Part shown: one piece after another, positions 1 through 64,000 of the stretch | How the letters are laid out: each line of letters starts with the position of its first letter | Numbering within the stretch: the first letter of the stretch is position 1 | NCBI RefSeq assembly: GCF_030013595.1 | Contig: NZ_CP122768.1 | Length of the DNA stretch: 64,000 nt | From: Escherichia coli | GTDB lineage: Bacteria > Pseudomonadota > Gammaproteobacteria > Enterobacterales > Enterobacteriaceae | Strand: one strand, 5' to 3' | The notes under the pieces: generated by a model | Told to the model about the DNA's origin: nothing | Seen by the model: the letters and a program-made list of their open reading frames with translations, nothing else | The model's database searches: none | Position numbers and translations under genes: made by a program

Positions 1-98
1 TTGTGCTGAGCAATGGCACACTTGTTCCGGGTTACCAGCCGCCGAAAGACATGAAAGAATTCCTCGACGAACACCAAAAAATGACCAGCGGTAAATAA
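1..98 (+). CDS. dsbC: Thiol:disulfide interchange protein DsbC, 3' end only (partial, in frame from position 3)
   Basis: Translation ends ...VLSNGTLVPGYQPPKDMKEFLDEHQKMTSGK then TAA at 96-98; lies immediately upstream of recJ as in E. coli. Confidence 0.6.
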   Translation, partial: VLSNGTLVPGYQPPKDMKEFLDEHQKMTSGK

Positions 99-103
99 TT
101 CGC

Positions 104-1837
104 GTGAAACAACAGATACAACTTCGTCGCCGTGAAGTCGATGAAACGGCAGACTTGCCCGCGGAATTGCCTCCCTTGCTGCACCGTTTATACGCCAGCC
201 GGGGAGTGCGCAGTGCGCAAGAACTGGAACGCAGTGTTAAAGGTATGCTGCCCTGGCAGCAACTGAGCGGCGTCGAAAAGGCCGTTGAGATCCTTTACAA
301 CGCTTTTCGCGAAGGAACGCGGATTATTGTGGTCGGTGATTTCGACGCCGACGGTGCCACCAGCACGGCTCTAAGCGTGCTGGCGATGCGCTCGCTTGGT
401 TGCAGCAATATCGACTACCTGGTTCCAAACCGTTTCGAAGACGGTTACGGTTTAAGTCCGGAAGTGGTCGATCAGGCCCATGCCCGTGGCGCGCAGTTAA
501 TTGTCACGGTGGATAACGGTATTTCCTCCCATACAGGGGTTGAACACGCTCGTTCGTTGGGCATTCCGGTTATTGTTACCGATCACCATTTGCCGGGCGA
601 AACATTACCCGCGGCGGAAGCGATCATTAACCCTAACTTGCGCGACTGCAATTTCCCGTCGAAATCACTGGCAGGTGTGGGGGTGGCGTTTTATCTGATG
701 CTGGCGCTGCGCACCTTTTTGCGCGATCGGGGCTGGTTTGATGAACGCTGCATCGCAATTCCTAACCTGGCAGAACTGCTGGATCTGGTGGCGCTGGGGA
801 CTGTGGCAGACGTGGTGCCGCTGGACGCTAATAACCGTATTCTGACCTGGCAGGGGATGAGCCGCATCCGCGCCGGGAAGTGCCGTCCAGGGATTAAAGC
901 GCTGCTTGAAGTGGCCAACCGTGATGCGCAAAAACTCGCCGCCAGCGATTTAGGTTTTGCGCTGGGGCCACGTCTCAATGCTGCCGGGCGACTGGATGAT
1001 ATGTCCGTTGGTGTGGCGCTGTTGCTGTGCGACAACATCGGTGAAGCGCGCGTGCTGGCAAATGAACTCGATGCGCTAAACCAGACGCGAAAAGAGATCG
1101 AACAGGGAATGCAGGCTGAAGCCCTGACCCTGTGCGAGAAACTGGAACGCAGCCGTGACACGCTACCCGGCGGGCTGGCAATGTATCACCCTGAATGGCA
1201 TCAGGGCGTTGTTGGCATTCTGGCATCGCGTATCAAAGAGCGTTTTCACCGTCCGGTTATCGCCTTTGCCCCTGCGGGCGACGGTACGCTGAAAGGTTCT
1301 GGTCGTTCCATTCAGGGGTTGCATATGCGCGATGCGCTGGAGCGGCTGGACACGCTCTACCCCGGCATGATGCTGAAGTTTGGCGGTCATGCGATGGCGG
1401 CGGGTTTGTCGCTGGAAGAGGATAAATTCGAACTCTTTCAACAACGGTTTGGCGAACTGGTGACTGAGTGGCTGGACCCTTCGCTATTGCAAGGCGAAGT
1501 GGTGTCAGACGGTCCGTTAAGTCCGGCCGAAATGACCATGGAAGTGGCGCAGCTGCTGCGCGATGCTGGCCCGTGGGGGCAGATGTTCCCGGAGCCGCTG
1601 TTTGACGGTCATTTCCGTCTGCTGCAACAGCGGCTGGTGGGCGAGCGTCATTTGAAAGTCATGGTCGAGCCGGTCGGCGGCGGTCCGCTGCTGGATGGTA
1701 TTGCTTTCAATGTCGATACCGCCCTCTGGCCGGATAACGGCGTGCGCGAAGTGCAACTGGCTTACAAGCTCGATATCAACGAGTTTCGCGGCAACCGAAG
1801 CCTGCAAATTATCATCGACAATATCTGGCCAATTTAG
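104..1837 (+). CDS. recJ: Single-stranded-DNA-specific exonuclease RecJ
   Basis: 577-aa ORF with GTG start; N-terminus MKQQIQLRRREVDETADLPAELPP and DHH motifs match recalled RecJ. Confidence 0.95.
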   Translation: MKQQIQLRRREVDETADLPAELPPLLHRLYASRGVRSAQELERSVKGMLPWQQLSGVEKAVEILYNAFREGTRIIVVGDFDADGATSTALSVLAMRSLGCSNIDYLVPNRFEDGYGLSPEVVDQAHARGAQLIVTVDNGISSHTGVEHARSLGIPVIVTDHHLPGETLPAAEAIINPNLRDCNFPSKSLAGVGVAFYLMLALRTFLRDRGWFDERCIAIPNLAELLDLVALGTVADVVPLDANNRILTWQGMSRIRAGKCRPGIKALLEVANRDAQKLAASDLGFALGPRLNAAGRLDDMSVGVALLLCDNIGEARVLANELDALNQTRKEIEQGMQAEALTLCEKLERSRDTLPGGLAMYHPEWHQGVVGILASRIKERFHRPVIAFAPAGDGTLKGSGRSIQGLHMRDALERLDTLYPGMMLKFGGHAMAAGLSLEEDKFELFQQRFGELVTEWLDPSLLQGEVVSDGPLSPAEMTMEVAQLLRDAGPWGQMFPEPLFDGHFRLLQQRLVGERHLKVMVEPVGGGPLLDGIAFNVDTALWPDNGVREVQLAYKLDINEFRGNRSLQIIIDNIWPI

Positions 1838-1927
1838 CGTCATATTCTCTATAAAAAAGAGCGTGGATTGGGTACAATCCCGCTCTTATCACCGCATTTT
1901 GACTAGCTCAATAAAAGAAATCAGACC

Positions 1928-3026
1928 ATGTTTGAAATTAATCCGGTAAATAATCGCATTCAGGACCTCACGGAACGCTCCGACGTTCTTAGGGGGTATC
2001 TTTGACTATGACGCCAAGAAAGAGCGTCTGGAAGAAGTAAACGCCGAGCTGGAACAGCCGGATGTCTGGAACGAACCCGAACGCGCACAGGCGCTGGGTA
2101 AAGAGCGTTCCTCCCTCGAAGCCGTTGTCGATACCCTCGACCAAATGAAACAGGGGCTGGAAGATGTTTCTGGTCTGCTGGAACTGGCTGTAGAAGCTGA
2201 CGACGAAGAAACCTTTAACGAAGCCGTTGCTGAACTCGACGCTCTGGAAGAAAAACTGGCGCAGCTTGAGTTCCGCCGTATGTTCTCTGGCGAATATGAC
2301 AGCGCCGACTGCTACCTCGATATTCAGGCTGGGTCTGGCGGTACGGAAGCACAGGACTGGGCGAGCATGCTTGAGCGTATGTATCTGCGCTGGGCAGAAT
2401 CGCGTGGTTTCAAAACTGAAATCATCGAAGAGTCGGAAGGTGAAGTGGCGGGTATTAAATCCGTAACGATCAAAATCTCCGGCGATTACGCTTACGGCTG
2501 GCTGCGTACAGAAACTGGCGTTCACCGCCTGGTGCGTAAGAGCCCGTTTGACTCCGGCGGTCGTCGCCACACGTCGTTCAGCTCCGCGTTTGTTTACCCG
2601 GAAGTTGATGACGATATCGATATCGAAATCAATCCGGCGGATCTGCGCATTGACGTTTATCGCGCGTCCGGCGCGGGCGGTCAGCACGTTAACCGTACCG
2701 AATCTGCGGTGCGTATTACTCACATCCCGACCGGGATCGTGACTCAGTGCCAGAACGACCGTTCCCAGCACAAGAACAAAGACCAGGCCATGAAGCAGAT
2801 GAAAGCGAAGCTTTATGAACTGGAGATGCAGAAGAAAAATGCCGAGAAACAGGCGATGGAAGACAATAAATCCGACATCGGCTGGGGCAGCCAGATTCGT
2901 TCTTATGTCCTTGATGACTCCCGCATTAAAGATCTGCGTACCGGGGTAGAAACCCGCAACACGCAGGCCGTGCTGGACGGCAGCCTGGATCAATTTATCG
3001 AAGCAAGTTTGAAAGCAGGGTTATGA
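1928..3026 (+). CDS. prfB: Peptide chain release factor 2, expressed by programmed +1 frameshift at 2000-2006
   Basis: Frame 0 gives [25 protein letters not shown] then in-frame TGA at 2003-2005; the +1 frame continues [12 protein letters not shown]... to the stop at 3026. Contains the SPF and GGQ motifs. Confidence 0.92.
1991..2006 (+). promoter_or_regulatory. prfB autoregulatory +1 frameshift site (internal Shine-Dalgarno AGGGGG, then CTT TGA C)
   Basis: Sequence AGGGGGTATCTTTGAC read directly; matches the classic RF2 recoding signal. Confidence 0.9.
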
Positions 3027-3035
3027 GGAACCAAC

Positions 3036-4553
3036 ATGTCTGAACAACACGCACAGGGCGCTGACGCGGTAGTCGATCTTAACAATGAACTGAAAACGCG
3101 TCGTGAGAAGCTGGCGAACCTGCGCGAGCAGGGGATTGCCTTCCCGAACGATTTCCGTCGCGATCATACCTCTGACCAATTGCACGCAGAATTCGACGGT
3201 AAAGAGAACGAAGAACTGGAAGCGCTGAACATCGAAGTCGCCGTTGCTGGCCGCATGATGACCCGTCGTATTATGGGTAAAGCGTCTTTCGTTACCCTGC
3301 AGGACGTTGGCGGTCGCATTCAGCTGTACGTTGCCCGTGACGATCTGCCGGAAGGCGTTTATAACGATCAATTCAAAAAATGGGACCTTGGCGATATCCT
3401 CGGTGCGAAAGGTAAGCTGTTCAAAACCAAAACCGGCGAATTGTCTATCCACTGCACCGAGCTGCGTCTGCTGACCAAAGCACTGCGTCCGCTGCCGGAC
3501 AAATTCCACGGCTTGCAGGATCAGGAAGCGCGCTATCGTCAGCGTTATTTGGATCTCATCTCTAACGATGAATCCCGCAACACCTTTAAAGTGCGCTCGC
3601 AGATCCTCTCTGGTATTCGCCAGTTCATGGTGAACCGCGGCTTTATGGAAGTTGAAACGCCGATGATGCAGGTGATCCCAGGCGGTGCCGCTGCGCGTCC
3701 GTTTATCACCCACCATAATGCGCTGGATCTCGACATGTACCTGCGTATCGCGCCGGAACTGTACCTCAAGCGTCTGGTGGTCGGTGGCTTCGAGCGTGTA
3801 TTCGAAATCAACCGTAACTTCCGTAACGAAGGTATTTCCGTACGTCATAACCCAGAGTTCACCATGATGGAACTCTATATGGCTTACGCAGATTACAAAG
3901 ATCTGATCGAGCTGACCGAATCGCTGTTCCGTACTCTGGCACAGGATATTCTCGGTAAGACGGAAGTGACCTACGGCGACGTGACGCTGGACTTCGGTAA
4001 ACCGTTCGAAAAACTGACCATGCGTGAAGCGATCAAGAAATATCGCCCGGAAACCGACATGGCAGATCTGGACAACTTCGACTCTGCGAAAGCGATTGCT
4101 GAATCTATCGGCATCCACGTTGAGAAGAGTTGGGGTCTGGGCCGTATCGTTACCGAGATCTTCGAAGAAGTGGCAGAAGCACATCTGATTCAGCCGACCT
4201 TCATTACTGAATATCCGGCAGAAGTTTCTCCGCTGGCGCGTCGTAACGACGTTAACCCGGAAATCACTGACCGCTTTGAGTTCTTTATCGGTGGTCGTGA
4301 AATCGGTAACGGCTTTAGCGAGCTGAATGACGCGGAAGATCAGGCGCAACGCTTCCTGGATCAGGTTGCCGCGAAAGACGCAGGCGACGACGAAGCGATG
4401 TTCTACGACGAAGATTATGTCACCGCACTGGAACATGGCTTACCGCCGACAGCAGGTCTGGGAATTGGTATCGACCGTATGGTAATGCTGTTCACCAACA
4501 GCCATACCATCCGCGACGTTATTCTGTTCCCGGCGATGCGTCCGGTGAAATAA
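3036..4553 (+). CDS. lysS: Lysine--tRNA ligase (constitutive)
   Basis: 505-aa ORF; class II aaRS motifs; N-terminus [33 protein letters not shown] matches recalled LysS. Confidence 0.95.
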
Positions 4554-4573
4554 GCATTACGTTATGCTCACAA

Positions 4574-4597
4574 CCCCGGCAAATGTCGGGGTTTTTT
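4574..4597 (+). terminator. Rho-independent terminator after lysS (overlaps the idi stop codon)
   Basis: Hairpin CCCCGGCAAATGTCGGGG followed by a T6 run. Confidence 0.7.
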
Positions 4598-5144
4598 AAT
4601 TGTGCTGCGCGAAAGCAGACAACAATTTTCTTGCTTCACTATTGGCTGCCTGCATCACCATCCACGGACTGAACGCCCACGGTGTGGCATCAATACCGTG
4701 TAATACATCTGCTAAATCACACCATTGATAATCCATCACTTCATCATCATTGATCTGTAACGCACTGGTCGTGCGTGCGGCAAATACCGGACACACTTCA
4801 TTTTCCACAATGCCATTCGGATCGGTGGCGCGGTAGCGAAAGTCAGGATAGATAGATTCAGGAGGCGTAATTTCCACGCCAAGCTCATAACGGCAACGGC
4901 GGATCACTGCGTCTTCGTTGCTTTCTCCCAGTTGTGGGTGCCCACAAACCGAGTTAGTCCACACGCCAGGCCATGCTTTTTTGCTCAGTGCGCGGCGGGT
5001 AACTAATAATTGCCCTTTGGCATTAAACAGCCAACTGGAGAACGCGAGATGTAAGAGAGTGTCTGCCGTGTGTGCGGCATACTTTTCCAGCGTACCCGTG
5101 GGAACTCCCTGTGCATTCAATAAAATGACGTGTTCCGTTTGCAT
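4596..5144 (-). CDS. idi: Isopentenyl-diphosphate delta-isomerase (Nudix fold)
   Basis: 182-aa [28 protein letters not shown]...; matches recalled Idi. Confidence 0.93.
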
Positions 5145-5266
5145 AATTTCTCACATGTAATTCTAATCACTCATCATTATAGATAATTGAAGAGTGAAAT
5201 GATTAACCAAGTGAGCGTTTATCGACAACCGCCCGTTTTGAGCGGATGTCGACAGGTAAAAACCAT

Positions 5267-5392
5267 TTAAAAAAGCAGCATCATATATTTGAAGCGACTT
5301 TCAATGGCCATTGCAACACAGTCAGAAATGACAGGAATAGAGAGAGTAAAAAGCAACAACAGACTGAATATAGCGCGCATTAAAAGATTCAT
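5267..5392 (-). CDS. yqfG: Small hydrophobic protein (41 aa), YqfG-like
   Basis: Hand-translated minus-strand ORF MNLLMRAIFSLLLLFTLSIPVISDCVAMAIESRFKYMMLLF; ATG sits 1 nt after the uacT stop (TAATATG). Below the ORF-track size cut-off. Confidence 0.4.
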   Translation of the reverse strand: MNLLMRAIFSLLLLFTLSIPVISDCVAMAIESRFKYMMLLF

Positions 5393-5393
5393 A

Positions 5394-6842
5394 TTATTCT
5401 CCATGCTCATTTTTCTTCAGCTTGCGCATCAGAAGCCACATACGTACTGTCCTGACTTTTAAATCTTTATCAGAGACGGATTCCTTCACCAGATCAGCAT
5501 GATGCTGATAGCCATTAAAGAAGACGTTCAGCACAACGGCGCTAAGGGTTGCGAGCATAATGCCGCTATGCAGCAACGGTTGCAGTACGGCCGGTAACTT
5601 AGAAAAGAAATCGTGAGAGAGCGTCGGAGTCATGCCAACGCCGAGACTGATCGCCACAATATAGAGGTTGTAACGGTTGGTGGTGTAGTTACAGCGCGAC
5701 AGAATTCGAATTCCTGTCGCCAGTACCATGCCGAACATCACCAGCCCAGCACCGCCCAGCACAAATTGCGGAATGGAGGCGACCAGCACCGCCATTTTTG
5801 GCACCATGCCAAACAGGATTAATATAATTCCCGAAGAAATACACACCCAGCGGCTATGAACGCGCGTCACGCTAACCAGGCCAACGTTTTGTGAAAATGA
5901 CGTGTGGGGGAAGCTGTTAAACGTTCCGCCTATCATTGTCCCTACGCCATCGACACGCAGCCCGCGAATAATATCGTGTGAAGAGAGTTTACGACCGACT
6001 ATTTCACCCAGTGCCAGGAACATCCCCATCGACTCGATAAACACGATGATTAACACGGCAGTCATGGTCAGAATGGAAACGGGATCGAAAATCGGCATAC
6101 CAAATGACATCGGCGTGACAATCGCAAACCATGAAGCATCATGTAGCCCGGATAAATTGACTTCATTCATCATCCACGAAAGTAAAAAGCCAAATACAAT
6201 CCCCAGTAATACGGCGACGTTGGACATAAATCCTTTCGCATAGCGAGTAATGAGCAAGATAAAAATTAAGACGGCAAAGGAGATACCTAAATAAACGGGA
6301 TTACCATATTGCGGATTCCCTTTACCTCCTGCGGCCCAGTCAATACCCACCTGAATGATGCTAAGTCCGATAGAAGTAATAACCACACCGGTAACCAGTG
6401 GTGGGAATAAAGGCATCAAGCGACCGATAAGTGGCGCTAATAATGTGGTGATAAAACCCGCGGCGATAGTGGCACCAAATATCCCCAGCAGGCCGATATC
6501 CGGGTTCATCCCAATGGCTATCATTGGTGTTACAGCGGCGAAGGTCACCGACATAATCACCGGCAGGCGGATCCCCATAAAGCGGCCGATACCGATACAT
6601 TGCAATAATGTGACGATCCCGCAGCAAAAGAGATCCGAGCTAATGAGCATCGCAATAGCTTCTTTTGAGAGGCCCAGTCGGTCAGCAATCATAAGAGGAA
6701 CAGCGACTGCACCTGCGTACATGACAAGGACGTGTTGCAGACCGAGTATGATCAGCTTTCCTGGTGATAATATGCGGTCAACCTCATCAGTTGGGCGGTC
6801 TTGCCCTGAAGATGAGGGAAGTTGGGAATCTATGGCGCTCAT
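5394..6842 (-). CDS. uacT: Uric acid / xanthine permease, NCS2 family
   Basis: Long ORF 5394-6971; start placed at MSAIDSQLPSSSG (ATG 6842-6840) behind an AGGAG Shine-Dalgarno, giving 482 aa; polytopic membrane protein. Confidence 0.88.
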   Translation of the reverse strand: MSAIDSQLPSSSGQDRPTDEVDRILSPGKLIILGLQHVLVMYAGAVAVPLMIADRLGLSKEAIAMLISSDLFCCGIVTLLQCIGIGRFMGIRLPVIMSVTFAAVTPMIAIGMNPDIGLLGIFGATIAAGFITTLLAPLIGRLMPLFPPLVTGVVITSIGLSIIQVGIDWAAGGKGNPQYGNPVYLGISFAVLIFILLITRYAKGFMSNVAVLLGIVFGFLLSWMMNEVNLSGLHDASWFAIVTPMSFGMPIFDPVSILTMTAVLIIVFIESMGMFLALGEIVGRKLSSHDIIRGLRVDGVGTMIGGTFNSFPHTSFSQNVGLVSVTRVHSRWVCISSGIILILFGMVPKMAVLVASIPQFVLGGAGLVMFGMVLATGIRILSRCNYTTNRYNLYIVAISLGVGMTPTLSHDFFSKLPAVLQPLLHSGIMLATLSAVVLNVFFNGYQHHADLVKESVSDKDLKVRTVRMWLLMRKLKKNEHGE

Positions 6843-7277
6843 CAGTGTTTCTCCTTTCGCCCGCCAGAGTAAAAAGCAACCGTTTACGTTAATGAAACTG
6901 TCTAAACACATGCTCGTGGAGTGCCAGTTTTTGCGAGGAAGGGGAGTTAGAGACAGGAATTGCGGAGGCAATCACATAATCGTGGTTAAACCACGAAAAT
7001 GAGAAGAGAACCTGACAATGGAATTATCTGTAATTTTCTCATATTGATATTTCATTAATCATTCTGGCATGTCGCACTCTCGCATTTAATCGTTTTTATC
7101 TGGATAGCGCTCTTTTGGTCGGCAATGTTGAAATAATGAAAGCGGCACAGATTGAGGGGCAATAATTTGAACTCAGTCGCAAAATTATAATTAAATCGGC
7201 CATGCTACCTAATATATGCCCATTTATTGCATCGCGAAATTTGAGAAGACATAACTCATTAAATGAAAGGGATGCAA

Positions 7278-9197
7278 ATGAATAAGTTTATCGCTGCTGA
7301 AGCTGCGGAATGTATAGGCTGTCATGCTTGTGAAATTGCCTGTGCGATGGCACATAATCAAGAAAACTGGCCGCTGAGTCACAGTGACTTTCGACCGCGT
7401 ATCCACGTTGTAGGGAAAGGCCAGGCTGCGAATCCGGTGGCCTGCCATCACTGCAACAATGCCCCTTGCGTTACGGCTTGTCCGGTTAATGCTCTGACTT
7501 TCCAGCCCGATAGCGTACAACTGGACGAGCAAAAATGTATTGGTTGTAAAAGATGCGCAATCGCTTGCCCCTTTGGCGTCGTTGAGATGGTCGATACGAT
7601 TGCGCAGAAATGCGACCTTTGTAACCAGCGCAGTTCCGGCACGCAAGCCTGTATTGAAGTCTGCTCAACACAGGCGTTACGGCTGATGGACGATAAAGGG
7701 TTGCAGCAGATAAAGGTGGCCCGCCAGCGCAAAACGGCAGCAGGAAAAGCGTCATCAGATGCTCAGCCATCTCGCAGGGCAGCGTTGCTCCCCGTTAACT
7801 CGCGTAAAGGCGCAGATAAAATTTCAGCGAGTGAACGGAAAACCCACTTTGGCGAAATTTATTGCGGGCTGGATCCACAACAAGCGACTTATGAGAGTGA
7901 CCGCTGTGTTTATTGCGCCGAAAAAGCTAACTGCAACTGGCATTGCCCGCTGCATAACGCTATTCCGGATTACATCCGTCTGGTACAGGAGGGAAAGATT
8001 ATTGAAGCGGCAGAACTTTGCCACCAGACCAGTTCCTTACCAGAAATCTGCGGAAGGGTATGCCCACAGGACCGTCTTTGTGAAGGCGCATGTACTTTGA
8101 AAGATCACTCTGGCGCAGTCTCTATCGGGAATCTGGAACGCTACATCACCGATACCGCGCTGGCGATGGGCTGGCGTCCCGATGTCAGCAAAGTTGTTCC
8201 CCGTAGCGAAAAAGTGGCGGTGATTGGCGCTGGGCCTGCAGGGTTAGGATGTGCTGATATTCTGGCGCGCGCAGGAGTTCAGGTTGATGTCTTTGATCGC
8301 CATCCAGAAATTGGCGGTATGCTGACTTTTGGCATTCCTCCTTTCAAACTCGATAAAACGGTATTAAGCCAGCGGCGAGAGATATTCACCGCAATGGGAA
8401 TCGACTTTCATCTTAACTGTGAAATTGGCCGCGATATTACCTTTAGCGATTTAACTTCTGAATATGATGCAGTTTTCATCGGCGTGGGGACTTACGGGAT
8501 GATGCGAGCAGATCTGCCGCATGAAGATGCGCCCGGTGTCATTCAGGCTCTACCGTTCCTGACTGCCCATACCCGCCAGCTCATGGGGTTGCCGGAGTCT
8601 GAAGAGTATCCGCTGACGGATGTGGAAGGTAAGCGAGTCGTGGTATTGGGCGGTGGCGATACGACCATGGATTGTTTGCGGACTTCCATCCGCCTCAATG
8701 CCGCCAGCGTGACCTGCGCGTATCGTCGTGATGAAGTCAGTATGCCGGGCTCGCGCAAAGAGGTGGTCAATGCGCGCGAGGAAGGTGTCGAGTTTCAGTT
8801 CAATGTTCAGCCGCAATATATCGCTTGTGACGAAGATGGGCGTTTAACTGCGGTGGGCCTGATTCGTACAGCCATGGGTGAGCCGGGGCCGGATGGTCGC
8901 CGTCGTCCTCGTCCGGTAGCGGGTTCAGAGTTTGAATTGCCCGCCGATGTTCTCATTATGGCCTTTGGTTTCCAGGCGCATGCCATGCCGTGGTTGCAGG
9001 GCAGCGGAATTAAACTCGATAAATGGGGCCTGATTCAAACCGGTGACGTCGGGTATTTACCTACCCAGACGCATCTGAAAAAAGTCTTTGCTGGTGGTGA
9101 TGCTGTTCATGGCGCGGATCTGGTTGTCACTGCAATGGCCGCAGGAAGGCAGGCGGCGCGCGATATGTTAACTCTGTTTGATACGAAGGCATCGTGA
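7278..9197 (+). CDS. ygfT: Putative oxidoreductase YgfT: N-terminal 4Fe-4S ferredoxin domain fused to a GltD-like NAD(P)H/FAD domain
   Basis: CxxCxxCxxxCP clusters at the N-terminus and the GAGPAGL dinucleotide motif; start chosen at MNKFIAAEA (alternative ATG at 7263). Confidence 0.88.
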
Positions 9198-9685
9198 TGA
9201 AATCGTTAATTATCGTTAATCCGGCTGACTGTATTGGCTGCCGTACTTGTGAAGTAGCCTGTGTGGTCGCTCACCCTTCAGAACAGGAGTTGAATGCCGA
9301 TGTCTTTTTACCCCGGCTGAAGGTACAGCGACTGGACAGCATCAGTGCGCCGGTGATGTGCCATCAGTGTGAAAACGCCCCTTGTGTTAGCGCTTGCCCC
9401 GTGGGGGCGCTGACGATGGGCGAGCAGGTGGTGCAGGCCAATTCTGCCCGTTGTATTGGCTGTCAGAGTTGCGTCAGTGCGTGCCCGTTTGGGATGATAA
9501 CCATTCAGTCGTTGCCGGGGGATACCCGGCAACAAATTGTGAAATGCGATCTCTGTGAACAGCGGGAAGAGGGGCCAGCCTGCGTTGAATCTTGCCCAAC
9601 ACAGGCGCTGCAGTTGCTTACTGAAAGAGAACTCAGGCGAGTCCGCCAGCAGCGTATTGTTGCCAGCGGTGAGAATCCTCTCTGA
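9194..9685 (+). CDS. ygfS: 4Fe-4S ferredoxin-type protein YgfS
   Basis: 163-aa ORF with four Cys clusters; ATGA start/stop overlap with ygfT implies translational coupling. Confidence 0.88.
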
Positions 9686-9691
9686 AAGAAA

Positions 9692-9715
9692 TCTCCGCGC
9701 TGAAAGGCGCGGAGA
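9692..9715. terminator. Bidirectional hairpin terminator between convergent ygfS and ghxQ
   Basis: Inverted repeat TCTCCGCGC-tgaaag-GCGCGGAGA (9-bp stem). Confidence 0.6.
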
Positions 9716-9720
9716 ATCTA

Positions 9721-11088
9721 TTAGATTGCCCAACCACCCGCGTAAAATGCGACCAGTGCGGCAGTAATGATCACCGTACCAATATTCAGCTTTTGCCATT
9801 CGCGGGCAAAGACGCGGCCTACGACCAGTGTCACAAAGCCCAGCATAATACCGGTAACGATATTACAAGTCAGAACGATGAACACGGCACACACCAGGCC
9901 AGCCATTGCGTCAATAAAATCATTGAAATCCAGCTTCGAGACGTTACTTAACATCAGCAAACCTACGTACATCAGAGCGGGTGCAGTGGCGTAACCAGGG
10001 ATCAAAAATGACAACGGTGATAAGAACAAAATCAGCAGGAATAACGCCCCCACTACGGTTGCGGTCAACCCTGTTTTACCCCCGGCGGCGGTTCCTGCCG
10101 CTGATTCGATATAAACCGCTGCGGGCGCTGCGCCCACCAGGCCGGAGAATATTGAACTTACTGAGTCACTGGTCAGGGCTTTGCCGCCGTTGATGATCTG
10201 GTTGTCTTTATCCAACAAATTCGCCTGACCGGCGACGGCACGGATGGTACCAGTGGCGTCGAACACTGCGGTCATCACCAATGCTAGTACACTCGGAAGT
10301 ACAGTTGGCTGGAGTGCGCCCATAATATCGAGGCTGAAAATCAGAGACTTACCATCTTCGCCAGTCAGGCTTGGCATCGCCACCAGACCGTGGTATTTCA
10401 CCGCTGGATCAAAGATTAAGCCGATGATCGAAATTGCAATAATCACCAACAAGATCCCGCCTGGTACGCGGCACTTTTCCAGACCGAAGATGACCGCCAG
10501 CCCCAGCAAGCTCATCATCACCGGGAAGGAGGTAAACGCACCGAGCGCCACTGGCAAGCCTTCAATCGGGTTTTTGATAACCATTCCCACACCGTTAGCA
10601 GCAATCAGCAGCAGAAACAGGCCGATACCGATACCTGTACCGTGAGCTATCCCCATCGGTAAATTACGTAAGATCCAGGTACGCACACCGGTTACGGAAA
10701 TGGCGGTGAAGATGACGCCCATCAGAAAGACCGCGCCCAGTGCGACAGGAACGCTAATTTGTTGCCCGAGAACCAGACTGAATGCGGTAAACGCCGTCAA
10801 GGAAATCGCGCAACCAATCGCCATTGGCAAATTGGCCCATAATCCCATCAGCAACGAGCCGAAGCCCGCGACCAGACAGGTGGCAACAAACACAGCTGCG
10901 GGAGGAAAACCTGCTTTGCCCAGCATTCCCGGAACGACGATAACGGAATAAACCATGGCCAGAAAGGTCGTTAAGCCAGCCAGTACTTCCTGACGAACGG
11001 TACTGCCACGAGCGGTAATTTTAAAATAATTATCCAGCGCGCCCTGTGGCTTTGGTGCGTCCGGTGTTTGTAGGATGTCTCCAGACAT
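9721..11088 (-). CDS. ghxQ: Guanine/hypoxanthine permease, NCS2/AzgA-like
   Basis: 455-aa membrane protein, [34 protein letters not shown]... Confidence 0.9.
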
Positions 11089-11123
11089 AATGATGTCCTC
11101 ACGAGGATGTTAAAGTTTTATTA

Positions 11124-12443
11124 TTAGTTGCGTTCGTACACCAGACGACCATCAACGTAGGTGCGGTAGATCGAACGGTCATCGCCCAACGTCATCATCA
11201 CGAACAATTTGTCGACTAAAGAAACAGAGTTGTCATAGCGCAGCTGCTGTAGCGGAGTGGCGGTGGGTTCCATCACCACGAAATCAGCCTCTTTGCCAGG
11301 TAAAAAGTTGCCAATCAAATCGTCAAGGCCCAGAGATTTCGCTCCGCCGAGCGTGGCCAGGTAAAATGCTTCATATGCCGAGAGGCGATAGCCTTGTAGT
11401 TGCAACACTTTGTAGGCTTCGTTTAGCGTTTGCAGCATGTTGAAAGTTGTTCCGGCACCGATATCCGTTCCCATGCCCACTTTGACTTTCTTCTGCCATG
11501 CTTTTTTCAAGTTGAATAAGCCGCTGCCCAGGTAAAGGTTGGAGGTCGGACAGAAAGCAATGCTGGATTTGGTTTCGCTGAGACGATCCCACTCTTTTTC
11601 TTCGAGATGGACGCAGTGAGCAAAGACACAGTTTTTACCTGTCAGGCCATACTGGTGATAAACATCCAGATAGCCATCATGTTCAGGATAAAGTTCTTTC
11701 ACCCAGGCAATTTCATCTTTGTTTTCACAGAGATGGGTATGTACCCACGTATCCGGATATTCTTCTTTCAGGCGTTGCGCCATCGCCATCTGTTCAGGAG
11801 ATGAGGTAGGGGCGAAGCGTGGCGTAATCGCATACAATAGACGACCATTTTTGTGCCAGCGCTCGATCAGTTCTTTGCTTTGGTGATAGCTGCTTTCGGC
11901 AGTGTCGAGCAGATAATCCGGTGCGTTGCGGTCCATCATCACCTTACCGGCAATCATACGCATATTGATATGGCTGGCGGCTTCAAACAGCGCATCAACG
12001 GATTGCGGATGAACAGTGCCAAACACCAGCGCCGTGGTGGTTCCGTTACGTAAAAGCTGCTTGATGAAGAACGCCGACATTTCGCGGGCGTACTCTAAAT
12101 CCTCATAACGACGTTCAGTAGGGAAGGTGTGTTTATTCAACCACTCCAGCAATTGCTCACCATAGGCTCCCACCATTTCACTTTGCGGATAATGGATATG
12201 TGTATCGACAAAGCCCGGTACTATCAGTTTGCCGCGATAGTCGCGCACGCGAATGGTGTCAGGAATTTGATGTTTTCCGTCTTCCCATTCGCCAAACCAT
12301 TCCACTTTTCCCTGTTTAATGAGTAATAAACCATCCTCAATAAACCGCAGCGCAGAGGCAATCTCTTCCGGGTTGTCGACCGTACGGGTGACATCAATAA
12401 AACTGCCTCGTACCGCTTTTAACGTGTGTTCTCCTGACATCAT
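11124..12443 (-). CDS. guaD: Guanine deaminase (amidohydrolase superfamily)
   Basis: Start placed at MMSGEHTLKAVRGSF (ATG 12443-12441) behind GGAGTCA; 439 aa; HxH metal-binding motif (VDTHIHYPQ). Confidence 0.9.
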   Translation of the reverse strand: MMSGEHTLKAVRGSFIDVTRTVDNPEEIASALRFIEDGLLLIKQGKVEWFGEWEDGKHQIPDTIRVRDYRGKLIVPGFVDTHIHYPQSEMVGAYGEQLLEWLNKHTFPTERRYEDLEYAREMSAFFIKQLLRNGTTTALVFGTVHPQSVDALFEAASHINMRMIAGKVMMDRNAPDYLLDTAESSYHQSKELIERWHKNGRLLYAITPRFAPTSSPEQMAMAQRLKEEYPDTWVHTHLCENKDEIAWVKELYPEHDGYLDVYHQYGLTGKNCVFAHCVHLEEKEWDRLSETKSSIAFCPTSNLYLGSGLFNLKKAWQKKVKVGMGTDIGAGTTFNMLQTLNEAYKVLQLQGYRLSAYEAFYLATLGGAKSLGLDDLIGNFLPGKEADFVVMEPTATPLQQLRYDNSVSLVDKLFVMMTLGDDRSIYRTYVDGRLVYERN

Positions 12444-12457
12444 TGACTCCTTTACTG

Positions 12458-13858
12458 TTAATCCATCTCTTCCGCTGAGGTAATACCAGGCAGAACGTTT
12501 TCCTGTCGGTAGCCACCAGGGAGGATAATATTTAATAAAATCGCAGTTAACCCGCCAGCACAAATAGGGTTTTCAACTAATACATAAATAGAGGCTGGCA
12601 ATATTTTAAAAATTTCGGGATCGTAGGAGACGCCAAGCCCTAAACCTAAAGAAGTGGCGACAATAAGTGTTTCACGGCGCTTTAATCCGTTGGTGATGAT
12701 GATGCGAATCCCTGCGATGGCAATCATGGAAAACATCAACGTCATTGCGCCTCCCAGAACTGCCGAGGGTATGGTTGTGAAGAAGCCGCCAATCATCGGA
12801 AACAAGCCGAGGATAACCAGCATTACCGCGATGGTTCGCCCGACATAACGTGAAGCGACGCCAGTCATCTGAATAACCCCATTATTTTGCGCAAACGTGG
12901 TTAAGGGTAATGAACCGACAGCGGAGGCGATAACAGAAACCAGACCATCTGCCAGCACGCCGCCTTTCAGTCGGGACTGATACTCTTCCCCCTGAATAGG
13001 GCGGCGGGAAACCATTGCCGTGGCGGTGATATCGCCGACAGCTTCCAGCACGCTAAGCAAATAAATCGTGCCAACCACCAGGAACTGATGGAAGCTGAAA
13101 CTAAACCCGTATTTGAACGGATGAGGGATGGTGATTAACGGCAAATTGCGCATACTGCTGAAATCCACCATACCCAGGCATAACGACACGATATAACCGA
13201 CGCAAAGGCCAATGGCGATCCCTCCCATGCGTAGCAACGGACTGCGACAGCAGTTAAAGCCGATCACCACAATCAAAACCAATAAACCAACGCCGAGATG
13301 TTCGTAATTGCCGAACGTACCGCTGCTTTTGGCCGCAAATCCTCCACCAAAATCAATAATGCCGACTTTAATCAGGCTTAAGCCGATCATCAGCACCACA
13401 ATGCCGCTGACGGTAGGCGTAATAACCCGACGTAAATAGGGCAGGATAAAAGAAGAGCCGACAACCAGAAATGCGCCAACGAAGGAGACGCCGAGGAGCG
13501 ACGACATGATTAACTCTTCGTGAAAACCGTCGCTTTTCATGCTGCTGCCCAGCGCAATCATGACCGTAACAAATGAAAAATTGACTGACTGAATTGAGAG
13601 AAGACCAGAACCGACGATGCCGTAGCGGTTTACTTGTAACCAGGTACCAATACCAGAGGCGATCATCGCCATAGAAACCAGATAAGCGGTTGTTTCAGCG
13701 GAAAGCTGTAAGGCCGCACCCACGATTAACGCGGGGGTTACCATCGGAACGAAAATTGCCAACAGATGGGTAATGGCACCAACGAGAGCCTGATGAAAGG
13801 GAGGGCGATCCTCCAGTTCAAATATAAGGTCAGAACCTGCATGGTTTATATCAGACAT
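12458..13858 (-). CDS. xanQ: Xanthine permease, NCS2 family
   Basis: Start placed at MSDINHAGSDLIFELEDRPPF (ATG 13858-13856) behind AGGAG; 466 aa. Confidence 0.9.
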   Translation of the reverse strand: MSDINHAGSDLIFELEDRPPFHQALVGAITHLLAIFVPMVTPALIVGAALQLSAETTAYLVSMAMIASGIGTWLQVNRYGIVGSGLLSIQSVNFSFVTVMIALGSSMKSDGFHEELIMSSLLGVSFVGAFLVVGSSFILPYLRRVITPTVSGIVVLMIGLSLIKVGIIDFGGGFAAKSSGTFGNYEHLGVGLLVLIVVIGFNCCRSPLLRMGGIAIGLCVGYIVSLCLGMVDFSSMRNLPLITIPHPFKYGFSFSFHQFLVVGTIYLLSVLEAVGDITATAMVSRRPIQGEEYQSRLKGGVLADGLVSVIASAVGSLPLTTFAQNNGVIQMTGVASRYVGRTIAVMLVILGLFPMIGGFFTTIPSAVLGGAMTLMFSMIAIAGIRIIITNGLKRRETLIVATSLGLGLGVSYDPEIFKILPASIYVLVENPICAGGLTAILLNIILPGGYRQENVLPGITSAEEMD

Positions 13859-14022
13859 CCCTTCACTCCTTTTAAAGTAAATTTGATCATCTGAATCAGT
13901 AAAATAAATTCCCACGAATTTGGGGCGCAGGACGCCTTGAGAACGGCTTATCTCATTTTCGCAGTCACTATTTAGTCGTCGTTCAAACAGAGAAACAGGC
14001 CGCCGAAGCGGCCATTTATTAT

Positions 14023-16893
14023 TTATATTTTTTCCAGCGCGGTGAGTATTTTCTCCGGTGTGAAATGCCATTCGCGTAACCAGATGCCGCATGCATCGTG
14101 AATTGCGGTAGCAATCGCCGGAGCTGCGCCATTTACACCGATTTCCGAGATTGATTTCGCCCCGAACGGGCCGACTTTATCGTCGCTCGGCACCAGCACA
14201 GCGCGGAAATCACGTGGAATGTCACCAATTTTCGGTGCGCCGTAACTGCGTAAATCACGCGTTAACGGGTGACCTTCGGCGTCATAAATGATTTCTTCGC
14301 TCATACTGTGGCCGATAGCACGTAGGGTAGCACCGTAGATTTGTCCCAACGCTAACTCTGGATTGACCGGTGTACCGCAGTCCAGCAAGGCGTAGAATTT
14401 ATCCAGGCGGATTTCACCCGTACGCGTGTTGACGGCAACTTCAGCGAAGTTTGCGCCATACGGGAAGGCGAAATCTGGCGTGATATAACTGCCAGTTCCC
14501 ACCAGTGAACCAAAGCCGGTGCCGGTTTCGCCTTTATGGGCAATATCCCCGAAGCTAACTTCGCCTTTCTTGCCGCGCACGACGCCCGGCGTTGCCAGTT
14601 GAACATCTGCCACTGGCTCACCCAACATTTGCGCACCGTGGAACAGAATTTTCTCCCGCAGATTTTCCGCTGCCATACGCGCCGCGTTACCAGAGAAGCA
14701 AGTACCGGACGAGGCATATGCGCCTTTATCAAACAACGCATGATCGGTATCACCGGAGATAACATGCACGTCCTGCGGTGGGCAGTGCAGCACTTCTGCT
14801 GCCAGTTTCGTCACCACAGTATCCAGACCAGTGCCAATATCCGCACCGCCAGAATGAACGATAAAGGTACCGTCTGATTCCAGTTTGATCATGCAGTTAG
14901 CCTGATCGATATCCGGGATCCCTGATTTCTGCATGATAATGGCGACGCCACGACCGATGTGCCAGTCACCGTTTTGTGGTTTTGGTGAAGACCATTGGAT
15001 CATCTCGCGACCCTGACGCAAGATCTCTTCCAGTGCGCAGCTGGCGGCGGAAGGAACGGAGGTCGGCGCTTTACCTTCACCGATTGCACCGAGAATTTTC
15101 AGCTCTTGCCCTTCGTGTACCCGGTTACGTTCGATAATTTCCAGTTGGTCGATCTGTAACTGTTCAGCCAGTTCCGCTAATGCCATGGTGATAGCGAAGT
15201 TACCTTTCGGTGCGCCATAACCCTGATAAGCACCATTTGGGCAAATGTTGCTGTAGTAGGTGGTGACCTGGAAATCGACGTTATCGCACGGATATAACGG
15301 CAGCGACAGCGCCGGTCCGTTACACGGTACGGTGAGTGAGTGGTTGCCGTAAGGGCCAGTGTTGGCGCGGAAATCCATCTTCACTGCCGTCAGGCGACCA
15401 TCTTTTTTCGCTCCCAGTTTGACGGTGACTTTCGCGACGTGACGAGAGGTGTTAGCAATAAACTCTTCTTCACGGGTGTAGCGGAACAGTACCGGACGCC
15501 CGGTCACGCAGGTTGCCCAAGCGCACACTTCTTCCAGCAGGATGTCCTGTTTAGACCCAAAACCGCCGCCAACTCGCTCTTTAATGACATGAACTTTATG
15601 TTGTTTCATGCCCACGAGGCGCGCGACCTGGCGGCGTAAGTGCCATGGTACCTGGGTGGAGGCGTGGATAACCAGACGATCGCCGTCCATACGGGTAAAG
15701 CAGATATGTGTTTCAGTCGGGCACTGCTGCGCCTGCGTTGAGTTATAGGTTCGCTCAATGATCACATCGGCATCGGCAAAGCCTTTGTCCATATCGCCAA
15801 TATGACCATGAATACTGGCGGCGATATTTTTACGGGGGCGAGAACCGATCGGGAAGTTGATGATCATATGCTCGCCGCGCTGGGCTGCATGGCTGTTATC
15901 GTCTTCCAGAGTATCTGGCGCACCAGCAACATACACCACCGGTTCATCGTGCACGACAGGTGCATCTTCCGCCATTGCTTCGTCAATCGACATTACCGGC
16001 TTAAGCACTTCATATTCAACGTCGATGAGCTTCAGTGCTTCGAGCGCAATTTCTTCACTTTCAGCGACGACCGCAGCAACGCGATCGCCGACGTGACGCA
16101 TTTTCTTGCCGAACATACGGCGGTCAAGCGGTGACGGTTCCGGTGCGCTCTGACCGCCCGGGGTATAGTAGATATCCGGGCAATTCAGGTGAGTAATAAC
16201 GTGAACAACGCCCGGTAAGGCTTCAGCTTTGCTGACATCCAGATGAGTAATCAGTGCGTGAGCGTGTGGGCTACGTAACATTTTAATGACGCAGGCGTCA
16301 GCCGTTACGCGGTCTTCAACATAGCAGGGTTTCGCCTGCACCATTTTCGCGGCATCAGTTTTAGGATAATGCTTACCAATGACTTCAAGGTCATCGCGGA
16401 AAGTTGGAGCGATATCAATGGTGGCCTGCGGATTATTTTTACGTGCAACCGCCAGTTCAATGACCTGATAGTATTGTTGCCAGCCTGCATCGCGGCTGAA
16501 CAAACCAGAAAGCGCGTCGTCGATCTCTTCGCGGGTCGGTGCGGCAATGCGATCGAGAAGATCGGTGATAATCAGAGCCGCAGCTGGATCGTTATAACCA
16601 GACTGCACCACGCCAACATCAACCATTGCCTGTTGAACCAGACTTAACTCGTTCCATTTGCCCAGAGACTCTGCGGTACGAATATCTGCCTTCTCTAACT
16701 GTGCGGCGATAAGCAAGGACGCGTTAACGATATTACCGTTAAAGATAATTGCGTCTGAACCGGCAAACCCGAATCCATCATCGCTGTTGCGTACAGAGTG
16801 CATTCCCATGTTAAACAACAGCTTTTGCACGTTTTCGCCTGGATTAACGGTTAGCTCCTGAGGCGCGCCATTTAAAGTAAAGTGGATGATCAT
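14023..16893 (-). CDS. xdhD: Molybdopterin-dependent hydroxylase, fused 2Fe-2S and Moco domains (xanthine-dehydrogenase family)
   Basis: 956-aa ORF, MIIHFTLNGAPQELTVNPGENVQKLL...; family assigned from domain organisation. Confidence 0.92.
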   Translation of the reverse strand: MIIHFTLNGAPQELTVNPGENVQKLLFNMGMHSVRNSDDGFGFAGSDAIIFNGNIVNASLLIAAQLEKADIRTAESLGKWNELSLVQQAMVDVGVVQSGYNDPAAALIITDLLDRIAAPTREEIDDALSGLFSRDAGWQQYYQVIELAVARKNNPQATIDIAPTFRDDLEVIGKHYPKTDAAKMVQAKPCYVEDRVTADACVIKMLRSPHAHALITHLDVSKAEALPGVVHVITHLNCPDIYYTPGGQSAPEPSPLDRRMFGKKMRHVGDRVAAVVAESEEIALEALKLIDVEYEVLKPVMSIDEAMAEDAPVVHDEPVVYVAGAPDTLEDDNSHAAQRGEHMIINFPIGSRPRKNIAASIHGHIGDMDKGFADADVIIERTYNSTQAQQCPTETHICFTRMDGDRLVIHASTQVPWHLRRQVARLVGMKQHKVHVIKERVGGGFGSKQDILLEEVCAWATCVTGRPVLFRYTREEEFIANTSRHVAKVTVKLGAKKDGRLTAVKMDFRANTGPYGNHSLTVPCNGPALSLPLYPCDNVDFQVTTYYSNICPNGAYQGYGAPKGNFAITMALAELAEQLQIDQLEIIERNRVHEGQELKILGAIGEGKAPTSVPSAASCALEEILRQGREMIQWSSPKPQNGDWHIGRGVAIIMQKSGIPDIDQANCMIKLESDGTFIVHSGGADIGTGLDTVVTKLAAEVLHCPPQDVHVISGDTDHALFDKGAYASSGTCFSGNAARMAAENLREKILFHGAQMLGEPVADVQLATPGVVRGKKGEVSFGDIAHKGETGTGFGSLVGTGSYITPDFAFPYGANFAEVAVNTRTGEIRLDKFYALLDCGTPVNPELALGQIYGATLRAIGHSMSEEIIYDAEGHPLTRDLRSYGAPKIGDIPRDFRAVLVPSDDKVGPFGAKSISEIGVNGAAPAIATAIHDACGIWLREWHFTPEKILTALEKI

Positions 16894-17669
16894 ACGGCTT
16901 CCTCCCCAGCCTGTTGGCAGTCGGCATACAGGTCGGCTACCAGAACTCCCGTGATATAGCGTTTATAGGCCACGCTGCCCCGCAAATCTTCCTGCGGGAA
17001 AATGGCGTTGGCGACAGCCTGTTCAAGTGCATTGCCTTCCAGATTTTGTTTTTCAACATCGTGCAGACGCAGGGCTTTACTGGCGACGCCATCCAGCGCA
17101 ATTCGCATACCGTCGTGGTCTGTCATTGCAACGGCTGCCGTCACGACGGTTAAACCTGCCTGAGAACGGCTAATTTTGCGGGTCGCACAGGTGCGATACG
17201 GATCTTTAATGATAATTTCGGTTAGCAGGCGATCGCATGGGCAGGCCAGGTACTCTTCGATTGACAGCGTTTCGCCGTTGCCAAAAACCAGTTCAGCATC
17301 CAGTGCCAGCAGGACGGGAAGCAGCACAGACTCTTCCTGCCGGGCGGCGATTTCACCACCAATGGTCGACTGATTACGAACATGGCGTGAGTAAACAAAA
17401 CCGAGGGCTTCACGCAGTGCTGCAGGAATAAATCGCGCATCACGCAGTGGCTGCAAGCGAGACATTGCGCCAATCCGCAGTGCACCGTTATCCCAGTCAA
17501 CCCAGTCCAGCTCCAGATCCTGTAAGGAAATGGCAATCTTTTTATCGGTACGGGTTGGTGTAGCGTTGAGTTTGCTGCCCCCGGCGAACCAGACGGCTTC
17601 ATCCTGGTAACGGCGCTTCAGTTCCAGCGCCTGTTCGACAGAGTCGGGCCTGAAAAATTGTTCAATCAT
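16890..17669 (-). CDS. ygfM: FAD-binding subunit of a molybdo-hydroxylase (CO dehydrogenase flavoprotein-like)
   Basis: 259-aa ORF; stop overlaps the xdhD start (ATGA). Confidence 0.88.
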   Translation of the reverse strand: MIEQFFRPDSVEQALELKRRYQDEAVWFAGGSKLNATPTRTDKKIAISLQDLELDWVDWDNGALRIGAMSRLQPLRDARFIPAALREALGFVYSRHVRNQSTIGGEIAARQEESVLLPVLLALDAELVFGNGETLSIEEYLACPCDRLLTEIIIKDPYRTCATRKISRSQAGLTVVTAAVAMTDHDGMRIALDGVASKALRLHDVEKQNLEGNALEQAVANAIFPQEDLRGSVAYKRYITGVLVADLYADCQQAGEEAV

Positions 17670-17719
17670 CTTCTTTCCTTATTTAACCCTCTTCCCAGCG
17701 GGAAGAGGGTATTTGTCAT

Positions 17720-19048
17720 TTATGCCAACGCATCCATCCGACGCCACATACTGGCAGCGGCTTTTCTGGCTTGCGCATAAATGGAATCGCAATCGAAGTT
17801 AAACTGACGGTCTTCATAGACCATCACGCCATTGACCATCACGCTATGAACGCTGCCTGAGCCCATACCGAAAGCGATATGCCCGGCGATATTGTCTGCC
17901 AGCAGCGGTGTCGGCGAGTTGTAATCGCAAATGGTTAAATCGGCTTTGTAACCGGCTTCCAGAAGGCCAAATTTCGCGCCAAAGTTGCGGCTCATCAGTT
18001 CGTTGCCGTTAGCCAGTGCTTTGGCAAAACTGTTAGGCCACAGCGGACCACCCGCATCGCGATGTTTAAAGAAGGCAAATTTCATCTCTTCAAACATGTC
18101 CGAACCAATGCCGTCAGTTCCCAACGCCAGATTGCGGATGTCGCTAAGGTGATGGTTGTAGCCGACATGGTTGTTCATGTTTGAACGGGCGTTATGCACC
18201 AGGAACGCATCGCGCTGATTGAGTAGGGCGATGTCATCTTTCGACAAGTACAGCCCATGAGCGACCAGCGTTTTGCTGTCGATGAGATCGAATTGCGCCA
18301 GTCGTGCCAGCAGGTCTTTGCCGTACCAGTGGTGACTGTAGGAAACGTCATAAAGGTCTTCCGCAGCGTGAATGTGCAAACCACGACCTGTGGCTTTCAC
18401 GGCTTCACGCAGCATCTCCAGACCGGCATCCGGCACGGTAAACGGCGCGTGAGCGCCGATATGAGCTTCCACCAGATACGGCTCGGTTGCTGCTTTCTTC
18501 GCCTCATCAATCTGACGGGCGAAGCGGATGTTTTCTTCTACACCTTCCTGCAACTCTTTGATGCTGTTGTTACGGTCAGTAGTTTCAAAACAGGTCATCG
18601 CGCGCAGGCCAACTTTTAAAAATGCGTTGCGCAATGTGGAGAGCGACCCGCCGATATACGCCGGAGAGGCATGGTGATCGATAACCGATGTACATCCGCT
18701 CTTAATCGCTTCCAGGGAACAAATCAGTCCGCTGTAATAGAGCGACTCTTCATCAAGGGCGCGATCGAGTCGCCACCAGAGATTTTTCAGCGTTGAGATG
18801 AAATCCGGGCAGGGGGCGATGTTTGCCATAATTCCGCGGGACAGCCCCGAGTAAAAATGGTTGTGCGAGCAGACAATTCCCGGCATCACAATCCGACCAT
18901 GCATCTCTTTGTAGCTGGCATCGGGGTAGCGTTGCGTCAGGGCATCGCCGATAGCAACAATCACATCATTTTCGATGGCGATATCAACGCCTTCCTGCAC
19001 TTTCGCCGGGTGTAACTGCACTGCGGTGACATTCTTCAGAATCAACAT
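17720..19048 (-). CDS. ssnA: Putative aminohydrolase SsnA (chlorohydrolase / amidohydrolase family)
   Basis: 442-aa ORF with the HNHF metal-binding motif near the N-terminus. Confidence 0.9.
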   Translation of the reverse strand: MLILKNVTAVQLHPAKVQEGVDIAIENDVIVAIGDALTQRYPDASYKEMHGRIVMPGIVCSHNHFYSGLSRGIMANIAPCPDFISTLKNLWWRLDRALDEESLYYSGLICSLEAIKSGCTSVIDHHASPAYIGGSLSTLRNAFLKVGLRAMTCFETTDRNNSIKELQEGVEENIRFARQIDEAKKAATEPYLVEAHIGAHAPFTVPDAGLEMLREAVKATGRGLHIHAAEDLYDVSYSHHWYGKDLLARLAQFDLIDSKTLVAHGLYLSKDDIALLNQRDAFLVHNARSNMNNHVGYNHHLSDIRNLALGTDGIGSDMFEEMKFAFFKHRDAGGPLWPNSFAKALANGNELMSRNFGAKFGLLEAGYKADLTICDYNSPTPLLADNIAGHIAFGMGSGSVHSVMVNGVMVYEDRQFNFDCDSIYAQARKAAASMWRRMDALA

Positions 19049-19050
19049 GA

Positions 19051-22000
19051 TTACACCTCCACGCGGCCCAGCAGATAATGATGATGCTGGTGGACATGGC
19101 TAATAATGCGGCACATATCGTTCAGCTCCGGTGGTACGTTGTTGAACTGACCTTCGCTGTCGATGCTTAACACCCAGCTTTGGTTATTCAGACGTACTCG
19201 TACCCGGCAATCTTCCACAAGGAAGCCAGGATTGCTGCTGTTATCAAAGTCTTGCGACAGGCTGAAGACGGTGATTTTGTCTTTGTACGGTTTACCGTTC
19301 CACGGGCAGAACTGAGCGCAGTTGCCGCATTCGTTACAGTAAGCGTCGAGGTGCAGCGTCTGGAAACGGTTCTGGAAGCCAGGGACCGCAATGGATACGT
19401 TGGCACGGTTCGGGCAGACATCCACACACTTGCTGCAAACGTAGTTACATTCAAGGCAGCGTGCGGCTTCCTGGGCGACAAACGCGTCACGATCGTCGCT
19501 ATCCACCAGGGTGATAGAGATATCGCCTTTGCGTTGATAGATTTCCGCCGGATTGACGTTGTTCCAGTATTTATCGTTCTGGTGGGAACGGATATTTTCC
19601 CGACTAAGGATGGCATCGGTCGCCCGACGCGCGGTTCCGACAGCAGCGACAATGGAGGATGGTCCGCGCTGTACGTCGCCGATCATAAAGACGTCAGTCA
19701 GACGAGTTTCGCCATTATGGTCGACGTCTGGCCAGCCGTTTTTGTCCAGCGGCACGCCCATCGCATTCAGGGCTTCAGTATCCTGCTGTTCACCAATGGC
19801 GGTGATCAGGCTGTCTACATGCAGTGTTACTGTTTCGTTGGTTTCAACCGGACGGCGACGACCTTTCTCATCAGGTTCGCCAAGCGACATAACGCGCAAG
19901 GTTAAGGTGCCATCAGCATCGAAACGTTCCGGATTATTCAGGAAACGGAACTCCACGCCGTCGTGCAACGCTTCTTCATACTCTTCGCGCCATGCTGGCA
20001 TCTCTTGCAGTGAACGACGGTAAACGACCGTTGCTTTTTCTACGCCTGGAACGCGTAACGCCGCACGAGCGCAGTCCATTGCCGTGTTACCCGCCCCGAC
20101 AACGACCACATGTTTGCCCAGCTTGAGCGCTGTGCCCTTGTTGTATTCACGCAGGAAGGGGAGTGATTTCCAGACATTTTGGTTGTCGCCCGCCAGTTTC
20201 ACACCGCTATTTTTATCAGTGCCGGTGGCAATCAGAACATAGTGGAAGCCCTGATTTTTTAACTGTTCAACGGTCAAATCGGGTGAGCAGCCATACTCAA
20301 ATTTCACGCCGTGAGCGGCAACAAAATCAATATCGTGCTGAATTAACTCTGCAGGAATACGGAACTGAGGAATGATATTTTTCACCACGCCGCCCGCATT
20401 GGCTTCGCGTTCAAACAGCGTAACCGGATGGCCCGCTCTGGCAAGGAAGTAACCTGCTGCCAGACCCGCCGGACCTGCACCAATCACGGCAACCGGATGG
20501 CGTGAACCAGAACCGGCGGGTTTGTGCCACCGTTGCTTATATTCATCCCAACCTTTTTCCAGCGCGACTTTTTTCAGTTCGCGGATATTCAGCGCACTGT
20601 CGTAATCCAGGCGGGTACAGTTGTATTGGCACTGGTGATCGCAAATATGACCGGTAATGGCGGGCAGGGCGTTGCGTTGGTAGATGAGTTCCAGCGCGTC
20701 AGCATAGCGGTGTTCGCCAAGCAAACGGATGTATTCCGGAATATCTTGCTTGATAGCGCAGGCAGTAACACAGGGGGCAACGTAGCAGTCGGTCAGCGGC
20801 AGGTCTTCTGCCACTTCAATACGCTCTTCTGGCTTCCAGTGTTTCTGGGTGTATTCCATGGTTAACGCGTCTGCTGCCAGTTTGTTCAGTCGTTCGACGT
20901 CAACATGGTCAAGCCCCCAGGCGTCGGAGCCTTCCAGCTCGCGCATGCAGGCACTTAAGCGCAGATAGCCGCCAGGTTTCAGCAGGTCGGTTGCCATAGT
21001 AATAGGGCGAATACCAGTATCAAAAATATCGCGGATAGTCAGCTGACTGGCACCACCGGAATAAGAAATGGGCAGTTTGCCGTCAAAGGCGCGAGAGAGA
21101 ACTGCTGCAACATTGATGGAGAGCGGGAACAGCGCACGGCCTGACATATACATCTCTTCACCAGGCAGTGCGCCTTTATTGTTGATGGTGCCGAGAGTGT
21201 TAGTCAATTTTACGCCAAAGCCGAGTGATTTTTCTTTTGCCAGTACCATCAGGCGTTCCAGCATTTCCAGCGCTTGCGTCAGCTTGAGGTCGTGATCAAA
21301 TGACTCTTCTTTTAAGCCTATGTAACCGAAACCGCAGACATCGAGGATCTCACGAACACGCGCGTACCCCAGTAAGGTCGGGTTGAGTTTCACAAAGGTA
21401 TTGAGCCCTTTTTCTTCCAGCATGTAGCGGCAAATGGCTTCGATTTCATGCGGAGGACAGCCGTGCATGGTGGAGAGGGTGACGCCCTGCACCATACTGG
21501 TGGGGATGCGAGCGGGTAAAGCTTGCAAGCTTTCGCGTTTTTCCTGCAATCCGTGGCGGGCTAAAAATGCGTCATCCTGGAGTAATTTATTCAGCGTATC
21601 GCGATATTGAGCGAATTTCGGATGGTCAGATGCATCCATCATATTGTCGATGAACTGTTGCATCGGAGGTTGCTTAATACCTTCGAGGTTATAACCGACG
21701 CTCATATTAAAGATGAACGATTTACCGGAATCAGAAGGTTGGAACATCGCTTCGAGAAGATGCAGGGCAAACCAGGCTTTGAGGTATTCATCCCAGGCTT
21801 TAAGCAGGGTAAATTCGGTAGACCATTCGGTGTTAAAGCACTCGTCTTCGGCATCGATACAGGGCTTTTCCAGTTCCAGGCGGTCAAGAATTTGGACGGT
21901 TTTTAGTTCGATGAAGCGCCCGCCAGTCAGCCAGGAAGTGACAATATTTTGCGCGAGCTGCGTGTGCGGGCCAGCGGCAGGGCCGACGGGAGTGGCACAG

Positions 22001-22149
22001 GTTTCACCGAAGACGCTAACAGTTTTACCTTTTACGGGTGAGTAAAACTGTTGCTCGGGAATACCAAAGATTGAGCGTTGTTGTTGGTATTCATCAAATA
22101 TGCGCGTCAAAAGTTCCTCAAACGGAATGGGACGCATAATATCCCCCAT
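19051..22149 (-). CDS. ygfK: Putative Fe-S / FAD-NAD(P) oxidoreductase YgfK (GltD-like)
   Basis: 1032-aa ORF, MGDIMRPIPFEELLTRIFDEYQQQRSIFG...; GAGPAGLAAG nucleotide motif and C-terminal Cys clusters. Confidence 0.92.
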   Translation of the reverse strand: MGDIMRPIPFEELLTRIFDEYQQQRSIFGIPEQQFYSPVKGKTVSVFGETCATPVGPAAGPHTQLAQNIVTSWLTGGRFIELKTVQILDRLELEKPCIDAEDECFNTEWSTEFTLLKAWDEYLKAWFALHLLEAMFQPSDSGKSFIFNMSVGYNLEGIKQPPMQQFIDNMMDASDHPKFAQYRDTLNKLLQDDAFLARHGLQEKRESLQALPARIPTSMVQGVTLSTMHGCPPHEIEAICRYMLEEKGLNTFVKLNPTLLGYARVREILDVCGFGYIGLKEESFDHDLKLTQALEMLERLMVLAKEKSLGFGVKLTNTLGTINNKGALPGEEMYMSGRALFPLSINVAAVLSRAFDGKLPISYSGGASQLTIRDIFDTGIRPITMATDLLKPGGYLRLSACMRELEGSDAWGLDHVDVERLNKLAADALTMEYTQKHWKPEERIEVAEDLPLTDCYVAPCVTACAIKQDIPEYIRLLGEHRYADALELIYQRNALPAITGHICDHQCQYNCTRLDYDSALNIRELKKVALEKGWDEYKQRWHKPAGSGSRHPVAVIGAGPAGLAAGYFLARAGHPVTLFEREANAGGVVKNIIPQFRIPAELIQHDIDFVAAHGVKFEYGCSPDLTVEQLKNQGFHYVLIATGTDKNSGVKLAGDNQNVWKSLPFLREYNKGTALKLGKHVVVVGAGNTAMDCARAALRVPGVEKATVVYRRSLQEMPAWREEYEEALHDGVEFRFLNNPERFDADGTLTLRVMSLGEPDEKGRRRPVETNETVTLHVDSLITAIGEQQDTEALNAMGVPLDKNGWPDVDHNGETRLTDVFMIGDVQRGPSSIVAAVGTARRATDAILSRENIRSHQNDKYWNNVNPAEIYQRKGDISITLVDSDDRDAFVAQEAARCLECNYVCSKCVDVCPNRANVSIAVPGFQNRFQTLHLDAYCNECGNCAQFCPWNGKPYKDKITVFSLSQDFDNSSNPGFLVEDCRVRVRLNNQSWVLSIDSEGQFNNVPPELNDMCRIISHVHQHHHYLLGRVEV

Positions 22150-22221
22150 AACCCTCTCCTTAGCTTATACAGATATCATTGAGTGACCGGTGTTGAGAAA
22201 TCCGGTGGTTTAGGGGGATAG

Positions 22222-22246
22222 AGCAACAATCGCACCACTCTTGCCA
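22222..22246 (-). promoter_or_regulatory. Candidate sigma-54 promoter (-24/-12) for ygfK
   Basis: Minus strand reads CTGGCAAGAGTGGTGCGATTGTTGCTC: two overlapping GG-N10-GC matches (TGGCAA-N5-GTGCG and TGGTGC-N5-TTGCT) about 75 bp upstream of the ygfK ATG. Confidence 0.3.
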
Positions 22247-22470
22247 GGTTTGGCGGGAAATATAAAAAAATGTGAGGCGGCTCGAAACTTAGGAGCTTTT
22301 TGTGAATGAACTCACAGGTGCCAAATGAGAATTAAAATCACTCCTGAAAATTATTATTGCCAGCCCATTTATCACTTTTTCTCTTTTCTCAAAATCAGTG
22401 ATTCCTTATCATTATGATAAAGAGTGCTGGAGGGATTAAATATTTGAACGCAATCGTTTAACTACATTTT

Positions 22471-23049
22471 CTAAATTTTAGTATACCTTTTTTGCGCTGT
22501 AATAAAGTCGTCCGGAGTATCAATATCTAAAATTATTTCTGCATTTTCTATTTCGACGGAATAATGATCTCCCATAAGGAGTGCCTGACGCATATTGGTG
22601 ATATTGGGACGCTGGATTGCCTGCATCAGGCATGGCTTTGACACTAAAATCGGATGGCCGGGAATGCCATTATGGAGTGGCAGTATTGCGCCATCATTTC
22701 GTAACGACCAGATTTTTCTAAAAATATCGATGGTGAGGGTAGGCATGTCACCGTGGGTGAGAAAACAATATTCTGTTTTTACCGCGGGTACTGCGGCCTT
22801 TACTGATGTTAGTAAACCCTGCGCATAATCTGGGTTGTGGATAATAGTGATATTGCTCTGGTTCGCATAACGCTCGTGCAGTTCATTACCACGATAGCCG
22901 GTGACTAAAATAATTCGGCTACAAAACTGCAACGCATTTTTGATACTTGTATCAAGAATTGTTCCCTGTTGCCAGGGTAACATCATTTTCCATTGCCCCA
23001 TTCTTGATGATAATCCGGCAGCGGTAATTATACAGTCGATGGCTGACAT
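22471..23049 (-). CDS. mocA: Molybdenum cofactor cytidylyltransferase
   Basis: 192-aa ORF, MSAIDCIITAAGLSSRMGQWKMMLPW...; nucleotidyltransferase fold. Confidence 0.9.
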   Translation of the reverse strand: MSAIDCIITAAGLSSRMGQWKMMLPWQQGTILDTSIKNALQFCSRIILVTGYRGNELHERYANQSNITIIHNPDYAQGLLTSVKAAVPAVKTEYCFLTHGDMPTLTIDIFRKIWSLRNDGAILPLHNGIPGHPILVSKPCLMQAIQRPNITNMRQALLMGDHYSVEIENAEIILDIDTPDDFITAQKRYTKI

Positions 23050-23151
23050 AGTGGTTCCATTATTTATAGGGGCTAATAACGCCTGATAATTGCGTTACTT
23101 CCTGATGGATTAAGTTGGGGATAATTTATCCCAGAGAGGTCATAAAGACTC

Positions 23152-23922
23152 GTGAAAAGTATAGTTGACCCATCGGCATTATTCATTGATTTAGGCGCGC
23201 AGAAACGTCCCATTGTGATTTCTGTTGTTGGGGCTGGGGGGAAAACCAGCTTGCTTTTTTGGCTGGCAGAACTGCTCCAGGCTAGCGGCAGGCGTGTGTT
23301 AATCACGACGACGACACATATGTTTATGCCAACGTCTCACTGGCCCGTGGTTTTCTGTCGTGATCCCGCCATGCTTCCTCATGCGTCTTTTATATCCCCC
23401 ATTTCATTTTGTTTTCACAGCTGGAAAGCGAACCAGGGAAAAGTGCAGGGATTTACGCCAGAAGCGATTGATGCACTGGTACAACGATCAGAGTGTGACG
23501 TAATTCTCATTGAGGCAGATGGCTCGCGTGGAATGCCGTTAAAAGCGCCTGATGATCACGAACCTTGCATACCTAAAAGCAGTTGCTGCGTGATTGCTGT
23601 GATGGGAGGACATATTTTGGGTGCAAAAGTGAGCACAGAAAATGTCCATCGCTGGTCGCAGTTTGCTGATATTACCGGGTTAACACCTGATGCACCCTTG
23701 CAACTGAGCGATCTCGTTGCGCTGGTTCGCCACCCTCAGGGCGCGTTTAAAAACGTACCGCAAGGTTGTCGGCGAGTCTGGTTCATTAACCGTTTTTCTC
23801 AATGTGAGAATGCGATTGCGCAAAGCGAGCTCCTTCAACCGCTGCAACAACACAACGTAGAGGCAATCTGGCTGGGCGATATACAAGAACATCCTGCAAT
23901 CGCGCGCAGATTTGTGAATTAG
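23152..23922 (+). CDS. yqeC: Putative selenium-dependent hydroxylase accessory protein YqeC
   Basis: 256-aa ORF, MKSIVDPSALFIDLGAQKRPIVISVVGAGGKTSLLFWLA (P-loop-like). Confidence 0.88.
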   Translation: MKSIVDPSALFIDLGAQKRPIVISVVGAGGKTSLLFWLAELLQASGRRVLITTTTHMFMPTSHWPVVFCRDPAMLPHASFISPISFCFHSWKANQGKVQGFTPEAIDALVQRSECDVILIEADGSRGMPLKAPDDHEPCIPKSSCCVIAVMGGHILGAKVSTENVHRWSQFADITGLTPDAPLQLSDLVALVRHPQGAFKNVPQGCRRVWFINRFSQCENAIAQSELLQPLQQHNVEAIWLGDIQEHPAIARRFVN

Positions 23923-23969
23923 CGGCCCGGGTATTCCGGGTTACTGAAAGGATATCCATTGAGGTTGGT

Positions 23970-25595
23970 ATGAATATTTTCACAGAGGCTGCAAAACTCG
24001 AAGAGCAAAATTGTCCGTTTGCGATGGCGCAAATTGTTGATAGCCGAGGCTCGACTCCCCGCCATTCTGCACAAATGTTAGTGCGCGCCGATGGCTCTAT
24101 CGTCGGTACAATTGGTGGCGGAATGGTTGAGCGGAAGGTGATTGAAGAGTCGCTTCAGGCATTGCAGGAACGTAAGCCGCGATTATTCCATGGACGTATG
24201 GCTCGTAACGGTGCGGATGCTGTCGGGTCAGATTGTGGAGGTGCAATGTCAGTATTTATCAGCGTCCATGGTATGCGTCCACGTCTGGTGTTGATTGGCG
24301 CGGGGCATGTCAACCGGGCGATAGCCCAGAGTGCGGCGCTATTAGGATTTGATATTGCCGTTGCTGATATTTATCGCGAAAGCCTCAATCCTGAACTATT
24401 CCCACCATCAACCACGCTTCTCCATGCTGAGTCGTTTGGTGCGGCAGTGGAAGCACTGGATATTCGCCCTGATAATTTTGTCCTGATTGCCACGAATAAT
24501 CAGGATCGTGAAGCCCTCGACAAACTCATTGAACAGCCCATTGCATGGTTGGGGTTGCTGGCAAGTCGTCGCAAGGTTCAGCTTTTCCTGCGTCAATTGC
24601 GTGAGAAAGGCGTGGCTGAAGAACATATTGCCCGTTTACATGCGCCTGTTGGTTACAACATAGGTGCGGAAACGCCGCAGGAGATCGCCATCAGCGTGCT
24701 GGCAGAAATATTACAGGTGAAAAATAACGCGCCGGGTGGGCTGATGATGAAACCTTCTCATCCTTCCGGACACCAGCTGGTGGTGATTCGCGGTGCGGGG
24801 GATATCGCCAGTGGTGTGGCGCTACGTCTGTATCATGCGGGTTTTAAAGTGATCATGTTGGAAGTGGAAAAACCGACAGTGATTCGTTGTACCGTGGCGT
24901 TTGCCCAGGCCGTGTTCGATGGCGAAATGACGGTCGAAGGCGTCACTGCCCGCCTGGCAACCAGCTCTGCGGAAGCGATGAAACTTACCGAACGCGGATT
25001 CATCCCTGTGATGGTAGATCCCGCCTGTTCATTGCTTGATGAACTGAAACCGCTTTGCGTGGTGGACGCTATTCTGGCGAAACAGAATTTGGGGACGCGG
25101 GCAGATATGGCACCAGTAACAATCGCGCTTGGGCCGGGCTTTATTGCAGGGAAGGATTGTCATGCGGTAATTGAAACAAATCGCGGGCACTGGCTCGGTC
25201 AGGTGATTTACTCTGGTTGTGCGCAGGAGAATACCGGTGTTCCTGGCAATATTATGGGGCATACCACCCGACGGGTGATCCGTGCTCCTGCTGCAGGCAT
25301 TATGCGATCCAACGTGAAATTAGGCGATCTGGTGAAAGAGGGCGATGTGATTGCCTGGATTGGTGAGCATGAAATTAAAGCACCGTTGACGGGGATGGTG
25401 CGTGGCTTGTTGAACGACGGACTAGCAGTGGTCGGTGGTTTTAAAATTGGTGATATCGATCCTCGTGGTGAAACGGCTGATTTCACCAGCGTTTCTGATA
25501 AAGCCCGGGCGATTGGCGGCGGCGTACTTGAGGCGTTAATGATGTTGATGCATCAGGGCGTGAAAGCGACAAAAGAAGTGCTGGAAGTGGCTTAA
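23970..25595 (+). CDS. yqeB: XdhC/CoxI-family molybdo-hydroxylase maturation protein YqeB
   Basis: 541-aa ORF, MNIFTEAAKLEEQNCPFAMAQIVDSRGSTPRH... Confidence 0.9.
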   Translation: MNIFTEAAKLEEQNCPFAMAQIVDSRGSTPRHSAQMLVRADGSIVGTIGGGMVERKVIEESLQALQERKPRLFHGRMARNGADAVGSDCGGAMSVFISVHGMRPRLVLIGAGHVNRAIAQSAALLGFDIAVADIYRESLNPELFPPSTTLLHAESFGAAVEALDIRPDNFVLIATNNQDREALDKLIEQPIAWLGLLASRRKVQLFLRQLREKGVAEEHIARLHAPVGYNIGAETPQEIAISVLAEILQVKNNAPGGLMMKPSHPSGHQLVVIRGAGDIASGVALRLYHAGFKVIMLEVEKPTVIRCTVAFAQAVFDGEMTVEGVTARLATSSAEAMKLTERGFIPVMVDPACSLLDELKPLCVVDAILAKQNLGTRADMAPVTIALGPGFIAGKDCHAVIETNRGHWLGQVIYSGCAQENTGVPGNIMGHTTRRVIRAPAAGIMRSNVKLGDLVKEGDVIAWIGEHEIKAPLTGMVRGLLNDGLAVVGGFKIGDIDPRGETADFTSVSDKARAIGGGVLEALMMLMHQGVKATKEVLEVA

Positions 25596-25603
25596 ATGAA
25601 AAT

Positions 25604-25632
25604 GGCCGGATGGTATTACCCACCCGGCCTTT
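25604..25632. terminator. Hairpin terminator between convergent yqeB and yqeA
   Basis: GGCCGGATGG-tatta-CCCACCCGGCC followed by TTT. Confidence 0.55.
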
Positions 25633-25635
25633 AAA

Positions 25636-26568
25636 TTACTGACAAATCACCGTTCCGGTTTTGCCTTCAATCCCTTCTTTCGCTTTGCTCAATACGGTAA
25701 TCAGTGCTTCACGACCTGCGCGAGAGCGAGCAAACGAGGCGGCAGCTTCCACTTTAGGCAGCATAGAACCTTTCGCAAAATGACCTTCTTCGATAAAGCG
25801 TTCAGCATCACTTAATGACAGGCGATCGAGCCACTGTTCATTCTCTTTACCGAAGTTAATGGCCACTTTTTCTACCGCAGTCAGAATGATCAGCATATCG
25901 GCATCAATCATTTCTGCTAAACGGGCGCTGGCCCAGTCTTTATCGATAACCGCACTGGCACCACGCAGGTGGTTACCTTCACGAATAACAGGGATACCAC
26001 CACCGCCAACGGTGATCACCACCTGGCCTGCATCTACCAACGCTTTAACCGTTTCTTTTTCAATGATATCAACCGGTTTTGGCGAGGCAACAACACGGCG
26101 ATAGCCGCGACCAGCATCTTCTTTCAGAGTGTAACCCTGTTTTGTCAGTTGCTCTGCTTCTTGCTCGGTAAAGAACGAACCGATCGGCTTGGTCGGGTTG
26201 AGGAATGCCGGGTCGTTAGCATCGACTTCGACCTGGGTAACCAGCGTTGCTACAGGTTTATTAATGCCACGAGAAAGCAGTTCTTCTCTTAATGCGTTTT
26301 GTAGATCGTAACCAATATAACCCTGGCTTAAGGCAACACAGACAGACATCGGCAGCATTGGCGAGTGCGCTTCAGTTTTTGCGGCAGCTTCAAAGGCCTG
26401 GTTAATCATGCCCACCTGTGGCCCGTTACCGTGAGTGACGATGACCTCATGTCCCTGGGCAATTAAATCAACAATTGCCTGAGAAGTAATTTTTACCGCT
26501 TTCATTTGTCCGGCCAGGTCATCGCCCAGCGCATTCCCGCCCAGGGCGAGAACAATTTTCTTACTCAT
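25636..26568 (-). CDS. yqeA: Carbamate kinase-like protein
   Basis: 310-aa ORF, MSKKIVLALGGNALGDDLAGQMKAVK... (amino-acid kinase family). Confidence 0.9.
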   Translation of the reverse strand: MSKKIVLALGGNALGDDLAGQMKAVKITSQAIVDLIAQGHEVIVTHGNGPQVGMINQAFEAAAKTEAHSPMLPMSVCVALSQGYIGYDLQNALREELLSRGINKPVATLVTQVEVDANDPAFLNPTKPIGSFFTEQEAEQLTKQGYTLKEDAGRGYRRVVASPKPVDIIEKETVKALVDAGQVVITVGGGGIPVIREGNHLRGASAVIDKDWASARLAEMIDADMLIILTAVEKVAINFGKENEQWLDRLSLSDAERFIEEGHFAKGSMLPKVEAAASFARSRAGREALITVLSKAKEGIEGKTGTVICQ

Positions 26569-26615
26569 TTTTCCTCACTCATCATTCTTGATTGTGTATA
26601 GATCCCTGGCAGTGG

Positions 26616-28001
26616 TTAGAGCACGGGAGGGACAAACGGTTTGCGTCGCAGGAAACGACCTCGCCCGGCTTTGCCTGTAAAGGTGCCGTCACAGAAAATC
26701 GTTTCACCACGGGATAAAGTTCTGACAATCGCGCCCTGACAGGTAAAACCCTCCCATGGCGAATAGTCAGCGTTGTCGTGGAGATGGCGATGCTGAATTT
26801 GTTGGCTCTGACGTGGGTCGATAATCACCACGTCGCCATCGGAACCGGGCGCTAATAATCCTTTTTGCGGCCACAGGCCAAACAGCCTGGCGGGCATCGC
26901 GCTGGTTAATTCAACAAAACGTTCCGGTGTTATACGTCCCGTCATTACGCCACTGGAAAACAGTAACTGCATGCGGTTTTCCACACCGGGTAAGCCATTT
27001 GGGCAGCGACTGAAATCGCCTTTAGAAATTTGCAGGCGTTGAGCCATCGAGAATGAGCAGTGATCGGTCGCTACCACGTCAATCGCACCATCGCTGATGC
27101 CACACCACAGTTTGTCCTGCTCGCGTACGTTACGCAGCGGTGGGCTAAGAATGAACTTCATGCCATCTTCTGTATCGTAACTGCGTTCGTCCAACAGGAG
27201 ATATTGTGGGCAGGTTTCAACCCAGACTGGCTGGTGATTCGCACGGGCAAGACGCAGATAATCCAGACCTAAGCCGTTAGACAGGTGCACGATATAGAGC
27301 GGGGCGTTACCGGCAATTTGTGCCAGGTTAATCATGCGGGCGATGGCTTCCGCTTCGCATTCCAGAGGGCGACTCAAGGCGTGATAGCGCGGCGCGGTTA
27401 ACCCTGCGGCAATAAACTCCGCCCGCTTGCTGGCGATAGCTGCATCATTTTCCGGGTGCACGGTGGTCAGCGCGCCGGACTCATGCAAGCGGCGTAACGC
27501 CTGCAAAACTTCGTCATCGTTGAGTTTGTATTGATAGGTTAAATAGAGTTTAAAACTGCTCAGTCCTTCTTCGACCATCATCGGAATTTCGTCGAGGATG
27601 GCGTGATTAATGTGCTGGATCACACCGTGAAAGCTGTAGTCGATGACCGCCTTATGGGCGGCATAACCACGATAAACCTCCAGTTGATGGCGTAACCGGC
27701 AGCCATTCGGGCCAAATCCCATATGGTCAATAATGGTTGTTGTACCGCCACACGCAGCTGCGCGGGTACCGGTAAAAAAATCATCACAACTGTGCGCGAT
27801 GCCGACATCAATATTGAAATGCGTATGGACATCCACGCCGCCAGGGAAAACGTAACAGCCAGTGGCATCAATTTCTTCATACGGGAGCTGTGGCGAAATA
27901 TTGTTGCCCAACTGGCGAACAATCCCGCTTTCAATCAGCAAATCCTGTTTGGCTTGTCCATCTGCGTTAACGACAGTGCCGTTTTTGATCAATACGCGCA
28001 T
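26616..28001 (-). CDS. hyuA: D-phenylhydantoinase / dihydropyrimidinase-family amidohydrolase
   Basis: Start placed at MRVLIKNGTVVNADG (ATG 28001-27999); 461 aa; VDVHTHF metal-binding motif. Confidence 0.9.
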   Translation of the reverse strand: MRVLIKNGTVVNADGQAKQDLLIESGIVRQLGNNISPQLPYEEIDATGCYVFPGGVDVHTHFNIDVGIAHSCDDFFTGTRAAACGGTTTIIDHMGFGPNGCRLRHQLEVYRGYAAHKAVIDYSFHGVIQHINHAILDEIPMMVEEGLSSFKLYLTYQYKLNDDEVLQALRRLHESGALTTVHPENDAAIASKRAEFIAAGLTAPRYHALSRPLECEAEAIARMINLAQIAGNAPLYIVHLSNGLGLDYLRLARANHQPVWVETCPQYLLLDERSYDTEDGMKFILSPPLRNVREQDKLWCGISDGAIDVVATDHCSFSMAQRLQISKGDFSRCPNGLPGVENRMQLLFSSGVMTGRITPERFVELTSAMPARLFGLWPQKGLLAPGSDGDVVIIDPRQSQQIQHRHLHDNADYSPWEGFTCQGAIVRTLSRGETIFCDGTFTGKAGRGRFLRRKPFVPPVL

Positions 28002-28053
28002 AGCAAACTCCAAAAACCCTCCGGCGAACCGGAGGGGAATAAGTGAAGAGTAA

Positions 28054-29265
28054 TTATTCGGTTGCCAGCCAGCTTAACGGGATTGCCGCGTACATCGCGG
28101 CACAGGTCACCAGGTGAGATTTCCAGGTTTTTTCGTTAGGTGCATGCGCTTCAGGTTCTTTACCTGGGCCAAAGCCGATCACCGGAATGCCGTGACGGCC
28201 CATGATAGATACGCCGTTAGTTGAGAAGGTCCACTTATCAACAACCGGCGCTTTGCCAAACAGACCTTCGTAGGCATTCACCAGTGCTTTAACGGTGAAG
28301 TGATCTTCTTCCACTTTCCAGGTCGGGAAGTAGCATTCGGTTGGGTAAACCAGGCCAGTCCAGGACGGACGGTCGTAGTTGTACATAGAAACAACCGCGT
28401 TAGCTTTCTGTACTGCAGGCAGGGCGCGGATTTCGTCCAGCGCGCCTTCCCAGGTTTCGCCCCAGGTCAGACGGCGGTCAATAGAGACGGCGCAGCTATC
28501 TGCTACAGCGCAACGGCTTGGGGATGTGAAGAAGATTTCAGAAACGGTGAGGGTGCCTTTGCCGAGGAATTCGTCATAACCCAGACGTTGGGAGAGTTCT
28601 TGTAATTCGCCAAGAATTGGACCCATTTTGAAAATGGCGTTGTCACCGCGTTCTGGCGCAGAACCGTGGCAGCTAACACCCTGAACATCAATACGAATTT
28701 CCATACGACCGCGCTGACCACGGTATACCTGGCAGTCGGTTGGTTCGGTACTGACCACAAATTCCGGGCGAATGCCGGATTGTTCAATAATGTACTGCCA
28801 GCACAGACCGTCGCAGTCTTCTTCCTGCACAGTACCGGTAACCAGCAGGGTATATTCATCTTCCAGACCGAGGTCTTTAATGATTTTACCGGCATAAACC
28901 ATAGATGCCATGCCGCCTTCCTGGTCGGAAGTACCGCGACCACCGATCAGCTCATCAGTTTCCATGCCTTCGTACGGATCGAAGTCCCAGTTTTTGATGT
29001 TGCCAATGCCGACGGTATCAATATGAGCGTCCATTGCCACCAGACGTGGGCCGTGGCCGATATAACCGAGAACGTTGCCCATCGGGTCGATTTCAACTTT
29101 ATCGAAGCCGACTTTTTCCATCTCTTCTTTAATACGATGTACTACGCGTTTTTCGTCGCAGCTTTCACTGGGAATAGCAACCATGTCGCGCAGGAAGCGA
29201 GTCATGTCCGCCTGGTAATCTTTTGCTTTTTCAAGAATCAGTTTGAATGGAATATTCTTAGCCAT
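28054..29265 (-). CDS. ygeY: M20-family peptidase / putative selenium-metabolism hydrolase YgeY
   Basis: 403-aa [38 protein letters not shown]... Confidence 0.9.
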
Positions 29266-29322
29266 TATTTTTCTCCAGATTTTTTACTCCCCGTTTTGCA
29301 GGGAGCAGTTCCAATAGGGTGA

Positions 29323-30519
29323 TTAAGGTGCTACAGCGTGTTTGCCTTCCCAGACAACTTCGCGGTAGTGCTTCACGTCTGTGTCGCCTTCAGTGCTGAT
29401 AACCAGCACTACGGCATCTTTGTTCAGCGCCAGTTTTTCCATCAGGCTTTGACGTTGCGGGTGATAATGAACCGCTGCGAGAACGCCCAAACCGACAGCG
29501 CCGGATTCACCGGAGATGATGCGCGGGTCATTGCCGTACGGATTACCCAGCACACGCATACCTAATGCGGCAACACTGTCCTGGCAGGAGATGAATTGGG
29601 TGGCGCAGTTACGTAGGATTTCCCAGCCCAGCGGGTTAGGTTCGCCGCAGGCCAGGCCCGCCATGATGGTGGCCATATCACCGCCAACGTTGACGATGTC
29701 GCCTTTGACGCCGGAGCGATAAATACAGTCAGCTTTGTCAGGTTCAACAATAATGCTGTGCAGATTTTGCGGGCTATAGACGTCGACCAGATAACCCAGC
29801 ACACCACCGGCCATTGCACCGACACCAGCTTGCAGCAGAACGTGCGTCGGGGTTACGCCCATTTCACGCATTTGCTCGACGGCTTCATCTGCCAGTGTTG
29901 CATAGCCCTGCATGATCCAGGTTGGGATTTTGGTGTAACCTTCCCAGGCGGTATCTTGCACCACTTCCCAGCCGTGCTGCTGCGCGTGTTGCATGGTCAG
30001 GCGAACGGTATCGTCATAGTTCATATCCGTGACGATGCACTCGGCACCGAGGTTCAGAATGGCGTCAACGCGTTCCTGAGCAGAACCTTTCGGCATGTAA
30101 ATCACCGCATTCTGTCCGAGTTGCTGTGCTGCCCATGCCACACCGCGCCCGTGGTTGCCGTCGGTGGTGGTCGCGAAGGTCATTTTTTCGCCGATGGCAT
30201 TTTTCAGATGCTCAAATGACAGCGTTTCGATATCAAGATGATATTTTTCACACAATAATTGAGCGATGGCGTACGCACCGCCGAGCATTTTGAAGGCGTT
30301 CAGACCGAATCGTTTTGATTCGTCTTTGACGAGAATTTTCTTCACACCAAAAAGGTTTGCGAGATCGTCCAGCGCACAAAGCGGTGTTGGGCGATAACCA
30401 GCAATTTTCTGGTGGAACTGGCGCGCCAGTTTGGCCTGGCTTTGCGAAAAGAGCGGTGATGTTTCGCCGTTGAAAAATTTGTTATCGGCGATATCAATCT
30501 TCAATGAGAAAACGGACAT
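29323..30519 (-). CDS. ygeX: 2,3-Diaminopropionate ammonia-lyase (PLP-dependent)
   Basis: 398-aa ORF with a tryptophan-synthase-beta-like PLP fold. Confidence 0.9.
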   Translation of the reverse strand: MSVFSLKIDIADNKFFNGETSPLFSQSQAKLARQFHQKIAGYRPTPLCALDDLANLFGVKKILVKDESKRFGLNAFKMLGGAYAIAQLLCEKYHLDIETLSFEHLKNAIGEKMTFATTTDGNHGRGVAWAAQQLGQNAVIYMPKGSAQERVDAILNLGAECIVTDMNYDDTVRLTMQHAQQHGWEVVQDTAWEGYTKIPTWIMQGYATLADEAVEQMREMGVTPTHVLLQAGVGAMAGGVLGYLVDVYSPQNLHSIIVEPDKADCIYRSGVKGDIVNVGGDMATIMAGLACGEPNPLGWEILRNCATQFISCQDSVAALGMRVLGNPYGNDPRIISGESGAVGLGVLAAVHYHPQRQSLMEKLALNKDAVVLVISTEGDTDVKHYREVVWEGKHAVAP

Positions 30520-30576
30520 ATCCTATCCTTTTGGCCTCTGGAAATAGAGGGCCGACCAGCTGATCGGCCCGAGGGG

Positions 30577-31767
30577 TTATTTCACGCGTTCTTGCGCTTC
30601 TTTCAGCAGTTGCTCGAGCAGTGCACCTGGTTTGGCGTATTTGCGGGACAGGATCATCGCGGCGATGATATAAGGCTTCCAGCTGGCTTCTTTGTAGGTC
30701 GCGATACGGTATTTTTCGAATACGCCTTCAGTCACTTCACCTTCTTTGCAGGATACGCCGCTGATATCAGCTGGCAGGCAGTGCATGTACAGGGCTTCGC
30801 CATCACGGGTCAGTTCCATCATCTCTTCAGTACAATGCCAGTCTTTGTGTTGCGCGTTCTGTGCCAGACACTGTTTTTCCAGTGCTTTTAAGCCTTCGTG
30901 ATCGTTCGCACGCAGCAATTCAGTACGCTCTTCCATCACTTTGTAAGGTGCCCATGACTTCGGATAAACGATGTCTGCGTCTTTGAAGGCTTCTTCCATG
31001 CTGGTGACCTGACGGAAGCTACCGCCGGAGGCTTTAGCATTGTTTTTAGCGACTTCAACGACATCCGGGATCAGGTCGTAGCCTTCCGGATGGGCCAGGG
31101 TGACATCCATACCGAAGCGAGTCATCAGACCGATGATGCCTTGTGGTACAGAGAGCGGTTTGCCATAGCTTGGGGAGTAGGCCCAGGTCATGGCGATTTT
31201 TTTACCTTTCAGGTTTTCCAGTGAACCAAAGTGTTCACGTAACCATGCCAGGTCAGCCATTGACTGAGTCGGGTGGTCAATATCGCATTGCAGGTTCACT
31301 AAAGCCGGACGTTGCGGCAGCACACCCTGCTTGTAACCGTCATCAAGTGCAGCGCCAACTTCACGCATATAGGCGTTGCCTGCGCCCAGATACATATCGT
31401 CACGAATACCGATGGCATCGGCGCAGAAGGAGATCATATTGGCGGTTTCACGCACTGTTTCGCCGTGAGCGATTTGTGATTTGCCTTCGTCGAGATCTTG
31501 CTGTGCAAGGCCGAGCAGGTTAAGCGCGGAAGCATAAGAGAAACGGGTACGGGTGGAGTTGTCGCGGAATACGGAAATACCTAATCCACTATTAAAGACT
31601 TTGGTTGAGATGTTTTCAGCACGCAGTGCTTTTAATGCTGCGGCAACGTCCAGTACTTGTTTCAGTTCATCTGGCGTCTGTTCCCACGTTAACAAAAAAT
31701 CTTTCTCGTGAAGGTGAGAGGTCAGCGAATTGATATCCTTAATCAGCTCATTAACAGTTTTCATCAT
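30577..31767 (-). CDS. ygeW: Putative carbamoyltransferase YgeW (transcarbamylase fold)
   Basis: 396-aa ORF, MMKTVNELIKDINSLTSHLHEKDFLLTWEQTPDELKQ... Confidence 0.9.
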   Translation of the reverse strand: MMKTVNELIKDINSLTSHLHEKDFLLTWEQTPDELKQVLDVAAALKALRAENISTKVFNSGLGISVFRDNSTRTRFSYASALNLLGLAQQDLDEGKSQIAHGETVRETANMISFCADAIGIRDDMYLGAGNAYMREVGAALDDGYKQGVLPQRPALVNLQCDIDHPTQSMADLAWLREHFGSLENLKGKKIAMTWAYSPSYGKPLSVPQGIIGLMTRFGMDVTLAHPEGYDLIPDVVEVAKNNAKASGGSFRQVTSMEEAFKDADIVYPKSWAPYKVMEERTELLRANDHEGLKALEKQCLAQNAQHKDWHCTEEMMELTRDGEALYMHCLPADISGVSCKEGEVTEGVFEKYRIATYKEASWKPYIIAAMILSRKYAKPGALLEQLLKEAQERVK

Positions 31768-32242
31768 AAAGTCCCGGTAGTGGAATGACAGGCAAAGAGG
31801 TTTATTTCACTGTGACTTGCCAAAGTGATTGGTGTTTTCACAGCTATACCTGGGACTAACAATAAGTGTGCCAGAATTATCCGCGCGGCTGCAAAAGACT
31901 AATTTGACGGATAATGTGTGGGGTTGATCACAAATTGATGCCAGCTTCTGGTTGTTTGTAAAATACGAAAACGTTTGGCTTTTTTTATCGCGTTATTTAT
32001 TTGCTGCTAAGTATCAGAAATAAGATAAAGGAACAGGCGCTCTCTCTTCAGTTTGATAAACTCACCGCCGTAATTCTCATATTGATATAGAAATGTGATA
32101 TCTCTTCCATAATTTCATTAGAAAGTGATAAAAATCTTATGTTTTTATCAAAGCCAATTTCGCCTGAGTTAATATCATCATGATCTGTGAACCATCAACG
32201 TCTTCAATGATCGACTTTTAAGTAAGTCTGGAAGGTAAAGCT

Positions 32243-34021
32243 ATGGAGCTTGCTACTACGCAGTCAGTATTGATGCAAATTCAACCGACAATTCAGCGTT
32301 TTGCCAGAATGCTTGCCAGCGTTTTGCAGCTTGAGGTTGAGATCGTTGATGAAAACTTGTGTCGCGTCGCCGGAACGGGCGCGTATGGGAAGTTTCTTGG
32401 TCGCCAGTTGAGCGGCAACTCACGCCTGCTCCGCCACGTCCTGGAAACGAAAACTGAAAAAGTTGTGACACAGTCTCGCTTCGATCCCCTTTGCGAAGGT
32501 TGCGATAGTAAAGAAAATTGCCGCGAAAAAGCATTTCTGGGTACGCCTGTCATTTTACAGGATCGTTGTGTTGGGGTGATAAGTTTGATTGCCGTTACCC
32601 ACGAGCAACAAGAGCATATTAGTGATAATTTACGCGAATTTTCTGATTACGTTCGCCATATATCCACCATTTTTGTTTCGAAACTTCTGGAGGATCAGGG
32701 ACCAGGAGATAACATCAGTAAAATATTCGCGACCATGATCGATAATATGGATCAGGGTGTATTAGTTGTTGATGACGATAATCGGATTCAGTTTGTTAAT
32801 CAGACTGCCTTAAAAACACTTGGTGTTGTACAAAATAATATTATTGGGAAACCTATCCGTTTCAGACCATTAACATTTGAGAGTAATTTTACCCATGGAC
32901 ATATGCAGCATATTGTTTCGTGGGACGATAAAAGTGAATTAATCATTGGTCAATTGCATAACATTCAGGGCCGACAATTATTTTTAATGGCGTTTCACCA
33001 ATCGCATACCAGTTTTTCTGTAGCAAATGCACCTGATGAACCGCATATTGAACAATTGGTTGGCGAGTGCCGTGTTATGCGGCAATTAAAACGACTCATT
33101 AGCCGTATTGCACCCAGCCCATCCAGCGTTATGGTGGTTGGTGAAAGCGGCACGGGTAAAGAAGTTGTCGCCCGTGCAATCCATAAGTTGAGCGGAAGAC
33201 GGAATAAACCCTTTATTGCTATCAACTGTGCCGCGATTCCGGAGCAGCTTCTGGAGAGCGAACTGTTCGGTTATGTTAAAGGCGCATTTACTGGCGCTTC
33301 TGCCAACGGTAAAACAGGGTTGATTCAGGCGGCGAATACGGGCACGCTGTTTCTCGATGAAATAGGTGATATGCCATTAATGTTGCAGGCTAAATTACTG
33401 CGCGCTATTGAGGCGCGTGAAATTCTGCCGATTGGTGCCAGTAGCCCAATACAAGTCGACATTCGCATCATTTCTGCAACTAACCAGAATTTGGCCCAGT
33501 TCATTGCCGAAGGTAAATTCCGCGAAGATCTCTTCTACCGACTTAATGTTATCCCGATAACTCTGCCACCGCTGCGTGAACGTCAGGAAGATATTGAACT
33601 ACTGGTGCATTACTTTTTACATCTGCATACCCGTCGTCTGGGATCGGTTTATCCGGGCATTGCTCCCGATGTCGTCGAAATATTGCGTAAGCATCGTTGG
33701 CCCGGAAACCTGCGCGAGTTAAGCAATTTGATGGAATATCTGGTTAACGTGGTTCCTTCAGGTGAAGTTATCGACAGCACGCTATTGCCGCCAAATCTGC
33801 TGAATAATGGCACAACGGAGCAAAGTGATGTAACAGAGGTCAACGAGGCGCACCTGGCACTCGATGATGCGGGCGGCACGGCGCTGGAGGAGATGGAAAA
33901 GCAAATGATCCGCGAGGCGCTTTCACGTCATAACAGCAAGAAGCAAGTTGCTGATGAACTGGGCATCGGCATTGCTACGCTCTATCGCAAGATTAAGAAA
34001 TATGAGTTGTTAAACACATAA
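32243..34021 (+). CDS. ygeV: Sigma-54-dependent transcriptional activator (bacterial enhancer-binding protein)
   Basis: 592-aa ORF with Walker A VVGESGTGKE, the GAFTGA motif and a C-terminal HTH (ADELGIGIATLYRKIKK). Confidence 0.92.
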   Translation: MELATTQSVLMQIQPTIQRFARMLASVLQLEVEIVDENLCRVAGTGAYGKFLGRQLSGNSRLLRHVLETKTEKVVTQSRFDPLCEGCDSKENCREKAFLGTPVILQDRCVGVISLIAVTHEQQEHISDNLREFSDYVRHISTIFVSKLLEDQGPGDNISKIFATMIDNMDQGVLVVDDDNRIQFVNQTALKTLGVVQNNIIGKPIRFRPLTFESNFTHGHMQHIVSWDDKSELIIGQLHNIQGRQLFLMAFHQSHTSFSVANAPDEPHIEQLVGECRVMRQLKRLISRIAPSPSSVMVVGESGTGKEVVARAIHKLSGRRNKPFIAINCAAIPEQLLESELFGYVKGAFTGASANGKTGLIQAANTGTLFLDEIGDMPLMLQAKLLRAIEAREILPIGASSPIQVDIRIISATNQNLAQFIAEGKFREDLFYRLNVIPITLPPLRERQEDIELLVHYFLHLHTRRLGSVYPGIAPDVVEILRKHRWPGNLRELSNLMEYLVNVVPSGEVIDSTLLPPNLLNNGTTEQSDVTEVNEAHLALDDAGGTALEEMEKQMIREALSRHNSKKQVADELGIGIATLYRKIKKYELLNT

Positions 34022-34030
34022 CCTCAGTGA

Positions 34031-34054
34031 ATCCGGCCTGAATTCAGGCCGGAT
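34031..34054. terminator. Perfect 24-bp palindrome, bidirectional terminator between ygeV and xdhC
   Basis: ATCCGGCCTGAATTCAGGCCGGAT followed by a T-rich run. Confidence 0.7.
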
Positions 34055-34060
34055 ATCCTT

Positions 34061-34540
34061 TTACTTCGTTTTCTCGCAATCCAGAACTGTATTTACAATC
34101 ATCTGATACCCCGTGCAGCGACAAAGATTTCCCGCCAGTCCGCGACGAATTTCCGTAATGGTTAATGGCTTCTCGCGTGGTTTCGCCAGCATTGCTGTGG
34201 TAGCCATAATCAGGCCAGGCGTACAAAACCCGCACTGCACCGCGCCGGATTTCGCATAAGCCTGCTGAATATGAGAAAGTTTTCCGCCTTTCGCTTCACC
34301 TTCCAGCGTGCGGATCTCTTTTCCTTCAGCCCAGGCGGCAAGGTATAAGCAACTGTCTATTGCTGTGCCGTCGACCAGCACCGTACAGGCACCACATTCA
34401 CCCACGCAGCACCCTTGTTTGACACTTAGCAGTCCTTGTTCGCGGAGTAATTCCGAGAGCGGCGTGCCTGGTGCGGCGTGAAGCTGAAAAGGGATCCCGT
34501 TAATGGCGCATTCGATGGTAATTGTTTCGCTGTGATTCAT
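34061..34540 (-). CDS. xdhC: Xanthine dehydrogenase 2Fe-2S subunit
   Basis: 159-aa ORF with 2Fe-2S Cys motifs ([17 protein letters not shown]). Confidence 0.92.
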
Positions 34541-35415
34541 TGCAATTTTCCCCCCGCCGCGGCGACGGCTTCGCTAATCACTTTTTTGGTCATCGTCTGG
34601 ATGAGATGCAGACGAAACTCTTTACTGGCCCGCCATGAAGAACGCGGGGCGACATCTTGCAGAACAGATTCGCTGATAGCTTCCAGCGTTTGCAGGTTTA
34701 ATGGCGCATTTTGTGCAGTCTGTTCGGCATGTTGGCAGCGAATCGGCGTTGGCGCGGCAACACCAAATGCCAGACGTAATTCGCTGAAATTGCCGTTATC
34801 CAGTCGGCAATGTGCGGCGCAGCCAATCGTTGAAATATCCATTGCGTCGCGCATGGCATATTTAAAATGCGCGCTGCCCGCGTGTTCTTTCGGCTGGGGC
34901 GGAAAATGAAAGGCGACAAGGATTTCGTCATGCTCAAGAGACACTTTGCCCGGCCCAGTGTGAAAGCCATTAATCGGGACGAAACGAACACCGCGCGGGG
35001 AGTGAATCTCCAGTTTCGCGTCATAAATTAGCGTTGGCGTGGCAGAATCTGCGCTGGTAGCACCGTTGCAAATATTTCCACCGTAGGTAGCGACGTTACG
35101 GATCTGCGGTCCGGCAATGGATGAGGCCGCAGCACATAACGCTGGGAGATGACGTTGAGTTACAGGATCTTCAATGAGCTGGGTAAATGTCGTTGCAGAG
35201 CCGATACGTAGTGAGCCATCTTCCGCCAGCGTAATTCCCCGCAGCTCCGCCAGATTATGAATATCAACAATATGGCGATAACGGTTATTGTGATGGTGGA
35301 GCTGAATCAGTACGTCAGTGCCACCGGCGAGCAGTTTGGCCTGCGGGTTGTCAGCCAGCAGGTTGATGGCATCAGCAAGGGTTGCTGCGCGATGGTAAGA
35401 AGCAAAATCAAACAT
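34537..35415 (-). CDS. xdhB: Xanthine dehydrogenase FAD-binding subunit
   Basis: 292-aa ORF; stop overlaps the xdhC start. Confidence 0.92.
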
Positions 35416-35425
35416 GATGTTATCC

Positions 35426-37684
35426 TCAAATCAATCCTGCCAGATGGAACTCTTCATATAACCGTTTTGGCGTCAGCGGCAGTGTATTGATTGCAACACC
35501 GGTAGCCATCTTCACCGCGTTACGAATAGCAGCGGCAACAGGAATTATGGGTGGCTCACCCAGTGACTTATGTCCGTATGCGGATTGCGGCTCATTGATT
35601 TCGACGAACGCGCTTTCCAGTTGTGGCAGATCCGGCATGGTCGGCATTTTGTAATCCAGCAGGTTGGGGTTACGGACCACGCCGCTTTTCGCATCAATGA
35701 TCATCTCTTCAAATAGCGCCCAGCCAATGCCCATTCCCATTCCGCCGTGTACCTGACCTTCTGCCAGTAGCGGATTAAGAATATGGCCCGAATCATGAAC
35801 GTTGAGGATGCGGTTGATGGTGATTTTGCACAGCGCAATATCGATCGTCAGATCAACAAAGGTACAGCCAAATGCCGGTGGGTTAGTGGTGGTTTTGATG
35901 GAGCTTTCAGCAGAGAGCTGCCCGCCGCGTTCAGGGTGGTAGAAAGCGTCCATCGCCAAATCTTTTAACGACATTAACGGCTCTTCCGGTCGTTCAATCA
36001 GCACGATATGGCCTTTTATCAGGGTCAGATTCATCGCTGACTGATGTAGCATGACAGCGGCGTGAGCGATGATTTTCTCTTTTAATAACAGTGCAGCACT
36101 GCGCAGCGCAGGCGCGGCAACATAGCTCTGGCGTGAGGCAAATGCGCCGGGATCGAACGGCGTAACGTCGGTATCTTGTGTTGAAATAACGCGAATGTCG
36201 CTGATCGGAACCCCCACGGTTTCTGCCACCATTTGCGAGAAGACAGTGTCGGCACCCTGACCGATTTCTGTCGCGCCGCTTTGCACGTTGATGGTTCCAT
36301 CCTGATTCATCAACAGGCGCGCGCCTGCTATTTCTACGCCGACAGGCCAGGTGTTAGAGGTGTAGCTAAAACAGGCGACGCCAACGCCGCGGCGTAAATT
36401 GCCTTGCTGGTTCTGGCACTCTGCACGGCGTTTTTCCCATTCAAAGATTTTCCGGCCTTTTTCAAGACACTCCGGCAACCCTGCGCTGTAAATACGTTTG
36501 CCTGTGAGCGGATTAGCATCTCCTTCGTGGGCGGCGTTGCGTAAACGAATTTCAACAGGATCAATACCTAACGCTGTCGCGGCGTCATCAAGCATAGACT
36601 CAACGGCAAATACGACTTGTGGCGCGCCATAACCACGCATCGCACCAGCCGAGGGGAGGTTGGTATAGCAGGTCTTTGAACTGTAAGCGTAGGCACAACG
36701 AGGATAAAGGTAAGCGACTTTATTTCCGCCCGCAGAAGCGATGGAGTGCCCGTGAGATGCATAAGCGCCGGTGTTAGACAGAACATCCAGACTATAACCT
36801 TTCAATGTTCCGTCGCGGTTCACGCCCATTTGCCCGTCAATAGTAAAAGCGTGGCGGGTACGGGTTGCGAGGAAACACTCTTCACGGCTAAGGGAAACTT
36901 TCACCGGAATGCCGCCAAGCTTGCTGGTCAGGAATGCCGCCATTGGCTCTTCCAGCACATCCTGTTTATTACCAAAACCGCCACCGACAAACGGTTTGAT
37001 AACTCGTACGCATGACCAGGGAATATCCAGCGCCTGACCAACTACGCGGCGAACAATGTGCGGGATCTGGGTGCTGGAAACGATGGTAATTCGAGAGTCA
37101 TCCTCCATCCATGCCAGCGATGTCACGCTTTCCATATGACAATGTTGAATAACGGGAGTCTGATAGTGCCCCTGCACCTGGTAATCGGCGGCATCGATTG
37201 TTTGTTGGACATTACCCGTCGACATCGAGCTTTGTTTTAGTAAATTGCCGCCGTTATGGATTGGTGCAGCGTCATCTGCCAGCGCCGCTTCTGGCGTGGT
37301 GATAACGGGTAATTCTTGCCACTCAATGCTGACCAATTGCGCCGCTTTTTCTGCCGTGAGTTCATCACGGGCCACGACGATGGCAACGGCGTCACCATGA
37401 TGACGAACATGGCGAGTTAGCAGTGCGCGATCGGCGGTATCGCGCTTGTTTTCATCAAGTGTCCAGGCGTGCCCAGCGGTAGCGAATGGGATATCAGGTA
37501 CATCTTCCCAGGTAAAAATCGCCAGTACGCCTGGTAAACTTCTGGCTTGTTCATCATTAATACTTACGGCATAACCATGTGCGATAGGGCTACGTACATA
37601 TTTCGCGTAACACATGCCCGCCATAACATAATCGTCAGTATATCGTGCCCGCCCGGTGACCTTAGCAATGGCATCTACGCGCAT
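35426..37684 (-). CDS. xdhA: Xanthine dehydrogenase molybdopterin-binding subunit
   Basis: Start placed at MRVDAIAKVTGRARYTDDY (ATG 37684-37682); 752 aa. Confidence 0.92.
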   Translation of the reverse strand: MRVDAIAKVTGRARYTDDYVMAGMCYAKYVRSPIAHGYAVSINDEQARSLPGVLAIFTWEDVPDIPFATAGHAWTLDENKRDTADRALLTRHVRHHGDAVAIVVARDELTAEKAAQLVSIEWQELPVITTPEAALADDAAPIHNGGNLLKQSSMSTGNVQQTIDAADYQVQGHYQTPVIQHCHMESVTSLAWMEDDSRITIVSSTQIPHIVRRVVGQALDIPWSCVRVIKPFVGGGFGNKQDVLEEPMAAFLTSKLGGIPVKVSLSREECFLATRTRHAFTIDGQMGVNRDGTLKGYSLDVLSNTGAYASHGHSIASAGGNKVAYLYPRCAYAYSSKTCYTNLPSAGAMRGYGAPQVVFAVESMLDDAATALGIDPVEIRLRNAAHEGDANPLTGKRIYSAGLPECLEKGRKIFEWEKRRAECQNQQGNLRRGVGVACFSYTSNTWPVGVEIAGARLLMNQDGTINVQSGATEIGQGADTVFSQMVAETVGVPISDIRVISTQDTDVTPFDPGAFASRQSYVAAPALRSAALLLKEKIIAHAAVMLHQSAMNLTLIKGHIVLIERPEEPLMSLKDLAMDAFYHPERGGQLSAESSIKTTTNPPAFGCTFVDLTIDIALCKITINRILNVHDSGHILNPLLAEGQVHGGMGMGIGWALFEEMIIDAKSGVVRNPNLLDYKMPTMPDLPQLESAFVEINEPQSAYGHKSLGEPPIIPVAAAIRNAVKMATGVAINTLPLTPKRLYEEFHLAGLI

Positions 37685-38138
37685 GCATGATTCACCTGTA
37701 GCGGTTGCTTCCCGCGCTTCCATAGAAATCCCCTCGATTTGAACATTTGGTTCTTATGGCAAAGATTTAGTCTAAGCAGGCAAGATTTACGCCAGAAACG
37801 ACGATAAGCGTTAAGGGAGGAAGGAAGTGTGATGATGTTAAAAAAACACAGATATGATACGAAACAGGACCCTGAATAGGGGCAGTGATACGTATCAATA
37901 TGAGTGGCGATAAAATCAATGTGATAAATTGGGATTATTACGCATCAGGATGGGAAATAGGGTAAATGAGTCAGGAAATTCGATACATCTACAGTGAATA
38001 TTTTGCTGATGATACTTCCCTTTGCCAAATGAAATTAACCTCTTTCTCTATTACCGCGTTTTTCCAGAAGCAAGAGATTGGGTATCAAGAGGCTGGCTGC
38101 TATGATATGGCGTCTTGTTTTTTAAGCGAGGAAAGATT

Positions 38139-38891
38139 TTGAGTGCGGGACGCCTGAATAAAAAATCTCTGGGTATCGTGATGTTGTTATCGGTTGGACT
38201 GCTTTTGGCGGGCTGCTCGGGTAGCAAATCATCCGATACAGGAACGTATTCCGGCTCCGTTTACACCGTGAAACGGGGGGATACGCTATATCGTATTTCG
38301 CGCACCACGGGAACCAGCGTAAAAGAGCTGGCGCGACTGAACGGCATTTCCCCCCCTTACACCATTGAAGTTGGTCAGAAACTAAAACTGGGTGGGGCGA
38401 AAAGTAGCAGTACACGTAAATCAACCGCCAAATCAACGACCAAAACCGCATCGGTTACACCGTCATCAGCAGTACCGAAATCTTCCTGGCCGCCAGTAGG
38501 GCAACGTTGTTGGTTATGGCCAACGACAGGGAAAGTTATCATGCCGTATTCGACAGCTGATGGCGGCAATAAAGGGATTGATATCTCAGCTCCACGGGGG
38601 ACTCCTATTTACGCCGCGGGTGCAGGAAAGGTGGTGTATGTGGGCAACCAGCTGCGTGGCTACGGTAATCTCATCATGATTAAACACAGTGAAGATTACA
38701 TTACGGCTTACGCCCATAATGACACGATGCTGGTAAATAATGGGCAAAGCGTGAAGGTTGGGCAAAAAATCGCCACTATGGGGAGCACTGATGCGGCATC
38801 TGTTCGCCTGCATTTCCAGATTCGTTACCGTGCTACGGCAATTGATCCGCTGCGTTACTTGCCGCCTCAGGGCAGCAAGCCAAAATGCTGA
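38139..38891 (+). CDS. ygeR: LysM / M23-peptidase (LytM-domain) lipoprotein YgeR
   Basis: Signal peptide with lipobox LLAGC; LysM motif (YTVKRGDTLYRISRTTG); TTG start behind AGGAAA (alternative ATG at 38115). Confidence 0.85.
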   Translation: MSAGRLNKKSLGIVMLLSVGLLLAGCSGSKSSDTGTYSGSVYTVKRGDTLYRISRTTGTSVKELARLNGISPPYTIEVGQKLKLGGAKSSSTRKSTAKSTTKTASVTPSSAVPKSSWPPVGQRCWLWPTTGKVIMPYSTADGGNKGIDISAPRGTPIYAAGAGKVVYVGNQLRGYGNLIMIKHSEDYITAYAHNDTMLVNNGQSVKVGQKIATMGSTDAASVRLHFQIRYRATAIDPLRYLPPQGSKPKC

Positions 38892-38969
38892 TGGCGAATT
38901 AATCAGCAGTCAGCAGCGCGGCACTTGCTAAGGAGAGCGTAAGGTTTATAATGCCTTACGCATCTCGAA

Positions 38970-39043
38970 GCGGGCGTAGTTCAATGGTAGAACGAGAGCT
39001 TCCCAAGCTCTATACGAGGGTTCGATTCCCTTCGCCCGCTCCA
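38970..39043 (+). tRNA. glyU: tRNA-Gly, anticodon CCC
   Basis: 74 nt GCGGGCGTAGTTCAATGGTAGAACGAGAGCTTCCCAAGCTCTATACGAGGGTTCGATTCCCTTCGCCCGCTCCA; cloverleaf, T-loop GGTTCGATTCC, encoded CCA. Confidence 0.95.
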
Positions 39044-39044
39044 A
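39026..39044. repeat. attL: 19-bp direct repeat (tRNA-Gly 3' end) at the left island junction
   Basis: TTCCCTTCGCCCGCTCCAA is identical to 53083-53101. Confidence 0.85.
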
Positions 39045-39207
39045 ACAAACATTTCTCAACGTCTACTAAAGTCCATCAAACCCACGAATATCAAGCCTTC
39101 CAGCCATTTTCATAGTTTATTAACGTCTACTCACAACCACCAGAATCTACACACAGAAGTGTATAGTAATGCGTATAGGACAAAATTTATTTTTTGGAGC
39201 TATACAC

Positions 39208-40422
39208 ATGCTGCTTTCAGACCTTGCCATCAGGCGCGCGAAGCCGAAAGAAAAGGCTTATACACTCAATGACGGTAACGGGCTTTCGTTGCTCATTGAG
39301 CCGAACGGTTCGAAAGGGTGGCGACTGCGCTACAGGTTTGCAGGAAAGCCCAAAATGTTGTCGTTGGGTGTGTACCCTGATGTGTCTCTGTCTGATGCCA
39401 GGGCGGCAAGGGATGAGGCTAAAAGGCTTCTTGCTGGTGGTATAAATCCAAGTGAGGCCAGAAAAGCCCAAAAGCGAGAACAGGCGAGCAAATTTGGCAA
39501 TACTTTTGAGGGTATTGCTCGCGAATGGTACGAAAAGCGGATCGACAGGTGGTCATCGTCATACGCCGAGGAAATGATCGAGACGTTTGAAAAAGATGTT
39601 TTTCCGTACATTGGCGGTAGGCCGATCGCAGAAATTAAGCCGATGGAATTGCTGGCGGTTCTTTCCCGTCTTAATGACCGTGGTGCGACTGAAAAATTGC
39701 GTAAGGTTCGCCAGCGATGCGGCGAGGTGTTCCGGTACGCAATCATCACCGGACGCGCCGAATATAATCCAGCCCCTGACCTGGTGAGCGCATTTGCTCC
39801 ACATAAAAAAGAGCATTACGCCTATTTGAAGGCCGACGAACTGCCGGAATTTTTCCGCGTTTTTAATACGTACACCGGAAGCCAGATCGTCAAACTGGCA
39901 ATGCGGCTATTAATTCTGACAGGTGTCAGACCCGGGGAATTACGGCAGGCAGAATGGCAGGAGATCGATTTTGATAATCGTTTGTGGGAAGTGCCTAAAG
40001 AACGAATGAAGATGCGCCGTCCGCATTGTGTGCCATTACCAGAACAGGCGATAAAAATACTGGAGCAGTTAAAAAACATGACAGGCCAGTATCAGTTTAT
40101 TTTCCCCGGTCGTATTCACCACAGTAAGCCAATGAGTGAAATGGCGATGAATGTGCTCATTCGTCGTATCGGCTATGCCGGGCGCGTTACTGGTCATGGA
40201 TTCCGGCACACCATGAGCACCATTTTGCATGAGCAGGGCTATAACACCGCGTGGATAGAGACGCAGCTCGCACACGTCGATAAAAACTCAATTCGTGGCA
40301 CATACAACCATGCGCAATATCTGGATGGTCGCCGGGAGATGCTCCAGTGGTATGCCGACTATATGGATTCGCTCGAGCATGGCGGTAACGTGGTGCATGG
40401 CAAGTTCGGAAAATGTGGATGA
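39208..40422 (+). CDS. int: Tyrosine recombinase, P4-type integrase
   Basis: N-terminus MLLSDLAIRRAKPKEKAYTLNDGNGLSL...WRLRYRFAGKPK and catalytic-region residues (HGFRHT, LAH...RGTY); start after GGAGC. Confidence 0.9.
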   Translation: MLLSDLAIRRAKPKEKAYTLNDGNGLSLLIEPNGSKGWRLRYRFAGKPKMLSLGVYPDVSLSDARAARDEAKRLLAGGINPSEARKAQKREQASKFGNTFEGIAREWYEKRIDRWSSSYAEEMIETFEKDVFPYIGGRPIAEIKPMELLAVLSRLNDRGATEKLRKVRQRCGEVFRYAIITGRAEYNPAPDLVSAFAPHKKEHYAYLKADELPEFFRVFNTYTGSQIVKLAMRLLILTGVRPGELRQAEWQEIDFDNRLWEVPKERMKMRRPHCVPLPEQAIKILEQLKNMTGQYQFIFPGRIHHSKPMSEMAMNVLIRRIGYAGRVTGHGFRHTMSTILHEQGYNTAWIETQLAHVDKNSIRGTYNHAQYLDGRREMLQWYADYMDSLEHGGNVVHGKFGKCG

Positions 40423-40550
40423 CTGGTTGCGTATACAGTAGTAGACTTTGAGCGACGAAAGAAAAGGCTGTGTCTAGGGTCGCTCCCGAAAATCCGTACA
40501 CCTCGACGGACTGGTACAGCCACTACAGTAGAGGACGCTGAGGTGTGCGT

Positions 40551-41348
40551 ATGATTGATATTCATGCCGAATTAAACGAATACAAAAAAGATTTTATTTC
40601 TTTACGTGAATTTCTTGAGGTCGTGCTTAAGGTCGCTGGTGATGATTATGATGTTTCAGATGTCATAACTTGGATACTCAGGAGAATAAGCGGAGAACAT
40701 ATCCGCCTGTACACAGTAAATGAATTTAAGCTGTTGGAATCTTTTTGTAACCCGTATCGGGATGAATTTGATTATGATGTTCTTTATAGAAATCTGAATG
40801 CGGTTCGGAAACGTGGTTGTTTACCTGGTGAGAGGGATGAAAATGGTTTTCTGGTGTCCGGTTATTGGGAAGATCCCGAATTTGAGAACATTGGATTTAT
40901 AAGGGGTGAAATTTTCGCAATTTTTCCCGATGTCCTTGACGCGTTAACGAAGCTGGAAGGCGCTAACTCTTCTGAAAATGACGAGGCACAAGGACGCGAT
41001 ATTGAAAAGAAAGAGTTGCGTACAGAGGATGATTTATTATCCCAAATCGCAATGCTGGAAAAAGAAAACGCAGAGTTAAGGGCAAGGATAGAGCAGTTAG
41101 AGCAAGAGCGCCCGATACACTTATATAAATACTGGGATAAAGACCCATTAGCTAAGGCTATTGAGATTAGAAACAGAGAGTGGGCCAATTACGATCCAGA
41201 AAATGATTTTGCCACCAGGGGAAATCAAGAAGCGATAACCAGGGAGCTTAAGCAGTGGGGGGCAAGTAATGCACTTGCAACGCTCATAGAGAGGACTGCC
41301 TGCCCTATTAACCGAGACAACAGCCAAAAGAACGCAAAGCCGGATTAA
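40551..41348 (+). CDS. Hypothetical protein, AT-rich orphan cargo gene next to the integrase
   Basis: 265-aa ORF behind a GAGG Shine-Dalgarno; central coiled-coil stretch (LSQIAMLEKENAELRARIEQLEQER); visibly lower GC than int; no motif I recognise. Confidence 0.6.
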   Translation: MIDIHAELNEYKKDFISLREFLEVVLKVAGDDYDVSDVITWILRRISGEHIRLYTVNEFKLLESFCNPYRDEFDYDVLYRNLNAVRKRGCLPGERDENGFLVSGYWEDPEFENIGFIRGEIFAIFPDVLDALTKLEGANSSENDEAQGRDIEKKELRTEDDLLSQIAMLEKENAELRARIEQLEQERPIHLYKYWDKDPLAKAIEIRNREWANYDPENDFATRGNQEAITRELKQWGASNALATLIERTACPINRDNSQKNAKPD

Positions 41349-41363
41349 CGCACCATACCGCAT

Positions 41364-41507
41364 ACCCTGAGGGTGATTTACTGTTACCCTGAGGGTATTT
41401 TTTTATCTTCCCCGTCAATTTTACCATCACCCTTAGGGTAGATTTCCTCCCGATTACCATCACCCTTAGGGTTAATTTCCTTCCGGTAACCATTAGGCCT
41501 GAGGGTA
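41364..41507. repeat. Five copies of the palindromic motif CCCT(G/T)AGGGT, including a ~33-bp tandem direct repeat; putative operator upstream of alpA
   Basis: Copies at about 41364, 41386, 41428, 41461 and 41494; unit TTACCATCACCCTTAGGGT(A/T)(G/A)ATTTCCT occurs twice. Confidence 0.6.
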
Positions 41508-41575
41508 TGAAAATATTCGTTATTTCTGTGCCAGGATTACCTCGTCAAATTGAGTAGACGTTATGAGGTAAATAT

Positions 41576-41773
41576 ATGTCAAATACGCTTATTCGTTTAA
41601 CAGAAGTTCAGCGTAGAACTGGATATAGCAAGGCATGGATTTATCGCCTTATGGGGCAAGGTAAATTTCCTGCATCAGTTAAAATTGGCTCGCGAGCTAT
41701 TGCTTTCGTTGAGAGTGAAATTGACGAGTGGATTAATCAGCGTATTGCGGAATCACGCGGAACAGCTACCTGA
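41576..41773 (+). CDS. alpA: AlpA-family phage transcriptional regulator / excisionase-like
   Basis: 65 aa, MSNTLIRLTEVQRRTGYSKAWIYRLMGQGKFPASVKIGSRAIAFVESEIDEWI, the canonical AlpA HTH. Confidence 0.8.
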   Translation: MSNTLIRLTEVQRRTGYSKAWIYRLMGQGKFPASVKIGSRAIAFVESEIDEWINQRIAESRGTAT

Positions 41774-41850
41774 TTAAATGGCTACGGGGCTATTGCCCCC
41801 AGCTATCCACCAGCAAATAAAAGTAACTTAATTCGATAGCAGGAGTTTTT

Positions 41851-42651
41851 ATGAAATTTCCAAAAACGCCCGTACAGGGGCGGGGCTTCGTTCGGCCTGA
41901 AAACCAGAATCTGCAAAATTTCGGCGAAATTATCCCGGTTATTTCCGGCGTTATTGGCGGGAGTGAAACCACTATTGTTAGCGCCAGAGCGTTACATAAG
42001 GCGTTAGGTGTAGGGCGCGTTTTCCGTTCGTGGATCAAGGGGCGCATTGAAGAATACGGGTTCACGGAAGGCGTGGATTATGAGGTTGTTGAATATTTGA
42101 GCCGACCCGATCCGGTGAGCGCAAAATCTCGCCAGCAAACCGCTCTTGAGTACATCATCACAGTGAACATGGCGAAAGAACTGGCGATGGTCGAGCGCAC
42201 CGAACAGGGCCGCGCCGTTCGTCAGTACTTCATCAAATGCGAGGAGGAGCTACACAAGGTTGCGCCTGTTCGTTCCGCAGCGTTACGCCGGGAACTGAAA
42301 GCCCGTATCACCGTTGCCAGTTACTTTAAGCCGATGTGCGCCGCGCTGGAGGCGTACCGGGCTGAACTGGGTAAAAACACGTTCCAGCACCACTACACCA
42401 CGGAAGCCAATATGCTGGCGCGTATCGTGCTGGGTGGCATGACTGCAAAACAGTGGGCGCAGGCGAACGGCATCACAGGCGAACCACGCGACCACATGAG
42501 CACGTTGCAGCTTGAGCACCTTTCTTACCTTGAGCAGAGCAATATCACGCTGATTGAGTTAGGCCAGGACTACCACCAGCGGAAAGCTGAATTAATTCGT
42601 CTTTCGCAGCGTTGGTTAGCCCGTCGCATGGAGGAAAACAGCCATGTGTAA
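41851..42651 (+). CDS. Phage antirepressor-like protein (AntA N-terminal / KilAC-like C-terminal)
   Basis: ARALHKALGVGRVFRSWIKGRIEEYGFTEGVDY and MAKELAMVERTEQGRAVRQYFIKCEE resemble Ant-type antirepressor domains; AGGAG Shine-Dalgarno. Confidence 0.65.
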   Translation: MKFPKTPVQGRGFVRPENQNLQNFGEIIPVISGVIGGSETTIVSARALHKALGVGRVFRSWIKGRIEEYGFTEGVDYEVVEYLSRPDPVSAKSRQQTALEYIITVNMAKELAMVERTEQGRAVRQYFIKCEEELHKVAPVRSAALRRELKARITVASYFKPMCAALEAYRAELGKNTFQHHYTTEANMLARIVLGGMTAKQWAQANGITGEPRDHMSTLQLEHLSYLEQSNITLIELGQDYHQRKAELIRLSQRWLARRMEENSHV

Positions 42652-43278
42652 CGCTCTGACCGTTACAAAAAGAGAAAGCGCCCCGTTGCCGGAGCGCCTT
42701 TGTGAACGAATAGCCTACTGCGCCATATTGCTTACTGTCTACGAGGCAGATTATAGCGTTGTGGTCGCACAGAGTGAAGGCGCTGATCACCGTTACTACA
42801 GCACGCCAGAAATGCAGAATATTTTGCTGCAAAATGCCGTTGGTCACGCCGTCCGGAAAGCAAAAAATTTTGCTGGTGGCGCGACTGATGCGATTTTGTC
42901 AGGTCGCCAGGTGCTGATCAATCTGATGTCTGATTTCGTTCTGGATAAAACAAAGGCGACCGCAGAGAGCCGCCAGTGGAAAAGCTACATACTTGAACGC
43001 ATCACCAACAATGCCACATTTGCGGCTGGTGGGCAATGTGATCAGTCAGATTTGGTTCGTTCCAAGGTTTGCAACGAGAGCTTTTTCCTGTGCTCTTTAA
43101 GGAATTTCTCAAGAGCAAACGAACAAGGTGCGAATCTTTCTGATTCATGTTCATGCGCTATATTTTTGCGTCGTTTCTTACGAGTTGGTGATGGTGTTTT
43201 GGTTGATTCTGTGTCGCTCATGGTGCTGTCCTGTAAAGCAATGCGCCTGCGTTCCTCAAACTATGGCGCTGATAGTGG

Positions 43279-43584
43279 CTATTCCTGCTCTTTGACCTTG
43301 CGTCGCTGGAGTTCTTCACGCGCGACGGTGACGAGTTGCCCGATCTCCTCGGCTGCTTTGACTCCGATTTTTTCCACCTGCGCCAGTGCATCGAGCGAAG
43401 AAACCAGGGGATTTTCTCCTCTTCCTTCTGCCTGGCGCCGGGCGATCTCCCCGCGCATGGCGGTTACTATGAATCCGGCGTTGCTTTCGCCGTCCAGTTT
43501 TACGGATTCCATGCCTTCAATAACATCATGCGGGATCCGAGCTGTCAGTGATTGTGATTTTGCGTTTTTTGAACCTGTAGCCAT
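43279..43584 (-). CDS. Putative small DNA-binding repressor (ribbon-helix-helix-like), divergent from the replication operon
   Basis: 101 aa from the ATG at 43584 behind GAGAGGA (track ORF extends to a TTG at 43599); faces a palindrome-containing intergenic region. Confidence 0.5.
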   Translation of the reverse strand: MATGSKNAKSQSLTARIPHDVIEGMESVKLDGESNAGFIVTAMRGEIARRQAEGRGENPLVSSLDALAQVEKIGVKAAEEIGQLVTVAREELQRRKVKEQE

Positions 43585-43780
43585 CTGTAATCCTCTCAAT
43601 GAAAGTGTAAGACAATATACACATAAAAAGTCTTACATAAAAGCATTGACATGTAAGCCACCCACAAATAAAGTTACTTACACCTTGTTAATGCAAGGTG
43701 CAGAAACGACGAAACCCGGCAGTGCGCGAACACTAACCGGGCTTCTAACCACCAACGATAGAGAGCTTATCGAGGTAGCT

Positions 43781-43984
43781 ATGTTAAATCATACCACACA
43801 CCCGCAAGGGCGGGACTCGCACAACCTGAATAAATACATCTGGCGTTTTATCGCCCTGAGTACGGCACAACCGCGCGTAATTCACATCGAGGCCACCAGC
43901 GAACAGGAAGCGCGTCAGCAATCTCCTGATGGCTGCGTGATGGTATTCGCTGCCCGTATTCGCCAGGAGGTGCACCATGCATAA
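43781..43984 (+). CDS. Hypothetical small protein (67 aa), first gene of the rightward operon
   Basis: ATG behind GAGGTAG; stop overlaps the start of the next gene; it is the C-terminal segment of track ORF 42644..43984. Confidence 0.4.
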   Translation: MLNHTTHPQGRDSHNLNKYIWRFIALSTAQPRVIHIEATSEQEARQQSPDGCVMVFAARIRQEVHHA

Positions 43985-44342
43985 CCTGTCAATTTCTGAC
44001 CTTAACAGCATTCAGTTTGACGAGAAATTTACCGGGCAGCTACTGGTCCATGTGGAGAACGGGCGCATAGTGCGTAATTACAACCTGCCGGATGGTGCAA
44101 TTGCCGGAAGCGTTGAAGCATTGCTGGAACTGGCAGAACGTGCGCGACTGATTAAGCCGTTAACGAGCCATCACGATGATGATCTGCATTTTACCGGACG
44201 CATGGTGAGTCACTACGAAAACGGTGTCGAGGTATCCCGCGAACGTCTGCGTGATGATTGCTGTTTCGGCACACTGCCGGAATTTATCGAATTGCTGACC
44301 GATTGCGGTTATCAGGTAATTCAGAGCAAGACGCAGGAGTAA
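43977..44342 (+). CDS. Hypothetical protein (121 aa)
   Basis: ORF coupled to the upstream and downstream genes; no recognisable motif. Confidence 0.5.
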   Translation: MHNLSISDLNSIQFDEKFTGQLLVHVENGRIVRNYNLPDGAIAGSVEALLELAERARLIKPLTSHHDDDLHFTGRMVSHYENGVEVSRERLRDDCCFGTLPEFIELLTDCGYQVIQSKTQE

Positions 44343-44348
44343 AAAACC

Positions 44349-44639
44349 ATGAAAAAGAAAAATTCTGGCTTTACTGCCAGCGGCCCCGCTCGGCCTGAAA
44401 TCAGACACGGCGATATTTACCGCGACACCAGACGCGGGGGACGAGTGGTTATTCGTCACGTTACGCCAGGCAATATCACCTACCGCCGCGAGGCTTACGA
44501 ATATGACTGCGTAATGCCGCGCCGTCAGTTTGAGCGTGATTTTATTCTGGTGGAAAACAAACAACAGGCGGTGGCGAGACGTGCAGCCACGAATATTAAA
44601 AAAATCCGGGCAATGTTGGTTGCGGGAGGTAAGAAGTGA
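44349..44639 (+). CDS. Hypothetical protein (96 aa)
   Basis: AGGAG Shine-Dalgarno; stop overlaps the GTG start of the primase gene. Confidence 0.5.
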   Translation: MKKKNSGFTASGPARPEIRHGDIYRDTRRGGRVVIRHVTPGNITYRREAYEYDCVMPRRQFERDFILVENKQQAVARRAATNIKKIRAMLVAGGKK

Positions 44640-46384
44640 AAAACGCACCGAATTTGAAATATCAGCCGAAGGATAAATTCACTGAGGTTATCATTTTTGC
44701 CGGGACGGATGCTTACGCCCATGCCCAACACTGGATTGAAAGCGAAGGACGAAAACATGGCGATAACGTGCCACCCGTTTATCTGGGGCCAAAGCAACTG
44801 GCAGACCTGGCGAATATCCGCATTGTCGACGATGAACGCCGCTTTGCGCGTGTTTATATCGCGGGGGAGATAGAGCCAATCCAGATCAACGCTATCGCTG
44901 AAAAACTGGCGCTGGCTGGCGTACAGGAGGCGAAATTATACAAAGGCATCACCGACCGGGAGCCGGAGAACTGGCGCGATTACCTGCAACGGTTACGCGA
45001 ACAGGCTGAGCGCGGAGAAATTCTGTCAGGAAGGACCGAGAAAAAACACAAAATATCTCTTTCCAGAATGGCGGACAGCCAAAGGGCAAAACTTTTAGCT
45101 GAACGATTTCAGGATGTAGCAATGAATCAGGAGAGTGAGGTTGTCCACGTCTGGCGCGATGATTTTTGGGTTCCGGTAAGCACACTGGATCTTAGTCGTG
45201 AAATGGTGGCTATTTACGAAGAAAACGGAACAGCGTTTAGCCGGAGAGCAATAAGCAATGCAGTGGATGCTTTAAAAGTTATGGCCAGGCCAATGGGGGA
45301 GCCGTCAGGTGATTTATTGCCGTTCGCTAATGGCGTGTTTGACCTGAAAACTGGCGAATTTTCCCCGCACTCGCTGGATAACTGGATCACCACGCATAAC
45401 GGCATTGAGTACACGCCACCAGCACCAGGGGAGAACATCCGCGACAACGCGCCAAACTTTCATAAATGGCTTGATCACGCTGCAGGAAAAGACCCGCGAA
45501 AGATGATGCGTATATGCGCTGCGCTGTACATGATTATGGCTAACCGGTACGACTGGCAAATGTTTATTGAGGCCACAGGAGACGGCGGGAGCGGCAAGAG
45601 CACATTTACGCACATAGCCACCCTTCTGGCAGGGAAACAGAACACGGTAAGCGCCGAAATGACATCGCTTGATGATGCTGGCGGGCGTGCACAGGTTGTC
45701 GGAAGTCGTCTTATTGTCCTGACAGACCAGCCGAAATATACAGGCGAAGGATCGGGAATCAAGAAAATAACTGGCGGCGACCCCGTGGAAATTAACCCGA
45801 AATATGAGAAGCGTTTCACAGCAATTATCAGGGCTGTCGTGCTGGCAACAAACAACGTGCCGATGATATTCACCGAACGGGCCGGAGGCGTTGCACGTCG
45901 ACGTGTAATTTTTCAGTTCGATAATATTGTAAGGGAGGCCGAAAAGGATAAAGAATTACCGCAAAAGATAGCGGCAGAAATACCTGTCATTATTCGTCGA
46001 CTGCTTACTAACTTTTCAGATCCAGAAAAAGCACGAGAATTATTGCTTGATCAGCGTGACGGTGCCGAAGCTCTGAAAATAAAACAGGAAACTGATCCTG
46101 TCATTGGGTTATGTGCGGCGCTTGCATTTCTTGACGAACCGCATGGAATGATGATGGGAGGCGGTAAGAGAACAGTTGACCTTAACCCACGTACAAGTCT
46201 GTACAGGCTTTATCTTGCCTTTATGGAGTACATAGGCAAAGAAGAAAAATTAAGTGTTAATGATTTTGGTAAGGCCATGAAGGCGGCTGCAAGAGAATAT
46301 GGAGCTGAATATCTGACCAGAGGTTTTAAAGGACGAACACAAACTAACGTTATAAGAACGGAGAGAACCGAGGAATTTTTATAA
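44636..46384 (+). CDS. Phage/plasmid primase-helicase (P4-alpha / PICI Pri-Rep type, SF3 P-loop)
   Basis: Walker A GDGGSGKST and Walker B-like LIVLTDQP; GTG start behind GGAGG; iterons immediately downstream. Confidence 0.85.
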   Translation: MKNAPNLKYQPKDKFTEVIIFAGTDAYAHAQHWIESEGRKHGDNVPPVYLGPKQLADLANIRIVDDERRFARVYIAGEIEPIQINAIAEKLALAGVQEAKLYKGITDREPENWRDYLQRLREQAERGEILSGRTEKKHKISLSRMADSQRAKLLAERFQDVAMNQESEVVHVWRDDFWVPVSTLDLSREMVAIYEENGTAFSRRAISNAVDALKVMARPMGEPSGDLLPFANGVFDLKTGEFSPHSLDNWITTHNGIEYTPPAPGENIRDNAPNFHKWLDHAAGKDPRKMMRICAALYMIMANRYDWQMFIEATGDGGSGKSTFTHIATLLAGKQNTVSAEMTSLDDAGGRAQVVGSRLIVLTDQPKYTGEGSGIKKITGGDPVEINPKYEKRFTAIIRAVVLATNNVPMIFTERAGGVARRRVIFQFDNIVREAEKDKELPQKIAAEIPVIIRRLLTNFSDPEKARELLLDQRDGAEALKIKQETDPVIGLCAALAFLDEPHGMMMGGGKRTVDLNPRTSLYRLYLAFMEYIGKEEKLSVNDFGKAMKAAAREYGAEYLTRGFKGRTQTNVIRTERTEEFL

Positions 46385-46401
46385 GAGTAATGCCTGCAAC
46401 A

Positions 46402-46691
46402 GGTAGACGGGTAGATATTGGGTAGATGCTAGTTTTATGGATGCCTACCCGCTGAATCCCTTGCGCCACAAGGGATTCAGCGAAATAGGTAGATAGGGTA
46501 GACAATATCTCGCTTAAAAACTTTTTTACGCAGCGAAAGGAAAATACAGGTTAGAGAATGGAGAGTTAAAAGAAAGTCACTTTTACTATCTACCCTATCT
46601 ACCTAATAGATAAAAGTTGTTTTTTATCATTGTGTTAAGTGGGTAGATAACCGTTTCTTTGTTGTCTACCTGTTATCTACCTTGTCTACCC
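46402..46691. repeat. Putative replication origin: at least 11 copies of the iteron GGGTAGA(T/C) in both orientations, an 11-bp-arm hairpin and an AT-rich stretch
   Basis: Iterons at 46402, 46409, 46420, 46488, 46496, 46588, 46597, 46641, 46664, 46675 and 46684; inverted repeat CTGAATCCCTT/AAGGGATTCAG at 46452-46480. Confidence 0.7.
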
Positions 46692-46760
46692 ATAAGATGA
46701 AAGTACCGGATACGCCGTGAAGGTGCAGGCAGTGAAGCCCTGGTTATCGCATGTACCAAG

Positions 46761-47108
46761 ATGAAGGATGCGGAGGAACTGAAAGAAATGGCTTGCGATT
46801 TGCGCGAGGTTGAGCTTTTCAAGGATGAAGGCGGGGAGTTAATCACGTCGTTGGTGCTGGAGGATAAGCCCCGCCCACCCGTTGAACTGGAGCGCATCGA
46901 GTACGCTGCTAACAAGACAGAGAATCACGACGCGCTATGGGGCTGTATCCGTTCACGCACACAGCGCGGCGATAAATGCACTATCCCGTTGTTGCGCGAT
47001 GACATGAAAAAGCTGGGGTATGAGATGAAACACTTCCGGCGCTGGCTGTACAAGCTGGAAAGCGACGGCGTAATCGCTATTGACGGTGATTATGTGCGCC
47101 CACTGTAA
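46761..47108 (+). CDS. Hypothetical protein (115 aa)
   Basis: ORF only; sits between the origin and the GTGAGGA array. Confidence 0.4.
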   Translation: MKDAEELKEMACDLREVELFKDEGGELITSLVLEDKPRPPVELERIEYAANKTENHDALWGCIRSRTQRGDKCTIPLLRDDMKKLGYEMKHFRRWLYKLESDGVIAIDGDYVRPL

Positions 47109-47495
47109 AAAGTGAGGAGCAAAAGTGAGGATGGCGGGTAATTTAACAAAAAATCAACGCCACTCCTCACTTTCTCACCTGTATATAGGTCAAAAAGTGA
47201 GGAGTTAAAAACACATTGCAAAACAACAGATTACAACAATAAAGAAAACGACTGAGGAGCAGAACAAGAATAATAAAAAGTGAGGAACAAAAGTGAGGAA
47301 TGGTGAGTTAATAGAAATGAGGTAATAAAAATAACAGGTAGGTTAAAAAACACACCATGCAAGATATTAACTAAAACTTAACTATTTACCTCACTTTTGC
47401 GTATATATAAGGATTAAAAAGTGAGTACTTAAAAATACATTTAAAATCATATTGTTATTAACTTCATAAATTTTCACTGTGCAGCAGGTGAGGAA
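47107..47495. repeat. AT-rich non-coding array of at least 8 copies of AAAGTGAGGA (both orientations)
   Basis: Copies at about 47107, 47121, 47161 (inverted), 47193, 47276, 47289, 47388 (inverted), 47417 and 47487; no ORF of 60 aa or more. Confidence 0.6.
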
Positions 47496-47574
47496 TTAAA
47501 AAATCAGGAATGTTAAAAATGAAAACAGAATGTTGTGTCAGTGCCGTTGGGCAACGTAGCAACCAGTAAAAACG

Positions 47575-48117
47575 ATGGGGCAAAGCATGACTAAGCTGAC
47601 CATTAACAGAAAACCGAAAGGCATTTACGGCACGCCGCAGAAAACGACGCAGGCGGCGCAGGAGCAGGATAAAACCACATCGGCGCATAAAGTGATGCCC
47701 GGTAACCAGAAAGCGCAGCAGAAGCCCACAGGGGCGACACCGTGGCGGCATATGACCAAACGCCAGCGCAAAAACCGCAGGCGCGTTAACCGCCTCACTG
47801 AGTTGTGGCCTGAATTATTCAGCCGGGAAGCACCGAAGCCGCTTAAGGTGGGGATATTCGACGACCTGATGCAGGATCTCGCCGTCAGGGGGCTGGCATT
47901 CGGTCCAGGGGCATTGCGTGCGACGCTGGCATCTTATGCGCAGTGTCCGCGCTATTACCGCGCCTTAATGGCTGGTGGGGTACGCTACGACCTGAAAGGC
48001 CAGCCGTGCGGCGAGGTGACACCACAGGAACAACAGGACGCCGAAACGCGGCTGGTGGCGCTGAATGAGAAGCGCAAACGTCAGCGCCGGGCAGCAAAGG
48101 AGAAAACAGGCGCATGA
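47575..48117 (+). CDS. ProQ/FinO-domain RNA-binding protein
   Basis: LTELWPELFSREAPKPLKVGIFDDLMQDL...RATLASYAQCPRYYRALMAGGVRYDLKGQPCGEV parallels the recalled ProQ N-terminal domain (RFPHCF...RPLKIGIFQDL...RVDLDGNPCGE). Confidence 0.7.
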   Translation: MGQSMTKLTINRKPKGIYGTPQKTTQAAQEQDKTTSAHKVMPGNQKAQQKPTGATPWRHMTKRQRKNRRRVNRLTELWPELFSREAPKPLKVGIFDDLMQDLAVRGLAFGPGALRATLASYAQCPRYYRALMAGGVRYDLKGQPCGEVTPQEQQDAETRLVALNEKRKRQRRAAKEKTGA

Positions 48118-48401
48118 TTCACGACAGCAAAGCGGAAGCACTGGAAGCGCGTGGTCTGTACCGGAGAGCGGCGGCGCGGTGGGCTGAGGTCATCATGCTG
48201 GCGAATGATGACAAGGCACGGGAACAGGCGGCAAAACGTCGCGCGGAATGTATCCGCAAGGCAGCACGCCCACCAGCAAGGCAGGATAATTTCGGGGAAA
48301 TGCGCGAAACCATCAGCCGGGCACATGCCGGGATGGGATTACATCAGCCCAATGGTAAGGCATTCAGGAAATACCCTGGATCGAAAAATTGCAGTCAGTG
48401 A
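48114..48401 (+). CDS. PerC-family transcriptional regulator (copy 1)
   Basis: MIHDSKAEALEARGLYRRAAARWAEVIM...RRAECIRKA matches the PerC/Pch family signature as I recall it; ATGA overlap with the ProQ/FinO gene. Confidence 0.7.
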   Translation: MIHDSKAEALEARGLYRRAAARWAEVIMLANDDKAREQAAKRRAECIRKAARPPARQDNFGEMRETISRAHAGMGLHQPNGKAFRKYPGSKNCSQ

Positions 48402-48405
48402 CAGA

Positions 48406-48430
48406 AGCCGGGATTTTTCCCGGCTTTTTT
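48406..48430 (+). terminator. Rho-independent terminator after the PerC-like gene
   Basis: AGCCGGG-attttt-CCCGGCT followed by a T6 run. Confidence 0.75.
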
Positions 48431-48442
48431 GTGCCAGTAAAA

Positions 48443-48477
48443 AGCCCGCAGCCAGAAGTGTTGCGGGCTTTGTTTTT
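48443..48477 (+). terminator. Second tandem rho-independent terminator
   Basis: AGCCCGCA...TGCGGGCT followed by TTGTTTTT. Confidence 0.65.
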
Positions 48478-48596
48478 CAGGTGATTGAAGTCAATGGGAA
48501 GAACGCGATCATCATGCGTTATCGCTTCATAAATTGCAACGATGTAGATCGTTATTTCAGTTTGTGCAATCATAATCATTGTTTTGTTCAGGAGAT

Positions 48597-48776
48597 ATGA
48601 CTATGAGAAAAGCCAGCGTGAAACCCGTTTTACTCGCTCGTGATCAGATTGAAGCATTACAGCGCATCCAGGACGAGGAACGCCGCAATTCTCCGCTGGG
48701 GATTGCTCCGAGCATTCATGAGGTCGCCCGGCGTTTAATGCAGCGGGCGCTTTATCCCGTAGAACGTCCGGCCTGA
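48597..48776 (+). CDS. Hypothetical small protein (59 aa)
   Basis: ATG behind CAGGAG; MTMRKASVKPVLLARDQIEALQRIQDEE... Confidence 0.4.
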   Translation: MTMRKASVKPVLLARDQIEALQRIQDEERRNSPLGIAPSIHEVARRLMQRALYPVERPA

Positions 48777-48815
48777 TGGTCGTGATTTTTTGGTGAAAAA
48801 AGAGAGGTGGTAAAA

Positions 48816-49400
48816 ATGCCAGCAAGCAAAGAAGATTTGCGATTAAAACTGATGGAGGTGGTTAACGCTCTGTCAGAGTCGCAGGGCAGCACTCCGCAGG
48901 AGATTATCGAAATTCTGAATGCGATCCCCGCACAGGATTTCACAAAAGCGGACGAGGATGACGCGAATAAAAACATCGTCGCGTCAGTCGAAGATGAATC
49001 CTCACTGGCAGAAGCCCAGGCTAAAGCGGATTCCGCATACAGCAATATGGGCCGTCGCGCTCCAGCCCCGTTTGCTGGTGAAAAGTCGATGGATTACCGC
49101 AAGCGTGCATTAATTGGTGCACAGAAGCTGGCTAAAAAATTCAGTGATGTGGATATTCGTTCCGTTTCAGATTCTGCAACGCTGGCGGTGCTGGAAGATC
49201 AGATTTACCAGGCTGCAAAAGACAGTGTTCAGTGGGCTGTGGAAAATACGCCGGGCTATTTGCGTAAAACCGTAAGAATGGATGAAGCCGGACGGCGGAT
49301 TACTGAATATCAGGGGGATCCGAATAACTGGCTTAGTGCTTTCAAAATCCCTCCCCGTCGCCTGGTTAAAATTAACGTTGCAAGCCTCGCGGGGGCATGA
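48816..49400 (+). CDS. Hypothetical protein (194 aa)
   Basis: ATG behind GAGGTGG; acidic, with predicted helical regions; no recognisable motif. Confidence 0.5.
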   Translation: MPASKEDLRLKLMEVVNALSESQGSTPQEIIEILNAIPAQDFTKADEDDANKNIVASVEDESSLAEAQAKADSAYSNMGRRAPAPFAGEKSMDYRKRALIGAQKLAKKFSDVDIRSVSDSATLAVLEDQIYQAAKDSVQWAVENTPGYLRKTVRMDEAGRRITEYQGDPNNWLSAFKIPPRRLVKINVASLAGA

Positions 49401-49464
49401 AAAACGTGCTGATTTCAGCCCTGCCGGATTTGGTGGGGCTTATTGCTTATAACCGGGGGACATT

Positions 49465-50118
49465 ATGCTTTTAACAGAAATTGAGGCGGCAAAGCAGATT
49501 CGGGACGGTCAGCTACCGTCGCCTTATCAGTTTTCCAACATGTGGCTGATTAACCTGCGTATCACAGGAACCGGAATGGCCTATCGCGCCGAAGAAAAAG
49601 AATTTGTCTGGCGTTCACCGCAAACTTATCTCAATCCGCAGTTCCTGGAACGTTGCGCCGGAGTACCCGTCATTATCGACCATCCCGAAAGCAAAACCCT
49701 TGAAGACGTGGGCGAACGGTCGCGCATTATTGGCACCGTTATGTTGCCGTATATTCGCGGTGACGAGGTGTGGGGCGTATGCCGGATTTACGGGCAGGAA
49801 ATCATCGATTACATCCAGAAAGCACGGGGGGAGGTATCCACCAGCCCGTCGGTTGTGTTTTGTGGTGCGTCCGGTGGGGCAGAAGTTCCTGATGTAATGG
49901 GCGAGGACAATTTTTTCATTGAGGGTACGCCATTTCTTATCGATCACGTTGCGCTCGTACCGTTGGGCGTATGGGATAAGGGCGGGAAACCATCAGGTGT
50001 GGAAGTAACAACGCCGACAGAAGAAGAACAGCTCGCCGGAATGGTCCGTGAAGTTATTGATGCGGCCTGCAAGCCAGCCCTGGAAAAACTGGAAGAAATA
50101 TCCGGGCGCTGGCTATGA
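49465..50118 (+). CDS. Hypothetical protein (217 aa)
   Basis: ORF behind a GGGGGA Shine-Dalgarno; no recognisable motif. Confidence 0.5.
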   Translation: MLLTEIEAAKQIRDGQLPSPYQFSNMWLINLRITGTGMAYRAEEKEFVWRSPQTYLNPQFLERCAGVPVIIDHPESKTLEDVGERSRIIGTVMLPYIRGDEVWGVCRIYGQEIIDYIQKARGEVSTSPSVVFCGASGGAEVPDVMGEDNFFIEGTPFLIDHVALVPLGVWDKGGKPSGVEVTTPTEEEQLAGMVREVIDAACKPALEKLEEISGRWL

Positions 50119-50288
50119 ATCGTGGGATTGTCCCTGCAGCAGGAAACAATGATCAGAACGTTAAGTTGGAAATTGTTCGGAACGCTGGTGCCGATTACTT
50201 CGCGCAACTAATTGGTGCTCAACGGTTCCTGGGATGATTTAAATACACGCGCTTTCCGGCGCATTAATACAGTCTGAGGGGAAGTGTC

Positions 50289-50813
50289 ATGTTTATGAGC
50301 AAGGCAGAATATGCCAAACACAAAGGCGTAAGCCGCCAGACAGTTTACGACTGGATCGAGAAAGGCGAAGTGGTCATGTCCGGTAAAAAAATCGATGTGG
50401 AAGCGACAGAGCAGCGGAACAGCCCACCAGCACAGGGAAAAGATACCGTTTCTGAAATGTGGCCAGAGAGAACGCTGGAAATGACGTGGGGCGAGTTCTG
50501 GAAAGCAGTTAAGGCCAGAGACGGTAAAATCCCTGCACCAGTAACGGACGATGACATACAGCAGCGTGTGCAGGATGCAGCCGGGGAACTATGCTGTGAA
50601 GTGCAATTTCTTGATGATGGTGCTATCTGCCTTGAGGATTATGCTGGGCAATATTACTTTGAGCAGTATGATTTTCGGGAAAATGCCAGGCTGGCAATTC
50701 GTATGCTGCGTTGTGAGCTCTGCTATGTTGCAGGTGATTGTCCCGATGAGCTGGATAACTGGAGTGAAGCCGGACTAAACGCCCTGGCTGAGTGGGAAAA
50801 ATCATCCCATTAA
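50289..50813 (+). CDS. HTH-domain protein (small-terminase / Rpp-like N-terminus)
   Basis: N-terminus SKAEYAKHKGVSRQTVYDWIEKGEV is a typical HTH as seen in phage small terminase subunits; followed by a repeat array. Confidence 0.5.
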   Translation: MFMSKAEYAKHKGVSRQTVYDWIEKGEVVMSGKKIDVEATEQRNSPPAQGKDTVSEMWPERTLEMTWGEFWKAVKARDGKIPAPVTDDDIQQRVQDAAGELCCEVQFLDDGAICLEDYAGQYYFEQYDFRENARLAIRMLRCELCYVAGDCPDELDNWSEAGLNALAEWEKSSH

Positions 50814-50826
50814 TGACCGTAAAATT

Positions 50827-51110
50827 CGCGAAAAGTGTCAAGTCAGGCCGTCTGCCGGGTTGACACTTTACACTCTGAACGCGAAAAAGTGTCAACCTCG
50901 CTGTAAGCCCCGCCATTACTGGCCTTTCGCCAGATTTACCACGTCAAAAAGCCGAAAAAATCGCGAAAAGTGTCAAGTTGCCATGCTTAGAAATGCTAAG
51001 GTTTGATAAGGTTTTTCGCGAAAAAGTGTCAAGTGTGTCAACCTGCGATGTTAAGATTTGTTAAGGTCTTAAGCCGGAAAGTGTCAACCAGCCCCTAAGA
51101 TTTCCTAAGG
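50827..51110. repeat. Array of at least 6 copies of CGCGAAAAGTGTCAA plus three TAAG(A/G)TTT doublets
   Basis: Copies at about 50827, 50861 (inverted), 50880, 50960, 51016 and 51078; non-coding. Confidence 0.6.
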
Positions 51111-51118
51111 TGTAAATC

Positions 51119-51409
51119 ATGACCATCACCGAAGCCGATATGCTGGAGATGATCCGCAGCATTGCCGGAATCAGACCACCAGCAGGCAAACAGGAGGCCA
51201 CGCAGCCGGACAGCGTTATCGCTGAGAACTATGCGCGTGTGGTGGCTGAGGTGATGCGCCGTGACGGTATTGAGCTTAACGGAGTGGATATGCGCGACAT
51301 ACGCACCAGGGTACTCGAGTTATTGGCCTACCGTCGCCGCGTGCAGATGTACCGGGAGAGCGAGAAAAAGACTTACCAGTGGAAGAAGCCGGAGCGGTTA
51401 CGGCGGTAA
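51119..51409 (+). CDS. Hypothetical protein (96 aa)
   Basis: ORF behind an AAGGTG Shine-Dalgarno. Confidence 0.45.
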   Translation: MTITEADMLEMIRSIAGIRPPAGKQEATQPDSVIAENYARVVAEVMRRDGIELNGVDMRDIRTRVLELLAYRRRVQMYRESEKKTYQWKKPERLRR

Positions 51410-51459
51410 CCAGTTGATAAAAAGGCTCCTCAATTTTGAGGAGGGTAGCTGGTGGCTGG

Positions 51460-51481
51460 CAGAATGTAAATTTACATTCTG
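51460..51481. terminator. Perfect 22-bp palindrome between convergent genes (bidirectional terminator or protein site)
   Basis: CAGAATGTAAATTTACATTCTG, preceded by a second hairpin CTCCTCA-attt-TGAGGAG at 51426-51443. Confidence 0.5.
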
Positions 51482-51511
51482 GTGATTTAATCATCTGATT
51501 TACCCGATGGC

Positions 51512-51802
51512 TTACCTTACCAGGCCATAGCGGATTACCGTGCAATGCGCACCATCGCCACCAATACGCACATCAAAACGTGGCTCACGGACTTTCACAC
51601 GCTCCAGCAACTTATCACGAACCATAGCGTTTAGCGTCCTTCGTGTTGCCTCTATGTGATATCGCTGATATTCGGAACCATAGAGCAGCACTGTAACACC
51701 ACGAACATCAAAAGGTGGATCTCCAGCCTCCACCCGCACCCAATCGCGATACTCAGGTTTGTAGAGTTCAAGGATCTGTTTTTTGTGCCTGGTCATTCTC
51801 AT
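51512..51802 (-). CDS. Hypothetical protein (96 aa)
   Basis: Minus-strand ORF with a protein-like composition; palindromic operator upstream. Confidence 0.45.
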   Translation of the reverse strand: MRMTRHKKQILELYKPEYRDWVRVEAGDPPFDVRGVTVLLYGSEYQRYHIEATRRTLNAMVRDKLLERVKVREPRFDVRIGGDGAHCTVIRYGLVR

Positions 51803-51916
51803 GCGTGCAACTCCTTATTGTGGGACAGTACTGTCATACAATAAGCTATACGGAAAATTATCAAAAGAACAGAAACCAACCATTCAGATTTAACAGGTAT
51901 CAATGGGATTATGCTT

Positions 51917-52219
51917 ATGGTGCATGATGACAAAGCGGAAGAACTGGAAGCGAAAGGCTTATGGCGACGGGCGGCTAATCGCTGGGGTGAGTTACTGAAA
52001 CAGGCGGCAAGTGATGAAGCGCGTCAGTATGTAACGGAACGACGAACGGCATGCATCCGGAAGGCAACCATAACCCGGGAACCGGAAAGAGACCTGATTT
52101 GTGCCATAAGAACCGCCGCCACAAAAACACTAACGGATATGGGGATCGACCTGAAAAAAGAAGATCCACTGCGGGGCATTCAGCACGGACATACAAAGCA
52201 GGATAAACGCAGGAAGTAA
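51917..52219 (+). CDS. PerC-family transcriptional regulator (copy 2)
   Basis: MVHDDKAEELEAKGLWRRAANRWGELL...RRTACIRKA parallels copy 1 at 48114 (clear paralogue); alternative ATG at 51911. Confidence 0.7.
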   Translation: MVHDDKAEELEAKGLWRRAANRWGELLKQAASDEARQYVTERRTACIRKATITREPERDLICAIRTAATKTLTDMGIDLKKEDPLRGIQHGHTKQDKRRK

Positions 52220-53082
52220 ATTTTTTCGTGTAACCAGGCAACCGACTATCTGAAAGATAGTCACACCCTACCGGGATCACGCTAGTAACGCACAACAGAG
52301 TGACCCATAGCCACCCTGTTTAACCGTTCCGGCTGGCTGGGCAGATTTTGCGCGGGTCTTATAGTCCCTCACAACAGAGTAAATAAAATTGACTTGGTTA
52401 CAGAGTAACCAAACCGGAGATTCCCGGTTTGCTCAAAAAATGACAATGAGTTACGCCCCTAACCTAAGTAATCCTTACATTCACTGCATCATCACCATGA
52501 TGGTGACGCAGCCCACCAGCAACCATAACGATTTCCGTTACAGTTGATGTGCTTTTTTGCTGGTAAGGCGTAACCCGTTGATTGTTCCAGAATCCACCAT
52601 CGGTGGAAGTTGAAAAACTCACCCGCCAGATTCTGAATGGTGAAAATCACCGGGGATCTGAATAGGCATTTCCTCTATGGAGGTCGCACCGTTTTCGGGA
52701 GAAGGTGCGATCATGTTCGTCATACCTGTTCCGTTGAAACGGAATACCCCATTCCGGCGTAGCTGGTGGACGCACAGCCACATACGAAAAATTGCATTCA
52801 GGAGGGGGGATCGAAATCCCTACCCCCCATTGCTTATGGGACCGCCCGCCCCGTCAAATTTTTACACCCGCGAAATTAAAAAAATGCGTCGCGCTGGTGG
52901 GCCTGATGCCGATATGGGGATTCCCATAACGGGTTATCCATGATCATCCACCAGCTTGATAACGGATAACAGGGGATGCGAAATCCTCAAGCGAGTGATA
53001 AACGTGTATAGAAATGTGTATAGAATCTATTTTAGAACTCGAGAATGTGCCTTTATTACTGGTCTTGTTGCTTGTTGTATTG

Positions 53083-53101
53083 TTCCCTTCGCCCGCTCCA
53101 A
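53083..53101. repeat. attR: 19-bp direct repeat of the tRNA-Gly 3' end at the right island junction
   Basis: TTCCCTTCGCCCGCTCCAA is identical to 39026-39044. Confidence 0.85.
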
Positions 53102-53333
53102 TTTATCTTCACCTCATCAACCTGTCATTTTTGTTGTATCTGATTTTCTATATTATCTTAATTCAATCGCTTCAGACTTTTCGCAATCGCCGAAATACTT
53201 CCCCATTTTGTTGTAAATAAAAAGCGTTTACGCAATGCAATCCTTTTGTAACAACCCAGGTAAAATACCTTATTTTCAAGTTGTTAAATAAGTGGTTATC
53301 TACGCTTTTAACAAACGATTGATGGAATATTTT

Positions 53334-54944
53334 ATGAAAGGGAAATCTGCATTAACGCTTCTGCTTGCTGGTATATTTTCGTGCTGCACATGCCAGGCGA
53401 CATGGGCAGAAGTGACGAGTGACTCCGTATTTAACATTCTTAATTCCAGGGGGGAAGCAATAGATAAAAGTTATTTATCGTTAAATCCAGATAAGTATCC
53501 TAATTATCGTCTTCTGATTCACTCAGCCAAATTACAAAATGAAATAAAGAGCCACTATACCAAAGACGAAATTCAAGGATTGTTTACATTAACAGAAAAC
53601 ACACGAAAGTTAGCGTTGACGGAGAAACCCTGGGGAACGTTTATTCTTGCTTCTACTTTCGAAGATGACAAAACAGCGACAGAAACCCACTATGATGCTG
53701 TCTGGCTGAGGGATAGTTTATGGGGCTATATGGCATTAGTATCAGATCAGGAAAATAGGGTAGCTGCAAAAAAGATTCTGCTCACCCTGTGGGATTATAT
53801 GTCTACGCCCGACCAGATTAAGCGGATGCAGGATGTCATTAGCAACCCAAAACGACTGGATGGAATTCCCGGGCAAATGAATGCTGTGCATATCCGATTT
53901 GACAGCAACTCCCCCGTGATGGCAGATGTGCAGGAAGAAGGCAAGCCGCAGCTGTGGAACCATAAACAAAATGATGCTTTAGGTCTTTATCTTGATCTCC
54001 TTATACAAGCCATCGACACTGGTACTATTAACGCTGAAGACTGGGAAAAAGGTGACCGATTAAAATCGATTGCGCTGTTGGTTGCTTATCTGGATAAATC
54101 CAATTTCTATATTATGGAAGATTCTGGAGCGTGGGAAGAAGATGCCCGATTAAACACATCTTCCGTTGCACTGGTGACCTCGGGACTGGAACGTTTGTCG
54201 AACTTACTCTCGAAGAAAGACTCTGTTTTTATTTCTGATTTACTACGCGAAGCTAAAGCCAATGAACTGGATGAAACTTTTTCAACAACGAGGTTGAACC
54301 ATCTCATAGATAAAGGGTATGAAAGAATAACGCTACAGCTTGATTTAGGGGGAGAATCCCCTGGTTATCTGGAAAAAGATAAACATTACAGAGAAGCTGA
54401 TGCGGCCTTACTTAATGTTATTTATCCTGCAAATCTTTCAAAGATAAACACCAGAAGAAAAGAGCAAGTTCTAAAAATAGTTAAAAAACTAGCAGGTCCG
54501 TATGGTATAAAAAGATACGAGAAGGATAATTATCAGTCGGCAAATTTTTGGTTCAATGATATTAAAACTGATACTGATGAAAATTCACATGCGAAAAGAG
54601 AAATGAGCTTCATTCCATCAACAGAAGCAGAATGGTTTTTTGACTCATGGTATGCAAAATCAGCAGCAATTGTTTATAAAGAATCAAGAAAAGAAGAGTA
54701 TTTGAATGACTCAGTGCAATTTATGAATAGATCATTGGCCCAAATAACAGGCGAGAATATGATTGGTGCAAATGGCAGGAGCGTACCAGAAATGGCACTT
54801 CCCGAAAGCTATAACTATATCCACAAGTCGGGAACTTTGCATGAAGCGCCAAGCCCTATCATTCCGCTAAATTGGTCGAAAGCTTCAATGACTCTCATGT
54901 TGAAAGAGATGTCCAACCTTATCAATGATGAGGGAATTAAATAG
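53334..54944 (+). CDS. Secreted hypothetical protein flanking ETT2 (possibly glycoside-hydrolase-like)
   Basis: Signal peptide MKGKSALTLLLAGIFSCCTCQATWA; AT-rich; DAVWLRDSLWG motif is weakly reminiscent of (alpha/alpha)6 glycosidases; sits where ygeP/ygeQ lie in K-12 as I recall. Confidence 0.55.
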   Translation: MKGKSALTLLLAGIFSCCTCQATWAEVTSDSVFNILNSRGEAIDKSYLSLNPDKYPNYRLLIHSAKLQNEIKSHYTKDEIQGLFTLTENTRKLALTEKPWGTFILASTFEDDKTATETHYDAVWLRDSLWGYMALVSDQENRVAAKKILLTLWDYMSTPDQIKRMQDVISNPKRLDGIPGQMNAVHIRFDSNSPVMADVQEEGKPQLWNHKQNDALGLYLDLLIQAIDTGTINAEDWEKGDRLKSIALLVAYLDKSNFYIMEDSGAWEEDARLNTSSVALVTSGLERLSNLLSKKDSVFISDLLREAKANELDETFSTTRLNHLIDKGYERITLQLDLGGESPGYLEKDKHYREADAALLNVIYPANLSKINTRRKEQVLKIVKKLAGPYGIKRYEKDNYQSANFWFNDIKTDTDENSHAKREMSFIPSTEAEWFFDSWYAKSAAIVYKESRKEEYLNDSVQFMNRSLAQITGENMIGANGRSVPEMALPESYNYIHKSGTLHEAPSPIIPLNWSKASMTLMLKEMSNLINDEGIK

Positions 54945-55233
54945 TTTTCATAATGAGGCGGTCCTGGATTAAAAGGACCGCTCAAAGAGAAATCGTAAGG
55001 GAGGTAAAAGTGATCAATAAATTACTGTTAGCTTACCTGATAGGTCTGGTTGTAACATCGACCTTAATATTTATCTTCTCGGAAGAAAAAGTAACATATC
55101 GGTTGTTTGCTGCAGTAATTACAGGGTTGACCTGGCCGCTTAGCCTCATTCCATCCATCATAAGTCTCATAATTCGTAAATCCGACTAACAAGAAATTTA
55201 TATGAACGATTAAGAAAAATAGTGGATTTGCCC

Positions 55234-56139
55234 CTATATTTCCAGACATCTGTTATCACTTAACCCATTACAGGCCCGCTGCCGCAGATATTCCCGTGGC
55301 GAGCGATAACCCAGCGCACTATGCGGATGCCATTCGTTATAATGCTCGAACGCCTCTGCAAGGTTCTTTGCTGCCGTTAACCCGTCTGGTTTGGGCATGA
55401 TACTGATGTAGTCACGCTTTATCGTTTTCACGAAGCTCTCTGCTATTCCGTTACTCTCCGGACTCCGCACCGCCGTGTTCTTCGGTTCAAGTCCCAACAT
55501 CCGGGCGAACTGGCGTGTTTCATTAGCCCGGTAGCATGAACCATTATCCGTCAGCCACTCCACTGGAGACGACGGAAGATCGTTGCCGAAGCGGCGTTCC
55601 ACCGCTCCCAGCATGACGTCCTGTACTGTTTCACTGTTGAAGCCGCCGGTAGTCACCGCCCAGTGCAGTGCCTCACGATCACAGCAGTCCAGCGCGAACG
55701 TGACACGCAGTCTCTCTCCGTTATCACAGCAGAACTCGAACCCGTCAGAGCACCATCGCTGATTGCTTTCTTTCACGGCCACTCTGCCTGTATGTGCCCG
55801 TTTCGATGGCGGTACAGCAGGTTTTCGCTCAAGCAACAGCGCATTCTGGCGCATGATCCGGTAAACACGTTTGGCATTGATCGCAGGCATACCATCAAGT
55901 TCTGCCTGTCTGCGAAGCAGCGCCCATACCCGACGATAACCATACGTGGGCAGCTCTCCGATAACATGGTGTATACGGAGAAGCACATCCGTATCATCAG
56001 TGTGACGACTGCGGCGGCCATCCATCCAGTCATCGGTTCGTCTGAGAATGACGTGCAACTGCGCACGCGACACCCGGAGACAACGGCTGACTAAGCTTAC
56101 TCCCCATCCCCGGGCAATAAGGGCGCGTGCGCTATCCAC
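55234..56139 (-). CDS. insD: IS2 transposase OrfB (DDE integrase core)
   Basis: 301-aa ORF matching IS2 InsD as recalled. Confidence 0.9.
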
Positions 56140-56462
56140 TTTTTTGCCCGTCCATATTCAACGGCTTCTTTGAGGAGTTCATTTTCCATCGTTTTCTTGC
56201 CGAGCAGGCGCTGGAGTTCTTTAATCTGCTTCATGGCGGCAGCAAGTTCAGAGGCAGGAACAACCTGTTCTCCGGCGGCGACAGCAGTAAGACTTCCTTC
56301 CTGGTATTGCTTACGCCAGAGAAATAACTGGCTGGCTGCTACACCATGTTGCCGGGCAACGAGGGAGACCGTCATCCCCGGTTCAAAGCTCTGCTGAACA
56401 ATTGCGATCTTTTCCTGTGTGGTACGCCGTCTGCGTTTCTCCGGCCCTAAGACATCAATCAT
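56097..56462 (-). CDS. insC: IS2 transposase OrfA
   Basis: [52 protein letters not shown]...; HTH; overlaps insD for -1 frameshift fusion. Confidence 0.9.
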
Positions 56463-56870
56463 CTGTTCTCCAATGACTAGTCTAAAAACTAGTATTAAGA
56501 CTATCACTTATTTAAGTGATACTGGTTGTCTGGAGATTCAGGGGGCCAGTCTAAATAGAATCGAAAAAGAGAATAAAATATATGCAGGGAGTAACAAAAC
56601 ACTCGCAGTGCGTTAATGTGTAACTAACAAATATGATTTTTATTGAAAATAGTCACCAAATAAGTGTTATAAGAAATACGGGGTATGTTTAAGTAAAACA
56701 TATCAACAGTTGCAATTCTGTATATGGACAGGATGACTTACTACTGTAAGTGGCTGATAGCTATTCGCTCATAACAAAATCATTATTTTATAAATAGGAA
56801 TCATCACTTTTTAATCATGTTTTTATTGCAAGTTTATGGAGAATGAGAATATGGAATAAGGAGATGAAAC

Positions 56871-57620
56871 ATGATTGAAGAAGGGCTGTTACTTCCAATG
56901 AATGTTTTGCTTCAAGGACAGAAGTTAACCCTACTGGATCCTGAAATGTGGTTCTTACGGGGAAATGAAAACAAGGATGTAACCCTTGTTATTACGATTG
57001 GTAATAACCACCAAAAATTAATGGTAGTGGAAGACATATTACTGCTCATTGACCGAAGCCAAATTGAGGTAACTGCAGGGAAAGTAATTTATCATCCACT
57101 TCGCATTGATATCCTGAGTAAATTATTAGCTTTTATAGATGAATCAACGGGGAGTGTGGAAAGGGAACACCATGAGTTGTTTGCTGATGCCTTGCCCTTT
57201 GCATCAGAAGTTGTGCTATTCAGTAAAGTTGCAAGTGAAGCCTGGTTTTTAGCCACTTATCTGAGCAGCGATAATATTAATGCAATTCTGTTTCAGCATC
57301 TAAGAAAAACAGAATGCTATAAACTGGTTCGCTATTTATTATCGCAATCGCTCATACAGACTTCACTCTATGATCTTGGTGAGCTTTACGGCGTATCGTA
57401 TTCACATTTTCGCCGTTTATGTAGTTATGCATTGGGTGGTAAAGTTAAAACGGAATTATGTGGCTGGAGAGTTGCCAGAGCAGTGTTGGAAATCATTGAA
57501 GGAAACAGTGATATGACAACTATTGCGCATAAATATGGCTACTCATCCTCATCACACTTTTCAGCCGAAGTAAAAAGCCGGTTAGGAAAAACACCGAGAG
57601 AACTATGTAAAAAGTTATGA
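56871..57620 (+). CDS. eivF: AraC-family T3SS transcriptional regulator (InvF-like)
   Basis: C-terminal AraC HTH (YGYSSSSHFSAEVKSRLGKTPRE); AAGGAG Shine-Dalgarno; first gene of the inv-like operon. Confidence 0.8.
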   Translation: MIEEGLLLPMNVLLQGQKLTLLDPEMWFLRGNENKDVTLVITIGNNHQKLMVVEDILLLIDRSQIEVTAGKVIYHPLRIDILSKLLAFIDESTGSVEREHHELFADALPFASEVVLFSKVASEAWFLATYLSSDNINAILFQHLRKTECYKLVRYLLSQSLIQTSLYDLGELYGVSYSHFRRLCSYALGGKVKTELCGWRVARAVLEIIEGNSDMTTIAHKYGYSSSSHFSAEVKSRLGKTPRELCKKL

Positions 57621-59320
57621 AAATAAAATTACGTATTACTATTATATTAATTTCAGCCTTATGCATTTTTAATGGATTATTGACTCCTGGTGCATATGCC
57701 GCAACAGCGAATGGATACGTAGCAAATAAAGAAAATCTACGTAGTTTTTTTGAAACGGTTTCATCATATGCGGGTAAGCCTACAATAGTAAGTAAGCTTG
57801 CCATGAAGAAACAGATCAGCGGAAATTTTGATTTAACCGAACCCTATGCCTTGATTGAACGCCTGTCGGCGCAGATGGGACTTATTTGGTACGATGATGG
57901 CAAAGCTATTTATATCTATGACTCATCAGAGATGCGTAATGCGCTGATTAATCTGAGAAAGGTATCGACGAATGAGTTTAATAAATTTTTAAAAAAATCG
58001 GGTCTGTATAACTCTCGTTATGAAATTAAAGGGGGCGGCAATGGTACTTTCTATGTTTCGGGGCCACCGGTTTATGTTGACCTGGTCGTTAATGCTGCGA
58101 AATTAATGGAGCAAAACAGCGATGGCATCGAGATCGGACGCAATAAAGTAGGGATTATTCACCTGGTCAACACATTCGTTAATGATCGGACTTATGAATT
58201 ACGTGGCGAAAAGATAGTTATTCCTGGCATGGCAAAAGTACTATCGACGTTGTTAAATAATAACATTAAGCAAAGCACTGGGGTTAACGTACTTTCTGAA
58301 ATTTCAAGTCGTCAACAACTAAAAAACGTATCACGTATGCCTCCTTTTCCTGGTGCTGAAGAAGATGATGATCTACAAGTAGAGAAAATAATATCGACAG
58401 CTGGAGCGCCAGAGACTGACGATATACAAATTATTGCATATCCTGATACCAACAGTTTACTTGTTAAAGGAACAGTATCTCAGGTTGATTTTATCGAGAA
58501 GTTAGTAGCTACACTCGATATTCCAAAGCGACACATTGAATTATCTTTATGGATAATAGATATTGATAAGACTGATTTAGAACAGTTAGGAGCTGACTGG
58601 TCGGGCACGATAAAAATTGGATCCAGCCTAAGTGCATCATTTAATAATTCAGGTTCAATTAGTACCCTGGATGGGACACAGTTTATTGCAACAATACAGG
58701 CACTTGCGCAAAAAAGAAGAGCCGCCGTTGTTGCTCGTCCTGTCGTTTTAACACAGGAGAATATTCCTGCTATATTTGATAATAACCGTACTTTCTATAC
58801 TAAATTAGTCGGCGAGCGTACTGCGGAGTTGGATGAAGTAACTTATGGTACGATGATTAGCGTGCTACCACGATTTGCTTCGCGAAATCAAATTGAATTA
58901 CTCTTGAATATTGAAGATGGCAATGAAATCAATTCTGACAAGACCAATGTTGATGATCTGCCTCAGGTTGGTAGAACGCTTATAAGTACTATTGCGCGCG
59001 TGCCTCAAGGGAAAAGTCTTTTGATTGGTGGATATACACGAGATACGAATACCTATGAAAGTCGCAAGATCCCAATATTAGGCAGTATTCCATTTATTGG
59101 TAAATTATTTGGATATGAAGGAACAAATGCGAATAACATCGTTCGTGTCTTTCTTATTGAGCCAAGAGAGATCGATGAGCGCATGATGAATAATGCGAAT
59201 GAGGCTGCGGTTGACGCCAGAGCAATAACACAGCAAATGGCAAAAAATAAAGAAATCAACGATGAATTACTGCAGAAATGGATAAAAACTTACCTGAATC
59301 GTGAAGTCGTCGGAGGATAG
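57617..59320 (+). CDS. eivG: Type III secretion outer-membrane secretin (InvG/SctC-like)
   Basis: 567 aa with signal peptide and conserved secretin C-domain; ATGA overlap with eivF. Confidence 0.85.
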   Translation: MKIKLRITIILISALCIFNGLLTPGAYAATANGYVANKENLRSFFETVSSYAGKPTIVSKLAMKKQISGNFDLTEPYALIERLSAQMGLIWYDDGKAIYIYDSSEMRNALINLRKVSTNEFNKFLKKSGLYNSRYEIKGGGNGTFYVSGPPVYVDLVVNAAKLMEQNSDGIEIGRNKVGIIHLVNTFVNDRTYELRGEKIVIPGMAKVLSTLLNNNIKQSTGVNVLSEISSRQQLKNVSRMPPFPGAEEDDDLQVEKIISTAGAPETDDIQIIAYPDTNSLLVKGTVSQVDFIEKLVATLDIPKRHIELSLWIIDIDKTDLEQLGADWSGTIKIGSSLSASFNNSGSISTLDGTQFIATIQALAQKRRAAVVARPVVLTQENIPAIFDNNRTFYTKLVGERTAELDEVTYGTMISVLPRFASRNQIELLLNIEDGNEINSDKTNVDDLPQVGRTLISTIARVPQGKSLLIGGYTRDTNTYESRKIPILGSIPFIGKLFGYEGTNANNIVRVFLIEPREIDERMMNNANEAAVDARAITQQMAKNKEINDELLQKWIKTYLNREVVGG

Positions 59321-59324
59321 TGAA

Positions 59325-60437
59325 ATGGCGATTCATGTAGAACATGTCGGTGTATTAGAAAGAGCCAGAGAAGTTTCTCGCTTAGAGGACATTATCACAG
59401 AAGATAATGAAGATATTGAAGCTGAAATGCCTAAAATGGGAGATGATCCCGCCGGTAAAGAAGCTCGATTCTTACAAGCTACTGACGAGATGTCAGCAGC
59501 GTTAACGCAGTTTATGAAGAAAAAAATCTACGAAGAACAACTGGCCAACTTTCTGGACGGAGAAGAATATGTCCTGGAAGATCAGCCAATAGAAAAAACC
59601 GATAAAGTCATGGAGGCGCTTAAGGCAGCAACTACCCATGACTATGAAGTGTATAGCTTTGCTAAAAAATTATTTCCAGATGAAAGCGATCTGGTGGTTG
59701 TATTACGTGCAATTTTACGTAAAAAACAAATATCTGAAAATGTGCGGCTAAACGCTGAAGCATTACTTAAAAAAGTTAATCAAGAGACTACTAAAAAATT
59801 CATTAATAGCGGTATTAACTCGGCATTAAAAGCAAAGTTATTTGGCCAGGCATTGTCATTAAATCCAAAATTACTAAGGGCAAGTTATCGACAGTTTTTA
59901 ATGGCAGAAGACGATGCTGTAGATACTTATGTCGAATGGATTGGTAGTTATGGCTATCAAAATAGAATACTGGTGACAAAATTTATCAAAGAGACGCTTT
60001 TCTCAGATATAAATGCACTTGATGCGAGCTGTTCATCATTGGAATTTGGTATGTTTCTCAATAAGTTGTCACAACTATTGTCTCTTCAGTCAGCAGAGGC
60101 TTTATTTCTGAAAACTTTAATAAATAACCCAATAATTAAAAAATTTATTAGCGCAGAAGATTATTGGATATTTTTTCTGATATCGTTAATAAAATTTCCT
60201 GAGACAGCAGAGGAACTCCTGAAAAATGCACTGGTAACCCTACCCGCAGATGCTAATTATAAAGACAAAACGTTACTCCTGAAGGCGATTTACAGCGGAT
60301 GTACAAATCTTCCATTTTCACTTTTTATTAATAATGAACAATTATTAGAGATTAGGGAGTGTTGTAAACAGGCAATAAAAGTAACATTTGCAGCAGAGCT
60401 CTTTGATACACAAAACAGTAATAAAAAAACAAAATAA
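59325..60437 (+). CDS. eivE: Type III secretion gatekeeper (InvE/SctW-like)
   Basis: ATG behind GGAGGA; 370 aa; synteny between the secretin and SctV. Confidence 0.75.
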   Translation: MAIHVEHVGVLERAREVSRLEDIITEDNEDIEAEMPKMGDDPAGKEARFLQATDEMSAALTQFMKKKIYEEQLANFLDGEEYVLEDQPIEKTDKVMEALKAATTHDYEVYSFAKKLFPDESDLVVVLRAILRKKQISENVRLNAEALLKKVNQETTKKFINSGINSALKAKLFGQALSLNPKLLRASYRQFLMAEDDAVDTYVEWIGSYGYQNRILVTKFIKETLFSDINALDASCSSLEFGMFLNKLSQLLSLQSAEALFLKTLINNPIIKKFISAEDYWIFFLISLIKFPETAEELLKNALVTLPADANYKDKTLLLKAIYSGCTNLPFSLFINNEQLLEIRECCKQAIKVTFAAELFDTQNSNKKTK

Positions 60438-60463
60438 AAAACCATGGAAGAAGGTAATGTTCA

Positions 60464-64000: not shown

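Follow-up and report, generated by a model that had tools for sequence, protein, structure and literature searches.

P4 eta is a 199-codon frame that contains kil, and in the P4 sequence its ATG overlaps the stop of vis/alpA through an ATGA. For the P4 eta/kil pair, it is translation of the long frame that matters (PMC10111431, summarising Forti et al. 1999), and P4 eta has been placed in the Bro network (PMC10111431). A related element, EcCIMP1, is mobilised by phage Kapi1 (PMC11773190). The founding paper on Gram-negative PICIs left open the question of whether they have a master repressor (PMC6092414), and the region described here supplies a concrete candidate repressor, with predicted operators and a predicted antisense RNA.

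Setting of the control region

The DNA analyzed was a 64-kb stretch of Escherichia coli sequence (the window), which by gene content holds a tRNA-Gly-linked PICI/P4-like satellite. The order of the satellite genes is int, alpA, antA, control region, Icd-like gene, DUF4222, and primase; the island also encodes a ProQ/FinO-family protein. The arrangement by which Gram-negative PICIs are recognized, int-alpA-(Bro)-primase at a specific attachment site, is thus present, with tRNA-Gly adjoining. The antA gene lies directly upstream of a long plus-strand ORF, and the start/stop overlap between them (ATGTGTAA) predicts translational coupling. Coordinates of all features are collected in Table 1.

Of 5426 complete E. 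coli genomes, at least 449 carry the 101-aa form of ylcI, and the control region occurs in eight genera. Since the related loci are mosaic, the variants counted below are only partly independent. No sid, psu, or delta genes were seen in the annotated close relatives, and no upstream late promoter was identified. PADLOC returned no match for ylcI, orf59, kil, orf121, or DUF4222. The Ogr/delta-type site TGT-N12-ACA was dropped as uninformative, since it occurs 13 times in the window where 14.9 occurrences are expected.

Table 1. Features of the control region and its flanks, with coordinates in the window
Feature	Position	Strand	Basis or detail
AntA/Bro-type gene antA	41851..42651	+	PF08346, E 2.4e-23; PGAP annotation
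Eta-like long ORF, 446 codons	42644..43984	+	ORF list; openness kept in relatives
Possible second minus-strand small RNA	42675..42778	-	Promoter, terminator, fold
Intrinsic terminator of ylcI-orf59 operon	42955..42974	-	GGCGGCTCTCTGCGGTCGCC then TTTGTTTTAT
orf59, 59-aa small basic protein, second gene of minus operon	43042..43221	-	phrog_21027
YlcI/YnfO-family protein, 101 aa from ATG	43279..43584	-	PGAP; NF041551
Predicted operator set, four TGTAAG/CTTACA half-sites	43606-13, 43630-37, 43652-59, 43675-82	.	Repeat search
Putative -10 of ylcI-orf59 promoter, TATATT	43614..43619	-	Read from sequence
PLE-like sigma-70 promoter for short kil transcript	43646..43674	+	TTGACA, 17-nt spacer, TAAAGT
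Predicted cis-antisense small RNA, ~80 nt	43700..43780	-	Rfam SymR sub-threshold match; fold, covariation, covariance model
Kil/Icd-like gene, 67 aa	43781..43984	+	NF033153 match; SD GAGG 43771-43774
Predicted extended -10 promoter of antisense RNA, TGGTATGAT	43788..43796	-	Within kil codons 3-6

A candidate repressor and its predicted operators

A preliminary description of this DNA had proposed a divergent control region in which a repressor-like gene faces an intergenic inverted repeat. Our analysis bears this out, and the repeats are operator-like. The product of the repressor-like gene is a member of NF041551 (E 5.7e-20, 71.1 bits, curated cut-off 30) and matches phrog_6522 along its full length. 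Its dN/dS of 0.10-0.26 lies below the value of the antisense frame. An AF2 model (pLDDT 85-88) has an extended N-terminus and helices at residues 19-28 and 35-52, and the 101-aa form carries a long extra C-terminal helix. Alignment with Arc by hhalign was in register and weak (E 5e-4, probability 30%); searches for a Pfam RHH match, a profile match to PDB sequences, and a Foldseek match were negative. We regard the YlcI-like protein as a candidate Arc-like ribbon-helix-helix immunity repressor.

The inverted repeat reported earlier is present, although its second arm lies beyond the right-hand limit of 43629 given for it: perfect 8-nt arms, TGTAAGAC at 43606-43613 and GTCTTACA at 43630-43637, flank a 16-nt spacer. 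A second repeat pair lies at 43652-43657 and 43677-43682, the whole unit being duplicated at a spacing of 45-46 nt. TGTAAG occurs 18 times in the window, and four of these copies fall within 77 bp of the control region, a clustering expected by chance with a probability of ~1e-5 or less (rough Poisson estimate). The predicted half-sites bracket both divergent promoters and also fall on the -35 and the +1 of the rightward promoter. Among relatives, at least 14 operator motifs occupy the same positions and co-vary with residues 10-15 of the N-terminal strand of the YlcI-like protein. From these comparisons we infer that the protein binds the operators.

The ylcI-orf59 transcript is predicted to start at ~43606, with an SD (GAGG) on the minus strand at 43592-43595. 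A consensus scan did not call the -10, which has no good -35. Most control-region types retain (C)A(A/G)TATAC(A), and TATATT, read from the sequence, is the putative -10.

The second gene of this operon, orf59, had been pointed out as a 59-aa minus-strand ORF behind a plausible Shine-Dalgarno and below the length cut-off of the ORF list. It is a real, under-annotated gene, displaced by one base from its first coordinates: the product matches phrog_21027 (E 1.5e-15) and is annotated as WP_276569331.1 in strain cq9. The Shine-Dalgarno, GGA 7 nt before the ATG, is conserved in relatives. The ATG is kept in 45 of 46 variants, in which the core ERFAPCxFALEKFLKE is conserved and the termini vary. 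There are 29 homolog clusters, and the named matches are all from the genus Escherichia and all "hypothetical"; orf59 is missing from many ylcI loci, including nine of nine from other genera. Two minus-strand terminators lie downstream of it. The one at 42955-42974 shows no T-run on the plus strand and sits in a block of DNA conserved in 94-133 related loci. From antA to kil, all intrinsic terminators called are on the minus strand, except for a weak plus-strand match at 43406-43420 in the ylcI antisense.

The Kil/Icd-like gene and predicted antisense RNAs

The kil gene constitutes the last 67 codons of the 446-codon ORF. Its product belongs to NF033153 (E 3.9e-20, 71.6 bits, curated cut-off 25), a family that P4 Kil (65 aa) also matches (E 1.6e-21, 76.1 bits), and PGAP annotates the gene at 67 aa in strain cq9. 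A tblastn search of a phage collection with Kil returned a single record and missed P4, the link to which came from the HMM. By family, the product is a putative toxic cell-division inhibitor. The short kil transcript is predicted to start at ~43681, and the TTGAC of the -35 of its PLE-like promoter stands in the same reading phase in 14 of 14 control-region types.

The predicted ~80-nt minus-strand RNA is complementary to the entire kil 5' UTR and SD. Its 5' hairpin is joined by a linker (UGGUUAGA) to a terminator hairpin that ends in a U-rich tail. In all 42 variants, the fold of the minus strand is more stable than that of the plus strand (-35.8 versus -22.7 kcal/mol), and covariation was detected in the structure. 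A covariance model built here (R1) scored 93.5 bits in the window and found one copy per ylcI-type locus in eight genera. The predicted start of the RNA is 43780. In each of the 28 lineages checked, precisely 7 nt separate the modelled 5' end from an upstream TAnnnT hexamer (TATGAT, TATAAT, TATAGT, TATGCT, or TAGACT); a His-to-Tyr change gives TATAAT at this position. The pairing of ylcI with kil and the antisense RNA are conserved also where orf59 is absent.

A second minus-strand small RNA may exist, tentatively placed opposite codons ~6-33 of the long ORF. It would be transcribed from a promoter at 42778-42750 (TTCACT, 17-nt spacer, TATAAT) and end at a strong terminator (42700-42675 plus CTCTTTTTGT); its body is variable, and its predicted fold is -26.9 kcal/mol (z -2.5). 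Relatives retain the promoter hexamers, although the spacer and body are hypervariable.

A long frame kept open across the region

The 446-codon ORF is present as first described, at 42644-43984. Its stop overlaps the orf121 ATG (ATGCATAA), and it encloses the minus-strand repressor operon, the promoters and operators, the antisense RNA, and kil. Its middle is indeed Ser/Cys-rich (16% Ser and 5% Cys in residues 134-379), runs antisense to two genes, orf59 and ylcI, and lacks an amino-acid constraint of its own. In the intergenic part, the long frame has a dN/dS of ~1.1-1.4, indicating that the peptide is unconstrained. The further suggestion that the ORF is chance antisense junk is not borne out: eight of nine species-level loci, and every one of the 14 operator types, keep the frame open across the intergenic region and the ylcI antisense, and its start is coupled to the stop of the upstream gene.

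The nine species-level loci were retrieved via ylcI only and therefore blind to the long ORF. In eight of them, the kil frame is stop-free over the ~200-nt AT-rich intergenic region, where the other two frames have 1-10 stops; dinucleotide shuffles put the chance of this at 0.009-0.035 per locus. In six of the nine, the frame is open for >850 nt upstream of the kil ATG. All 14 of the unrelated operator types have 0 stops in the kil frame versus 2-13 in the other frames. Of 54 unique ylcI CDS, 53 leave the frame opposite them open (P 0.15-0.45 each, by synonymous resampling with protein and codon usage fixed). The long frame is offset relative to ylcI such that stops would require NNY-TAY or NNT-CAN. 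A codon-for-codon antisense arrangement, in which ylcI would avoid TTA, CTA, and TCA, was rejected, as those codons are common in ylcI (32 per 1000).

The phase between kil and ylcI is 2 mod 3 across nine differing alignment-start offsets, and indels in the long frame are multiples of 3. Frame breaks are not scattered over the region; they cluster ~20 nt before the kil ATG, where a shift of 1-2 nt ends the frame in about one quarter of unique E. coli variants. In-frame fusion to Kil is hence dispensable. Three variants (L110, L161, and L146) have stops farther upstream. At the other end, the frame start abuts the stop of the upstream gene in most lineages, through GTGA, ATGA, or TGATG overlaps or gaps of ≤12 nt, and in one variant (L105) the frame is fused to an N-terminal fragment of AntA. 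Together, these sequence comparisons suggest that selection keeps the long frame open and does not keep its amino-acid sequence.

The preliminary description had named homology to the full 446-aa product as evidence against its view of the ORF. Such homology was found (1760 homologs, many of 335-533 aa), but it is forced by the antisense genes and so does not prove a functional polypeptide. NCBI annotates the homologs of 335-533 aa as "Icd-like," with one labelled "ash family," and PGAP and other public pipelines call the locus inconsistently, at 67, 172, or 446 aa. N-termini of the long ORF are unrelated between genera. Pfam gave no domain in the upstream part of the window ORF, and Phage_ASH had no match in this ORF or in two other-genus versions tested (P4 Eta, 82.4 bits). 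A real plus-strand gene in 42652-43041 was rejected, with no constrained frame over 42900-43035 (dN/dS 0.6-1.0). The patch upstream of 42900-43035 is hypervariable.

A proposed immunity switch and its alternatives

We favor, with moderate confidence, the reading that the region is the immunity/commitment switch of a PICI/P4-like satellite, built on the eta/kil plan and using protein plus cis-antisense immunity. It draws on the family memberships, operator/repressor co-variation, RNA covariation, promoter conservation, and open-frame statistics observed here; what is predicted is that the repressor binds DNA, that the antisense RNA is made, that Rho takes part, and that the long frame is translated. 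In the quiescent state, the minus strand would yield the Arc-like YlcI repressor plus the 59-aa protein, and the repressor on its four half-sites would throttle both the PLE-like rightward promoter and its own promoter. The short rightward transcript from ~43681 would have its 5' UTR and RBS covered by the constitutive ~80-nt cis-antisense RNA, and the Kil/Icd-like peptide would therefore go untranslated. Such a transcript would be exposed to Rho-dependent polarity, leaving orf121, DUF4222, and the primase off.

In the induced state, by analogy with P4 PLL/eta, transcription would come from the alpA-antA operon upstream. Ribosomes would move from antA into the 446-codon frame and through the orf59/ylcI antisense, the promoters, and the RNA target, and the same ribosomes would reach kil and then the replication genes. 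Continuous translation would protect the upstream transcript from both the antisense RNA and Rho, and convergent transcription would silence the repressor operon. A wider version of this proposal, to which we give somewhat less than even chances, is that a frame of at least 400 codons is kept purely as a ribosome track and that three-layer immunity is common in Gram-negative PICI/P4-like satellites. The layers would be an Arc-like repressor occurring in at least 14 specificities, a cis-antisense RNA that targets Kil, and a bypass of the Eta type.

Two other readings concern the long ORF itself. Its upstream 380 codons could be a functionless shadow ORF, open through ancestry and antisense composition, with only the 67-aa Icd-like gene real. 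The intergenic dN/dS of ≥1, the antisense-like peptide composition, the unrelated N-termini among genera without a Pfam domain, the fusion broken near its 3' end in about a quarter of E. coli variants, and the inconsistent PGAP lengths (67, 172, or 446 aa) all agree with this. We nevertheless judge it unlikely: openness recurs in eight of nine species and in 14 sequence-unrelated operator types (chance 0.004-0.035 per locus), the other two frames being full of stops; phase is preserved over nine offset classes with indels in multiples of 3; breaks cluster within ~20 nt of the kil ATG; and the ORF begins in coupling with the stop of the gene before it. At the opposite extreme, the ORF could encode a genuine multi-domain protein, Ash/Eta or Bro-network with a C-terminal Icd domain, that functions as a polypeptide. 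Hundreds of database proteins of 335-533 aa derive from the frame, one of them "ash family"; P4 Eta matches Pfam Phage_ASH and P4 eta belongs to the Bro network (PMC10111431); and the frame of L105 is fused to an AntA N-terminal fragment. However, neither the window ORF nor the other-genus versions carry Phage_ASH or another domain, the N-terminal parts are dissimilar between lineages, the sequence of the middle is imposed by the antisense genes, which are better conserved in their own frame, and the intergenic part lacks amino-acid constraint. This reading seems to us very improbable.

Slighter still is the chance that ylcI-orf59 is a toxin-antitoxin or addiction module, with an RHH antitoxin, a small basic toxin, and repeats that are autoregulatory only. 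An RHH-like first gene, a small second gene, and repeats over their own promoter would suit such a module. It fits poorly with half-sites that also cover the rightward promoter at its -35 and +1, with an orf59 that is limited to Escherichia among named matches and missing from many ylcI loci, with the lack of PADLOC or Pfam toxin matches, and with a ylcI/kil pairing and antisense RNA that are conserved without orf59. If the ribosome-track, three-layer form of the immunity switch is true, it would answer whether Gram-negative PICIs have a master repressor. The region also provides a natural example in which selection acts on whether a frame stays open, rather than on the peptide it encodes, where the frame crosses two antisense genes, and it bears on gene calling and on the debate over long antisense overlapping ORFs.

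Comparison with known systems

The antisense RNA resembles SymR (RF01809) in being a cis-antisense RNA of ~77-80 nt whose predicted start lies at or just inside the start codon of its target, in covering the SD and 5' UTR, and in having two hairpins and a U-rich end. Full-length Rfam matches to SymR fall at the same place in four loci; the window scores 30.8 bits and L003, L007, and L009 score 30-35.9 bits, compared with a gathering threshold of 61. Conversely, covariance model R1 found no match to K-12 symR (L169, E≤1). With sub-threshold scores and no reciprocal match, membership in SymR was rejected. The targets also differ, being a Kil/Icd peptide here and the AbrB-fold SymE for SymR.

For the repressor, the closest likeness is to Arc/Mnt of P22 (immI). 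The predicted N-terminal strand-helix-helix pattern aligns in register with the DNA-reading strand of Arc, variable strand residues match variable operators, and short inverted repeats lie over the promoters. The YlcI-like protein differs in its weak profile match, its lack of a Pfam RHH or structural match, its long C-terminal helix, and its filing by NCBI as YlcI/YnfO.

The island as a whole is like the Gram-negative PICIs EcCICFT073 and EcCIMP1 in its int, alpA, AntA/Bro, Icd/"Ash"-like, primase, and PerC-like genes and its tRNA-side position (PMC11773190, PMC10111431), and its size and order fit the zones Integration/Bro/Replication/Late. It differs in having a divergent repressor operon with lineage-specific operators.

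A further comparison is with the left-operon immunity region of P4, with its nested eta/kil genes, PLE/PLL promoters, and CI RNA. Both Kil proteins are in the Icd-like family NF033153, and in both elements kil is the terminal part of a longer ORF in the same frame that begins upstream of an internal constitutive promoter; in the window, and in most relatives, the promoter and kil are nested within the ORF in this manner. Coupling links the start of the long ORF to the stop of the alpA/Bro-type gene before it (antA in the window, vis in P4), and the long ORF contains the immunity determinants. The kil stop shares an 8-nt overlap with the gene that follows (epsilon in P4, orf121 in the window), and the operon goes on to a P4-alpha-type primase. 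In contrast to P4, which carries both CI RNA and seqA, the window has neither. A P4 CI/C4 RNA in the leader was ruled out, as the Rfam C4 and isrK models had no match in the window (E≤1) or in 14 ylcI-type loci, whereas the P4 control scored 74.9 and 60.8 bits. Phage_ASH is missing from the window ORF, which is 2-2.5 times longer than that of P4 and holds what P4 does not, a divergent operon for a candidate protein repressor, antisense within the long ORF, and a predicted cis-antisense RNA. It appears that, with the eta/kil scaffold retained, the RNA immunity of P4 has been swapped for a protein and a cis-antisense RNA.

A long open frame across the control region

The repressor-like minus-strand gene (ylcI), the 446-aa plus-strand ORF and a 59-aa minus-strand ORF (orf59) were all found where a preliminary description had placed them. 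That description likened the middle of the 446-aa ORF to antisense junk and thought the ORF probably not one real protein. No constraint on a peptide of the frame's own was seen, but the openness of the frame is not chance and is conserved in relatives. In a survey of ~80 unique sequences from 166 loci, ~60 had no stop in the kil frame anywhere in the intergenic region or opposite ylcI (and opposite orf59 in loci that have it), with open lengths of 200–680 codons. The distance from the start of the kil alignment to the ylcI start took nine values (191, 194, 197, 200, 212, 224, 227, 356, and 374), all 2 mod 3. Across 14 operator types of unrelated sequence, the kil frame had no stops versus 2–13 in the other two frames, and shuffles gave P values of 0.004–0.03 per type for its lacking a stop. 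An unbiased sample of nine species from eight genera was retrieved by ylcI similarity only. Their intergenic region (~200 nt, 52–65% AT) was open in the kil frame in eight of nine species (P = 0.009–0.035 each by dinucleotide shuffles), and in six of these loci the open stretch began >850 nt ahead of the kil ATG. The relevant antisense frame of ylcI was open in 53 of 54 unique coding sequences; with synonymous resampling of ylcI, the probability of an open antisense frame was 0.15–0.45 per sequence.

Selection on a long peptide was not seen. The intergenic part of the frame had a dN/dS of 1.1–1.4, its N-terminal parts were unrelated between genera, and a Pfam search of the 446-aa ORF found no domain. 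Among 51 diverged relatives, the lowest dN/dS was that of the ylcI frame (0.10–0.26), and the plus frame sharing third positions with it gave 0.20–0.31. In variants that lost the fusion through shifts of 1–2 nt, the long frame ended, with one exception, at positions 172–178 of ~197, ~20 nt before the kil ATG. In most lineages the long frame starts at, or a few nucleotides from, the stop codon of the plus-strand gene ahead of it, with junctions such as ATGTGTAA (window) and GTGA, ATGA, or TGATG elsewhere.

Features of the control region and its surroundings (window coordinates)
Feature	Position	Strand	Evidence or remark
P4-type integrase	within 39169-46384	+	
int-alpA RNA	40467-40534	+	Rfam RF02996, 45.5 bits (gathering score 35.8)
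alpA	41576-41773	+	
AntA/Bro gene	41851-42651	+	PF08346, E 2.4e-23
Long ORF	42644-43984	+	446 codons
Second intrinsic terminator downstream of minus operon	42700-42675	-	no plus-strand T-run
Intrinsic terminator downstream of minus operon	42974-42955	-	no plus-strand T-run
orf59	43042-43221	-	phrog_21027 match; annotated in strain cq9
ylcI	43279-43584	-	101 aa
Putative ylcI -10	43619-43614	-	TATATT, read from sequence
Rightward consensus promoter	43646-43674	+	TTGACA, 17 nt, TAAAGT
kil	43781-43984	+	67 aa
Putative antisense-RNA promoter	43796-43788	-	TGGTATGAT, inside kil codons 3-6
orf121	43977-44342	+	phrog_340 and phrog_2512, both function-unknown families
P4-alpha-type primase	44636-46384	+	

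The Kil/Icd-like end of the frame

By profile match, the last 67 codons of the 446-aa ORF are a Kil/Icd-like gene: the product matches NF033153 (E 3.9e-20), as does the 65-aa P4 kil ORF taken from the P4 record (E 1.6e-21). BLASTP alone barely linked the two proteins. PHROG labels the family "transcriptional repressor," which probably echoes the old "cI protein" annotation of the P4 kil ORF. Pipelines annotate the locus variously as 67 aa (strain cq9), 172 aa (strain ETEC1732), or the full 446 aa. In two related loci (L098 and L102), ~100–160 codons separate the initial ~25 codons of kil from a second Icd-like C-terminus, and two others (L040 and L111) have ~50 extra codons after an alternative ATG; the frame is open in all four. 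The orf121 start and the kil stop overlap by 8 nt (ATGCATAA). P4 epsilon, a helper derepression gene, overlaps the P4 kil stop likewise, making orf121 its positional analogue.

The minus-strand operon and its putative operators

The ylcI-orf59 minus-strand operon is real. The ylcI product matches NF041551 (E 5.7e-20) and, end to end, phrog_6522. Its AlphaFold model (pLDDT 85–88) has an extended N-terminus, helices at 19–28 and 35–52, and a long C-terminal helix. A ribbon-helix-helix fold was not confirmed by Pfam, by profile search of PDB sequences, or by Foldseek; profile alignment to P22 Arc placed YlcI residues 9–32 in register with the Arc DNA-reading strand and first helix (E 5e-4, probability 30%). 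The orf59 ATG is kept in 45 of 46 variants, and the Shine-Dalgarno sequence and the core ERFAPCxFALEKFLKE are conserved between variable termini. Its homologs form 29 clusters, the named ones all from Escherichia and every one "hypothetical," and it is missing from many ylcI loci, including all nine from other genera. A possible second small RNA lies at 42675-42778 (minus strand), where it would be antisense to long-ORF codons ~6–33. Its promoter (TTCACT, 17 nt, TATAAT) persists in relatives as TTCACA with TAAAAT or TACAAT, the spacer and first ~40 transcribed nucleotides are hypervariable, and downstream come a strong 11-bp terminator and its T-run.

The inverted repeat described earlier ahead of ylcI is present, with arms at 43606-43613 and 43630-43637, and is half of a bigger set: a second TGTAAG/CTTACA pair lies at 43652-57 and 43677-82, and the repeat unit occurs twice, 45–46 nt apart. 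Four of the 18 TGTAAG sites in the window fall inside 77 bp of this control region. From the minus-strand TATATT and a GAGG Shine-Dalgarno sequence, we infer a leftward ylcI promoter. At least 14 types of control region occur among relatives. The repeated motif differs from type to type but keeps its positions, which flank the -35 TTGACN and the +1 ...CACC (for example, TGTAAGAC, GTGTGTTTCA, TGTGATTCA, GTGGCTGACA, TGCAAGTCAC, and GGTATTCA). The motif co-varies with YlcI residues 10–15 (QSLTAR, QLTTVR, KQISIR, KKLEAR, QQKTAR, QQLNAR, and others), and proteins identical or nearly identical in this strand have motif cores that are the same or much alike. This co-variation is the strongest argument for YlcI as the candidate repressor.

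A predicted antisense RNA over the kil leader

Rfam SymR gave a full-length, sub-threshold match at 43708-43780 on the minus strand (30.8 bits), recurring at the homologous site in related loci L009, L003, and L007 (30–36 bits). On the minus strand, each of the 42 unique leader variants folds into a 5' hairpin joined by an invariant UGGUUAGA linker to a terminator hairpin, which ends in a U-rich tail. Mean folding energy was -35.8 kcal/mol, versus -22.7 for the plus strand, and the minus strand was better in 42 of 42; many of the minus-strand pairs are G.U, where the plus strand would have C.A mismatches. In a model-based alignment, which had been fitted to the model, 12 of 27 pairs had double-sided changes and 95% of cells were paired, versus 35–46% in slid controls (equaled by 0 of 500 shuffles). 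A hand-made alignment had five such pairs, a count matched by 13 of 500 shuffles, and a covariation score matched by none of 500. Variants of the 5' stem include CGAUA/UAUCG, CGUUA/UAACG, UGUUA/UAACA, and AACG/CGUU.

Our covariance model of this RNA (R1), built from one leader type, matched each ylcI-type locus searched once and only once, always on the strand of ylcI, including Photorhabdus, Serratia, Yersinia, and Xenorhabdus loci (42–99 bits), and no match in K-12 symR or P4. A weak match at 48418-48480 (plus strand; 17.5 bits, E 0.056), downstream of a PerC-like gene, is probably chance. In 28 of 28 lineages checked, the modelled 5' end is preceded by a TAnnnT hexamer at a distance of exactly 7 nt; where Kil variants have a certain His-to-Tyr change, TATGAT becomes TATAAT. 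The predicted RNA would pair with the entire 5' untranslated region and Shine-Dalgarno sequence of the short kil transcript.

In the proposed quiescent state, the repressor would occupy four half-sites, and the antisense RNA would keep kil untranslated on whatever short transcripts leak through; such RNA would be subject to polarity, thus keeping the replication genes off. On induction, ribosomes on upstream transcripts would continue out of antA along the long frame to kil and the genes after it, and these transcripts, insensitive to antisense RNA and Rho, would run convergent with the repressor operon.

Island setting and prevalence

Plus-strand genes at 39169-46384 are, in order, integrase, a 267-aa ORF, alpA, AntA/Bro, the region under study, orf121, DUF4222, and primase. 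The same annotation is found on near-identical islands of complete E. coli genomes, followed by ProQ/FinO-family and PerC-family genes; in a genome with the same int-alpA-antA side, the island adjoins tRNA-Gly beside actS. Of 5426 complete E. coli genomes, 1437 had matches to the 1.4-kb region and at least 449 to the 101-aa ylcI form. The int-alpA RNA, also found in loci L040, L043, and L111, follows int and precedes the 267-aa ORF instead of standing immediately ahead of alpA. Five ACCCT(G/T)AGGGT palindromes at 41358-41506, within the 227 bp that separate the 267-aa ORF from alpA, could be iterons or sites for a regulator of an upstream (PLL-like) promoter. The ProQ/FinO-family gene maps to ~47465-47995 (plus strand), from positions 9866-10396 of locus L001. 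Since chaperones of this family work on cis-antisense RNAs bearing terminator hairpins, its product may partner with the predicted antisense RNA over kil.

Comparison with satellite islands and P4

The island has the same organization as the Gram-negative PICIs EcCIMP1 and EcCICFT073 (PMC11773190, PMC10111431). Immunity RNAs have been reported in PICI "Bro zones" (PMC10111431), and the Gram-negative PICI repressor has been termed "unclear" (PMC6092414). Within the literature searched, we found no description of a divergent YlcI-type repressor, operator types, the antisense RNA, or a conserved antisense-overlapping frame.

In P4, the kil frame reaches an upstream ATG overlapping the stop of vis (ORF88, alpA-like), giving the 199-codon eta. 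P4 Kil is a truncated form of Eta; eta contains an internal constitutive promoter whose transcript is terminated early through CI RNA. Only transcripts from the upstream late promoter yield full-length Eta, by translation that is coupled to the alpA homolog and that prevents termination (PMC10111431, summarising Forti et al. 1999). The window mirrors this geometry, including the 8 nt by which the kil stop overlaps the start of the gene that follows (ATGCATAA in the window, GTGCGTAA in P4). Phage_ASH (PF10554) covers residues 22–146 of P4 Eta and is absent from the window long ORF; its conservation may reflect RNA and promoter constraint rather than a protein domain, because that stretch encodes PLE, seqA, and CI RNA. 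The P4 immunity RNA is lacking: Rfam detected C4 (74.9 bits) and isrK (60.8 bits) in P4, the positive control, and neither in the window or 14 related loci. Our analysis indicates that the region follows the P4 eta/kil plan, with the conserved predicted antisense RNA standing in place of P4 CI RNA.

Follow-up and report, generated by a model that had tools for sequence, protein, structure and literature searches.

A cluster of short repeats lying directly behind an initiator gene in a 64-kb stretch of Escherichia coli DNA (hereafter, the window) is very probably the origin of vegetative replication of an E. coli phage-inducible chromosomal island (PICI) and is cognate to the initiator encoded immediately upstream. 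The initial annotation had read this region as a satellite origin bound by its own initiator. The first part of that proposal is supported by an island layout like that of EcCICFT073, an initiator that is 71% identical to its CFT073 counterpart, and the presence of the same GGTAGA core at the tested CFT073 origin. The second part gains support from a sequence match between residues 486–576 of the initiator and the origin-binding domain of phage P4 alpha (PDB 1KA8, E = 7e-8). Site enrichment, a symmetric layout, conservation of the repeat cores, and linkage to the initiator gene likewise support an origin. Two features count against it: the half-origins come in the opposite order to those of the validated CFT073 origin, and one of the 12 sites is degenerate.

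The exact heptamer GGTAGAY occurs 17 times in the window, a number reached by none of 100 shuffles of the same sequence. Eleven of these copies fall within positions 46402–46690, leaving six for the other 63.7 kb. The cluster is therefore ~400 times as dense in the motif as the remaining window (Poisson probability of at least 11 copies, 1.5e-25), and no second GGTAGAY cluster was found elsewhere in the 64 kb. The repeat had initially been written as GGGTAGA(T/C), present in at least 11 copies and in both orientations. The copy number and the dual orientation (six on the plus strand, five on the minus strand; Table 1) stand, but the consensus required revision: the base 5′ of the core is G in only six of the 11 copies and A in the other five, giving the unit RGGTAGAY. 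A twelfth, degenerate site (GGGTAGGC) on the minus strand occupies the exact place predicted by the spacing pattern and completes a 12-site layout. Two further observations made at the outset were borne out. The array starts just 3′ of the initiator gene, with 18 bp separating the end of the ORF from the first site, and the region is AT-rich, with a GC content of 0.30–0.34 over 46500–46700 compared with ~0.5 in the flanks. Searches of the origin region for a DnaA box, an IHF site, GATC, and the oriC 13-mer found none of them; because the origin is free of the first three, we infer a DnaA-independent start like that of P4.

The origin is an imperfect palindrome of ~290 bp composed of two inverted half-origins of ~110 bp each (A and B; Table 1). 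Successive site centers are spaced by 8, 11, 23, 44, and 9 bp in half A, by 92 bp across the middle, and by 9, 44, 23, 11, and 9 bp in half B, a pattern that is mirror-symmetric to within 1 bp around a dyad centered at ~46545. Each half contains six sites, arranged as three direct, one inverted, and two direct. In alignments, half A is collinear with half B once the latter is reverse-complemented, and likewise with each CFT073 half and the P4 ori; in the A-to-B comparisons made for the window and for two relatives, neither the GGTAGA nor the CTACCC cores varied. The site spacings are close to one, two, and four helical turns, and the sites may lie roughly along one face of the DNA. The AT-rich spacer that separates the halves is the likely melting region. 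Within it, at 46516–46527, is the A-tract/T-tract motif AAAAACTTTTTT. Both origin types described below conserve this motif 3′ of half A, and the P4 crr repeats end with it as well. The 44-bp spacer inside each half is AT-rich in half B (46606–46640) and hairpin-bearing in half A.

Table 1. Features of the initiator–origin region and of the adjoining RepA-type remnant (window coordinates)
Feature	Coordinates	Strand	Description
Initiator gene, pri-rep	44636–46384	+	ORF of 582 aa
Half-origin A	46398–46510	+	Sites at 46402, 46410, 46421 (+); degenerate site, core 46444–46449 (-); 46488, 46497 (+)
Perfect hairpin	46450–46482		Arms 46450–46463 and 46469–46482, 14 nt, 100% complementary; 5-nt loop
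Central AT-rich spacer	46505–46587		84 bp between the halves; GC 0.30–0.34; inner sites 92 bp apart
Half-origin B	46584–46695	-	Inverted six-site unit: 46588, 46597 (-); 46642 (+); 46664, 46675, 46684 (-)
Truncated RepA-type initiator	46701–47108	+	C-terminal 135 codons; ORF from ATG at 46761, 115 aa
Orphan iteron array	47105–47500		AAAGTGAGGA and near copies, ~10, both orientations; 25–34% GC

The hairpin within the 44-bp spacer of half A is real and perfect, as first described, with arms longer than the 11 bp then assigned to it (Table 1). Its folding z-score against shuffled sequences is -8.2, both in the window and in locus L007. Elsewhere it is less well preserved: a single mismatch interrupts it in L011, L012 combines one mismatch with one compensatory change (T-A to A-T), the CI5 group has only a weak version, and most CFT073-type origins have none. 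CFT073 itself carries a different, 8-bp hairpin in the equivalent place. The hairpin thus appears to be a lineage-specific feature. A role as a core origin element was rejected because most relatives are without it, as was a role as the intrinsic terminator of pri, since no T-run follows it. A promoter and terminator scan of 46200–47700 returned no sigma-70-like promoter and no terminator at the hairpin. An Rfam scan of 46000–47700 likewise placed no RNA family at the origin; it returned only sub-threshold microRNA matches at 47106–47217, which we dismiss as chance hits to a DNA palindrome formed by an inverted iteron pair of the orphan array (a 22-nt inverted pair of sites at 47162–47205).

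We examined the domain architecture of the initiator. A Toprim-like N-terminal domain (residues 1–130) precedes a D5_N and SF3 helicase region (~150–480) and a C-terminal winged-helix domain (486–576), and the identity to CFT073 Pri-Rep extends over the full length of the protein. Pfam matches comprise D5_N, DUF5906, and Pox_D5. The TIGR01613 model (P4-family primase C-terminal region) scores 110.4 against a cut-off of 108.7, and residues 225–437 match SaPI5 PriRep (PDB 7OLA, E = 2e-14). The ORF is intact, and a Walker A motif is present. The initial designation of this protein as a primase-helicase suits its helicase and DNA-binding parts, which are clear, better than its N-terminus. The first 130 residues have no Pfam match and are Toprim-like in fold only, and the usual Glu of the Toprim "EG" motif is apparently replaced by Ala ("FAGTD"); for these reasons, primase activity is doubtful. 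The same N-terminal 130 residues (encoded at 44636–45030) are common to RepA-type and DUF927-type initiators, and the module seems to be swappable, being fused to RepA-, DUF927-, and P4-type helicase cores across islands at 92–95% DNA identity. At the other end of the protein, initiators associated with mostly GGTAGAG origins (the L021, L023, L053, L054, and L043 groups) have the C-terminal domain sequence NVA[DE]FSKAMK, and the others have NVNDFGKAMK. This pairing may reflect co-variation of protein and site, or shared ancestry.

The genomic neighborhood follows the gene order of the EcCICFT073 PICI: integrase, AlpA-type HTH protein, Icd-like protein, DUF4222 protein, pri-rep, origin, and PerC. 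In the RefSeq annotation of E. coli cq9, which has an identical stretch, the order reads integrase, HTH regulator, AntA/AntB, YlcI, Icd-like, DUF4222, "DNA primase family protein," a truncated "helicase RepA" pseudogene, ProQ/FinO, PerC, and DUF2213. The HTH protein of the window is an AlpA-family variant (36% identical to CFT073 AlpA), and the island is organized as a one-directional operon, as in EcCICFT073-type PICIs. The first intact gene after the origins encodes a ProQ/FinO-family RNA chaperone (47575–48117); CFT073 has a hypothetical gene and an SSB gene at this position. Two PerC-like ORFs (51911–52219 and 48114–48401) lie ~3.5 kb apart in the window, and the second, which is unannotated in the closest genome, may be left over from another island.

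Experimental precedent comes from EcCICFT073, which we located at 27931–38700 of the CFT073 genome record (L004). The 288-bp intergenic region 3′ of its pri gene carries the same GGTAGA sites. Gram-negative PICI origins have been reported to lie 3′ of pri-rep and to consist of two iteron sets around an AT-rich region (Fillol-Salom et al. 2018, PMC6092414), a layout that, according to the same study, no other known replicon shares. In that work, a plasmid carrying CFT073 pri-ori was maintained, and the delta-ori and delta-pri versions were not. We derived the limits of the cloned region from the published primers: the delta-ori construct ends at L004 position 34000, and the pri-ori construct ends near 34307. 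The second primer contains a 1-nt indel and had no match at three or fewer mismatches, so its position was read from the sequence. Because the clones end at these positions, the "ori" defined experimentally is exactly the iteron region. The CFT073 primase supplied in trans also replicates a plasmid bearing only its origin, yielding a conditional replicon (bioRxiv 10.1101/2022.09.30.509847).

Absence of the iterons from related elements with the same primase had been named at the outset as the finding that would speak against an origin. A scan of IMG/VR with the initiator retrieved 80 loci at 70–100% protein identity, to which CI5 and CFT073 were added for a total of 82. GGTAGA clusters were present within 400 bp of the stop codon in all 82 of these E. 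coli-type relatives, and the origin reading stands. The clusters comprise 6–12 copies in 81 loci and three in the truncated L034, where 149 bp of downstream sequence is present. GGTAGAY is almost absent from the ~6-kb flanks of the relatives' arrays, and the seventh base of the site differs between elements. Conservation is concentrated in the cores, at 99.2% compared with 80.3% for non-core positions among six distinct window-type origins and 95.2% compared with 74.1% among 46 distinct CFT073-type origins. The array keeps company with the initiator gene while the genes downstream vary (ProQ here, the hypothetical and SSB genes in CFT073).

Comparison of these loci revealed two origin architectures. 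The CFT073-type order (B then A, --+---++-++) is found in 73 loci, and the window-type order (A, spacer, B, +++-++--+---) is shared by the window with eight further loci. The B halves of the two types are 70% identical, as measured between the window and CFT073, compared with 57% for halves A and B within the window. This greater likeness across types points to the two architectures having arisen by a swap of existing halves. The C-terminal domain of the initiator follows the same division, with 87–100% identity within the window type and 56–60% to the CFT073 type. The sequence 3′ of half A is common to both types and, in the CFT073 type, continues into the 5′ end of the following gene. Window-type origins are infrequent: among 5,426 complete E. 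coli genomes, nine have a match covering at least 80% of the query. A search of the complete E. coli genomes with the whole island returned mosaics only, with no match reaching 80% coverage. Beyond E. coli, the initiator scan of 100,044 reference genomes retrieved one locus only, from Morganella morganii (L006). It encodes a 794-aa protein 51% identical to the window initiator; the gene is followed directly by an AT-rich stretch (3910–4200) in which TGTTCAT/ATGAACA occurs 11 times. The segment guessed to be the Morganella equivalent aligned poorly with the half-origins. In sequence, the TGTTCAT site comes near to the type I iteron of P4.

A second replication module adjoins the first. The junction with the truncated RepA-type initiator gene lies within ~5–10 bp of the last site of half B; the gene abuts the primase origin but is not part of it. 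The fragment is 95% identical to residues 336–470 of an intact, 470-aa RepA from E. coli APEC20/16 (L005), and its predicted fold is a winged-helix domain resembling ORC/Cdc6. For the 115-aa ORF, however, no ribosome-binding site is evident. When the PDB was searched with the full-length RepA sequence, a weak match to RSF1010 RepA was the sole result, with nothing for the C-terminus. Behind the fragment lies an orphan iteron array, also found 3′ of the intact RepA gene in L005, in which AGTGAGGA occurs six times, with two copies elsewhere in the window (1.1 expected). This array would be the origin belonging to the RepA-type initiator.

Other islands display related arrangements. L011, whose initiator is 95% identical to that of the window, has three iteron arrays in a row (4250–5800): GGTAGAY repeats, a RepA fragment with AAAGTGGGGA repeats, and TGGTAGAC/GGTGGAC repeats just before ProQ. 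In CI5, the RepA fragment is reduced to its first ~20 nt. In L005, a scrap of a primase-type initiator (4990–5100, encoding ~...VVATNNTPMIFTEHAGSVARRRVIFQFN) lies downstream of the RepA origin, the reciprocal of the RepA debris in the window. To judge from these junctions, PICI replication modules have evidently been swapped by recombination at origin edges.

Phage P4 offers a unit-by-unit comparison and, with it, another way to read the array. In the P4 record (L087), ori spans 9310–9413 and crr spans 4291–4590. The type-1 repeats of ori lie at 9310, 9320, 9331, 9353 (inverted), 9396, and 9406, and their spacing of 10, 11, 22, 43, and 10 bp reproduces the 3-1-2 unit of each PICI half. The plus-strand sites read GGTGAACA in P4 compared with GGTAGAYA in the window, and the AT-rich, 35-bp inner spacer of P4 ori resembles that of half B. 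CTGAA and the A-tract/T-tract motif are found both in half A and in the repeats of the P4 crr, which lies directly 3′ of alpha; the alignment of half A with crr is only suggestive. Each PICI half therefore looks like a homolog of a P4 replication unit. The crr resemblance could also mean that the array is a cis-acting replication helper or a copy-number/incompatibility element (as for P4 crr or the "handcuffing" of plasmid iterons), with synthesis starting elsewhere in the island. We regard this as quite improbable. It is true that the cluster directly after alpha in P4 is crr rather than ori, and that half A and the crr repeats have the above motifs in common; however, half B matches the P4 ori unit down to the AT-rich inner spacer, the window offers no other GGTAGAY cluster, and CFT073 pri together with this single region was enough for plasmid maintenance (PMC6092414).

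It is very improbable that the array is an inactive relic, disabled by its rearranged half order, its one degenerate site, and the insertion of the hairpin, in an island that no longer replicates itself. Eleven of the 12 cores are exact and conserved across six window-type sequences that differ by ~20% elsewhere, the mirror symmetry of the spacing holds to within 1 bp, and the initiator retains an intact ORF with its Walker A motif. These features weigh against decay even though the locus is a recombination hotspot with debris, as seen in the truncated RepA gene and orphan array directly downstream, and even though the window-type origin is rare among complete E. coli genomes. Hardly credible is the notion that the repeats are transcription factor operators for the downstream ProQ/FinO and PerC genes, as might be imagined from their placement between genes of one operon and from a CFT073-type half A that ends ~45 bp before the next start codon, given that no sigma-70-like promoter was found in 46200–47700, that the array travels with the initiator and not with the downstream genes, that ~880 bp of unrelated DNA separates it from ProQ in the window, and that replication depends on the homologous region in CFT073 (PMC6092414).

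With the array taken as the PICI origin, a course of initiation can be proposed. Induction of the island by a helper phage would lead to expression of the 582-aa initiator from the one-directional operon, by analogy with EcCICFT073. The C-terminal winged-helix domain, as a homolog of the origin-binding domain of P4 alpha, would bind the RGGTAGAY sites. The six sites of each half could then seed one SF3 helicase ring, and the inverted halves could load two rings in opposite directions. The AT-rich spacers at 46505–46587 and 46606–46640 would melt, and priming would fall either to the Toprim-like N-terminal domain or to the host primase, in a start that is presumably DnaA-independent and P4-like. 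A comparable model has been proposed for P4 alpha. The scheme as drawn here also follows proposals for SaPI Rep (PMC9371898).

A more speculative idea, which we consider unlikely, is that the gap separating the initiator gene from the operon that follows is a docking site where PICIs stack origins acquired from rival replication modules. Were this so, extra origins might let the initiator of a co-resident satellite replicate the island, with or without a retained DNA-binding fragment; alternatively, they might soak up a rival initiator as a form of competition between satellites. A separate and equally speculative idea is that the PICI origin itself is a fusion of P4 ori-like and crr-like units, in which the six sites of each unit might template one helicase ring.

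Descriptions and tests of E. coli PICI origins date back to 2018, and gene delivery already makes use of the CFT073 origin as a conditional replicon. The window origin is a further member of this described and tested type, and it carries little weight for basic biology. Its additions are modest: a site map, swapped halves, a unit-level match to P4 ori, and a stacked orphan origin. The map of 12 sites, in two inverted six-site halves with the P4 ori layout, supplies a template for binding and helicase-loading work. The order of the halves appears to be swappable between lineages, and the adjacent orphan origin indicates that satellite replication modules are exchanged by recombination at the origin edge.

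Placed among known replicons, the array is not a classical iteron plasmid origin. Plasmids such as pSC101, R6K, RK2, and P1 do have repeated initiator sites adjoining AT-rich DNA, but theirs are direct repeats of 17–22 bp accompanied by DnaA boxes and bound by a Rep protein with two winged-helix domains and no helicase. The window origin instead has sites of 7–8 bp in both orientations, an SF3 helicase as its initiator, and no DnaA box. The Rep/ori system of S. aureus SaPIs (Ubeda et al. 2007; PMC9371898) is more alike in design: an SF3 helicase that loads itself and carries a winged-helix domain at its C-terminus acts on 6–12 short sites located directly after rep and set in opposite orientations on either side of an AT-rich center. 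Its host is Gram-positive, its site sequences are unrelated, and similarity is confined to the helicase core; SaPI Rep/ori is an analogous relative from another family.

P4 and the window element share a P4-family helicase core, a homologous C-terminal origin-binding domain (1KA8), and the absence of a DnaA box; in both, a cluster of sites comes immediately 3′ of the initiator gene, and the terminal sites are followed by an A-tract/T-tract motif. They differ in that P4 alpha is a 777-aa protein with a proven primase domain, and in that P4 ori and crr lie 4.5 kb apart, whereas the PICI units are adjacent, inverted, and contained within 300 bp. The P4 type I iteron (TGTTCACC) and the RGGTAGAY unit of the window are related in form only (GGTGAACA compared with GGTAGACA), and the island annotation includes none of the P4 genes sid, psu, delta, cI, and epsilon. 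Relative to EcCICFT073, the differences lie in arrangement and in lineage-specific detail. The CFT073 origin runs B then A with the three-site ends abutting, whereas that of the window runs A, an 84-bp spacer, and B with the two-site ends facing inward; the C-terminal DNA-binding domains are only ~59% identical, the strong half-A hairpin belongs to the window, and the downstream genes differ. Common to both are the gene order, the position of the origin directly after the initiator gene, the GGTAGA core, two six-site halves, and AT-rich DNA.

Follow-up and report, generated by a model that had tools for sequence, protein, structure and literature searches.

What is the origin, and what is the function, of a dense array of short repeats which fills a non-coding gap in an Escherichia coli chromosomal island, between a truncated helicase gene and a gene encoding a ProQ/FinO-domain protein? 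The array is found in a stretch of 64,000 nucleotides (hereafter, the window) from an E. coli chromosome which is 99.8% identical to that of strain cq9. Its island, of ~11 kb, has the gene order of a phage-inducible chromosomal island (PICI) with, successively, an integrase, a small HTH regulator, AntA/AntB, Icd-like, DUF4222, a primase, a RepA helicase pseudogene, the array, ProQ/FinO, PerC and DUF2213. No att repeats of at least 14 nt were found between 39300-40100 and 50900-52600. From the sequence alone, an earlier note had proposed that the array could be an enhancer or operator, a second cis-acting replication region like the crr of P4, or the template of a structured RNA.

The comparison presented here makes it likely that the array is the iteron-type replication origin of a RepA-family (AAA_25) helicase-initiator module of enterobacterial PICIs. 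The whole explanation, also considered likely, is that this module has been displaced in the window, that its array was exchanged by a crossover, and that what is left is probably a passive relic. A conspicuous array would thereby be explained without new biology, and the links suggested with ProQ/FinO and with RNA would be removed.

Two arrays in one island

The repeat unit, AAAGTGAGGA, occurs between 47109 and 47299 in six exact copies, located on the plus strand at 47109, 47122, 47194, 47277 and 47290 and on the minus strand at 47164. Two more copies have one mismatch (47388, minus strand; 47418, plus strand), which bears out the earlier count of at least eight copies in both orientations. 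When one mismatch is allowed, 8 of the 14 matches in the 64-kb window fall inside the array, and a total of 14 was reached in none of 100 shuffles (mean of 3.56 per window). Similarly, if the density seen elsewhere in the window applied to 47106-47500, 0.02 copies of the AAGTGAG core and 0.43 of GTGAG would be expected there; the counts are eight and 11, respectively. Four further copies are degenerate (47172-81 on the minus strand, 47300-09, 47314-23 and 47485-94), which brings the array to 12 RTGAG cores, nine on the plus strand and three on the minus strand. The intergenic stretch which holds them (47109-47574), previously described as an AT-rich non-coding region of ~460 bp, measures 466 bp and has a GC content of 32.6% vs 48.6% for the window (36.5% in 47109-47300 and 26.4% in 47300-47500). 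Its only open reading frames are two of 43 aa, both on the minus strand, and it is followed at 47575 by the ProQ/FinO gene, of which the array had rightly been placed upstream. A full-text literature search for the repeat sequence returned 918 primer matches, all irrelevant.

The array consists of one module present twice, ~168 bp apart, in which a direct pair of repeats is followed by an inverted pair around GTATATA. The first direct pair (47109-47131, plus strand) comprises the exact copies 47109-18 and 47122-31 and begins one base past the stop codon of the helicase remnant; its counterpart is located at about +2 and +14 from the helicase stop codon in ~60 relatives. The first inverted pair (47164-47203) is organized around TGTATATA (47180-87), with 47164-73 and the degenerate 47172-81 on the minus strand and 47194-203 on the plus strand, and its 22-nt arms are 86% complementary. 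The AT-rich spacer which separates the two iteron sets (47204-47276) is a candidate unwinding region, since its position matches the AT-rich center of published PICI and SaPI origins (PMC6092414, PMC9371898). The second iteron set (47277-47323, plus strand), made of the exact copies 47277-86 and 47290-99 and of the degenerate copies 47300-09 and 47314-23, has its counterpart at about +140 to +195 in relatives. Beyond it, the second inverted pair (47388-47427) duplicates that of the first module, 47388-97 on the minus strand and 47418-27 on the plus strand surrounding GTATATATA (47401-09); this pair is present in the long form of the array, which is found in the window and in the related loci L002, L003, L077 and L086. 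The array ends in an AT-rich tail (47428-47518) with the last degenerate copy, CAGGTGAGGA (47485-94), which reads GTGGGGA in the G-type array of L077.

The island contains a second set of repeats, on the other side of the helicase remnant. The gene at 44636-46384 encodes a 582-aa "DNA primase family protein" which, because it carries D5_N, DUF5906 and Pox_D5 (Pfam), can be assigned to the D5/P4-alpha-like SF3 primase-helicases. Directly 3' of this gene, the region 46385-46700 contains 11 TCTACC repeats in both orientations (46402-46690) in a layout like that of the GTGAGGA array, and it is probably the island's own working origin. The two repeat types do not overlap, TCTACC being found 11 times in 46385-46710 and never in 47101-47520, and GTGAGGA being absent from the primase-side origin; the earlier statement that the array differs from the origin iterons is thus correct.

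This distribution bears on the proposal of a second cis site, comparable to the crr of P4, on which the D5/P4-alpha-like primase-helicase of the island would act. In P4, alpha-dependent replication requires a further repeat region, crr, and the array is located ~400 bp from the primase-side origin. However, the repeats of crr match those of ori, and the array, from which TCTACC is absent, is therefore not crr-like for the primase-helicase; in addition, islands with a non-RepA replication gene (L087, H22-H25) lack the array. A crr-like role is thus hardly credible, and what stands of the proposed second replication region is a replication-type iteron array. P4 does resemble the present case as an E. 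coli phage satellite with a repeat-based origin, the current replication protein of the island being alpha/D5-like, but the crr and ori repeats of P4 match and serve one protein, whereas here the two arrays differ and belong to alternative modules.

The primase-helicase (window 44636-45061) and the RepA-type helicase of strain ETEC1747 (L002:7990-8418) have their first 143 residues in common, with 59% identity, and then diverge completely. From these two sequences, a common N-terminal domain has likely been joined to alternative helicase engines, where it would provide a recombination point for module swaps.

The helicase module in relatives

In related islands (L002, L003, L004 and L077-L085), the array starts where the intact gene for a 471-aa "helicase RepA family protein" ends, at its stop codon, and in all intact relatives examined this putative origin lies immediately 3' of the rep gene, as PICI and SaPI origins do. 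Of 5426 complete E. coli genomes, 373 contain array-like sequence and 561 (~10%) the full-length helicase module, with up to 5 helicase places per genome; in all 60 array matches listed, a RepA-family helicase is the feature annotated at the match. The 471-aa helicase contains an AAA_25 domain (Pfam, residues 152-320), and its sole solved structural relative by sequence is RSF1010 RepA (1g8y), a weak match (E = 0.005).

The motif search in related islands which the earlier note had called for was informative. In a scan of the Enterobacterales, with one genome per species, 72 loci encode relatives of the helicase, and ~60 of them conserve the array layout, with repeats at nearly fixed places in the 250 bp past the helicase stop codon. 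These comprise plus-strand copies at ~+2 and ~+14, a minus-strand copy at ~57, GTATATA and a plus-strand copy at ~+86, followed by a variable AT-rich stretch and then by two to four plus-strand copies at +140 to +195. The unit of diverging repeats around GTATATA (~+57/+86) is found in E. coli, Xenorhabdus, Serratia, Pectobacterium, Kosakonia and Hafnia, with an iteron sequence own to each. The repeat is AAGTGAGGA in E. coli and Xenorhabdus, AAGTGGGGGA in Serratia, Pectobacterium, Erwinia and Morganella, AAGTGCGGC in Kosakonia, Phytobacter, Rosenbergiella and Enterobacter soli, AAAGTGCGCG in Hafnia, and ATGGGGG in Citrobacter and Kluyvera. Between the E. coli and Xenorhabdus arrays, the repeat columns are 97% identical vs 65% for the other columns. 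No clear array was seen in 10 of the 72 loci (L021, L025, L042, L055, L057, L059-61, L063 and L015), L015 having scattered copies only and none in the 1-mismatch motif search. The GAGGA of the repeat, which had been read as Shine-Dalgarno-like, turned out to be incidental, relatives having GGGGA, GAGTA, GGGCA, GGGGG or GCGGC at this place.

The gene past the array varies by locus and can be a hypothetical gene with SSB, an integrase, PerC, a 257-aa hypothetical gene, terS or ProQ/FinO. Conversely, in strain RM9088 (L087), ProQ/FinO-PerC lies behind a DUF927 replication gene with its own repeats, arranged likewise: TTGTCTC copies around TGTATATATATAG (L087:1780-2180), upstream of ProQ/FinO-PerC, which constitute a third replication module. 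Upstream of ProQ in this locus, the AGTGAG and AGTGGG cores and GTGAGGA are absent. In H22-H25, similarity to the window begins only at 47560-47571, just ahead of ProQ. Since the array follows the helicase with varied downstream genes, and since ProQ/FinO-PerC also occurs without the array, ProQ/FinO appears to be only the next cargo module, each alternative replication gene seemingly bringing its own repeat array, and the functional link to ProQ/FinO put forward in the earlier note is not retained. In L003 and L077, the 257-aa hypothetical gene is located between the array and ProQ/FinO; a 16-codon open reading frame at 47519-47569 of the window is its stump, the rest being deleted in the window and in L002.

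The same comparison weighs on the possibility that the repeats form an operator or promoter array, on which a regulator would control transcription of the downstream ProQ/FinO-PerC genes. The array is indeed upstream of ProQ/FinO, its inverted repeats flank a -10-like TATATA, and promoters are common in AT-rich DNA. Nevertheless, a sigma-70 scan of 46300-48600 gave no promoter-like site against 2.9 expected by chance, the array goes with the helicase and not with the variable downstream gene, and ProQ/FinO-PerC is found without it. Moreover, the repeats co-vary with the winged helix of the helicase, as described below, and with no regulator examined. Transcriptional control by this array is thus considered very unlikely.

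A role as template of a structured RNA, for instance a partner of ProQ/FinO in which the inverted repeats would form stems, could account for a plus-strand fold better than that of shuffled sequences (z = -3.0, with 0 of 100 as good) and for the two arms of the inverted pairs changing together between array types. However, the direct copies switch together as well, a behavior for which stems offer no explanation, and a low folding energy is expected of any inverted-repeat DNA site. Rfam, searched with a permissive E-value, returned only eukaryotic miRNA models at 19-28 bits vs thresholds of 60-97, that is, sub-threshold noise. No plus-strand terminator-like site was found past the array before 48441, downstream of PerC, the two matches ahead of this position being on the minus strand, inside the ProQ gene. 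As many loci also have the array without ProQ/FinO, an RNA is not needed to explain the repeats and is considered highly improbable here.

The reading as a replication origin of the RepA-helicase module would, in turn, define such an origin for a module spread across Enterobacterales, in classical and capsid-forming PICIs. In clone D i14 (L088, 7001-12487), the same RepA helicase is followed by an intergenic gap of ~200 bp, known from its length alone. This island encodes a major capsid protein, a head decoration protein and a small terminase and is thus a capsid-forming PICI, which indicates that the replication module crosses PICI sub-types.

The winged helix, its repeats and known origins

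In the AF2 model, the last ~65 residues of the helicase are predicted to form a winged helix (H-H-H-beta-beta) with pLDDT above 93; in the 120-aa fragment, helices span residues 59-74, 80-89 and 97-106 and a beta hairpin residues 110-119. The best PDB matches of this C-terminal domain (Foldseek) are the wHTH DNA-binding domains of HrcA, PcaR, DtxR, LexA and ORC, with probabilities of 0.9-0.97 and weak E-values (0.1-0.5). On the basis of this model and of these weak-E-value matches, the helicase would have the winged-helix domain of a PICI/SaPI Rep.

Just before the third (recognition) helix, at its predicted N-cap, lies residue x of a K-x-F-x-R-W-L motif, and this residue tracks the base which follows GTG in the repeat: Asn goes with A (KNF with GTGAG), His with G (KHF with GTGGG), Lys with G(GGG) (KKF with GTGGGGG) and Ser with C (KSF with GTGCGGC). 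No locus with both an intact helicase and a recognizable array (~60 loci) departs from the rule. Other positions of the helix track the next variable base, FRRWLY being associated with GGA, MRRWLA with GTA and LKRWLA with GCA. In protein-DNA contacts, Asn usually pairs with adenine and His with guanine. In E. coli alone, three protein backgrounds show the Asn/His swap, each time with an A/G switch of all repeat copies: L003 vs L004/L080, in which the last 70 residues differ at x only, L002/L078 vs L081, and L079/L084 vs L083/L085. Common descent is a partial confounder of the co-variation between clades, and clear independence is limited to these three swaps within E. coli. Where the array lies, how it is laid out and how it co-varies with the recognition helix are thus read directly from the compared sequences. 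As in PICIs and SaPIs, the iterons co-vary with the Rep DNA-binding domain, the exception being the relic of the window (and of L001), and such co-variation is what an initiator-iteron pair would be expected to show. It would represent a natural recognition rule, in which one residue at the start of a recognition helix is set against one iteron base.

It has been shown that PICI and SaPI origins are located immediately 3' of rep and comprise AT-rich DNA with a set of iterons on either side (Fillol-Salom et al., 2018, PMC6092414), and that the rep-ori segment of EcCICFT073 drives plasmid maintenance (PMC6092414). The SaPI Rep helicase is also the initiator, its C-terminal winged-helix domain recognizing iterons directly downstream of the gene (Qiao et al., 2022, PMC9371898), which are copies in opposite orientation on each side of the AT-rich center (PMC9371898). 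In the window, 47109-47203 and 47277-47323 similarly form two iteron sets, with both orientations represented, on either side of AT-rich DNA. The likeness with PICI/SaPI origins (Ubeda et al.; PMC6092414; PMC9371898) thus extends to the location 3' of rep, to 6-12 short iterons in two sets and opposite orientations around AT-rich DNA, and to a self-loading helicase initiator whose C-terminal winged helix, here predicted, reads iterons with a specificity which varies by island. In contrast, the helicase considered here is a RecA-fold RepA/AAA_25 protein, whereas the characterized SaPI Reps are SF3 or MCM-like and that of EcCICFT073 is P4-alpha-like, the repeat is 10 bp long instead of 5-6 bp, and the origin in the window is separated from its initiator and has the wrong specificity for the remnant. 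As judged from its sequence, the array therefore appears to have all the features of a PICI/SaPI origin, while the helicase class differs. EcCICFT073, whose Rep (tested in Fillol-Salom 2018) is a P4-alpha-like Pri-Rep and not of the RepA-helicase type, provides the only tested E. coli PICI origin found in the literature, in which no description of an origin of the RepA-helicase module was found.

Two other systems offer more distant parallels. RSF1010/IncQ oriV has in common with the present module a related ATPase core (AAA_25; 1g8y) and an origin made of iterons and AT-rich DNA. In IncQ plasmids, the two tasks are divided, iteron binding falling to RepC and RepA serving as helicase only; in contrast, the helicase described here brings a winged-helix domain itself, and its gene is directly adjoined by the iterons. 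At the origins of SV40 large T antigen and papillomavirus E1, inverted initiator sites flank a short AT-rich element on which a self-loading hexameric helicase assembles. This likeness is by analogy only, the helicase superfamily and the DNA-binding fold being unrelated, and no homology is claimed.

By analogy with the SaPI/PICI Rep proteins, from which binding, melting and self-loading are inferred, the recognition helix of the C-terminal winged helix would, in intact relatives, read the 10-bp repeat. The direct pair, where the helicase gene ends, the inverted pair, around GTATATA, and the second set of repeats would all be occupied by helicase molecules. Melting of the AT-rich stretch which separates the sets would follow, and at this place the helicase would load itself.

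A probable stranded origin in the window

In the window, what precedes the array (46701-47108, plus strand) is a relic of the RepA-family helicase-initiator gene, consisting of its last 135 codons (residues 337-471), with 84% identity to the intact 471-aa helicase of L002 over residues 337-471 (tblastn). It keeps the winged-helix domain without the ATPase domain (AAA_25, residues 152-320). Homology to the helicase begins at 46701, immediately beyond an in-frame TGA (46698-46700) which follows the last TCTACC repeat. The earliest possible start codon of the relic is at 46761, with no GGAG-type ribosome-binding motif seen upstream, and PGAP annotates a pseudogene "missing N-terminus". No other RepA homolog was found within the 64-kb window. 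The specificity codon of the relic (47031-47033, CAC) encodes His, and the array is of the A type. The island thus has in cis a relic only, whose His remnant mismatches the array, and among the ~60 loci with a recognizable array, this mismatch is restricted to the window and L001, from the same strain.

The comparison of two strains accounts for such a combination. PapRG-04-4 (L086), a baboon isolate, has the same helicase-relic junction, with a KHF remnant and then a matching G-type array, and the window agrees with this hybrid as far as 47031, where the His codon begins. Over the following positions, 47032-47834, the window matches ETEC1747 at 100% identity, a strain with an intact Asn-type helicase and an A-type array; this patch of ~800 bp runs ~260 bp into the ProQ/FinO gene. 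From these identities, a second crossover, within 30 bp past the specificity codon, appears to have uncoupled the codon from the repeats. A mismatched recombinant should be tolerated only if the helicase was already dead. The helicase would thus have been replaced by the D5/P4-alpha-like primase-helicase with its own TCTACC origin, and the later crossover would have brought in an array of another specificity, leaving an intact-looking origin without matching initiator in the island.

As a consequence, the array is rather probably inactive in this island, and the simplest and most likely reading is that of a passive relic which travelled with neighboring DNA. Being 100% identical to the one beside an intact helicase, the array shows no decay, as would be the case after a very recent transfer, but also if it were still in use. 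An orphan array could still be used if the Asn-type RepA helicase of a co-resident PICI fired it in trans, or if it titrated or interfered with a competing satellite. Several observations are in line with such use: the exact identity over 800 bp to the ETEC1747 origin, which adjoins an intact Asn-type helicase; the presence in strain cq9 (NZ_CP031546.1) of two array-like places, the second of which, outside the window, could be a PICI with a matching helicase; and the frequent occurrence of several such islands in E. coli genomes, with up to 5 helicase places each. A reciprocal orphan also exists, a TCTACC-type region in a RepA-type island (L002:10030-10420). Yet the array may have hitch-hiked, as the identical patch runs ~260 bp into ProQ/FinO, and in the orphan array of PapRG-04-4 one inverted copy is mutated in the GTG core, which does not vary elsewhere, suggesting that constraint is relaxed in orphan arrays. 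Continued use in trans is thus regarded as unlikely. If true, the Asn/His (A/G) switch would define replication "incompatibility groups" among satellites, and gene conversion from a co-resident satellite would have produced the exact 800-bp patch. That orphan origins are kept on purpose, for replication by a co-resident RepA-type PICI or for titration of its helicase, is considered quite unlikely.

The passive relic would be an example of satellite replication modules swapped by recombination at or inside the rep gene, with stranded origins left behind, and predictions of satellite origins or of compatibility from sequence must allow for such module swaps. ETEC1747 itself carries the reciprocal relic (L002:9884-10420), in which a ProQ/FinO 5' fragment is followed by ~390 bp of GGTAGAC/GTCTACC repeats; this region (10030-10420) corresponds to a primase-type origin without primase gene, in a RepA-type island, and it indicates that stranded origins recur in this island family. 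The ETEC1747 PICI (L002:3666-14522) is inserted inside a type I-E CRISPR-Cas operon, with cas5e on one side and a Cas5 fragment, cas7e, casB and casA on the other, cas3 being frameshifted.

Follow-up and report, generated by a model that had tools for sequence, protein, structure and literature searches.

A FinO-domain protein gene and its PerC-family neighbor in a PICI-type phage satellite of Escherichia coli

Three main classes of RNA chaperone are distinguished in bacteria, and the FinO-domain proteins form one of them; the members studied are a handful, namely, ProQ, FinO, FopA, RocC, and NMB1681. The biology of phage-inducible chromosomal islands (PICIs) has so far been told through AlpA, the published PICI inducer, through helper-phage inducers, and through the redirection of packaging. 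Among the mobile-element members of the FinO-domain class, FinO works with FinP and traJ, and FopA works with Inc RNA and repZ in replication control (PMC9977716). A conserved pocket of the FinO domain recognizes the ribose 2'/3'-OH terminus, and the 3'-end pocket and N-cap residues of RocC, defined with its partner RocR, are Tyr87, Arg97, Gly52, and Arg75 (PMC9674577). PerC homologues are common cargo of Gram-negative PICIs (PMC6092414, PMC11773190), and a ProQ/FinO-like gene has been reported together with parA and repA on episomal Vibrio satellites (PMC13230959). In the PICI papers, the FinO-family review, and the literature that combines FinO or ProQ with PICIs, satellites, or prophages, we found no account of the role of a satellite RNA binder. 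In this study, we characterized a gene for a FinO-like protein and the PerC-family gene that follows it, using a 64,000-nucleotide stretch of an E. coli chromosome (hereafter the window).

The original prediction placed the gene pair on a mobile element, and the boundaries of this element were found by a repeat search. Two copies of a 19-nt direct repeat, TTCCCTTCGCCCGCTCCAA, at 39026–39044 (the 3' end of the tRNA-Gly gene) and 53083–53101, bound an island of 14,076 bp (39026–53101), which is a PICI-type phage satellite integrated at tRNA-Gly(CCC). The island has the features of a Gram-negative PICI, that is, int, alpA, a pri-rep gene with an adjacent iteron origin, a shared orientation, att repeats, and a length of ~10–15 kb (Table 1). 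No tail or lysis families were detected among the island ORFs searched. Of the major capsid, portal, and head-tail connector that a cf-PICI carries itself, none was found; in this respect the island is limited to phrog_6216 fragments, a protease-like protein with DUF2213, and a 174-aa protein that possesses an N-terminal HTH and resembles a small terminase. Capsid genes are carried by two relatives (L014 and L051). An Rfam scan of 38000–57000 (E up to 1) gave seven matches, of which only the tRNA and the int-alpA RNA reach their gathering scores, and scans of two sub-regions (E up to 10) added no match at this level; those around the terminators were chance-level leader or small-RNA look-alikes. 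A defense-system reading was dropped after PADLOC gave no defense family for the pair or its neighbors. Near-identical places in E. coli number 381, all of them chromosomal, and a natural carrier strain, E. coli cq9, shares 99.5% identity over the region.

Table 1 Features of the satellite island in the window
Feature	Coordinates	Strand	Evidence
tRNA-Gly(CCC), integration target; 3' end holds attL	38970..39043	+	ARAGORN; Rfam tRNA, 71.6 bits; direct repeat
Tyrosine integrase	39169..40422	+	phrog_1 integrase, E 7.8e-80
int-alpA RNA motif (Rfam RF02996)	40467..40534	+	45.5 bits vs gathering score 35.8
AlpA-type small helix-turn-helix regulator, 65 aa	41576..41773	+	ORF/sequence; position homologous to Phage_AlpA (Pfam) genes in a relative (L002)
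AntA/AntB-type anti-repressor	41851..42651	+	phrog_5817, E 8.7e-42
Promoter-like site TTGACA-17-TAAAGT ahead of the icd-like/primase operon	43646..43674	+	10/12 consensus match only
Candidate cis-antisense small RNA, two stem-loops, ~80 nt	43700..43781	-	Fold; covariation; Rfam
Small Icd-like protein; its gene opens the replication operon	43781..43984	+	NCBIfam NF033153, 67.8 bits vs cut-off 25; RefSeq
DUF4222 protein	44349..44639	+	RefSeq; Pfam DUF4222 in relatives
D5_N/DUF5906 primase, the PICI pri-rep gene	44636..46384	+	phrog_864 DNA primase, E 1.3e-143
Iteron array, AT-rich core flanked by GGTAGATA-type repeats in both orientations; putative origin	46398..46700		Repeat search; sequence
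C-terminal remnant of a different replicase, RepA-helicase type	46761..47108	+	phrog_2850, positions 347-465 of 465; RefSeq
Second iteron set, AAAGTGAGGA repeats	47105..47500		Repeat search
FinO-domain RNA-binding protein (predicted), 176 aa; alternative in-frame ATG 47575	47587..48117	+	Pfam, PDB sequence matches, AlphaFold, Foldseek
PerC-family small regulator, 95 aa	48114..48401	+	Pfam PF06069 PerC, 1-89 of 90, E 2.4e-32; phrog_994
Intrinsic terminator T1, 11-bp stem including A-U pairs, hairpin 48403-48428, tail UUUUUUG	48403..48432	+	Fold
Intrinsic terminator T2, 12-bp stem, hairpin 48441-48471, tail GUUUUU	48441..48481	+	Consensus scan; fold
Downstream module: 57-aa ORF; 197-aa and 217-aa proteins (phrog_6216; DUF2213, protease-like); 174-aa protein	48603..50813	+	
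Second PerC-family gene, 46% identical to the first (BLASTP)	51911..52219	+	phrog_994, E 1.6e-25
attR, second copy of the 19-nt repeat	53083..53101		Direct repeat

The gene for the FinO-like protein follows the replication genes of the island. A DUF4222 gene stands ahead of the primase gene in all related islands. Between the primase origin and the FinO-like gene lie an 850-bp replicase remnant, named in RefSeq as "helicase RepA family protein, missing N-terminus," and a second iteron set, which was probably the origin that once belonged to this replicase. With these two elements in between, read-through from the primase gene into the FinO-like gene is presumptive.

A profile search with Pfam PF04352 (ProQ/FinO) aligned residues 68–172 of the ORF at 47575–48117 with positions 5–108 of the 109-position model (E 1.5e-23), confirming the ProQ/FinO-domain signature that had been read from the DNA. 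The length given in the original prediction, 180 aa, is indeed that of this ORF, but translation more likely starts at ATG 47587, giving 176 aa, because a GGGG motif lies 8 nt upstream of this codon, RefSeq uses the same start, the MT.LTINRKP-type N-terminus begins at this Met in nearly all homologues, and homology between islands starts only ~20–25 nt upstream of it. The protein has a pI of 10.6 and consists of ~55 disordered basic N-terminal residues, a basic helix (residues 58–73), the FinO domain (~74–145), and a basic C-terminal helix (146–175). Its AlphaFold model has a pLDDT of 84.7, rising above 95 across the domain (residues 60–170). All 26 Foldseek matches in the PDB at E <0.001 are FinO-domain structures, and the top match was FinO (PDB 1DVO; 1.9 Å over 102 columns); the PDB sequence matches were ProQ-NTD, FinO, NMB1681, and RocC.

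Neither FinO proper nor ProQ proper includes the protein. It scored 64.7 bits against a cut-off of 136 for FinO proper (NCBIfam NF010317), with an alignment to the FinO profile that starts at residue 32 and takes in the basic N-terminal helix, and 57.9 bits against a cut-off of 127 for ProQ proper (NCBIfam NF003434), of which positions 6–120 of 205 align. In the AlphaFold model, the chain ends after the last helix of the domain, and the Tudor-like C-terminal domain and its linker are absent. A phage origin of the gene was rejected, as only seven phage records match, at 27 to 39% identity; a plasmid origin was rejected likewise, since genuine plasmid FinO-type genes match at ~30 to 39%. The plasmid-collection records above 60% are two, including an E. 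coli record of 4.8 Mb, evidently chromosomal. Matches this distant point to a separate clade; on the sequence comparisons, the protein is neither FinO nor ProQ proper and belongs to a clade apart from the other solved members that is specific to enterobacterial phage satellites.

The residues with which RocC holds the RNA 3' end are retained in this clade. Tyr87 of RocC corresponds to Y123 (in all 119 sequences), Arg97 to R133 (118/119), Gly52 to G89 (110/119), and Arg75 to R111 (R or K in 81/119), while the N-cap residue is Gly, not Ser, and the two neighboring Lys residues of RocC are replaced by Pro and Ala. The dN/dS values of the gene, 0.10 to 0.32 against 15 homologues, show purifying selection and thus a function that has evidently been retained. 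It could still be argued that the gene is decaying as a passenger or is a pseudogene without expression, given that a promoter scan found no sigma-70-like promoter in 46300–49000 and that the neighborhood is a recombination scar with a replicase remnant. This reading is very improbable and close to excluded; besides the dN/dS values and the invariance of the functional residues, the frame is intact in hundreds of clusters from four genera (Escherichia, Shigella, Salmonella, and Citrobacter), and conservation extends to the ribosome-binding site and to the overlap with the start of the next gene.

The gene downstream matches the Pfam PerC profile from end to end, as the name PerC-like had implied, and the proposed stop/start overlap is present as ATGA at 48114–48117, where the PerC ATG (48114–48116) overlies the TGA of the FinO-like gene (48115–48117). 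The two tandem terminators noted after the pair were also confirmed, as hairpin-plus-U structures. T1 begins 2 nt past the PerC stop, and T1 and T2 together fold at -41.6 kcal/mol (z = -4.8), which none of 200 shuffled sequences equaled; a simple consensus terminator scan found T2 only and not T1. Such strong hairpins would suit a protein that binds the 3' terminator hairpin(s) of its own transcript, shields them from 3' exonucleases, and thereby sets its own level and that of PerC, and in most of the relatives examined the gene after the FinO-like one is indeed followed by a terminator. The protection of mRNA 3' ends is an established activity of ProQ (PMC12086684). We nevertheless consider such control of its own messenger unlikely, since every operon needs a terminator, which makes one nonspecific as evidence, T2 is present only in a subset of the relatives, and the terminator sequences differ between lineages.

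What did not hold was the description of the pair as an unusual regulatory module. RefSeq/PGAP already annotates the two genes as "ProQ/FINO family protein" and "PerC family transcriptional regulator," the two genes lie side by side in 239 of the 5426 complete E. coli genomes and in 49 of the 69 close relatives from IMG/VR, and PerC genes of PICIs have been published. Two genes with existing annotation were read correctly here; they do not constitute a novel type of system. By rough extrapolation, about one in five complete E. coli genomes carries a related island-type ProQ/FinO gene. The pairing itself is not obligatory, and the downstream slot is variable: behind the commonest allele of the FinO-like gene stands an unrelated ORF of 138 aa, an 82-aa ORF takes this place in capsid-forming relatives, one lineage has PerC upstream instead, and island OI-51 of O157 contains ssb-perC without the FinO-like gene. 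The start of every occupant of the slot overlaps the stop of the FinO-like gene. A stoichiometric complex of the FinO-like protein and PerC was rejected because unrelated genes hold the slot in other islands.

This interchangeability of the partner disfavors a dedicated two-part module. It thereby bears on the original suggestion of action on host or helper-phage transcripts, in which the FinO-like protein would be a broad RNA chaperone that reprograms these transcripts and PerC its coexpressed transcriptional arm. Minimal FinO-domain proteins such as NMB1681 can bind many RNAs (PMC9674577, PMC7272453), the terminator-binding pocket is generic, and PerC homologues carried by PICIs can change the expression of the host LEE (PMC11773190). 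However, the mobile-element FinO-like proteins studied, FinO and FopA, have one or a few element-encoded clients (PMC9977716), and the sequence names no phage or host target. We regard broad reprogramming as possible but doubtful; the anatomy of the locus indicates the satellite's own RNAs at least as much as host or helper-phage transcripts.

Primase-ori or ssb always immediately precedes the FinO-like gene. The stop codon of SSB is 36 to 40 nt upstream of it in many islands, and in others the origin iterons abut its ribosome-binding site. This placement, together with the gene content of the episomal Vibrio satellites mentioned above, might be taken to mean that the protein acts in DNA replication, for example, by binding, together with SSB, the primer RNA or structured single-stranded regions of the origin. 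Adjacency is weak evidence in a compact satellite, though, the ribose 2'/3'-OH terminus is what the pocket recognizes, and in the FinO-domain literature examined we found no report of a FinO-domain protein acting on DNA; a replication role is therefore quite improbable. The reading that we favor, and hold to be fairly probable, is that the two genes form a unit that ends the replication operon and that the FinO-like protein binds terminator-hairpin RNAs of the satellite, among which an antisense RNA to the icd-like gene is the best candidate client. As the FinO-like gene lacks a conserved promoter of its own and directly follows primase-ori or ssb, the protein would be made when the replication operon is transcribed. 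By analogy with the solved FinO-domain proteins, it would grip the base of an intrinsic-terminator hairpin and bury the 3'-OH end of the U-tail in the Tyr123/Arg133/Gly89 pocket, and, as in FinO, the basic N-terminal helix may raise affinity or promote strand pairing. The outcome would be the protection of a small RNA set, faster antisense-mRNA pairing, or both. The most plausible clients would be the satellite's own RNAs, and PerC would be a separate small regulator in the variable slot.

The candidate antisense RNA covers the SD sequence and ATG of the icd-like gene with its first stem-loop, and its second stem-loop is terminator-like with a U-rich tail, which is weak in the window (GUCGUUUCUG). 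The predicted fold has an energy of -38.8 kcal/mol (z -4.98). Its structure is conserved: among 19 distinct variants, compensatory changes occur at four pairs, and on the + strand many of the G-U pairs would turn into A-C. The best Rfam match, SymR, reaches 30.8 bits, short of its gathering score of 61. The region is present in 1439 of 5426 E. coli genomes, including islands without the FinO-like gene (OI-51), and host ProQ could serve the RNA if a chaperone is needed. We infer that this RNA may be a client of the FinO-like protein. A FinP/FinO-like feedback loop can then be imagined, in which the minus-strand RNA (43781 to ~43700) base-pairs across the ribosome-binding site of the icd-like gene at the head of the icd-primase-(ssb) operon, the FinO-like protein stabilizes it or speeds the pairing, and the replication operon thereby limits itself; we put this loop forward tentatively and do not expect it to be right in full. 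An antisense RNA inside the 5' part of the FinO-like ORF was also considered, at two weak minus-strand terminator-like sites (47795–47779 and 47636–47620), and was rejected because their stems reach no more than 5 bp and such sites are no more numerous than in shuffled sequence (four found, 3.3 expected).

If the FinO-like protein has a defined satellite client, a post-transcriptional layer would be added to PICI biology, and the protein and its RNA would be a compact pair with which to study target choice by FinO domains. If the feedback loop is real, the protein would join ProQ, FinO, and FopA as a fourth enterobacterial FinO-domain system with a function of its own, and the loop would be the first circuit of a phage satellite for which control through an RNA chaperone has been described.

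In structure, the known system that comes closest to the FinO-like protein is FinO of F-like plasmids. Both have the domain between a basic N-terminal helix and a C-terminal helix and lack the Tudor-like domain, and in both the gene would stand at the far end of a long mobile-element operon; the candidate two-hairpin RNA, encoded by the same element and spanning the ribosome-binding site of the gene that opens the operon, likewise recalls FinP. However, the identity is only ~30 to 37%, and the FinO-like gene lies in an integrated, chromosomal phage satellite, not at the end of the tra operon of a conjugative F-like plasmid with FinP as partner; FinP is not among the Rfam matches in 38000–57000 that reach their gathering scores. 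ProQ of Enterobacteriaceae (PDB 5NB9) is the best PDB sequence match (E 5.6e-12) and shares the PLK(I/V)GIF, RY, and RxDLxGxPCGE motifs, whereas the 55-residue basic N-terminal extension is absent from ProQ as aligned. RocC of Legionella and NMB1681 of Neisseria have the same fold (target-normalized TM-score up to 0.84) and the same 3'-end pocket residues but are chromosomal regulators with 26 to 30% identity; RocC has a long C-terminal extension, and NMB1681 is minimal, without the long basic N-terminus. For the downstream gene, the full-length Pfam match places it with the PerC/Pch regulators (EPEC PerC, EHEC PchA-E, and EcCIMP1_025), and in OI-51, which carries PchE, and in other published PICIs the PerC gene likewise follows the replication module. 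The effects of PICI PerC homologues on LEE1 range from none to repression (PMC11773190). FopA of IncI plasmids, by its published description, is a mobile-element FinO-domain protein tied to the control of a replication gene, repZ, through a cis-antisense RNA, Inc (PMC9977716). Replication depends on RepZ there, whereas a primase and iterons are found here; by analogy, FopA is the functional counterpart that we favor for the FinO-like protein of the satellite.

Two plus-strand ORFs, 47575-48117 and 48114-48401, make up the pair that the original prediction had described as a ProQ/FinO-domain gene coupled to a perC-like gene. Pfam profile searches confirmed both assignments: the first ORF matched ProQ/FinO (PF04352) over almost the entire model (E 1.5e-23), and the second matched PerC (PF06069) end to end (E 2.4e-32). 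The ATG of PerC and the TGA of the FinO-like gene overlap as ATGA, as had been proposed, and the junction reads ...GGCGCATGATTCAC.... The FinO-like gene probably starts at the ATG at 47587, giving a protein of 176 amino acids, because GGGG lies 8 nt upstream of that ATG, RefSeq annotates the same start, nearly all homologues open with an MT.LTINRKP-type N-terminus at that Met, and similarity between islands begins merely about 20-25 nt 5' of it. The tandem terminators expected 3' of PerC were also present as two hairpins with trailing U tracts; their joint fold had an energy of -41.6 kcal/mol (z = -4.8), which 0 of 200 shuffles equaled, and a terminator consensus scan caught only the second. 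That the FinO-like protein protects its own mRNA through these terminators seems improbable to us.

Features of the island and its surroundings in the window
Feature	Coordinates	Strand	Remarks
19-nt direct repeat, first copy	39026-39044		3' end of tRNA-Gly(CCC)
Integrase			first in island order
int-alpA RNA motif (Rfam RF02996)	40467-40534		45.5 bits, above gathering score; between integrase and 267-aa ORF
Tandem 33-nt repeat	41421-41486		two copies of TTACCATCACCCTTAGGGTAGATTTCCTCCCGA; 5' of alpA
AlpA-type gene	41576-41773		65 aa; 1 kb beyond int-alpA RNA motif
Ant-type anti-repressor			after AlpA-type gene
446-aa ORF, probably no gene	42644-43984
Strong terminators	42700-42675; 42974-42955	-	within 446-aa ORF span
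Promoter-like site	43646-43674		good site for icd-like/primase operon
Candidate antisense RNA	43781 to ~43700	-	two stem-loops
Icd-like gene	43781-43984	+	after anti-repressor; opens operon running through primase
DUF4222 gene, then D5-type primase			after Icd-like gene
Iteron array	46398-46700		GGTAGATA-type repeats; after primase
Second-replicase C-terminal remnant	46761-47108		RepA-helicase type; between two iteron sets
Second iteron set	47105-47500		AAAGTGAGGA-type repeats; accompanies remnant
FinO-like gene, probable start	47587-48117	+	after remnant and second iteron set
PerC gene	48114-48401	+
Terminator hairpins	48403-48428; 48441-48471		first begins 2 nt past PerC stop
DUF2213 protease-like proteins and small-terminase-resembling protein			short module after FinO-like/PerC pair
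Four CGCGAAAA(A)GTGTCAAGT-like repeats	50817-51032		intergenic; 3' of small-terminase-resembling gene
Second PerC-family gene	51911-52219		46% identity to first PerC
19-nt direct repeat, second copy	53083-53101
IS3-family transposase ORFs	55234-56507	-	just beyond attR (second repeat copy), outside island

The FinO-like protein scored 64.7 bits against NCBIfam FinO (cut-off 136) and 57.9 bits against NCBIfam ProQ (cut-off 127), placing it outside both FinO proper and ProQ proper. Its identity is about 30-39% to plasmid FinO-type genes and 27-39% to the few phage-encoded relatives, and by sequence it is a ProQ/FinO superfamily member of a satellite-specific clade. The AlphaFold model (mean pLDDT 84.7; domain > 95) comprises about 55 basic disordered N-terminal residues, a basic helix (58-73), the FinO domain and an extended basic helix at the C-terminus, beyond which there is no other domain. 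All 26 Foldseek matches in the PDB at E < 0.001 were FinO-domain structures, the top one being FinO (1DVO; 1.9 A across 102 columns). In the RocC-RocR crystal structure, Tyr87, Arg97 and the turn at Gly52 form a pocket that encloses the 3'-terminal nucleotide, and an N-cap helix with Arg75 contacts three phosphates at the hairpin base (PMC9674577). Sequence alignment placed these residues at Y123, R133, G89 and R111 of the FinO-like protein, respectively; among 119 diverse relatives, the first three were conserved in 119, 118 and 110, and R or K occupied the fourth in 81. The N-cap helix differs from that of RocC in that Ser is replaced by Gly and two adjacent Lys by Pro and Ala. Pairwise dN/dS values of 0.10-0.32 (15 homologues) indicate that the gene codes for a working protein. 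A dead passenger, contradicted by these values and by the pocket conservation, is extremely improbable.

The mobile-element location of the pair was borne out, because the 19-nt direct repeats delimit an island of 14,076 bp. The flanking DNA is chromosomal (E. coli xdhA, actS and tRNA-Gly), with 95-99.9% identity to 5414 of 5426 complete genomes, and the gene order of the island is the published architecture of Gram-negative phage-inducible chromosomal islands (PICIs) (PMC6092414; PMC11773190). Judged by its matches, the island is a mosaic; related segments occur in 2068 of the 5426 complete E. coli genomes, and a single place in any of them covers 69% of it at most. The primase N-terminus and the replicase remnant match opposite ends of one PHROG, phrog_2850, which, together with the two differing iteron sets flanking the remnant, suggests that the replication module was swapped and the former origin left in place. 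The remnant insert, roughly 850 bp, is absent from three related islands (L030, L034 and L035). The four repeats 3' of the small-terminase-resembling gene may serve as a site for packaging or for binding a regulator. The family match of the 446-aa ORF is confined to its last ~50 codons (Icd-like); the minus-strand terminators within its span and a minus-strand YlcI/YnfO-family gene in RefSeq for the homologous cq9 region point to small leftward genes instead.

The pair had been regarded as an unusual module, which did not hold: RefSeq already labels it 'ProQ/FINO family protein' and 'PerC family transcriptional regulator', and it is a common cassette. A blastn query of the FinO-domain half plus PerC matched 1886 of the 5426 genomes, with both genes adjacent in 239 (one place covering at least 80% of the query). 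In a sample of 40 evenly spaced matches, both genes were present in 5, the FinO-like gene alone in 19 and PerC alone in 16, from which we roughly extrapolate that about one-fifth of E. coli genomes carry island-type FinO-like genes. Homologues were found in Escherichia, Shigella, Salmonella and Citrobacter.

On its 5' side, the FinO-like gene adjoins either the primase and origin iterons, the latter sometimes abutting the ribosome-binding site, or ssb, whose stop lies 36-40 nt away. Participation of the protein in replication alongside SSB is very improbable. On its 3' side, PerC follows in 49 of 69 IMG/VR relatives, mostly with the 4-nt ATGA overlap, and an unrelated 82-aa ORF that overlaps by 10 nt and has a capsid gene after it occurs in 15 (capsid-forming PICIs). 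In the commonest allele (P0047), the next gene is a 138-aa ORF that overlaps by 20 nt and precedes an apparent PerC remnant; in islands L002 and L005 this 5'-truncated remnant (about 9900-9990; translation ...LYRRAAARWGEVM...) suggests an ancestral FinO-like/PerC pair of which the 138-aa gene displaced a part. PerC sits upstream of the FinO-like gene in one lineage, and O157 island OI-51 has ssb-perC without a FinO-like gene. Most of the variants examined have a terminator 3' of the gene that follows the FinO-like gene, in twin form in a subset only. What stays constant is thus placement at the replication module's end, overlap with the following gene and the terminator; PerC often fills the 3' slot but is not required there. 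The second PerC weakly matched the ANR anti-virulence regulators, below the family threshold (19 bits; cut-off 32), which echoes a published PICI PerC homologue with repressor behavior (PMC11773190). A PADLOC search gave no support for a defense-system reading of the pair.

PerC on PICIs has already been published (PMC6092414; PMC11773190), and no mention of a ProQ/FinO gene was found in the PICI papers checked; a FinO-family review remarks, in general terms only, that homologues of phage or plasmid origin integrate into chromosomes (PMC9977716). The FinO-like gene encodes a previously unstudied protein, a new member of an established family. We favor, as the probable role, a protein made together with the replication operon that binds a small number of RNAs at the 3' ends of their terminator hairpins and targets satellite RNAs. 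Action as a broad chaperone on RNAs of the host or helper, as originally proposed, is rather unlikely.

A candidate satellite RNA lies opposite the start of the icd-like gene, where the minus strand folds into two stem-loops (-38.8 kcal/mol, z = -4.98). SL1 is complementary to the icd-like GAGG Shine-Dalgarno sequence and ATG, SL2 resembles a terminator, with a U-rich tail after its hairpin, and an extended -10 (TGGTATGAT) can be read on the minus strand ~7 nt upstream of the putative 5' end. Across 19 distinct variants from related islands, the SL1 stems were invariant and the loop variable, compensatory changes at four pairs kept SL2, many pairs were G-U on the minus strand where the plus strand would have A-C mismatches, and several variants had clear U tails (e.g. 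UUGUUUUUUUUG). The compensatory changes, G-U pairs and U tails argue that the structure is selected on the antisense strand. The RNA corresponds to no curated Rfam family (SymR came closest at 30.8 bits, where the gathering score is 61), and a literature search found no description. The region is present in 1439 of the 5426 genomes, including islands without the FinO-like gene.

The candidate RNA resembles FinP in having two hairpins and a 3' tail and in being antisense to the ribosome-binding site of the first gene of an operon. In the F plasmid, finO is the final gene of the tra operon, and the layout of the island, with the FinO-like gene last in the replication module, is similar. That this RNA is a client of the FinO-like protein is a tentative idea with low odds, for which FopA, assisting the Inc antisense RNA against repZ, provides a precedent (PMC9977716). 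The FinO-like protein, though neither FinO proper nor ProQ proper, probably works in the manner of FinO or FopA.

Follow-up and report, generated by a model that had tools for sequence, protein, structure and literature searches.

Two diverged PerC-family genes on a PICI-type island integrated at glyU beside the ETT2 locus of Escherichia coli

The glyU island and its gene content

In the analysed window, a 64-kb stretch of Escherichia coli DNA, a single island of 14.06 kb (39045-53101) carries two PerC/Pch-family genes, PerC1 and PerC2 (Table 1). The island is delimited by perfect 19-bp direct repeats, 14,057 bp apart, and no third copy of this att core was found in the window when up to 3 mismatches were allowed (chance expectation 0.01). 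The reconstructed empty glyU site is found uninterrupted in 3392 of the 5426 complete E. coli genomes searched, which makes it the majority state, and the same site is also used by other elements. The preliminary description had placed the two ORFs on an island next to the ETT2 type III secretion locus. Both ORFs are present, eivF lies 4.65 kb beyond PerC2, and the island can now be described more sharply, as one att-bounded element at glyU.

Table 1 Features of the island and of its ETT2 side, with positions in the 64-kb window.
Feature	Position	Strand	Evidence
tRNA-Gly(CCC), glyU, integration target	38970-39043	+	ARAGORN; Rfam tRNA 71.6 bits
attL core TTCCCTTCGCCCGCTCCAA, glyU 3′ end	39026-39044	.	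perfect 19-bp direct repeat
Tyrosine integrase, P4-type, N-terminus Arm-DNA-binding	39169-40422	+	PHROG phrog_1 integrase E=7.8e-80
int-alpA RNA motif, Rfam RF02996	40467-40534	+	45.5 bits (gathering score 35.8), E=9.3e-7
267-aa ORF between int and alpA, left-end accessory position	40545-41348	+	
Four ACCCTNAGGGT palindromes 5′ of alpA, candidate operator array	41364-41473	.	
AlpA-type excisionase/regulator	41576-41773	+	phrog_2790, phrog_66, E~1.5e-11
AntA/AntB-type antirepressor	41851-42651	+	phrog_5817 E=8.7e-42; RefSeq name in cq9
YlcI/YnfO-family ORF	43279-43599	-	phrog_6522 E=6.9e-58; RefSeq name
Icd-like cell-division-inhibitor ORF	43781-43984	+	RefSeq annotation, 99%-identical cq9 island
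RgdR homologue (DUF4222)	44349-44639	+	49% identity to Sakai ECs1581 (RgdR), E=2e-25
DNA primase, P4 alpha-like replication protein	44636-46384	+	phrog_864 DNA primase E=1.3e-143
Iteron array, AAAAAGTGAGGAGCAAAA x3, putative island origin	47106-47299	.	repeat families D1 and D4
FinO/ProQ-domain ORF	47575-48117	+	NCBIfam FinO E=9.6e-18, ProQ E=1.4e-15, both below cutoff
PerC1, 95 aa, backbone PerC/Pch-family copy	48114-48401	+	Pfam PF06069 E=2.4e-32
Tandem pair of intrinsic-terminator hairpins at the end of the ProQ-PerC1 unit	48404-48477	+	second from terminator scan; both read in sequence
Packaging/interference-type module	48603-51409	+	phrog_6216, phrog_530 (weak), phrog_57, phrog_1561
96-aa ORF divergent from PerC2, candidate regulator	51512-51802	-	constant neighbour of PerC2
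32-bp palindrome, candidate operator	51814-51845	.	16-nt arms, 88% complementary, no spacer
PerC2, 100 aa, accessory-cassette PerC copy	51917-52219	+	Pfam PF06069 E=5.7e-23
attR core, identical to attL	53083-53101	.	repeat search; empty-site reconstruction
IS2, upstream of eivF	~55234-56507		
eivF, 249 aa, AraC-type HTH, first eiv operon gene, outside the island	56871-57620	+	ORFs; ETEC4068 syntenic RefSeq annotation

The gene order is int, int-alpA RNA, alpA, antirepressor, icd, RgdR homologue, primase, iterons and packaging-type module. Typical of PICIs are the integrase at one end, the att site with flanking repeats and a size of ~12-15 kb, and also alpA downstream of int and a primase module followed by iterons in one transcription direction; iterons after pri-rep are the described layout of a PICI origin (PMC6092414). 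Among the island ORFs there is no PHROG match to capsid, portal, tail or lysis genes, an absence that is equally expected of PICIs. By its gene content, the island is a Gram-negative PICI of the EcCICFT073/EcCIEDL933 kind, for which induction by a helper phage is putative. Near its left end, the 267-aa ORF had no family match in PHROG, NCBIfam or PADLOC, and eight of the nine strand-wise matches to the ACCCTNAGGGT motif in the window fall into the palindrome array (0.18 expected). The RgdR homologue has HGD in place of the RGD motif and is encoded directly 5′ of the primase, as in Sakai. The downstream module consists of a 57-aa ORF, a 197-aa ORF, a DUF2213 protein (49465-50118), a Nu1-like HTH ORF (50289-50813) and a 96-aa ORF (51119-51409), and contains four CGCGAAAA(A)GTGTCAAG repeats (50817-51032; repeat families D3 and D12). 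Its nearest likeness to packaging proteins is a weak protease-like similarity of the DUF2213 protein (E=5.7e-5) and an N-terminal HTH of the small-terminase type (phrog_57).

PerC1 is encoded after the primase and iterons and before the packaging-type module. The stop codon of the preceding FinO/ProQ ORF overlaps the PerC1 start (ATGA), an arrangement of translational coupling. The same setting recurs elsewhere: among the best 80 PerC-bearing loci from IMG/VR, 76 have PICI markers in the order int-alpA-icd-RgdR-primase-(ProQ)-PerC, icd is present in 72, and 60 are on contigs of at most 20 kb. By its position, PerC1 is a backbone gene of the island, and a gene at this position is missing from some related islands.

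PerC2 belongs to a two-gene cassette at the right end. The first ATG of its ORF is at 51911, and the start at 51917 (MVHD...) is favoured by the family alignment and by the RefSeq annotation of identical genes. The divergently encoded 96-aa protein (51512-51802) adjoins PerC2 in every case examined; it has 17 homologues only, no family match in the family-profile searches and a structure model that is unusable (pLDDT 47). Within the 114-bp intergenic region between the two genes lies the 32-bp palindrome, which in a diverged cassette carries one symmetric double substitution. The regulator role considered for the 96-aa ORF is based on the gene arrangement, this one palindrome and this one symmetric substitution pair.

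The cassette is present in 46 of the 5426 complete genomes and is rarer than the PerC1 backbone copy. It is intact in all 46 carriers, with the pair conserved at 90-99.9%, and occupies the right-end accessory region also in single islands at other sites. Strain cq9 has an island that is 99.2% identical, lacks the PerC2 cassette and is located at abgR/smrA. PerC2-only islands exist as well, and the two-PerC architecture recurs at proL/yejO, at abgR/smrA and beside a phosphomethylpyrimidine-kinase-type gene cluster. The PerC2 cassette is thus a separately mobile two-gene unit of the right-end accessory region. None of the 5426 complete genomes contains the mosaic of this island at a coverage of at least 80%.

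PerC genes on E. coli PICIs have already been published, and allelic PerC variants have been noted among PICI accessory genes (PMC6092414). For the two-PerC configuration and for the cassette of the 96-aa protein and PerC2, no description was found in the literature.

Divergence and predicted fold of the two PerC proteins

The assignment of both ORFs to the PerC family, proposed in the preliminary description together with a shared N-terminal core, was confirmed by profile search. PF06069 matches PerC1 nearly over its full length (model positions 1-89 of 90) and PerC2 at positions 1-82, and the core D.KAE.LEA.GL.RRAA.RW ... RR..CIRKA is found in both, coinciding with the near-invariant family columns (A7, L10, E11, G14, R17, R18, A19, A20, R22, W23, C46). 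These signature residues were read in alignments of 11 and 53 sequences, EPEC PerC, PchA and PchE among them; both proteins have them along with the C-terminal M74 and G75 and are within the size range of ~85-105 aa. A six-frame profile scan of the 64 kb detected exactly these two PerC ORFs. The two proteins share 46% identity over 78 aa (BLASTP, E=1e-20), with 58% in the N-terminal 50 residues and only 12% in residues 51-90. A recent duplication is rejected by this low C-terminal identity, by the placement of the two proteins in separate clades and by the lack of the cassette in cq9.

An AlphaFold2 model of PerC1 (pLDDT 81) consists of four helices (5-13, 16-29, 33-50, 61-73). The model had no HTH-type match; its best local fits were to TPR-like modules and were not significant. 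We infer that PerC1 and PerC2 are small and entirely helical, that a DNA-binding fold is not recognisable in either, and that the part which lies in register with the ANR (AraC negative regulator) model is an N-terminal core of three helices.

The ANR model NF033650 aligns in register with all 11 full-length PerC-family members tested, its 54 positions in full covering their N-terminal ~50 residues. It is their only match, except for PchA, where it ranks second of four weak matches, and it is also the only match for 8 of 10 short PerC1 relatives. Scores are 14.4 bits for PerC1, 19 bits for PerC2 and 31.1 bits for EcCIMP1_025 (E=1.6e-7), all below the curated cutoff of 32. With these scores and with lengths of 95 and 100 aa, PerC1 and PerC2 are not members of the ANR family; the alignments indicate remote homology between PerC proteins and ANR rather than membership. 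Aar and its relatives on one side and PerC proteins on the other are helical regulators of small size that lack a known DNA-binding motif, and for both families there is a link to H-NS (PMC4764244, PMC5570504). They differ in that PerC proteins have a conserved extra C-terminal helix, the MG motif and 90-105 aa, compared with <10 kDa for ANR proteins, and in that ANR proteins are anti-activators whereas PerC/Pch proteins are activators.

PchA displaces H-NS at LEE1 (PMC4764244), Aar, the ANR archetype, binds H-NS (PMC5570504), and ANR proteins repress AraC-type activators (PMC4038620). Since PchA relieves H-NS silencing and Aar binds both H-NS and AraC-type activators, PerC1 and PerC2 are likely, by analogy, to modulate H-NS or partner proteins. 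Protein-protein modulation of H-NS-type silencing complexes or partner regulators, rather than classical DNA-binding activation, thus seems the most likely mode of action of both. Fukui et al. described Pch as DNA-binding, from ChIP and in vitro reconstitution, so that the proteins may also contact DNA directly.

Proximity to ETT2 and possible roles

We hold with moderate confidence that the best explanation as a whole is a diverged PerC pair on one glyU-integrated PICI, acting through H-NS or partner proteins. PerC1, to judge from its position, would probably serve the island's own programme, in that the downstream module is expressed once the island has been induced. PerC2 would probably be an accessory regulator kept repressed by the adjacent 96-aa protein, which would act at the palindrome.

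It is possible, though doubtful, that PerC1 serves purely the satellite life cycle and has no targets in the host; it might be, for instance, an anti-silencer or late activator for the island's packaging/interference operon, and PerC2 a spare or immunity-type variant of that function. The fixed position between replication and downstream modules in most PerC-bearing loci of PICI size fits this reading, as do the predicted co-transcription of PerC1 with the FinO/ProQ ORF in a terminator-bounded unit and the presence of PerC1 in strains of many origins, commensal and pathogenic alike; PHROGs also files relatives under 'transcriptional activator' families. However, the described master regulator of Gram-negative PICIs is AlpA and not PerC (PMC6092414), islands without a gene at the PerC1 position exist, at least one PICI-borne PerC affects a host promoter (PMC11773190), and experimental support was not found in the literature.

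The preliminary description also considered that one or both PerC proteins are virulence regulators with cross-talk to type III secretion, at the adjacent eivF operon or at ler-type (LEE1) promoters. We consider this unlikely. There is family precedent for it: for EPEC PerC and PchA/B/C, activation of LEE1 and relief of H-NS silencing are proven (PMC4764244), and EcCIMP1_025 represses LEE1 (PMC11773190). Moreover, RgdR, which has a homologue on the island, activates LEE1 (PMC3378721), the G+C content of ETT2 (36-43%) is as expected of H-NS-bound DNA, where Pch acts, and EivF is of the AraC type while the PerC core is ANR-like. On the other hand, PICI-borne PchE and a CFT073 homologue had no effect on LEE1, as related in PMC11773190 with reference to Porter 2005. 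PerC1 and PerC2 are no more than 51% identical to any experimentally tested member, and only 12-38% when the C-terminal half is taken by itself. The IS2 between the island side and eivF also speaks against this reading, and a link between PerC and ETT2 was not found in the literature.

The tRNA att site accounts for the adjacency itself. The PerC genes are not members of the ETT2 locus, as both are inside the att-bounded island and ETT2 starts past attR, a GH15 gene and IS2; a GhoT/OrtT-like ORF is also found between PerC2 and eivF, which is followed by sctC/eivG, eivE, eivA and eivC. Because both PerC genes ride on one mobile PICI inserted in glyU, and because islands with this two-PerC layout are also found at other loci, with the empty site being the majority state, the closeness to ETT2 seems to reflect no more than where the island happened to insert; ETT2 is by chance on the other side of the same tRNA hot spot. 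Of the preliminary interpretation, PerC/Pch membership, the inserted island and the abutment on ETT2 thus stand, but proximity as a sign of function does not, as the same islands occur at unrelated loci. Cross-talk with ETT2 is not favoured; an effect of the PerC proteins on ETT2 or LEE is possible, and their position gives no pointer to it.

A more far-reaching reading, rather improbable in its entirety, would make PerC/Pch proteins C-terminally extended ANR relatives and satellite backbone regulators. PerC1 would then counter-silence the satellite's own late module, and the cassette of the 96-aa protein and PerC2 would be a switch under repressor control that, on derepression, re-tunes host H-NS/AraC regulons, possibly including EivF; if true, induction of the satellite and expression of host virulence genes would thereby be connected. 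That PerC2 marks a second, decayed tandem island with one PerC each, or a non-functional remnant, is highly improbable: tandem arrays of satellites are common at tRNA sites, and the 860 bp at the right end past PerC2 hold no convincing ORF, but there is one integrase only, there are two att cores only, and the cassette is conserved in all its carriers at the same right-end position.

In summary, the apparent pair of virulence regulators beside a secretion system belongs to a mobile phage satellite, as its cargo and backbone, and therefore proximity should not be read here as regulatory linkage. The PerC1-type backbone position, the in-register similarity of all PerC members to ANR and the repressor-like PerC2 cassette would, on further study, be useful to those who work on PICIs and EPEC/EHEC regulation. 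The tests of PerC proteins found in the literature have used host LEE reporters only.

Comparison with known systems

EPEC PerC (pMAR2 perABC) and EHEC PchA/B/C share the Pfam family, the N-terminal core and the C-terminal MG motif with PerC1 and PerC2. PerC1 is 41-44% identical to EPEC PerC and 43% to PchA, PerC2 only 29-32% to these proteins. They too ride on mobile elements, but on a plasmid or on lambdoid prophages and not on PICIs. No similarity was found between PerB and the FinO/ProQ ORF that precedes PerC1.

The closest characterised relative of PerC1 is PchE (ECs1588; 51% identity), also a PerC-family protein of ~90 aa on an island with a P4-type integrase (Sp7, O-island 51 or EcCIEDL933 of E. 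coli O157:H7). PchE occupies the same position, after an RgdR-primase-(SSB) block and before a packaging/capsid module. Unlike the glyU island, Sp7 is capsid-forming (major head, portal and terminase genes), has a different att site, and lacks the FinO/ProQ partner ORF and a second PerC.

EcCIMP1_025 from the PICI EcCIMP1 of E. coli MP1, which represses a LEE1-lux fusion in C. rodentium (PMC11773190), resembles PerC2 in being encoded in the right-end accessory region of a PICI. However, it shares only 46% identity with PerC1 and 40% with PerC2, has no divergent 96-aa partner and is the single PerC of its island.

The island as a whole agrees with Gram-negative PICIs of the EcCICFT073 type (Fillol-Salom et al. 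2018; PMC6092414). It shares with them the layout int-alpA-(icd)-RgdR-primase-iterons-packaging/interference, the size of ~14 kb, the tRNA att site and the lack of structural and lysis genes.

Two PerC-family genes on a precisely inserted island

The preliminary description had noted two ORFs with a common N-terminal core and had assigned both to the PerC family. This assignment held up in a profile search, where Pfam family PF06069 ("PerC transcriptional activator") matched both ORFs nearly end to end (E=2.4e-32 for the 95-residue PerC1, E=5.7e-23 for PerC2). The two proteins share 46% sequence identity over 78 residues in a pairwise alignment (E=1e-20), and the motif quoted initially falls on positions that hardly vary in an alignment with EPEC PerC, PchA, and PchE among its members. 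They are the sole matches in the 64-kb window when it is searched in six frames with our own PerC profile. The earliest ATG of the PerC2 ORF is at 51911, while the start used here yields a protein beginning with MVHD.

Both genes are located on an island that is bounded by a direct repeat. The last 19 bases of the tRNA gene, TTCCCTTCGCCCGCTCCAA, are perfectly repeated at attR, and no further copy occurs in the window even when 3 mismatches are allowed. Joining the sequences left of attL and right of attR reconstructs an empty site of 800 bp (actS/ygeR, glyU, and a GH15 gene); 3392 of 5426 complete E. coli genomes carry this site uninterrupted, with up to 99.9% identity. The island is thus a precise insertion of 14.06 kb. 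It has a G+C content of about 45-52%, compared to 36-43% for the type III secretion locus ETT2.

Judged from gene content and order, the island is laid out as published for Gram-negative phage-inducible chromosomal islands (PICIs), which are phage satellites (PMC6092414). No match to capsid, tail, or lysis genes was found among the island ORFs, nor any significant PADLOC match to a defence system. This exact mosaic was not found in the 5426 complete genomes at a coverage of at least 80%. That the region consists of two elements in tandem is ruled out by the single integrase and by the lack of an internal att copy.

Features of the island, listed from integrase to attR in gene order (mostly plus strand), with flanking and further features below
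Feature	Position	Remark
Island	39045-53101	
Tyrosine integrase		left end
int-alpA RNA motif	40467-40534	Rfam RF02996, score above gathering score; between integrase and 267-aa ORF
267-aa ORF		int-alpA gap, left-end accessory position; no PHROG, NCBIfam, or PADLOC family match
Four ACCCTNAGGGT palindromes	41364-41473	directly upstream of alpA
AlpA		
AntA/B antirepressor		
YlcI/YnfO		minus strand
Icd-like ORF		
DUF4222 protein	44349-44639	just upstream of primase; 49% identity to RgdR/ECs1581
P4-alpha-like primase		
Iteron array		
FinO/ProQ-domain ORF	47575-48117	
PerC1	48114-48401	
Two terminators		
Module with DUF2213, Nu1-like HTH ORF, four 17-bp repeats	50817-51032 (repeats)	
96-aa ORF	51512-51802	minus strand
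PerC2	51917-52219	
About 860 bp without convincing ORFs	52220-53082	no Rfam match
attR	53083-53101	
tRNA-Gly(CCC)	38970-39043	sole tRNA in the window
115-aa ORF	46761-47108	
Palindrome, 32 bp	51814-51845	between 96-aa ORF and PerC2
Conserved segment	52571-52968	within the ORF-less region
IS2	ca. 55234-56507	InsC and InsD ORFs on minus strand

Several other features of the island became evident upon annotation. The four perfect palindromes and a degenerate fifth near 41497 lie in the ca. 110 bp upstream of alpA, with 0.18 copies expected in the window, and may form an operator array for whatever holds alpA off. For the 115-aa ORF, the match to phrog_2850 is confined to the C-terminal end of that family, and the annotation in strain cq9 is a RepA-family helicase truncated at the N-terminus. 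This ORF appears to be what is left of an exchanged replication module beside the iterons. A 174-aa ORF with an N-terminus similar to the HTH of small terminase subunits (Nu1-type) is followed directly by four CGCGAAAA(A)GTGTCAAG repeats at a spacing of 54-81 bp. This looks like a candidate cosB/pac-type binding array for redirected packaging. The conserved segment near the right end is retained with 96.5% conservation in the cq9 island, which is devoid of the PerC2 cassette, and could therefore correspond to an att arm, to a cos site, or to an RNA.

Neighbourhood of ETT2 and distribution of related islands

To the right of attR follow the GH15 gene, a GhoT/OrtT-like ORF, an IS2 copy, and eivF-eivG-eivE-eivA-eivC of ETT2. 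On the basis of this proximity, regulatory cross-talk between the PerC proteins and ETT2 had been suggested, but the glyU att site explains the proximity away and we consider such cross-talk unlikely. Strain cq9 has a near-identical island (99.2% identity over 41866-51190) between abgR and smrA, with a different integrase and with 397 bp in place of the 1380 bp that carry the PerC2 cassette here. The ProQ-PerC1 pair together with the 96-aa/PerC2 cassette also occurs in islands at tRNA-Pro/yejO (SA53-3, CFIAFB20180511, and others) and at abgR/smrA (RM9088), and the replication and packaging modules of these islands differ from those described here. There are also islands with PerC2 only. Since the same islands and cassettes occur at other loci, we attribute the adjacency to ETT2 to the glyU att site and see no sign of a functional link. 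In strain ETEC4068, the glyU site is occupied by a different integrase-bearing element.

The IS2 copy is inserted in the gap of ca. 350 bp between the GhoT/OrtT-like ORF and eivF and may cut eivF off from the sequence that originally lay upstream of it. A different IS2 copy is present in ETEC4068, where it interrupts sctC/eivG instead.

At a coverage of at least 80%, the ProQ-PerC1 unit was found in 159 of the 5426 genomes, and the 96-aa/PerC2 cassette in 46, in every case as the whole pair; all copies are chromosomal. IMG/VR was searched with an alignment of 11 PerC sequences. Among the 80 best PerC1-like loci, 76 show PICI markers in the order int-alpA-icd-RgdR-primase-(ProQ)-PerC, 60 are on contigs of at most 20 kb, 50 carry the FinO/ProQ-PerC1 pair, and six have a second PerC at the right end, preceded by the 96-aa ORF; these counts, like those of related islands, were obtained via PerC and carry the corresponding ascertainment bias.

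A circular record of 12,152 bp from a chicken E. coli (NZ_CP148430.1), deposited as a non-mobilizable "plasmid", carries the genes of an EcCIMP1-like PICI (Ant, DUF4222, Icd, TOPRIM/DUF927 primase, PerC, and integrase). By gene content, this record probably represents a satellite in excised, circular form.

Genetic context of PerC1 and PerC2

The start codon of PerC1 overlaps the stop codon of the FinO/ProQ-domain ORF (ATGA) and has an AAGGAG ribosome-binding site, and two intrinsic-terminator hairpins follow directly 3′ of the gene. PerC1 is thereby translationally coupled to a protein of the RNA-chaperone type. In the literature searched, we found no function described for FinO-domain proteins of phage satellites. 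A scan for sigma-70 consensus sites returned fewer sites than shuffled sequences (4 versus 8.6), and we do not claim a promoter. PerB, which is encoded with PerC in EPEC perABC, has no similarity to the FinO/ProQ-domain ORF (BLASTP E=0.085), so that the perBC pair is not a copy of the ProQ-PerC1 pair.

PerC2 is separated by 114 bp from the divergently oriented 96-aa ORF, and this gap contains the 32-bp palindrome. In the cassette of strain CFIAFB20180511 (90.7% identity; palindrome at L015 12294-12325), the palindrome core is changed from GACAGTACTGTC to GATAGTACTATC, a symmetric pair of changes that, in this single case, keeps the dyad. The 96-aa ORF has no Pfam, PHROG, NCBIfam, or PADLOC match and only 17 close homologues, and its AlphaFold2 model is unusable (pLDDT 47); a winged-helix protein is our guess.

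Relation to known PerC-family proteins

The AlphaFold2 model of PerC1, computed from a 53-sequence alignment, consists of four helices and is confident (pLDDT 81). A Foldseek comparison to PDB returned no match with E<1, the best local ones being short, non-significant TPR-like superpositions, and no solved structure is related to the PerC alignment by sequence, even at E<=10. At the sequence level, all 11 full-length PerC-family proteins tested match the NCBIfam model for AraC negative regulators (ANR, NF033650), with scores between 13.6 bits (PchA) and 31.1 bits (EcCIMP1_025, E=1.6e-7), all under the cutoff of 32 bits. It is the sole match except for PchA, where it ranks second among four weak matches, and the only match for 8 of 10 short relatives. 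The register is constant, with residues ~5-52 aligned to model positions 7-54. An ANR relationship had already been suspected by the authors who described EcCIMP1_025 (PMC11773190).

PchA activates LEE1, the ler operon, only when silencing by H-NS/StpA/Hha is present, and reduces H-NS binding (PMC4764244). The ANR archetype, Aar, binds H-NS, and repression of AraC-type activators is known for ANR proteins (PMC5570504, PMC4038620). EcCIMP1_025 represses LEE1 (PMC11773190). By analogy, PerC1 and PerC2 probably work through protein-protein contacts, which would be made with H-NS-type complexes or partner regulators. PerC1 would be a backbone function of the satellite, and PerC2 an accessory regulator under control of its 96-aa neighbour.

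RgdR (ECs1581) is a regulator of LEE and motility from OI-51, with an RGD motif for which residue 20 has been shown to matter; the DUF4222 protein has HGD instead. Given its identity to RgdR, the island codes for three small regulators with type III secretion precedents, not two.

PerC1 is 51% identical to PchE, 46% to EcCIMP1_025, 41-44% to EPEC PerC, and 43% to PchA; for PerC2, identities to these proteins are 29-43%. PerC1 and PerC2 share 58% identity over residues 1-50 and 12% over residues 51-90, and they fall into separate clades of a neighbour-joining tree. The tree and the C-terminal divergence rule out a recent duplication; on sequence grounds, the two are old family members united by module exchange rather than by duplication within the island.

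In the prophage-like element Sp7 of O157 Sakai (OI-51, EcCIEDL933), pchE follows RgdR-primase-SSB and precedes the capsid/packaging genes, which is the position of PerC1. The lone PerC gene of EcCIMP1 is close to the right end, as is PerC2 here. PerC genes on E. coli PICIs have already been published (PerC alleles, PMC6092414; PchE on OI-51, PMC3378721; EcCIMP1_025, PMC11773190) and are hence nothing new in kind. Three features were not found described in the literature searched and are variations within this known kind: the repeated occurrence of islands with two PerC genes, the palindrome-bearing cassette of the 96-aa ORF and PerC2, and the coupling of PerC1 to the FinO/ProQ-domain ORF.
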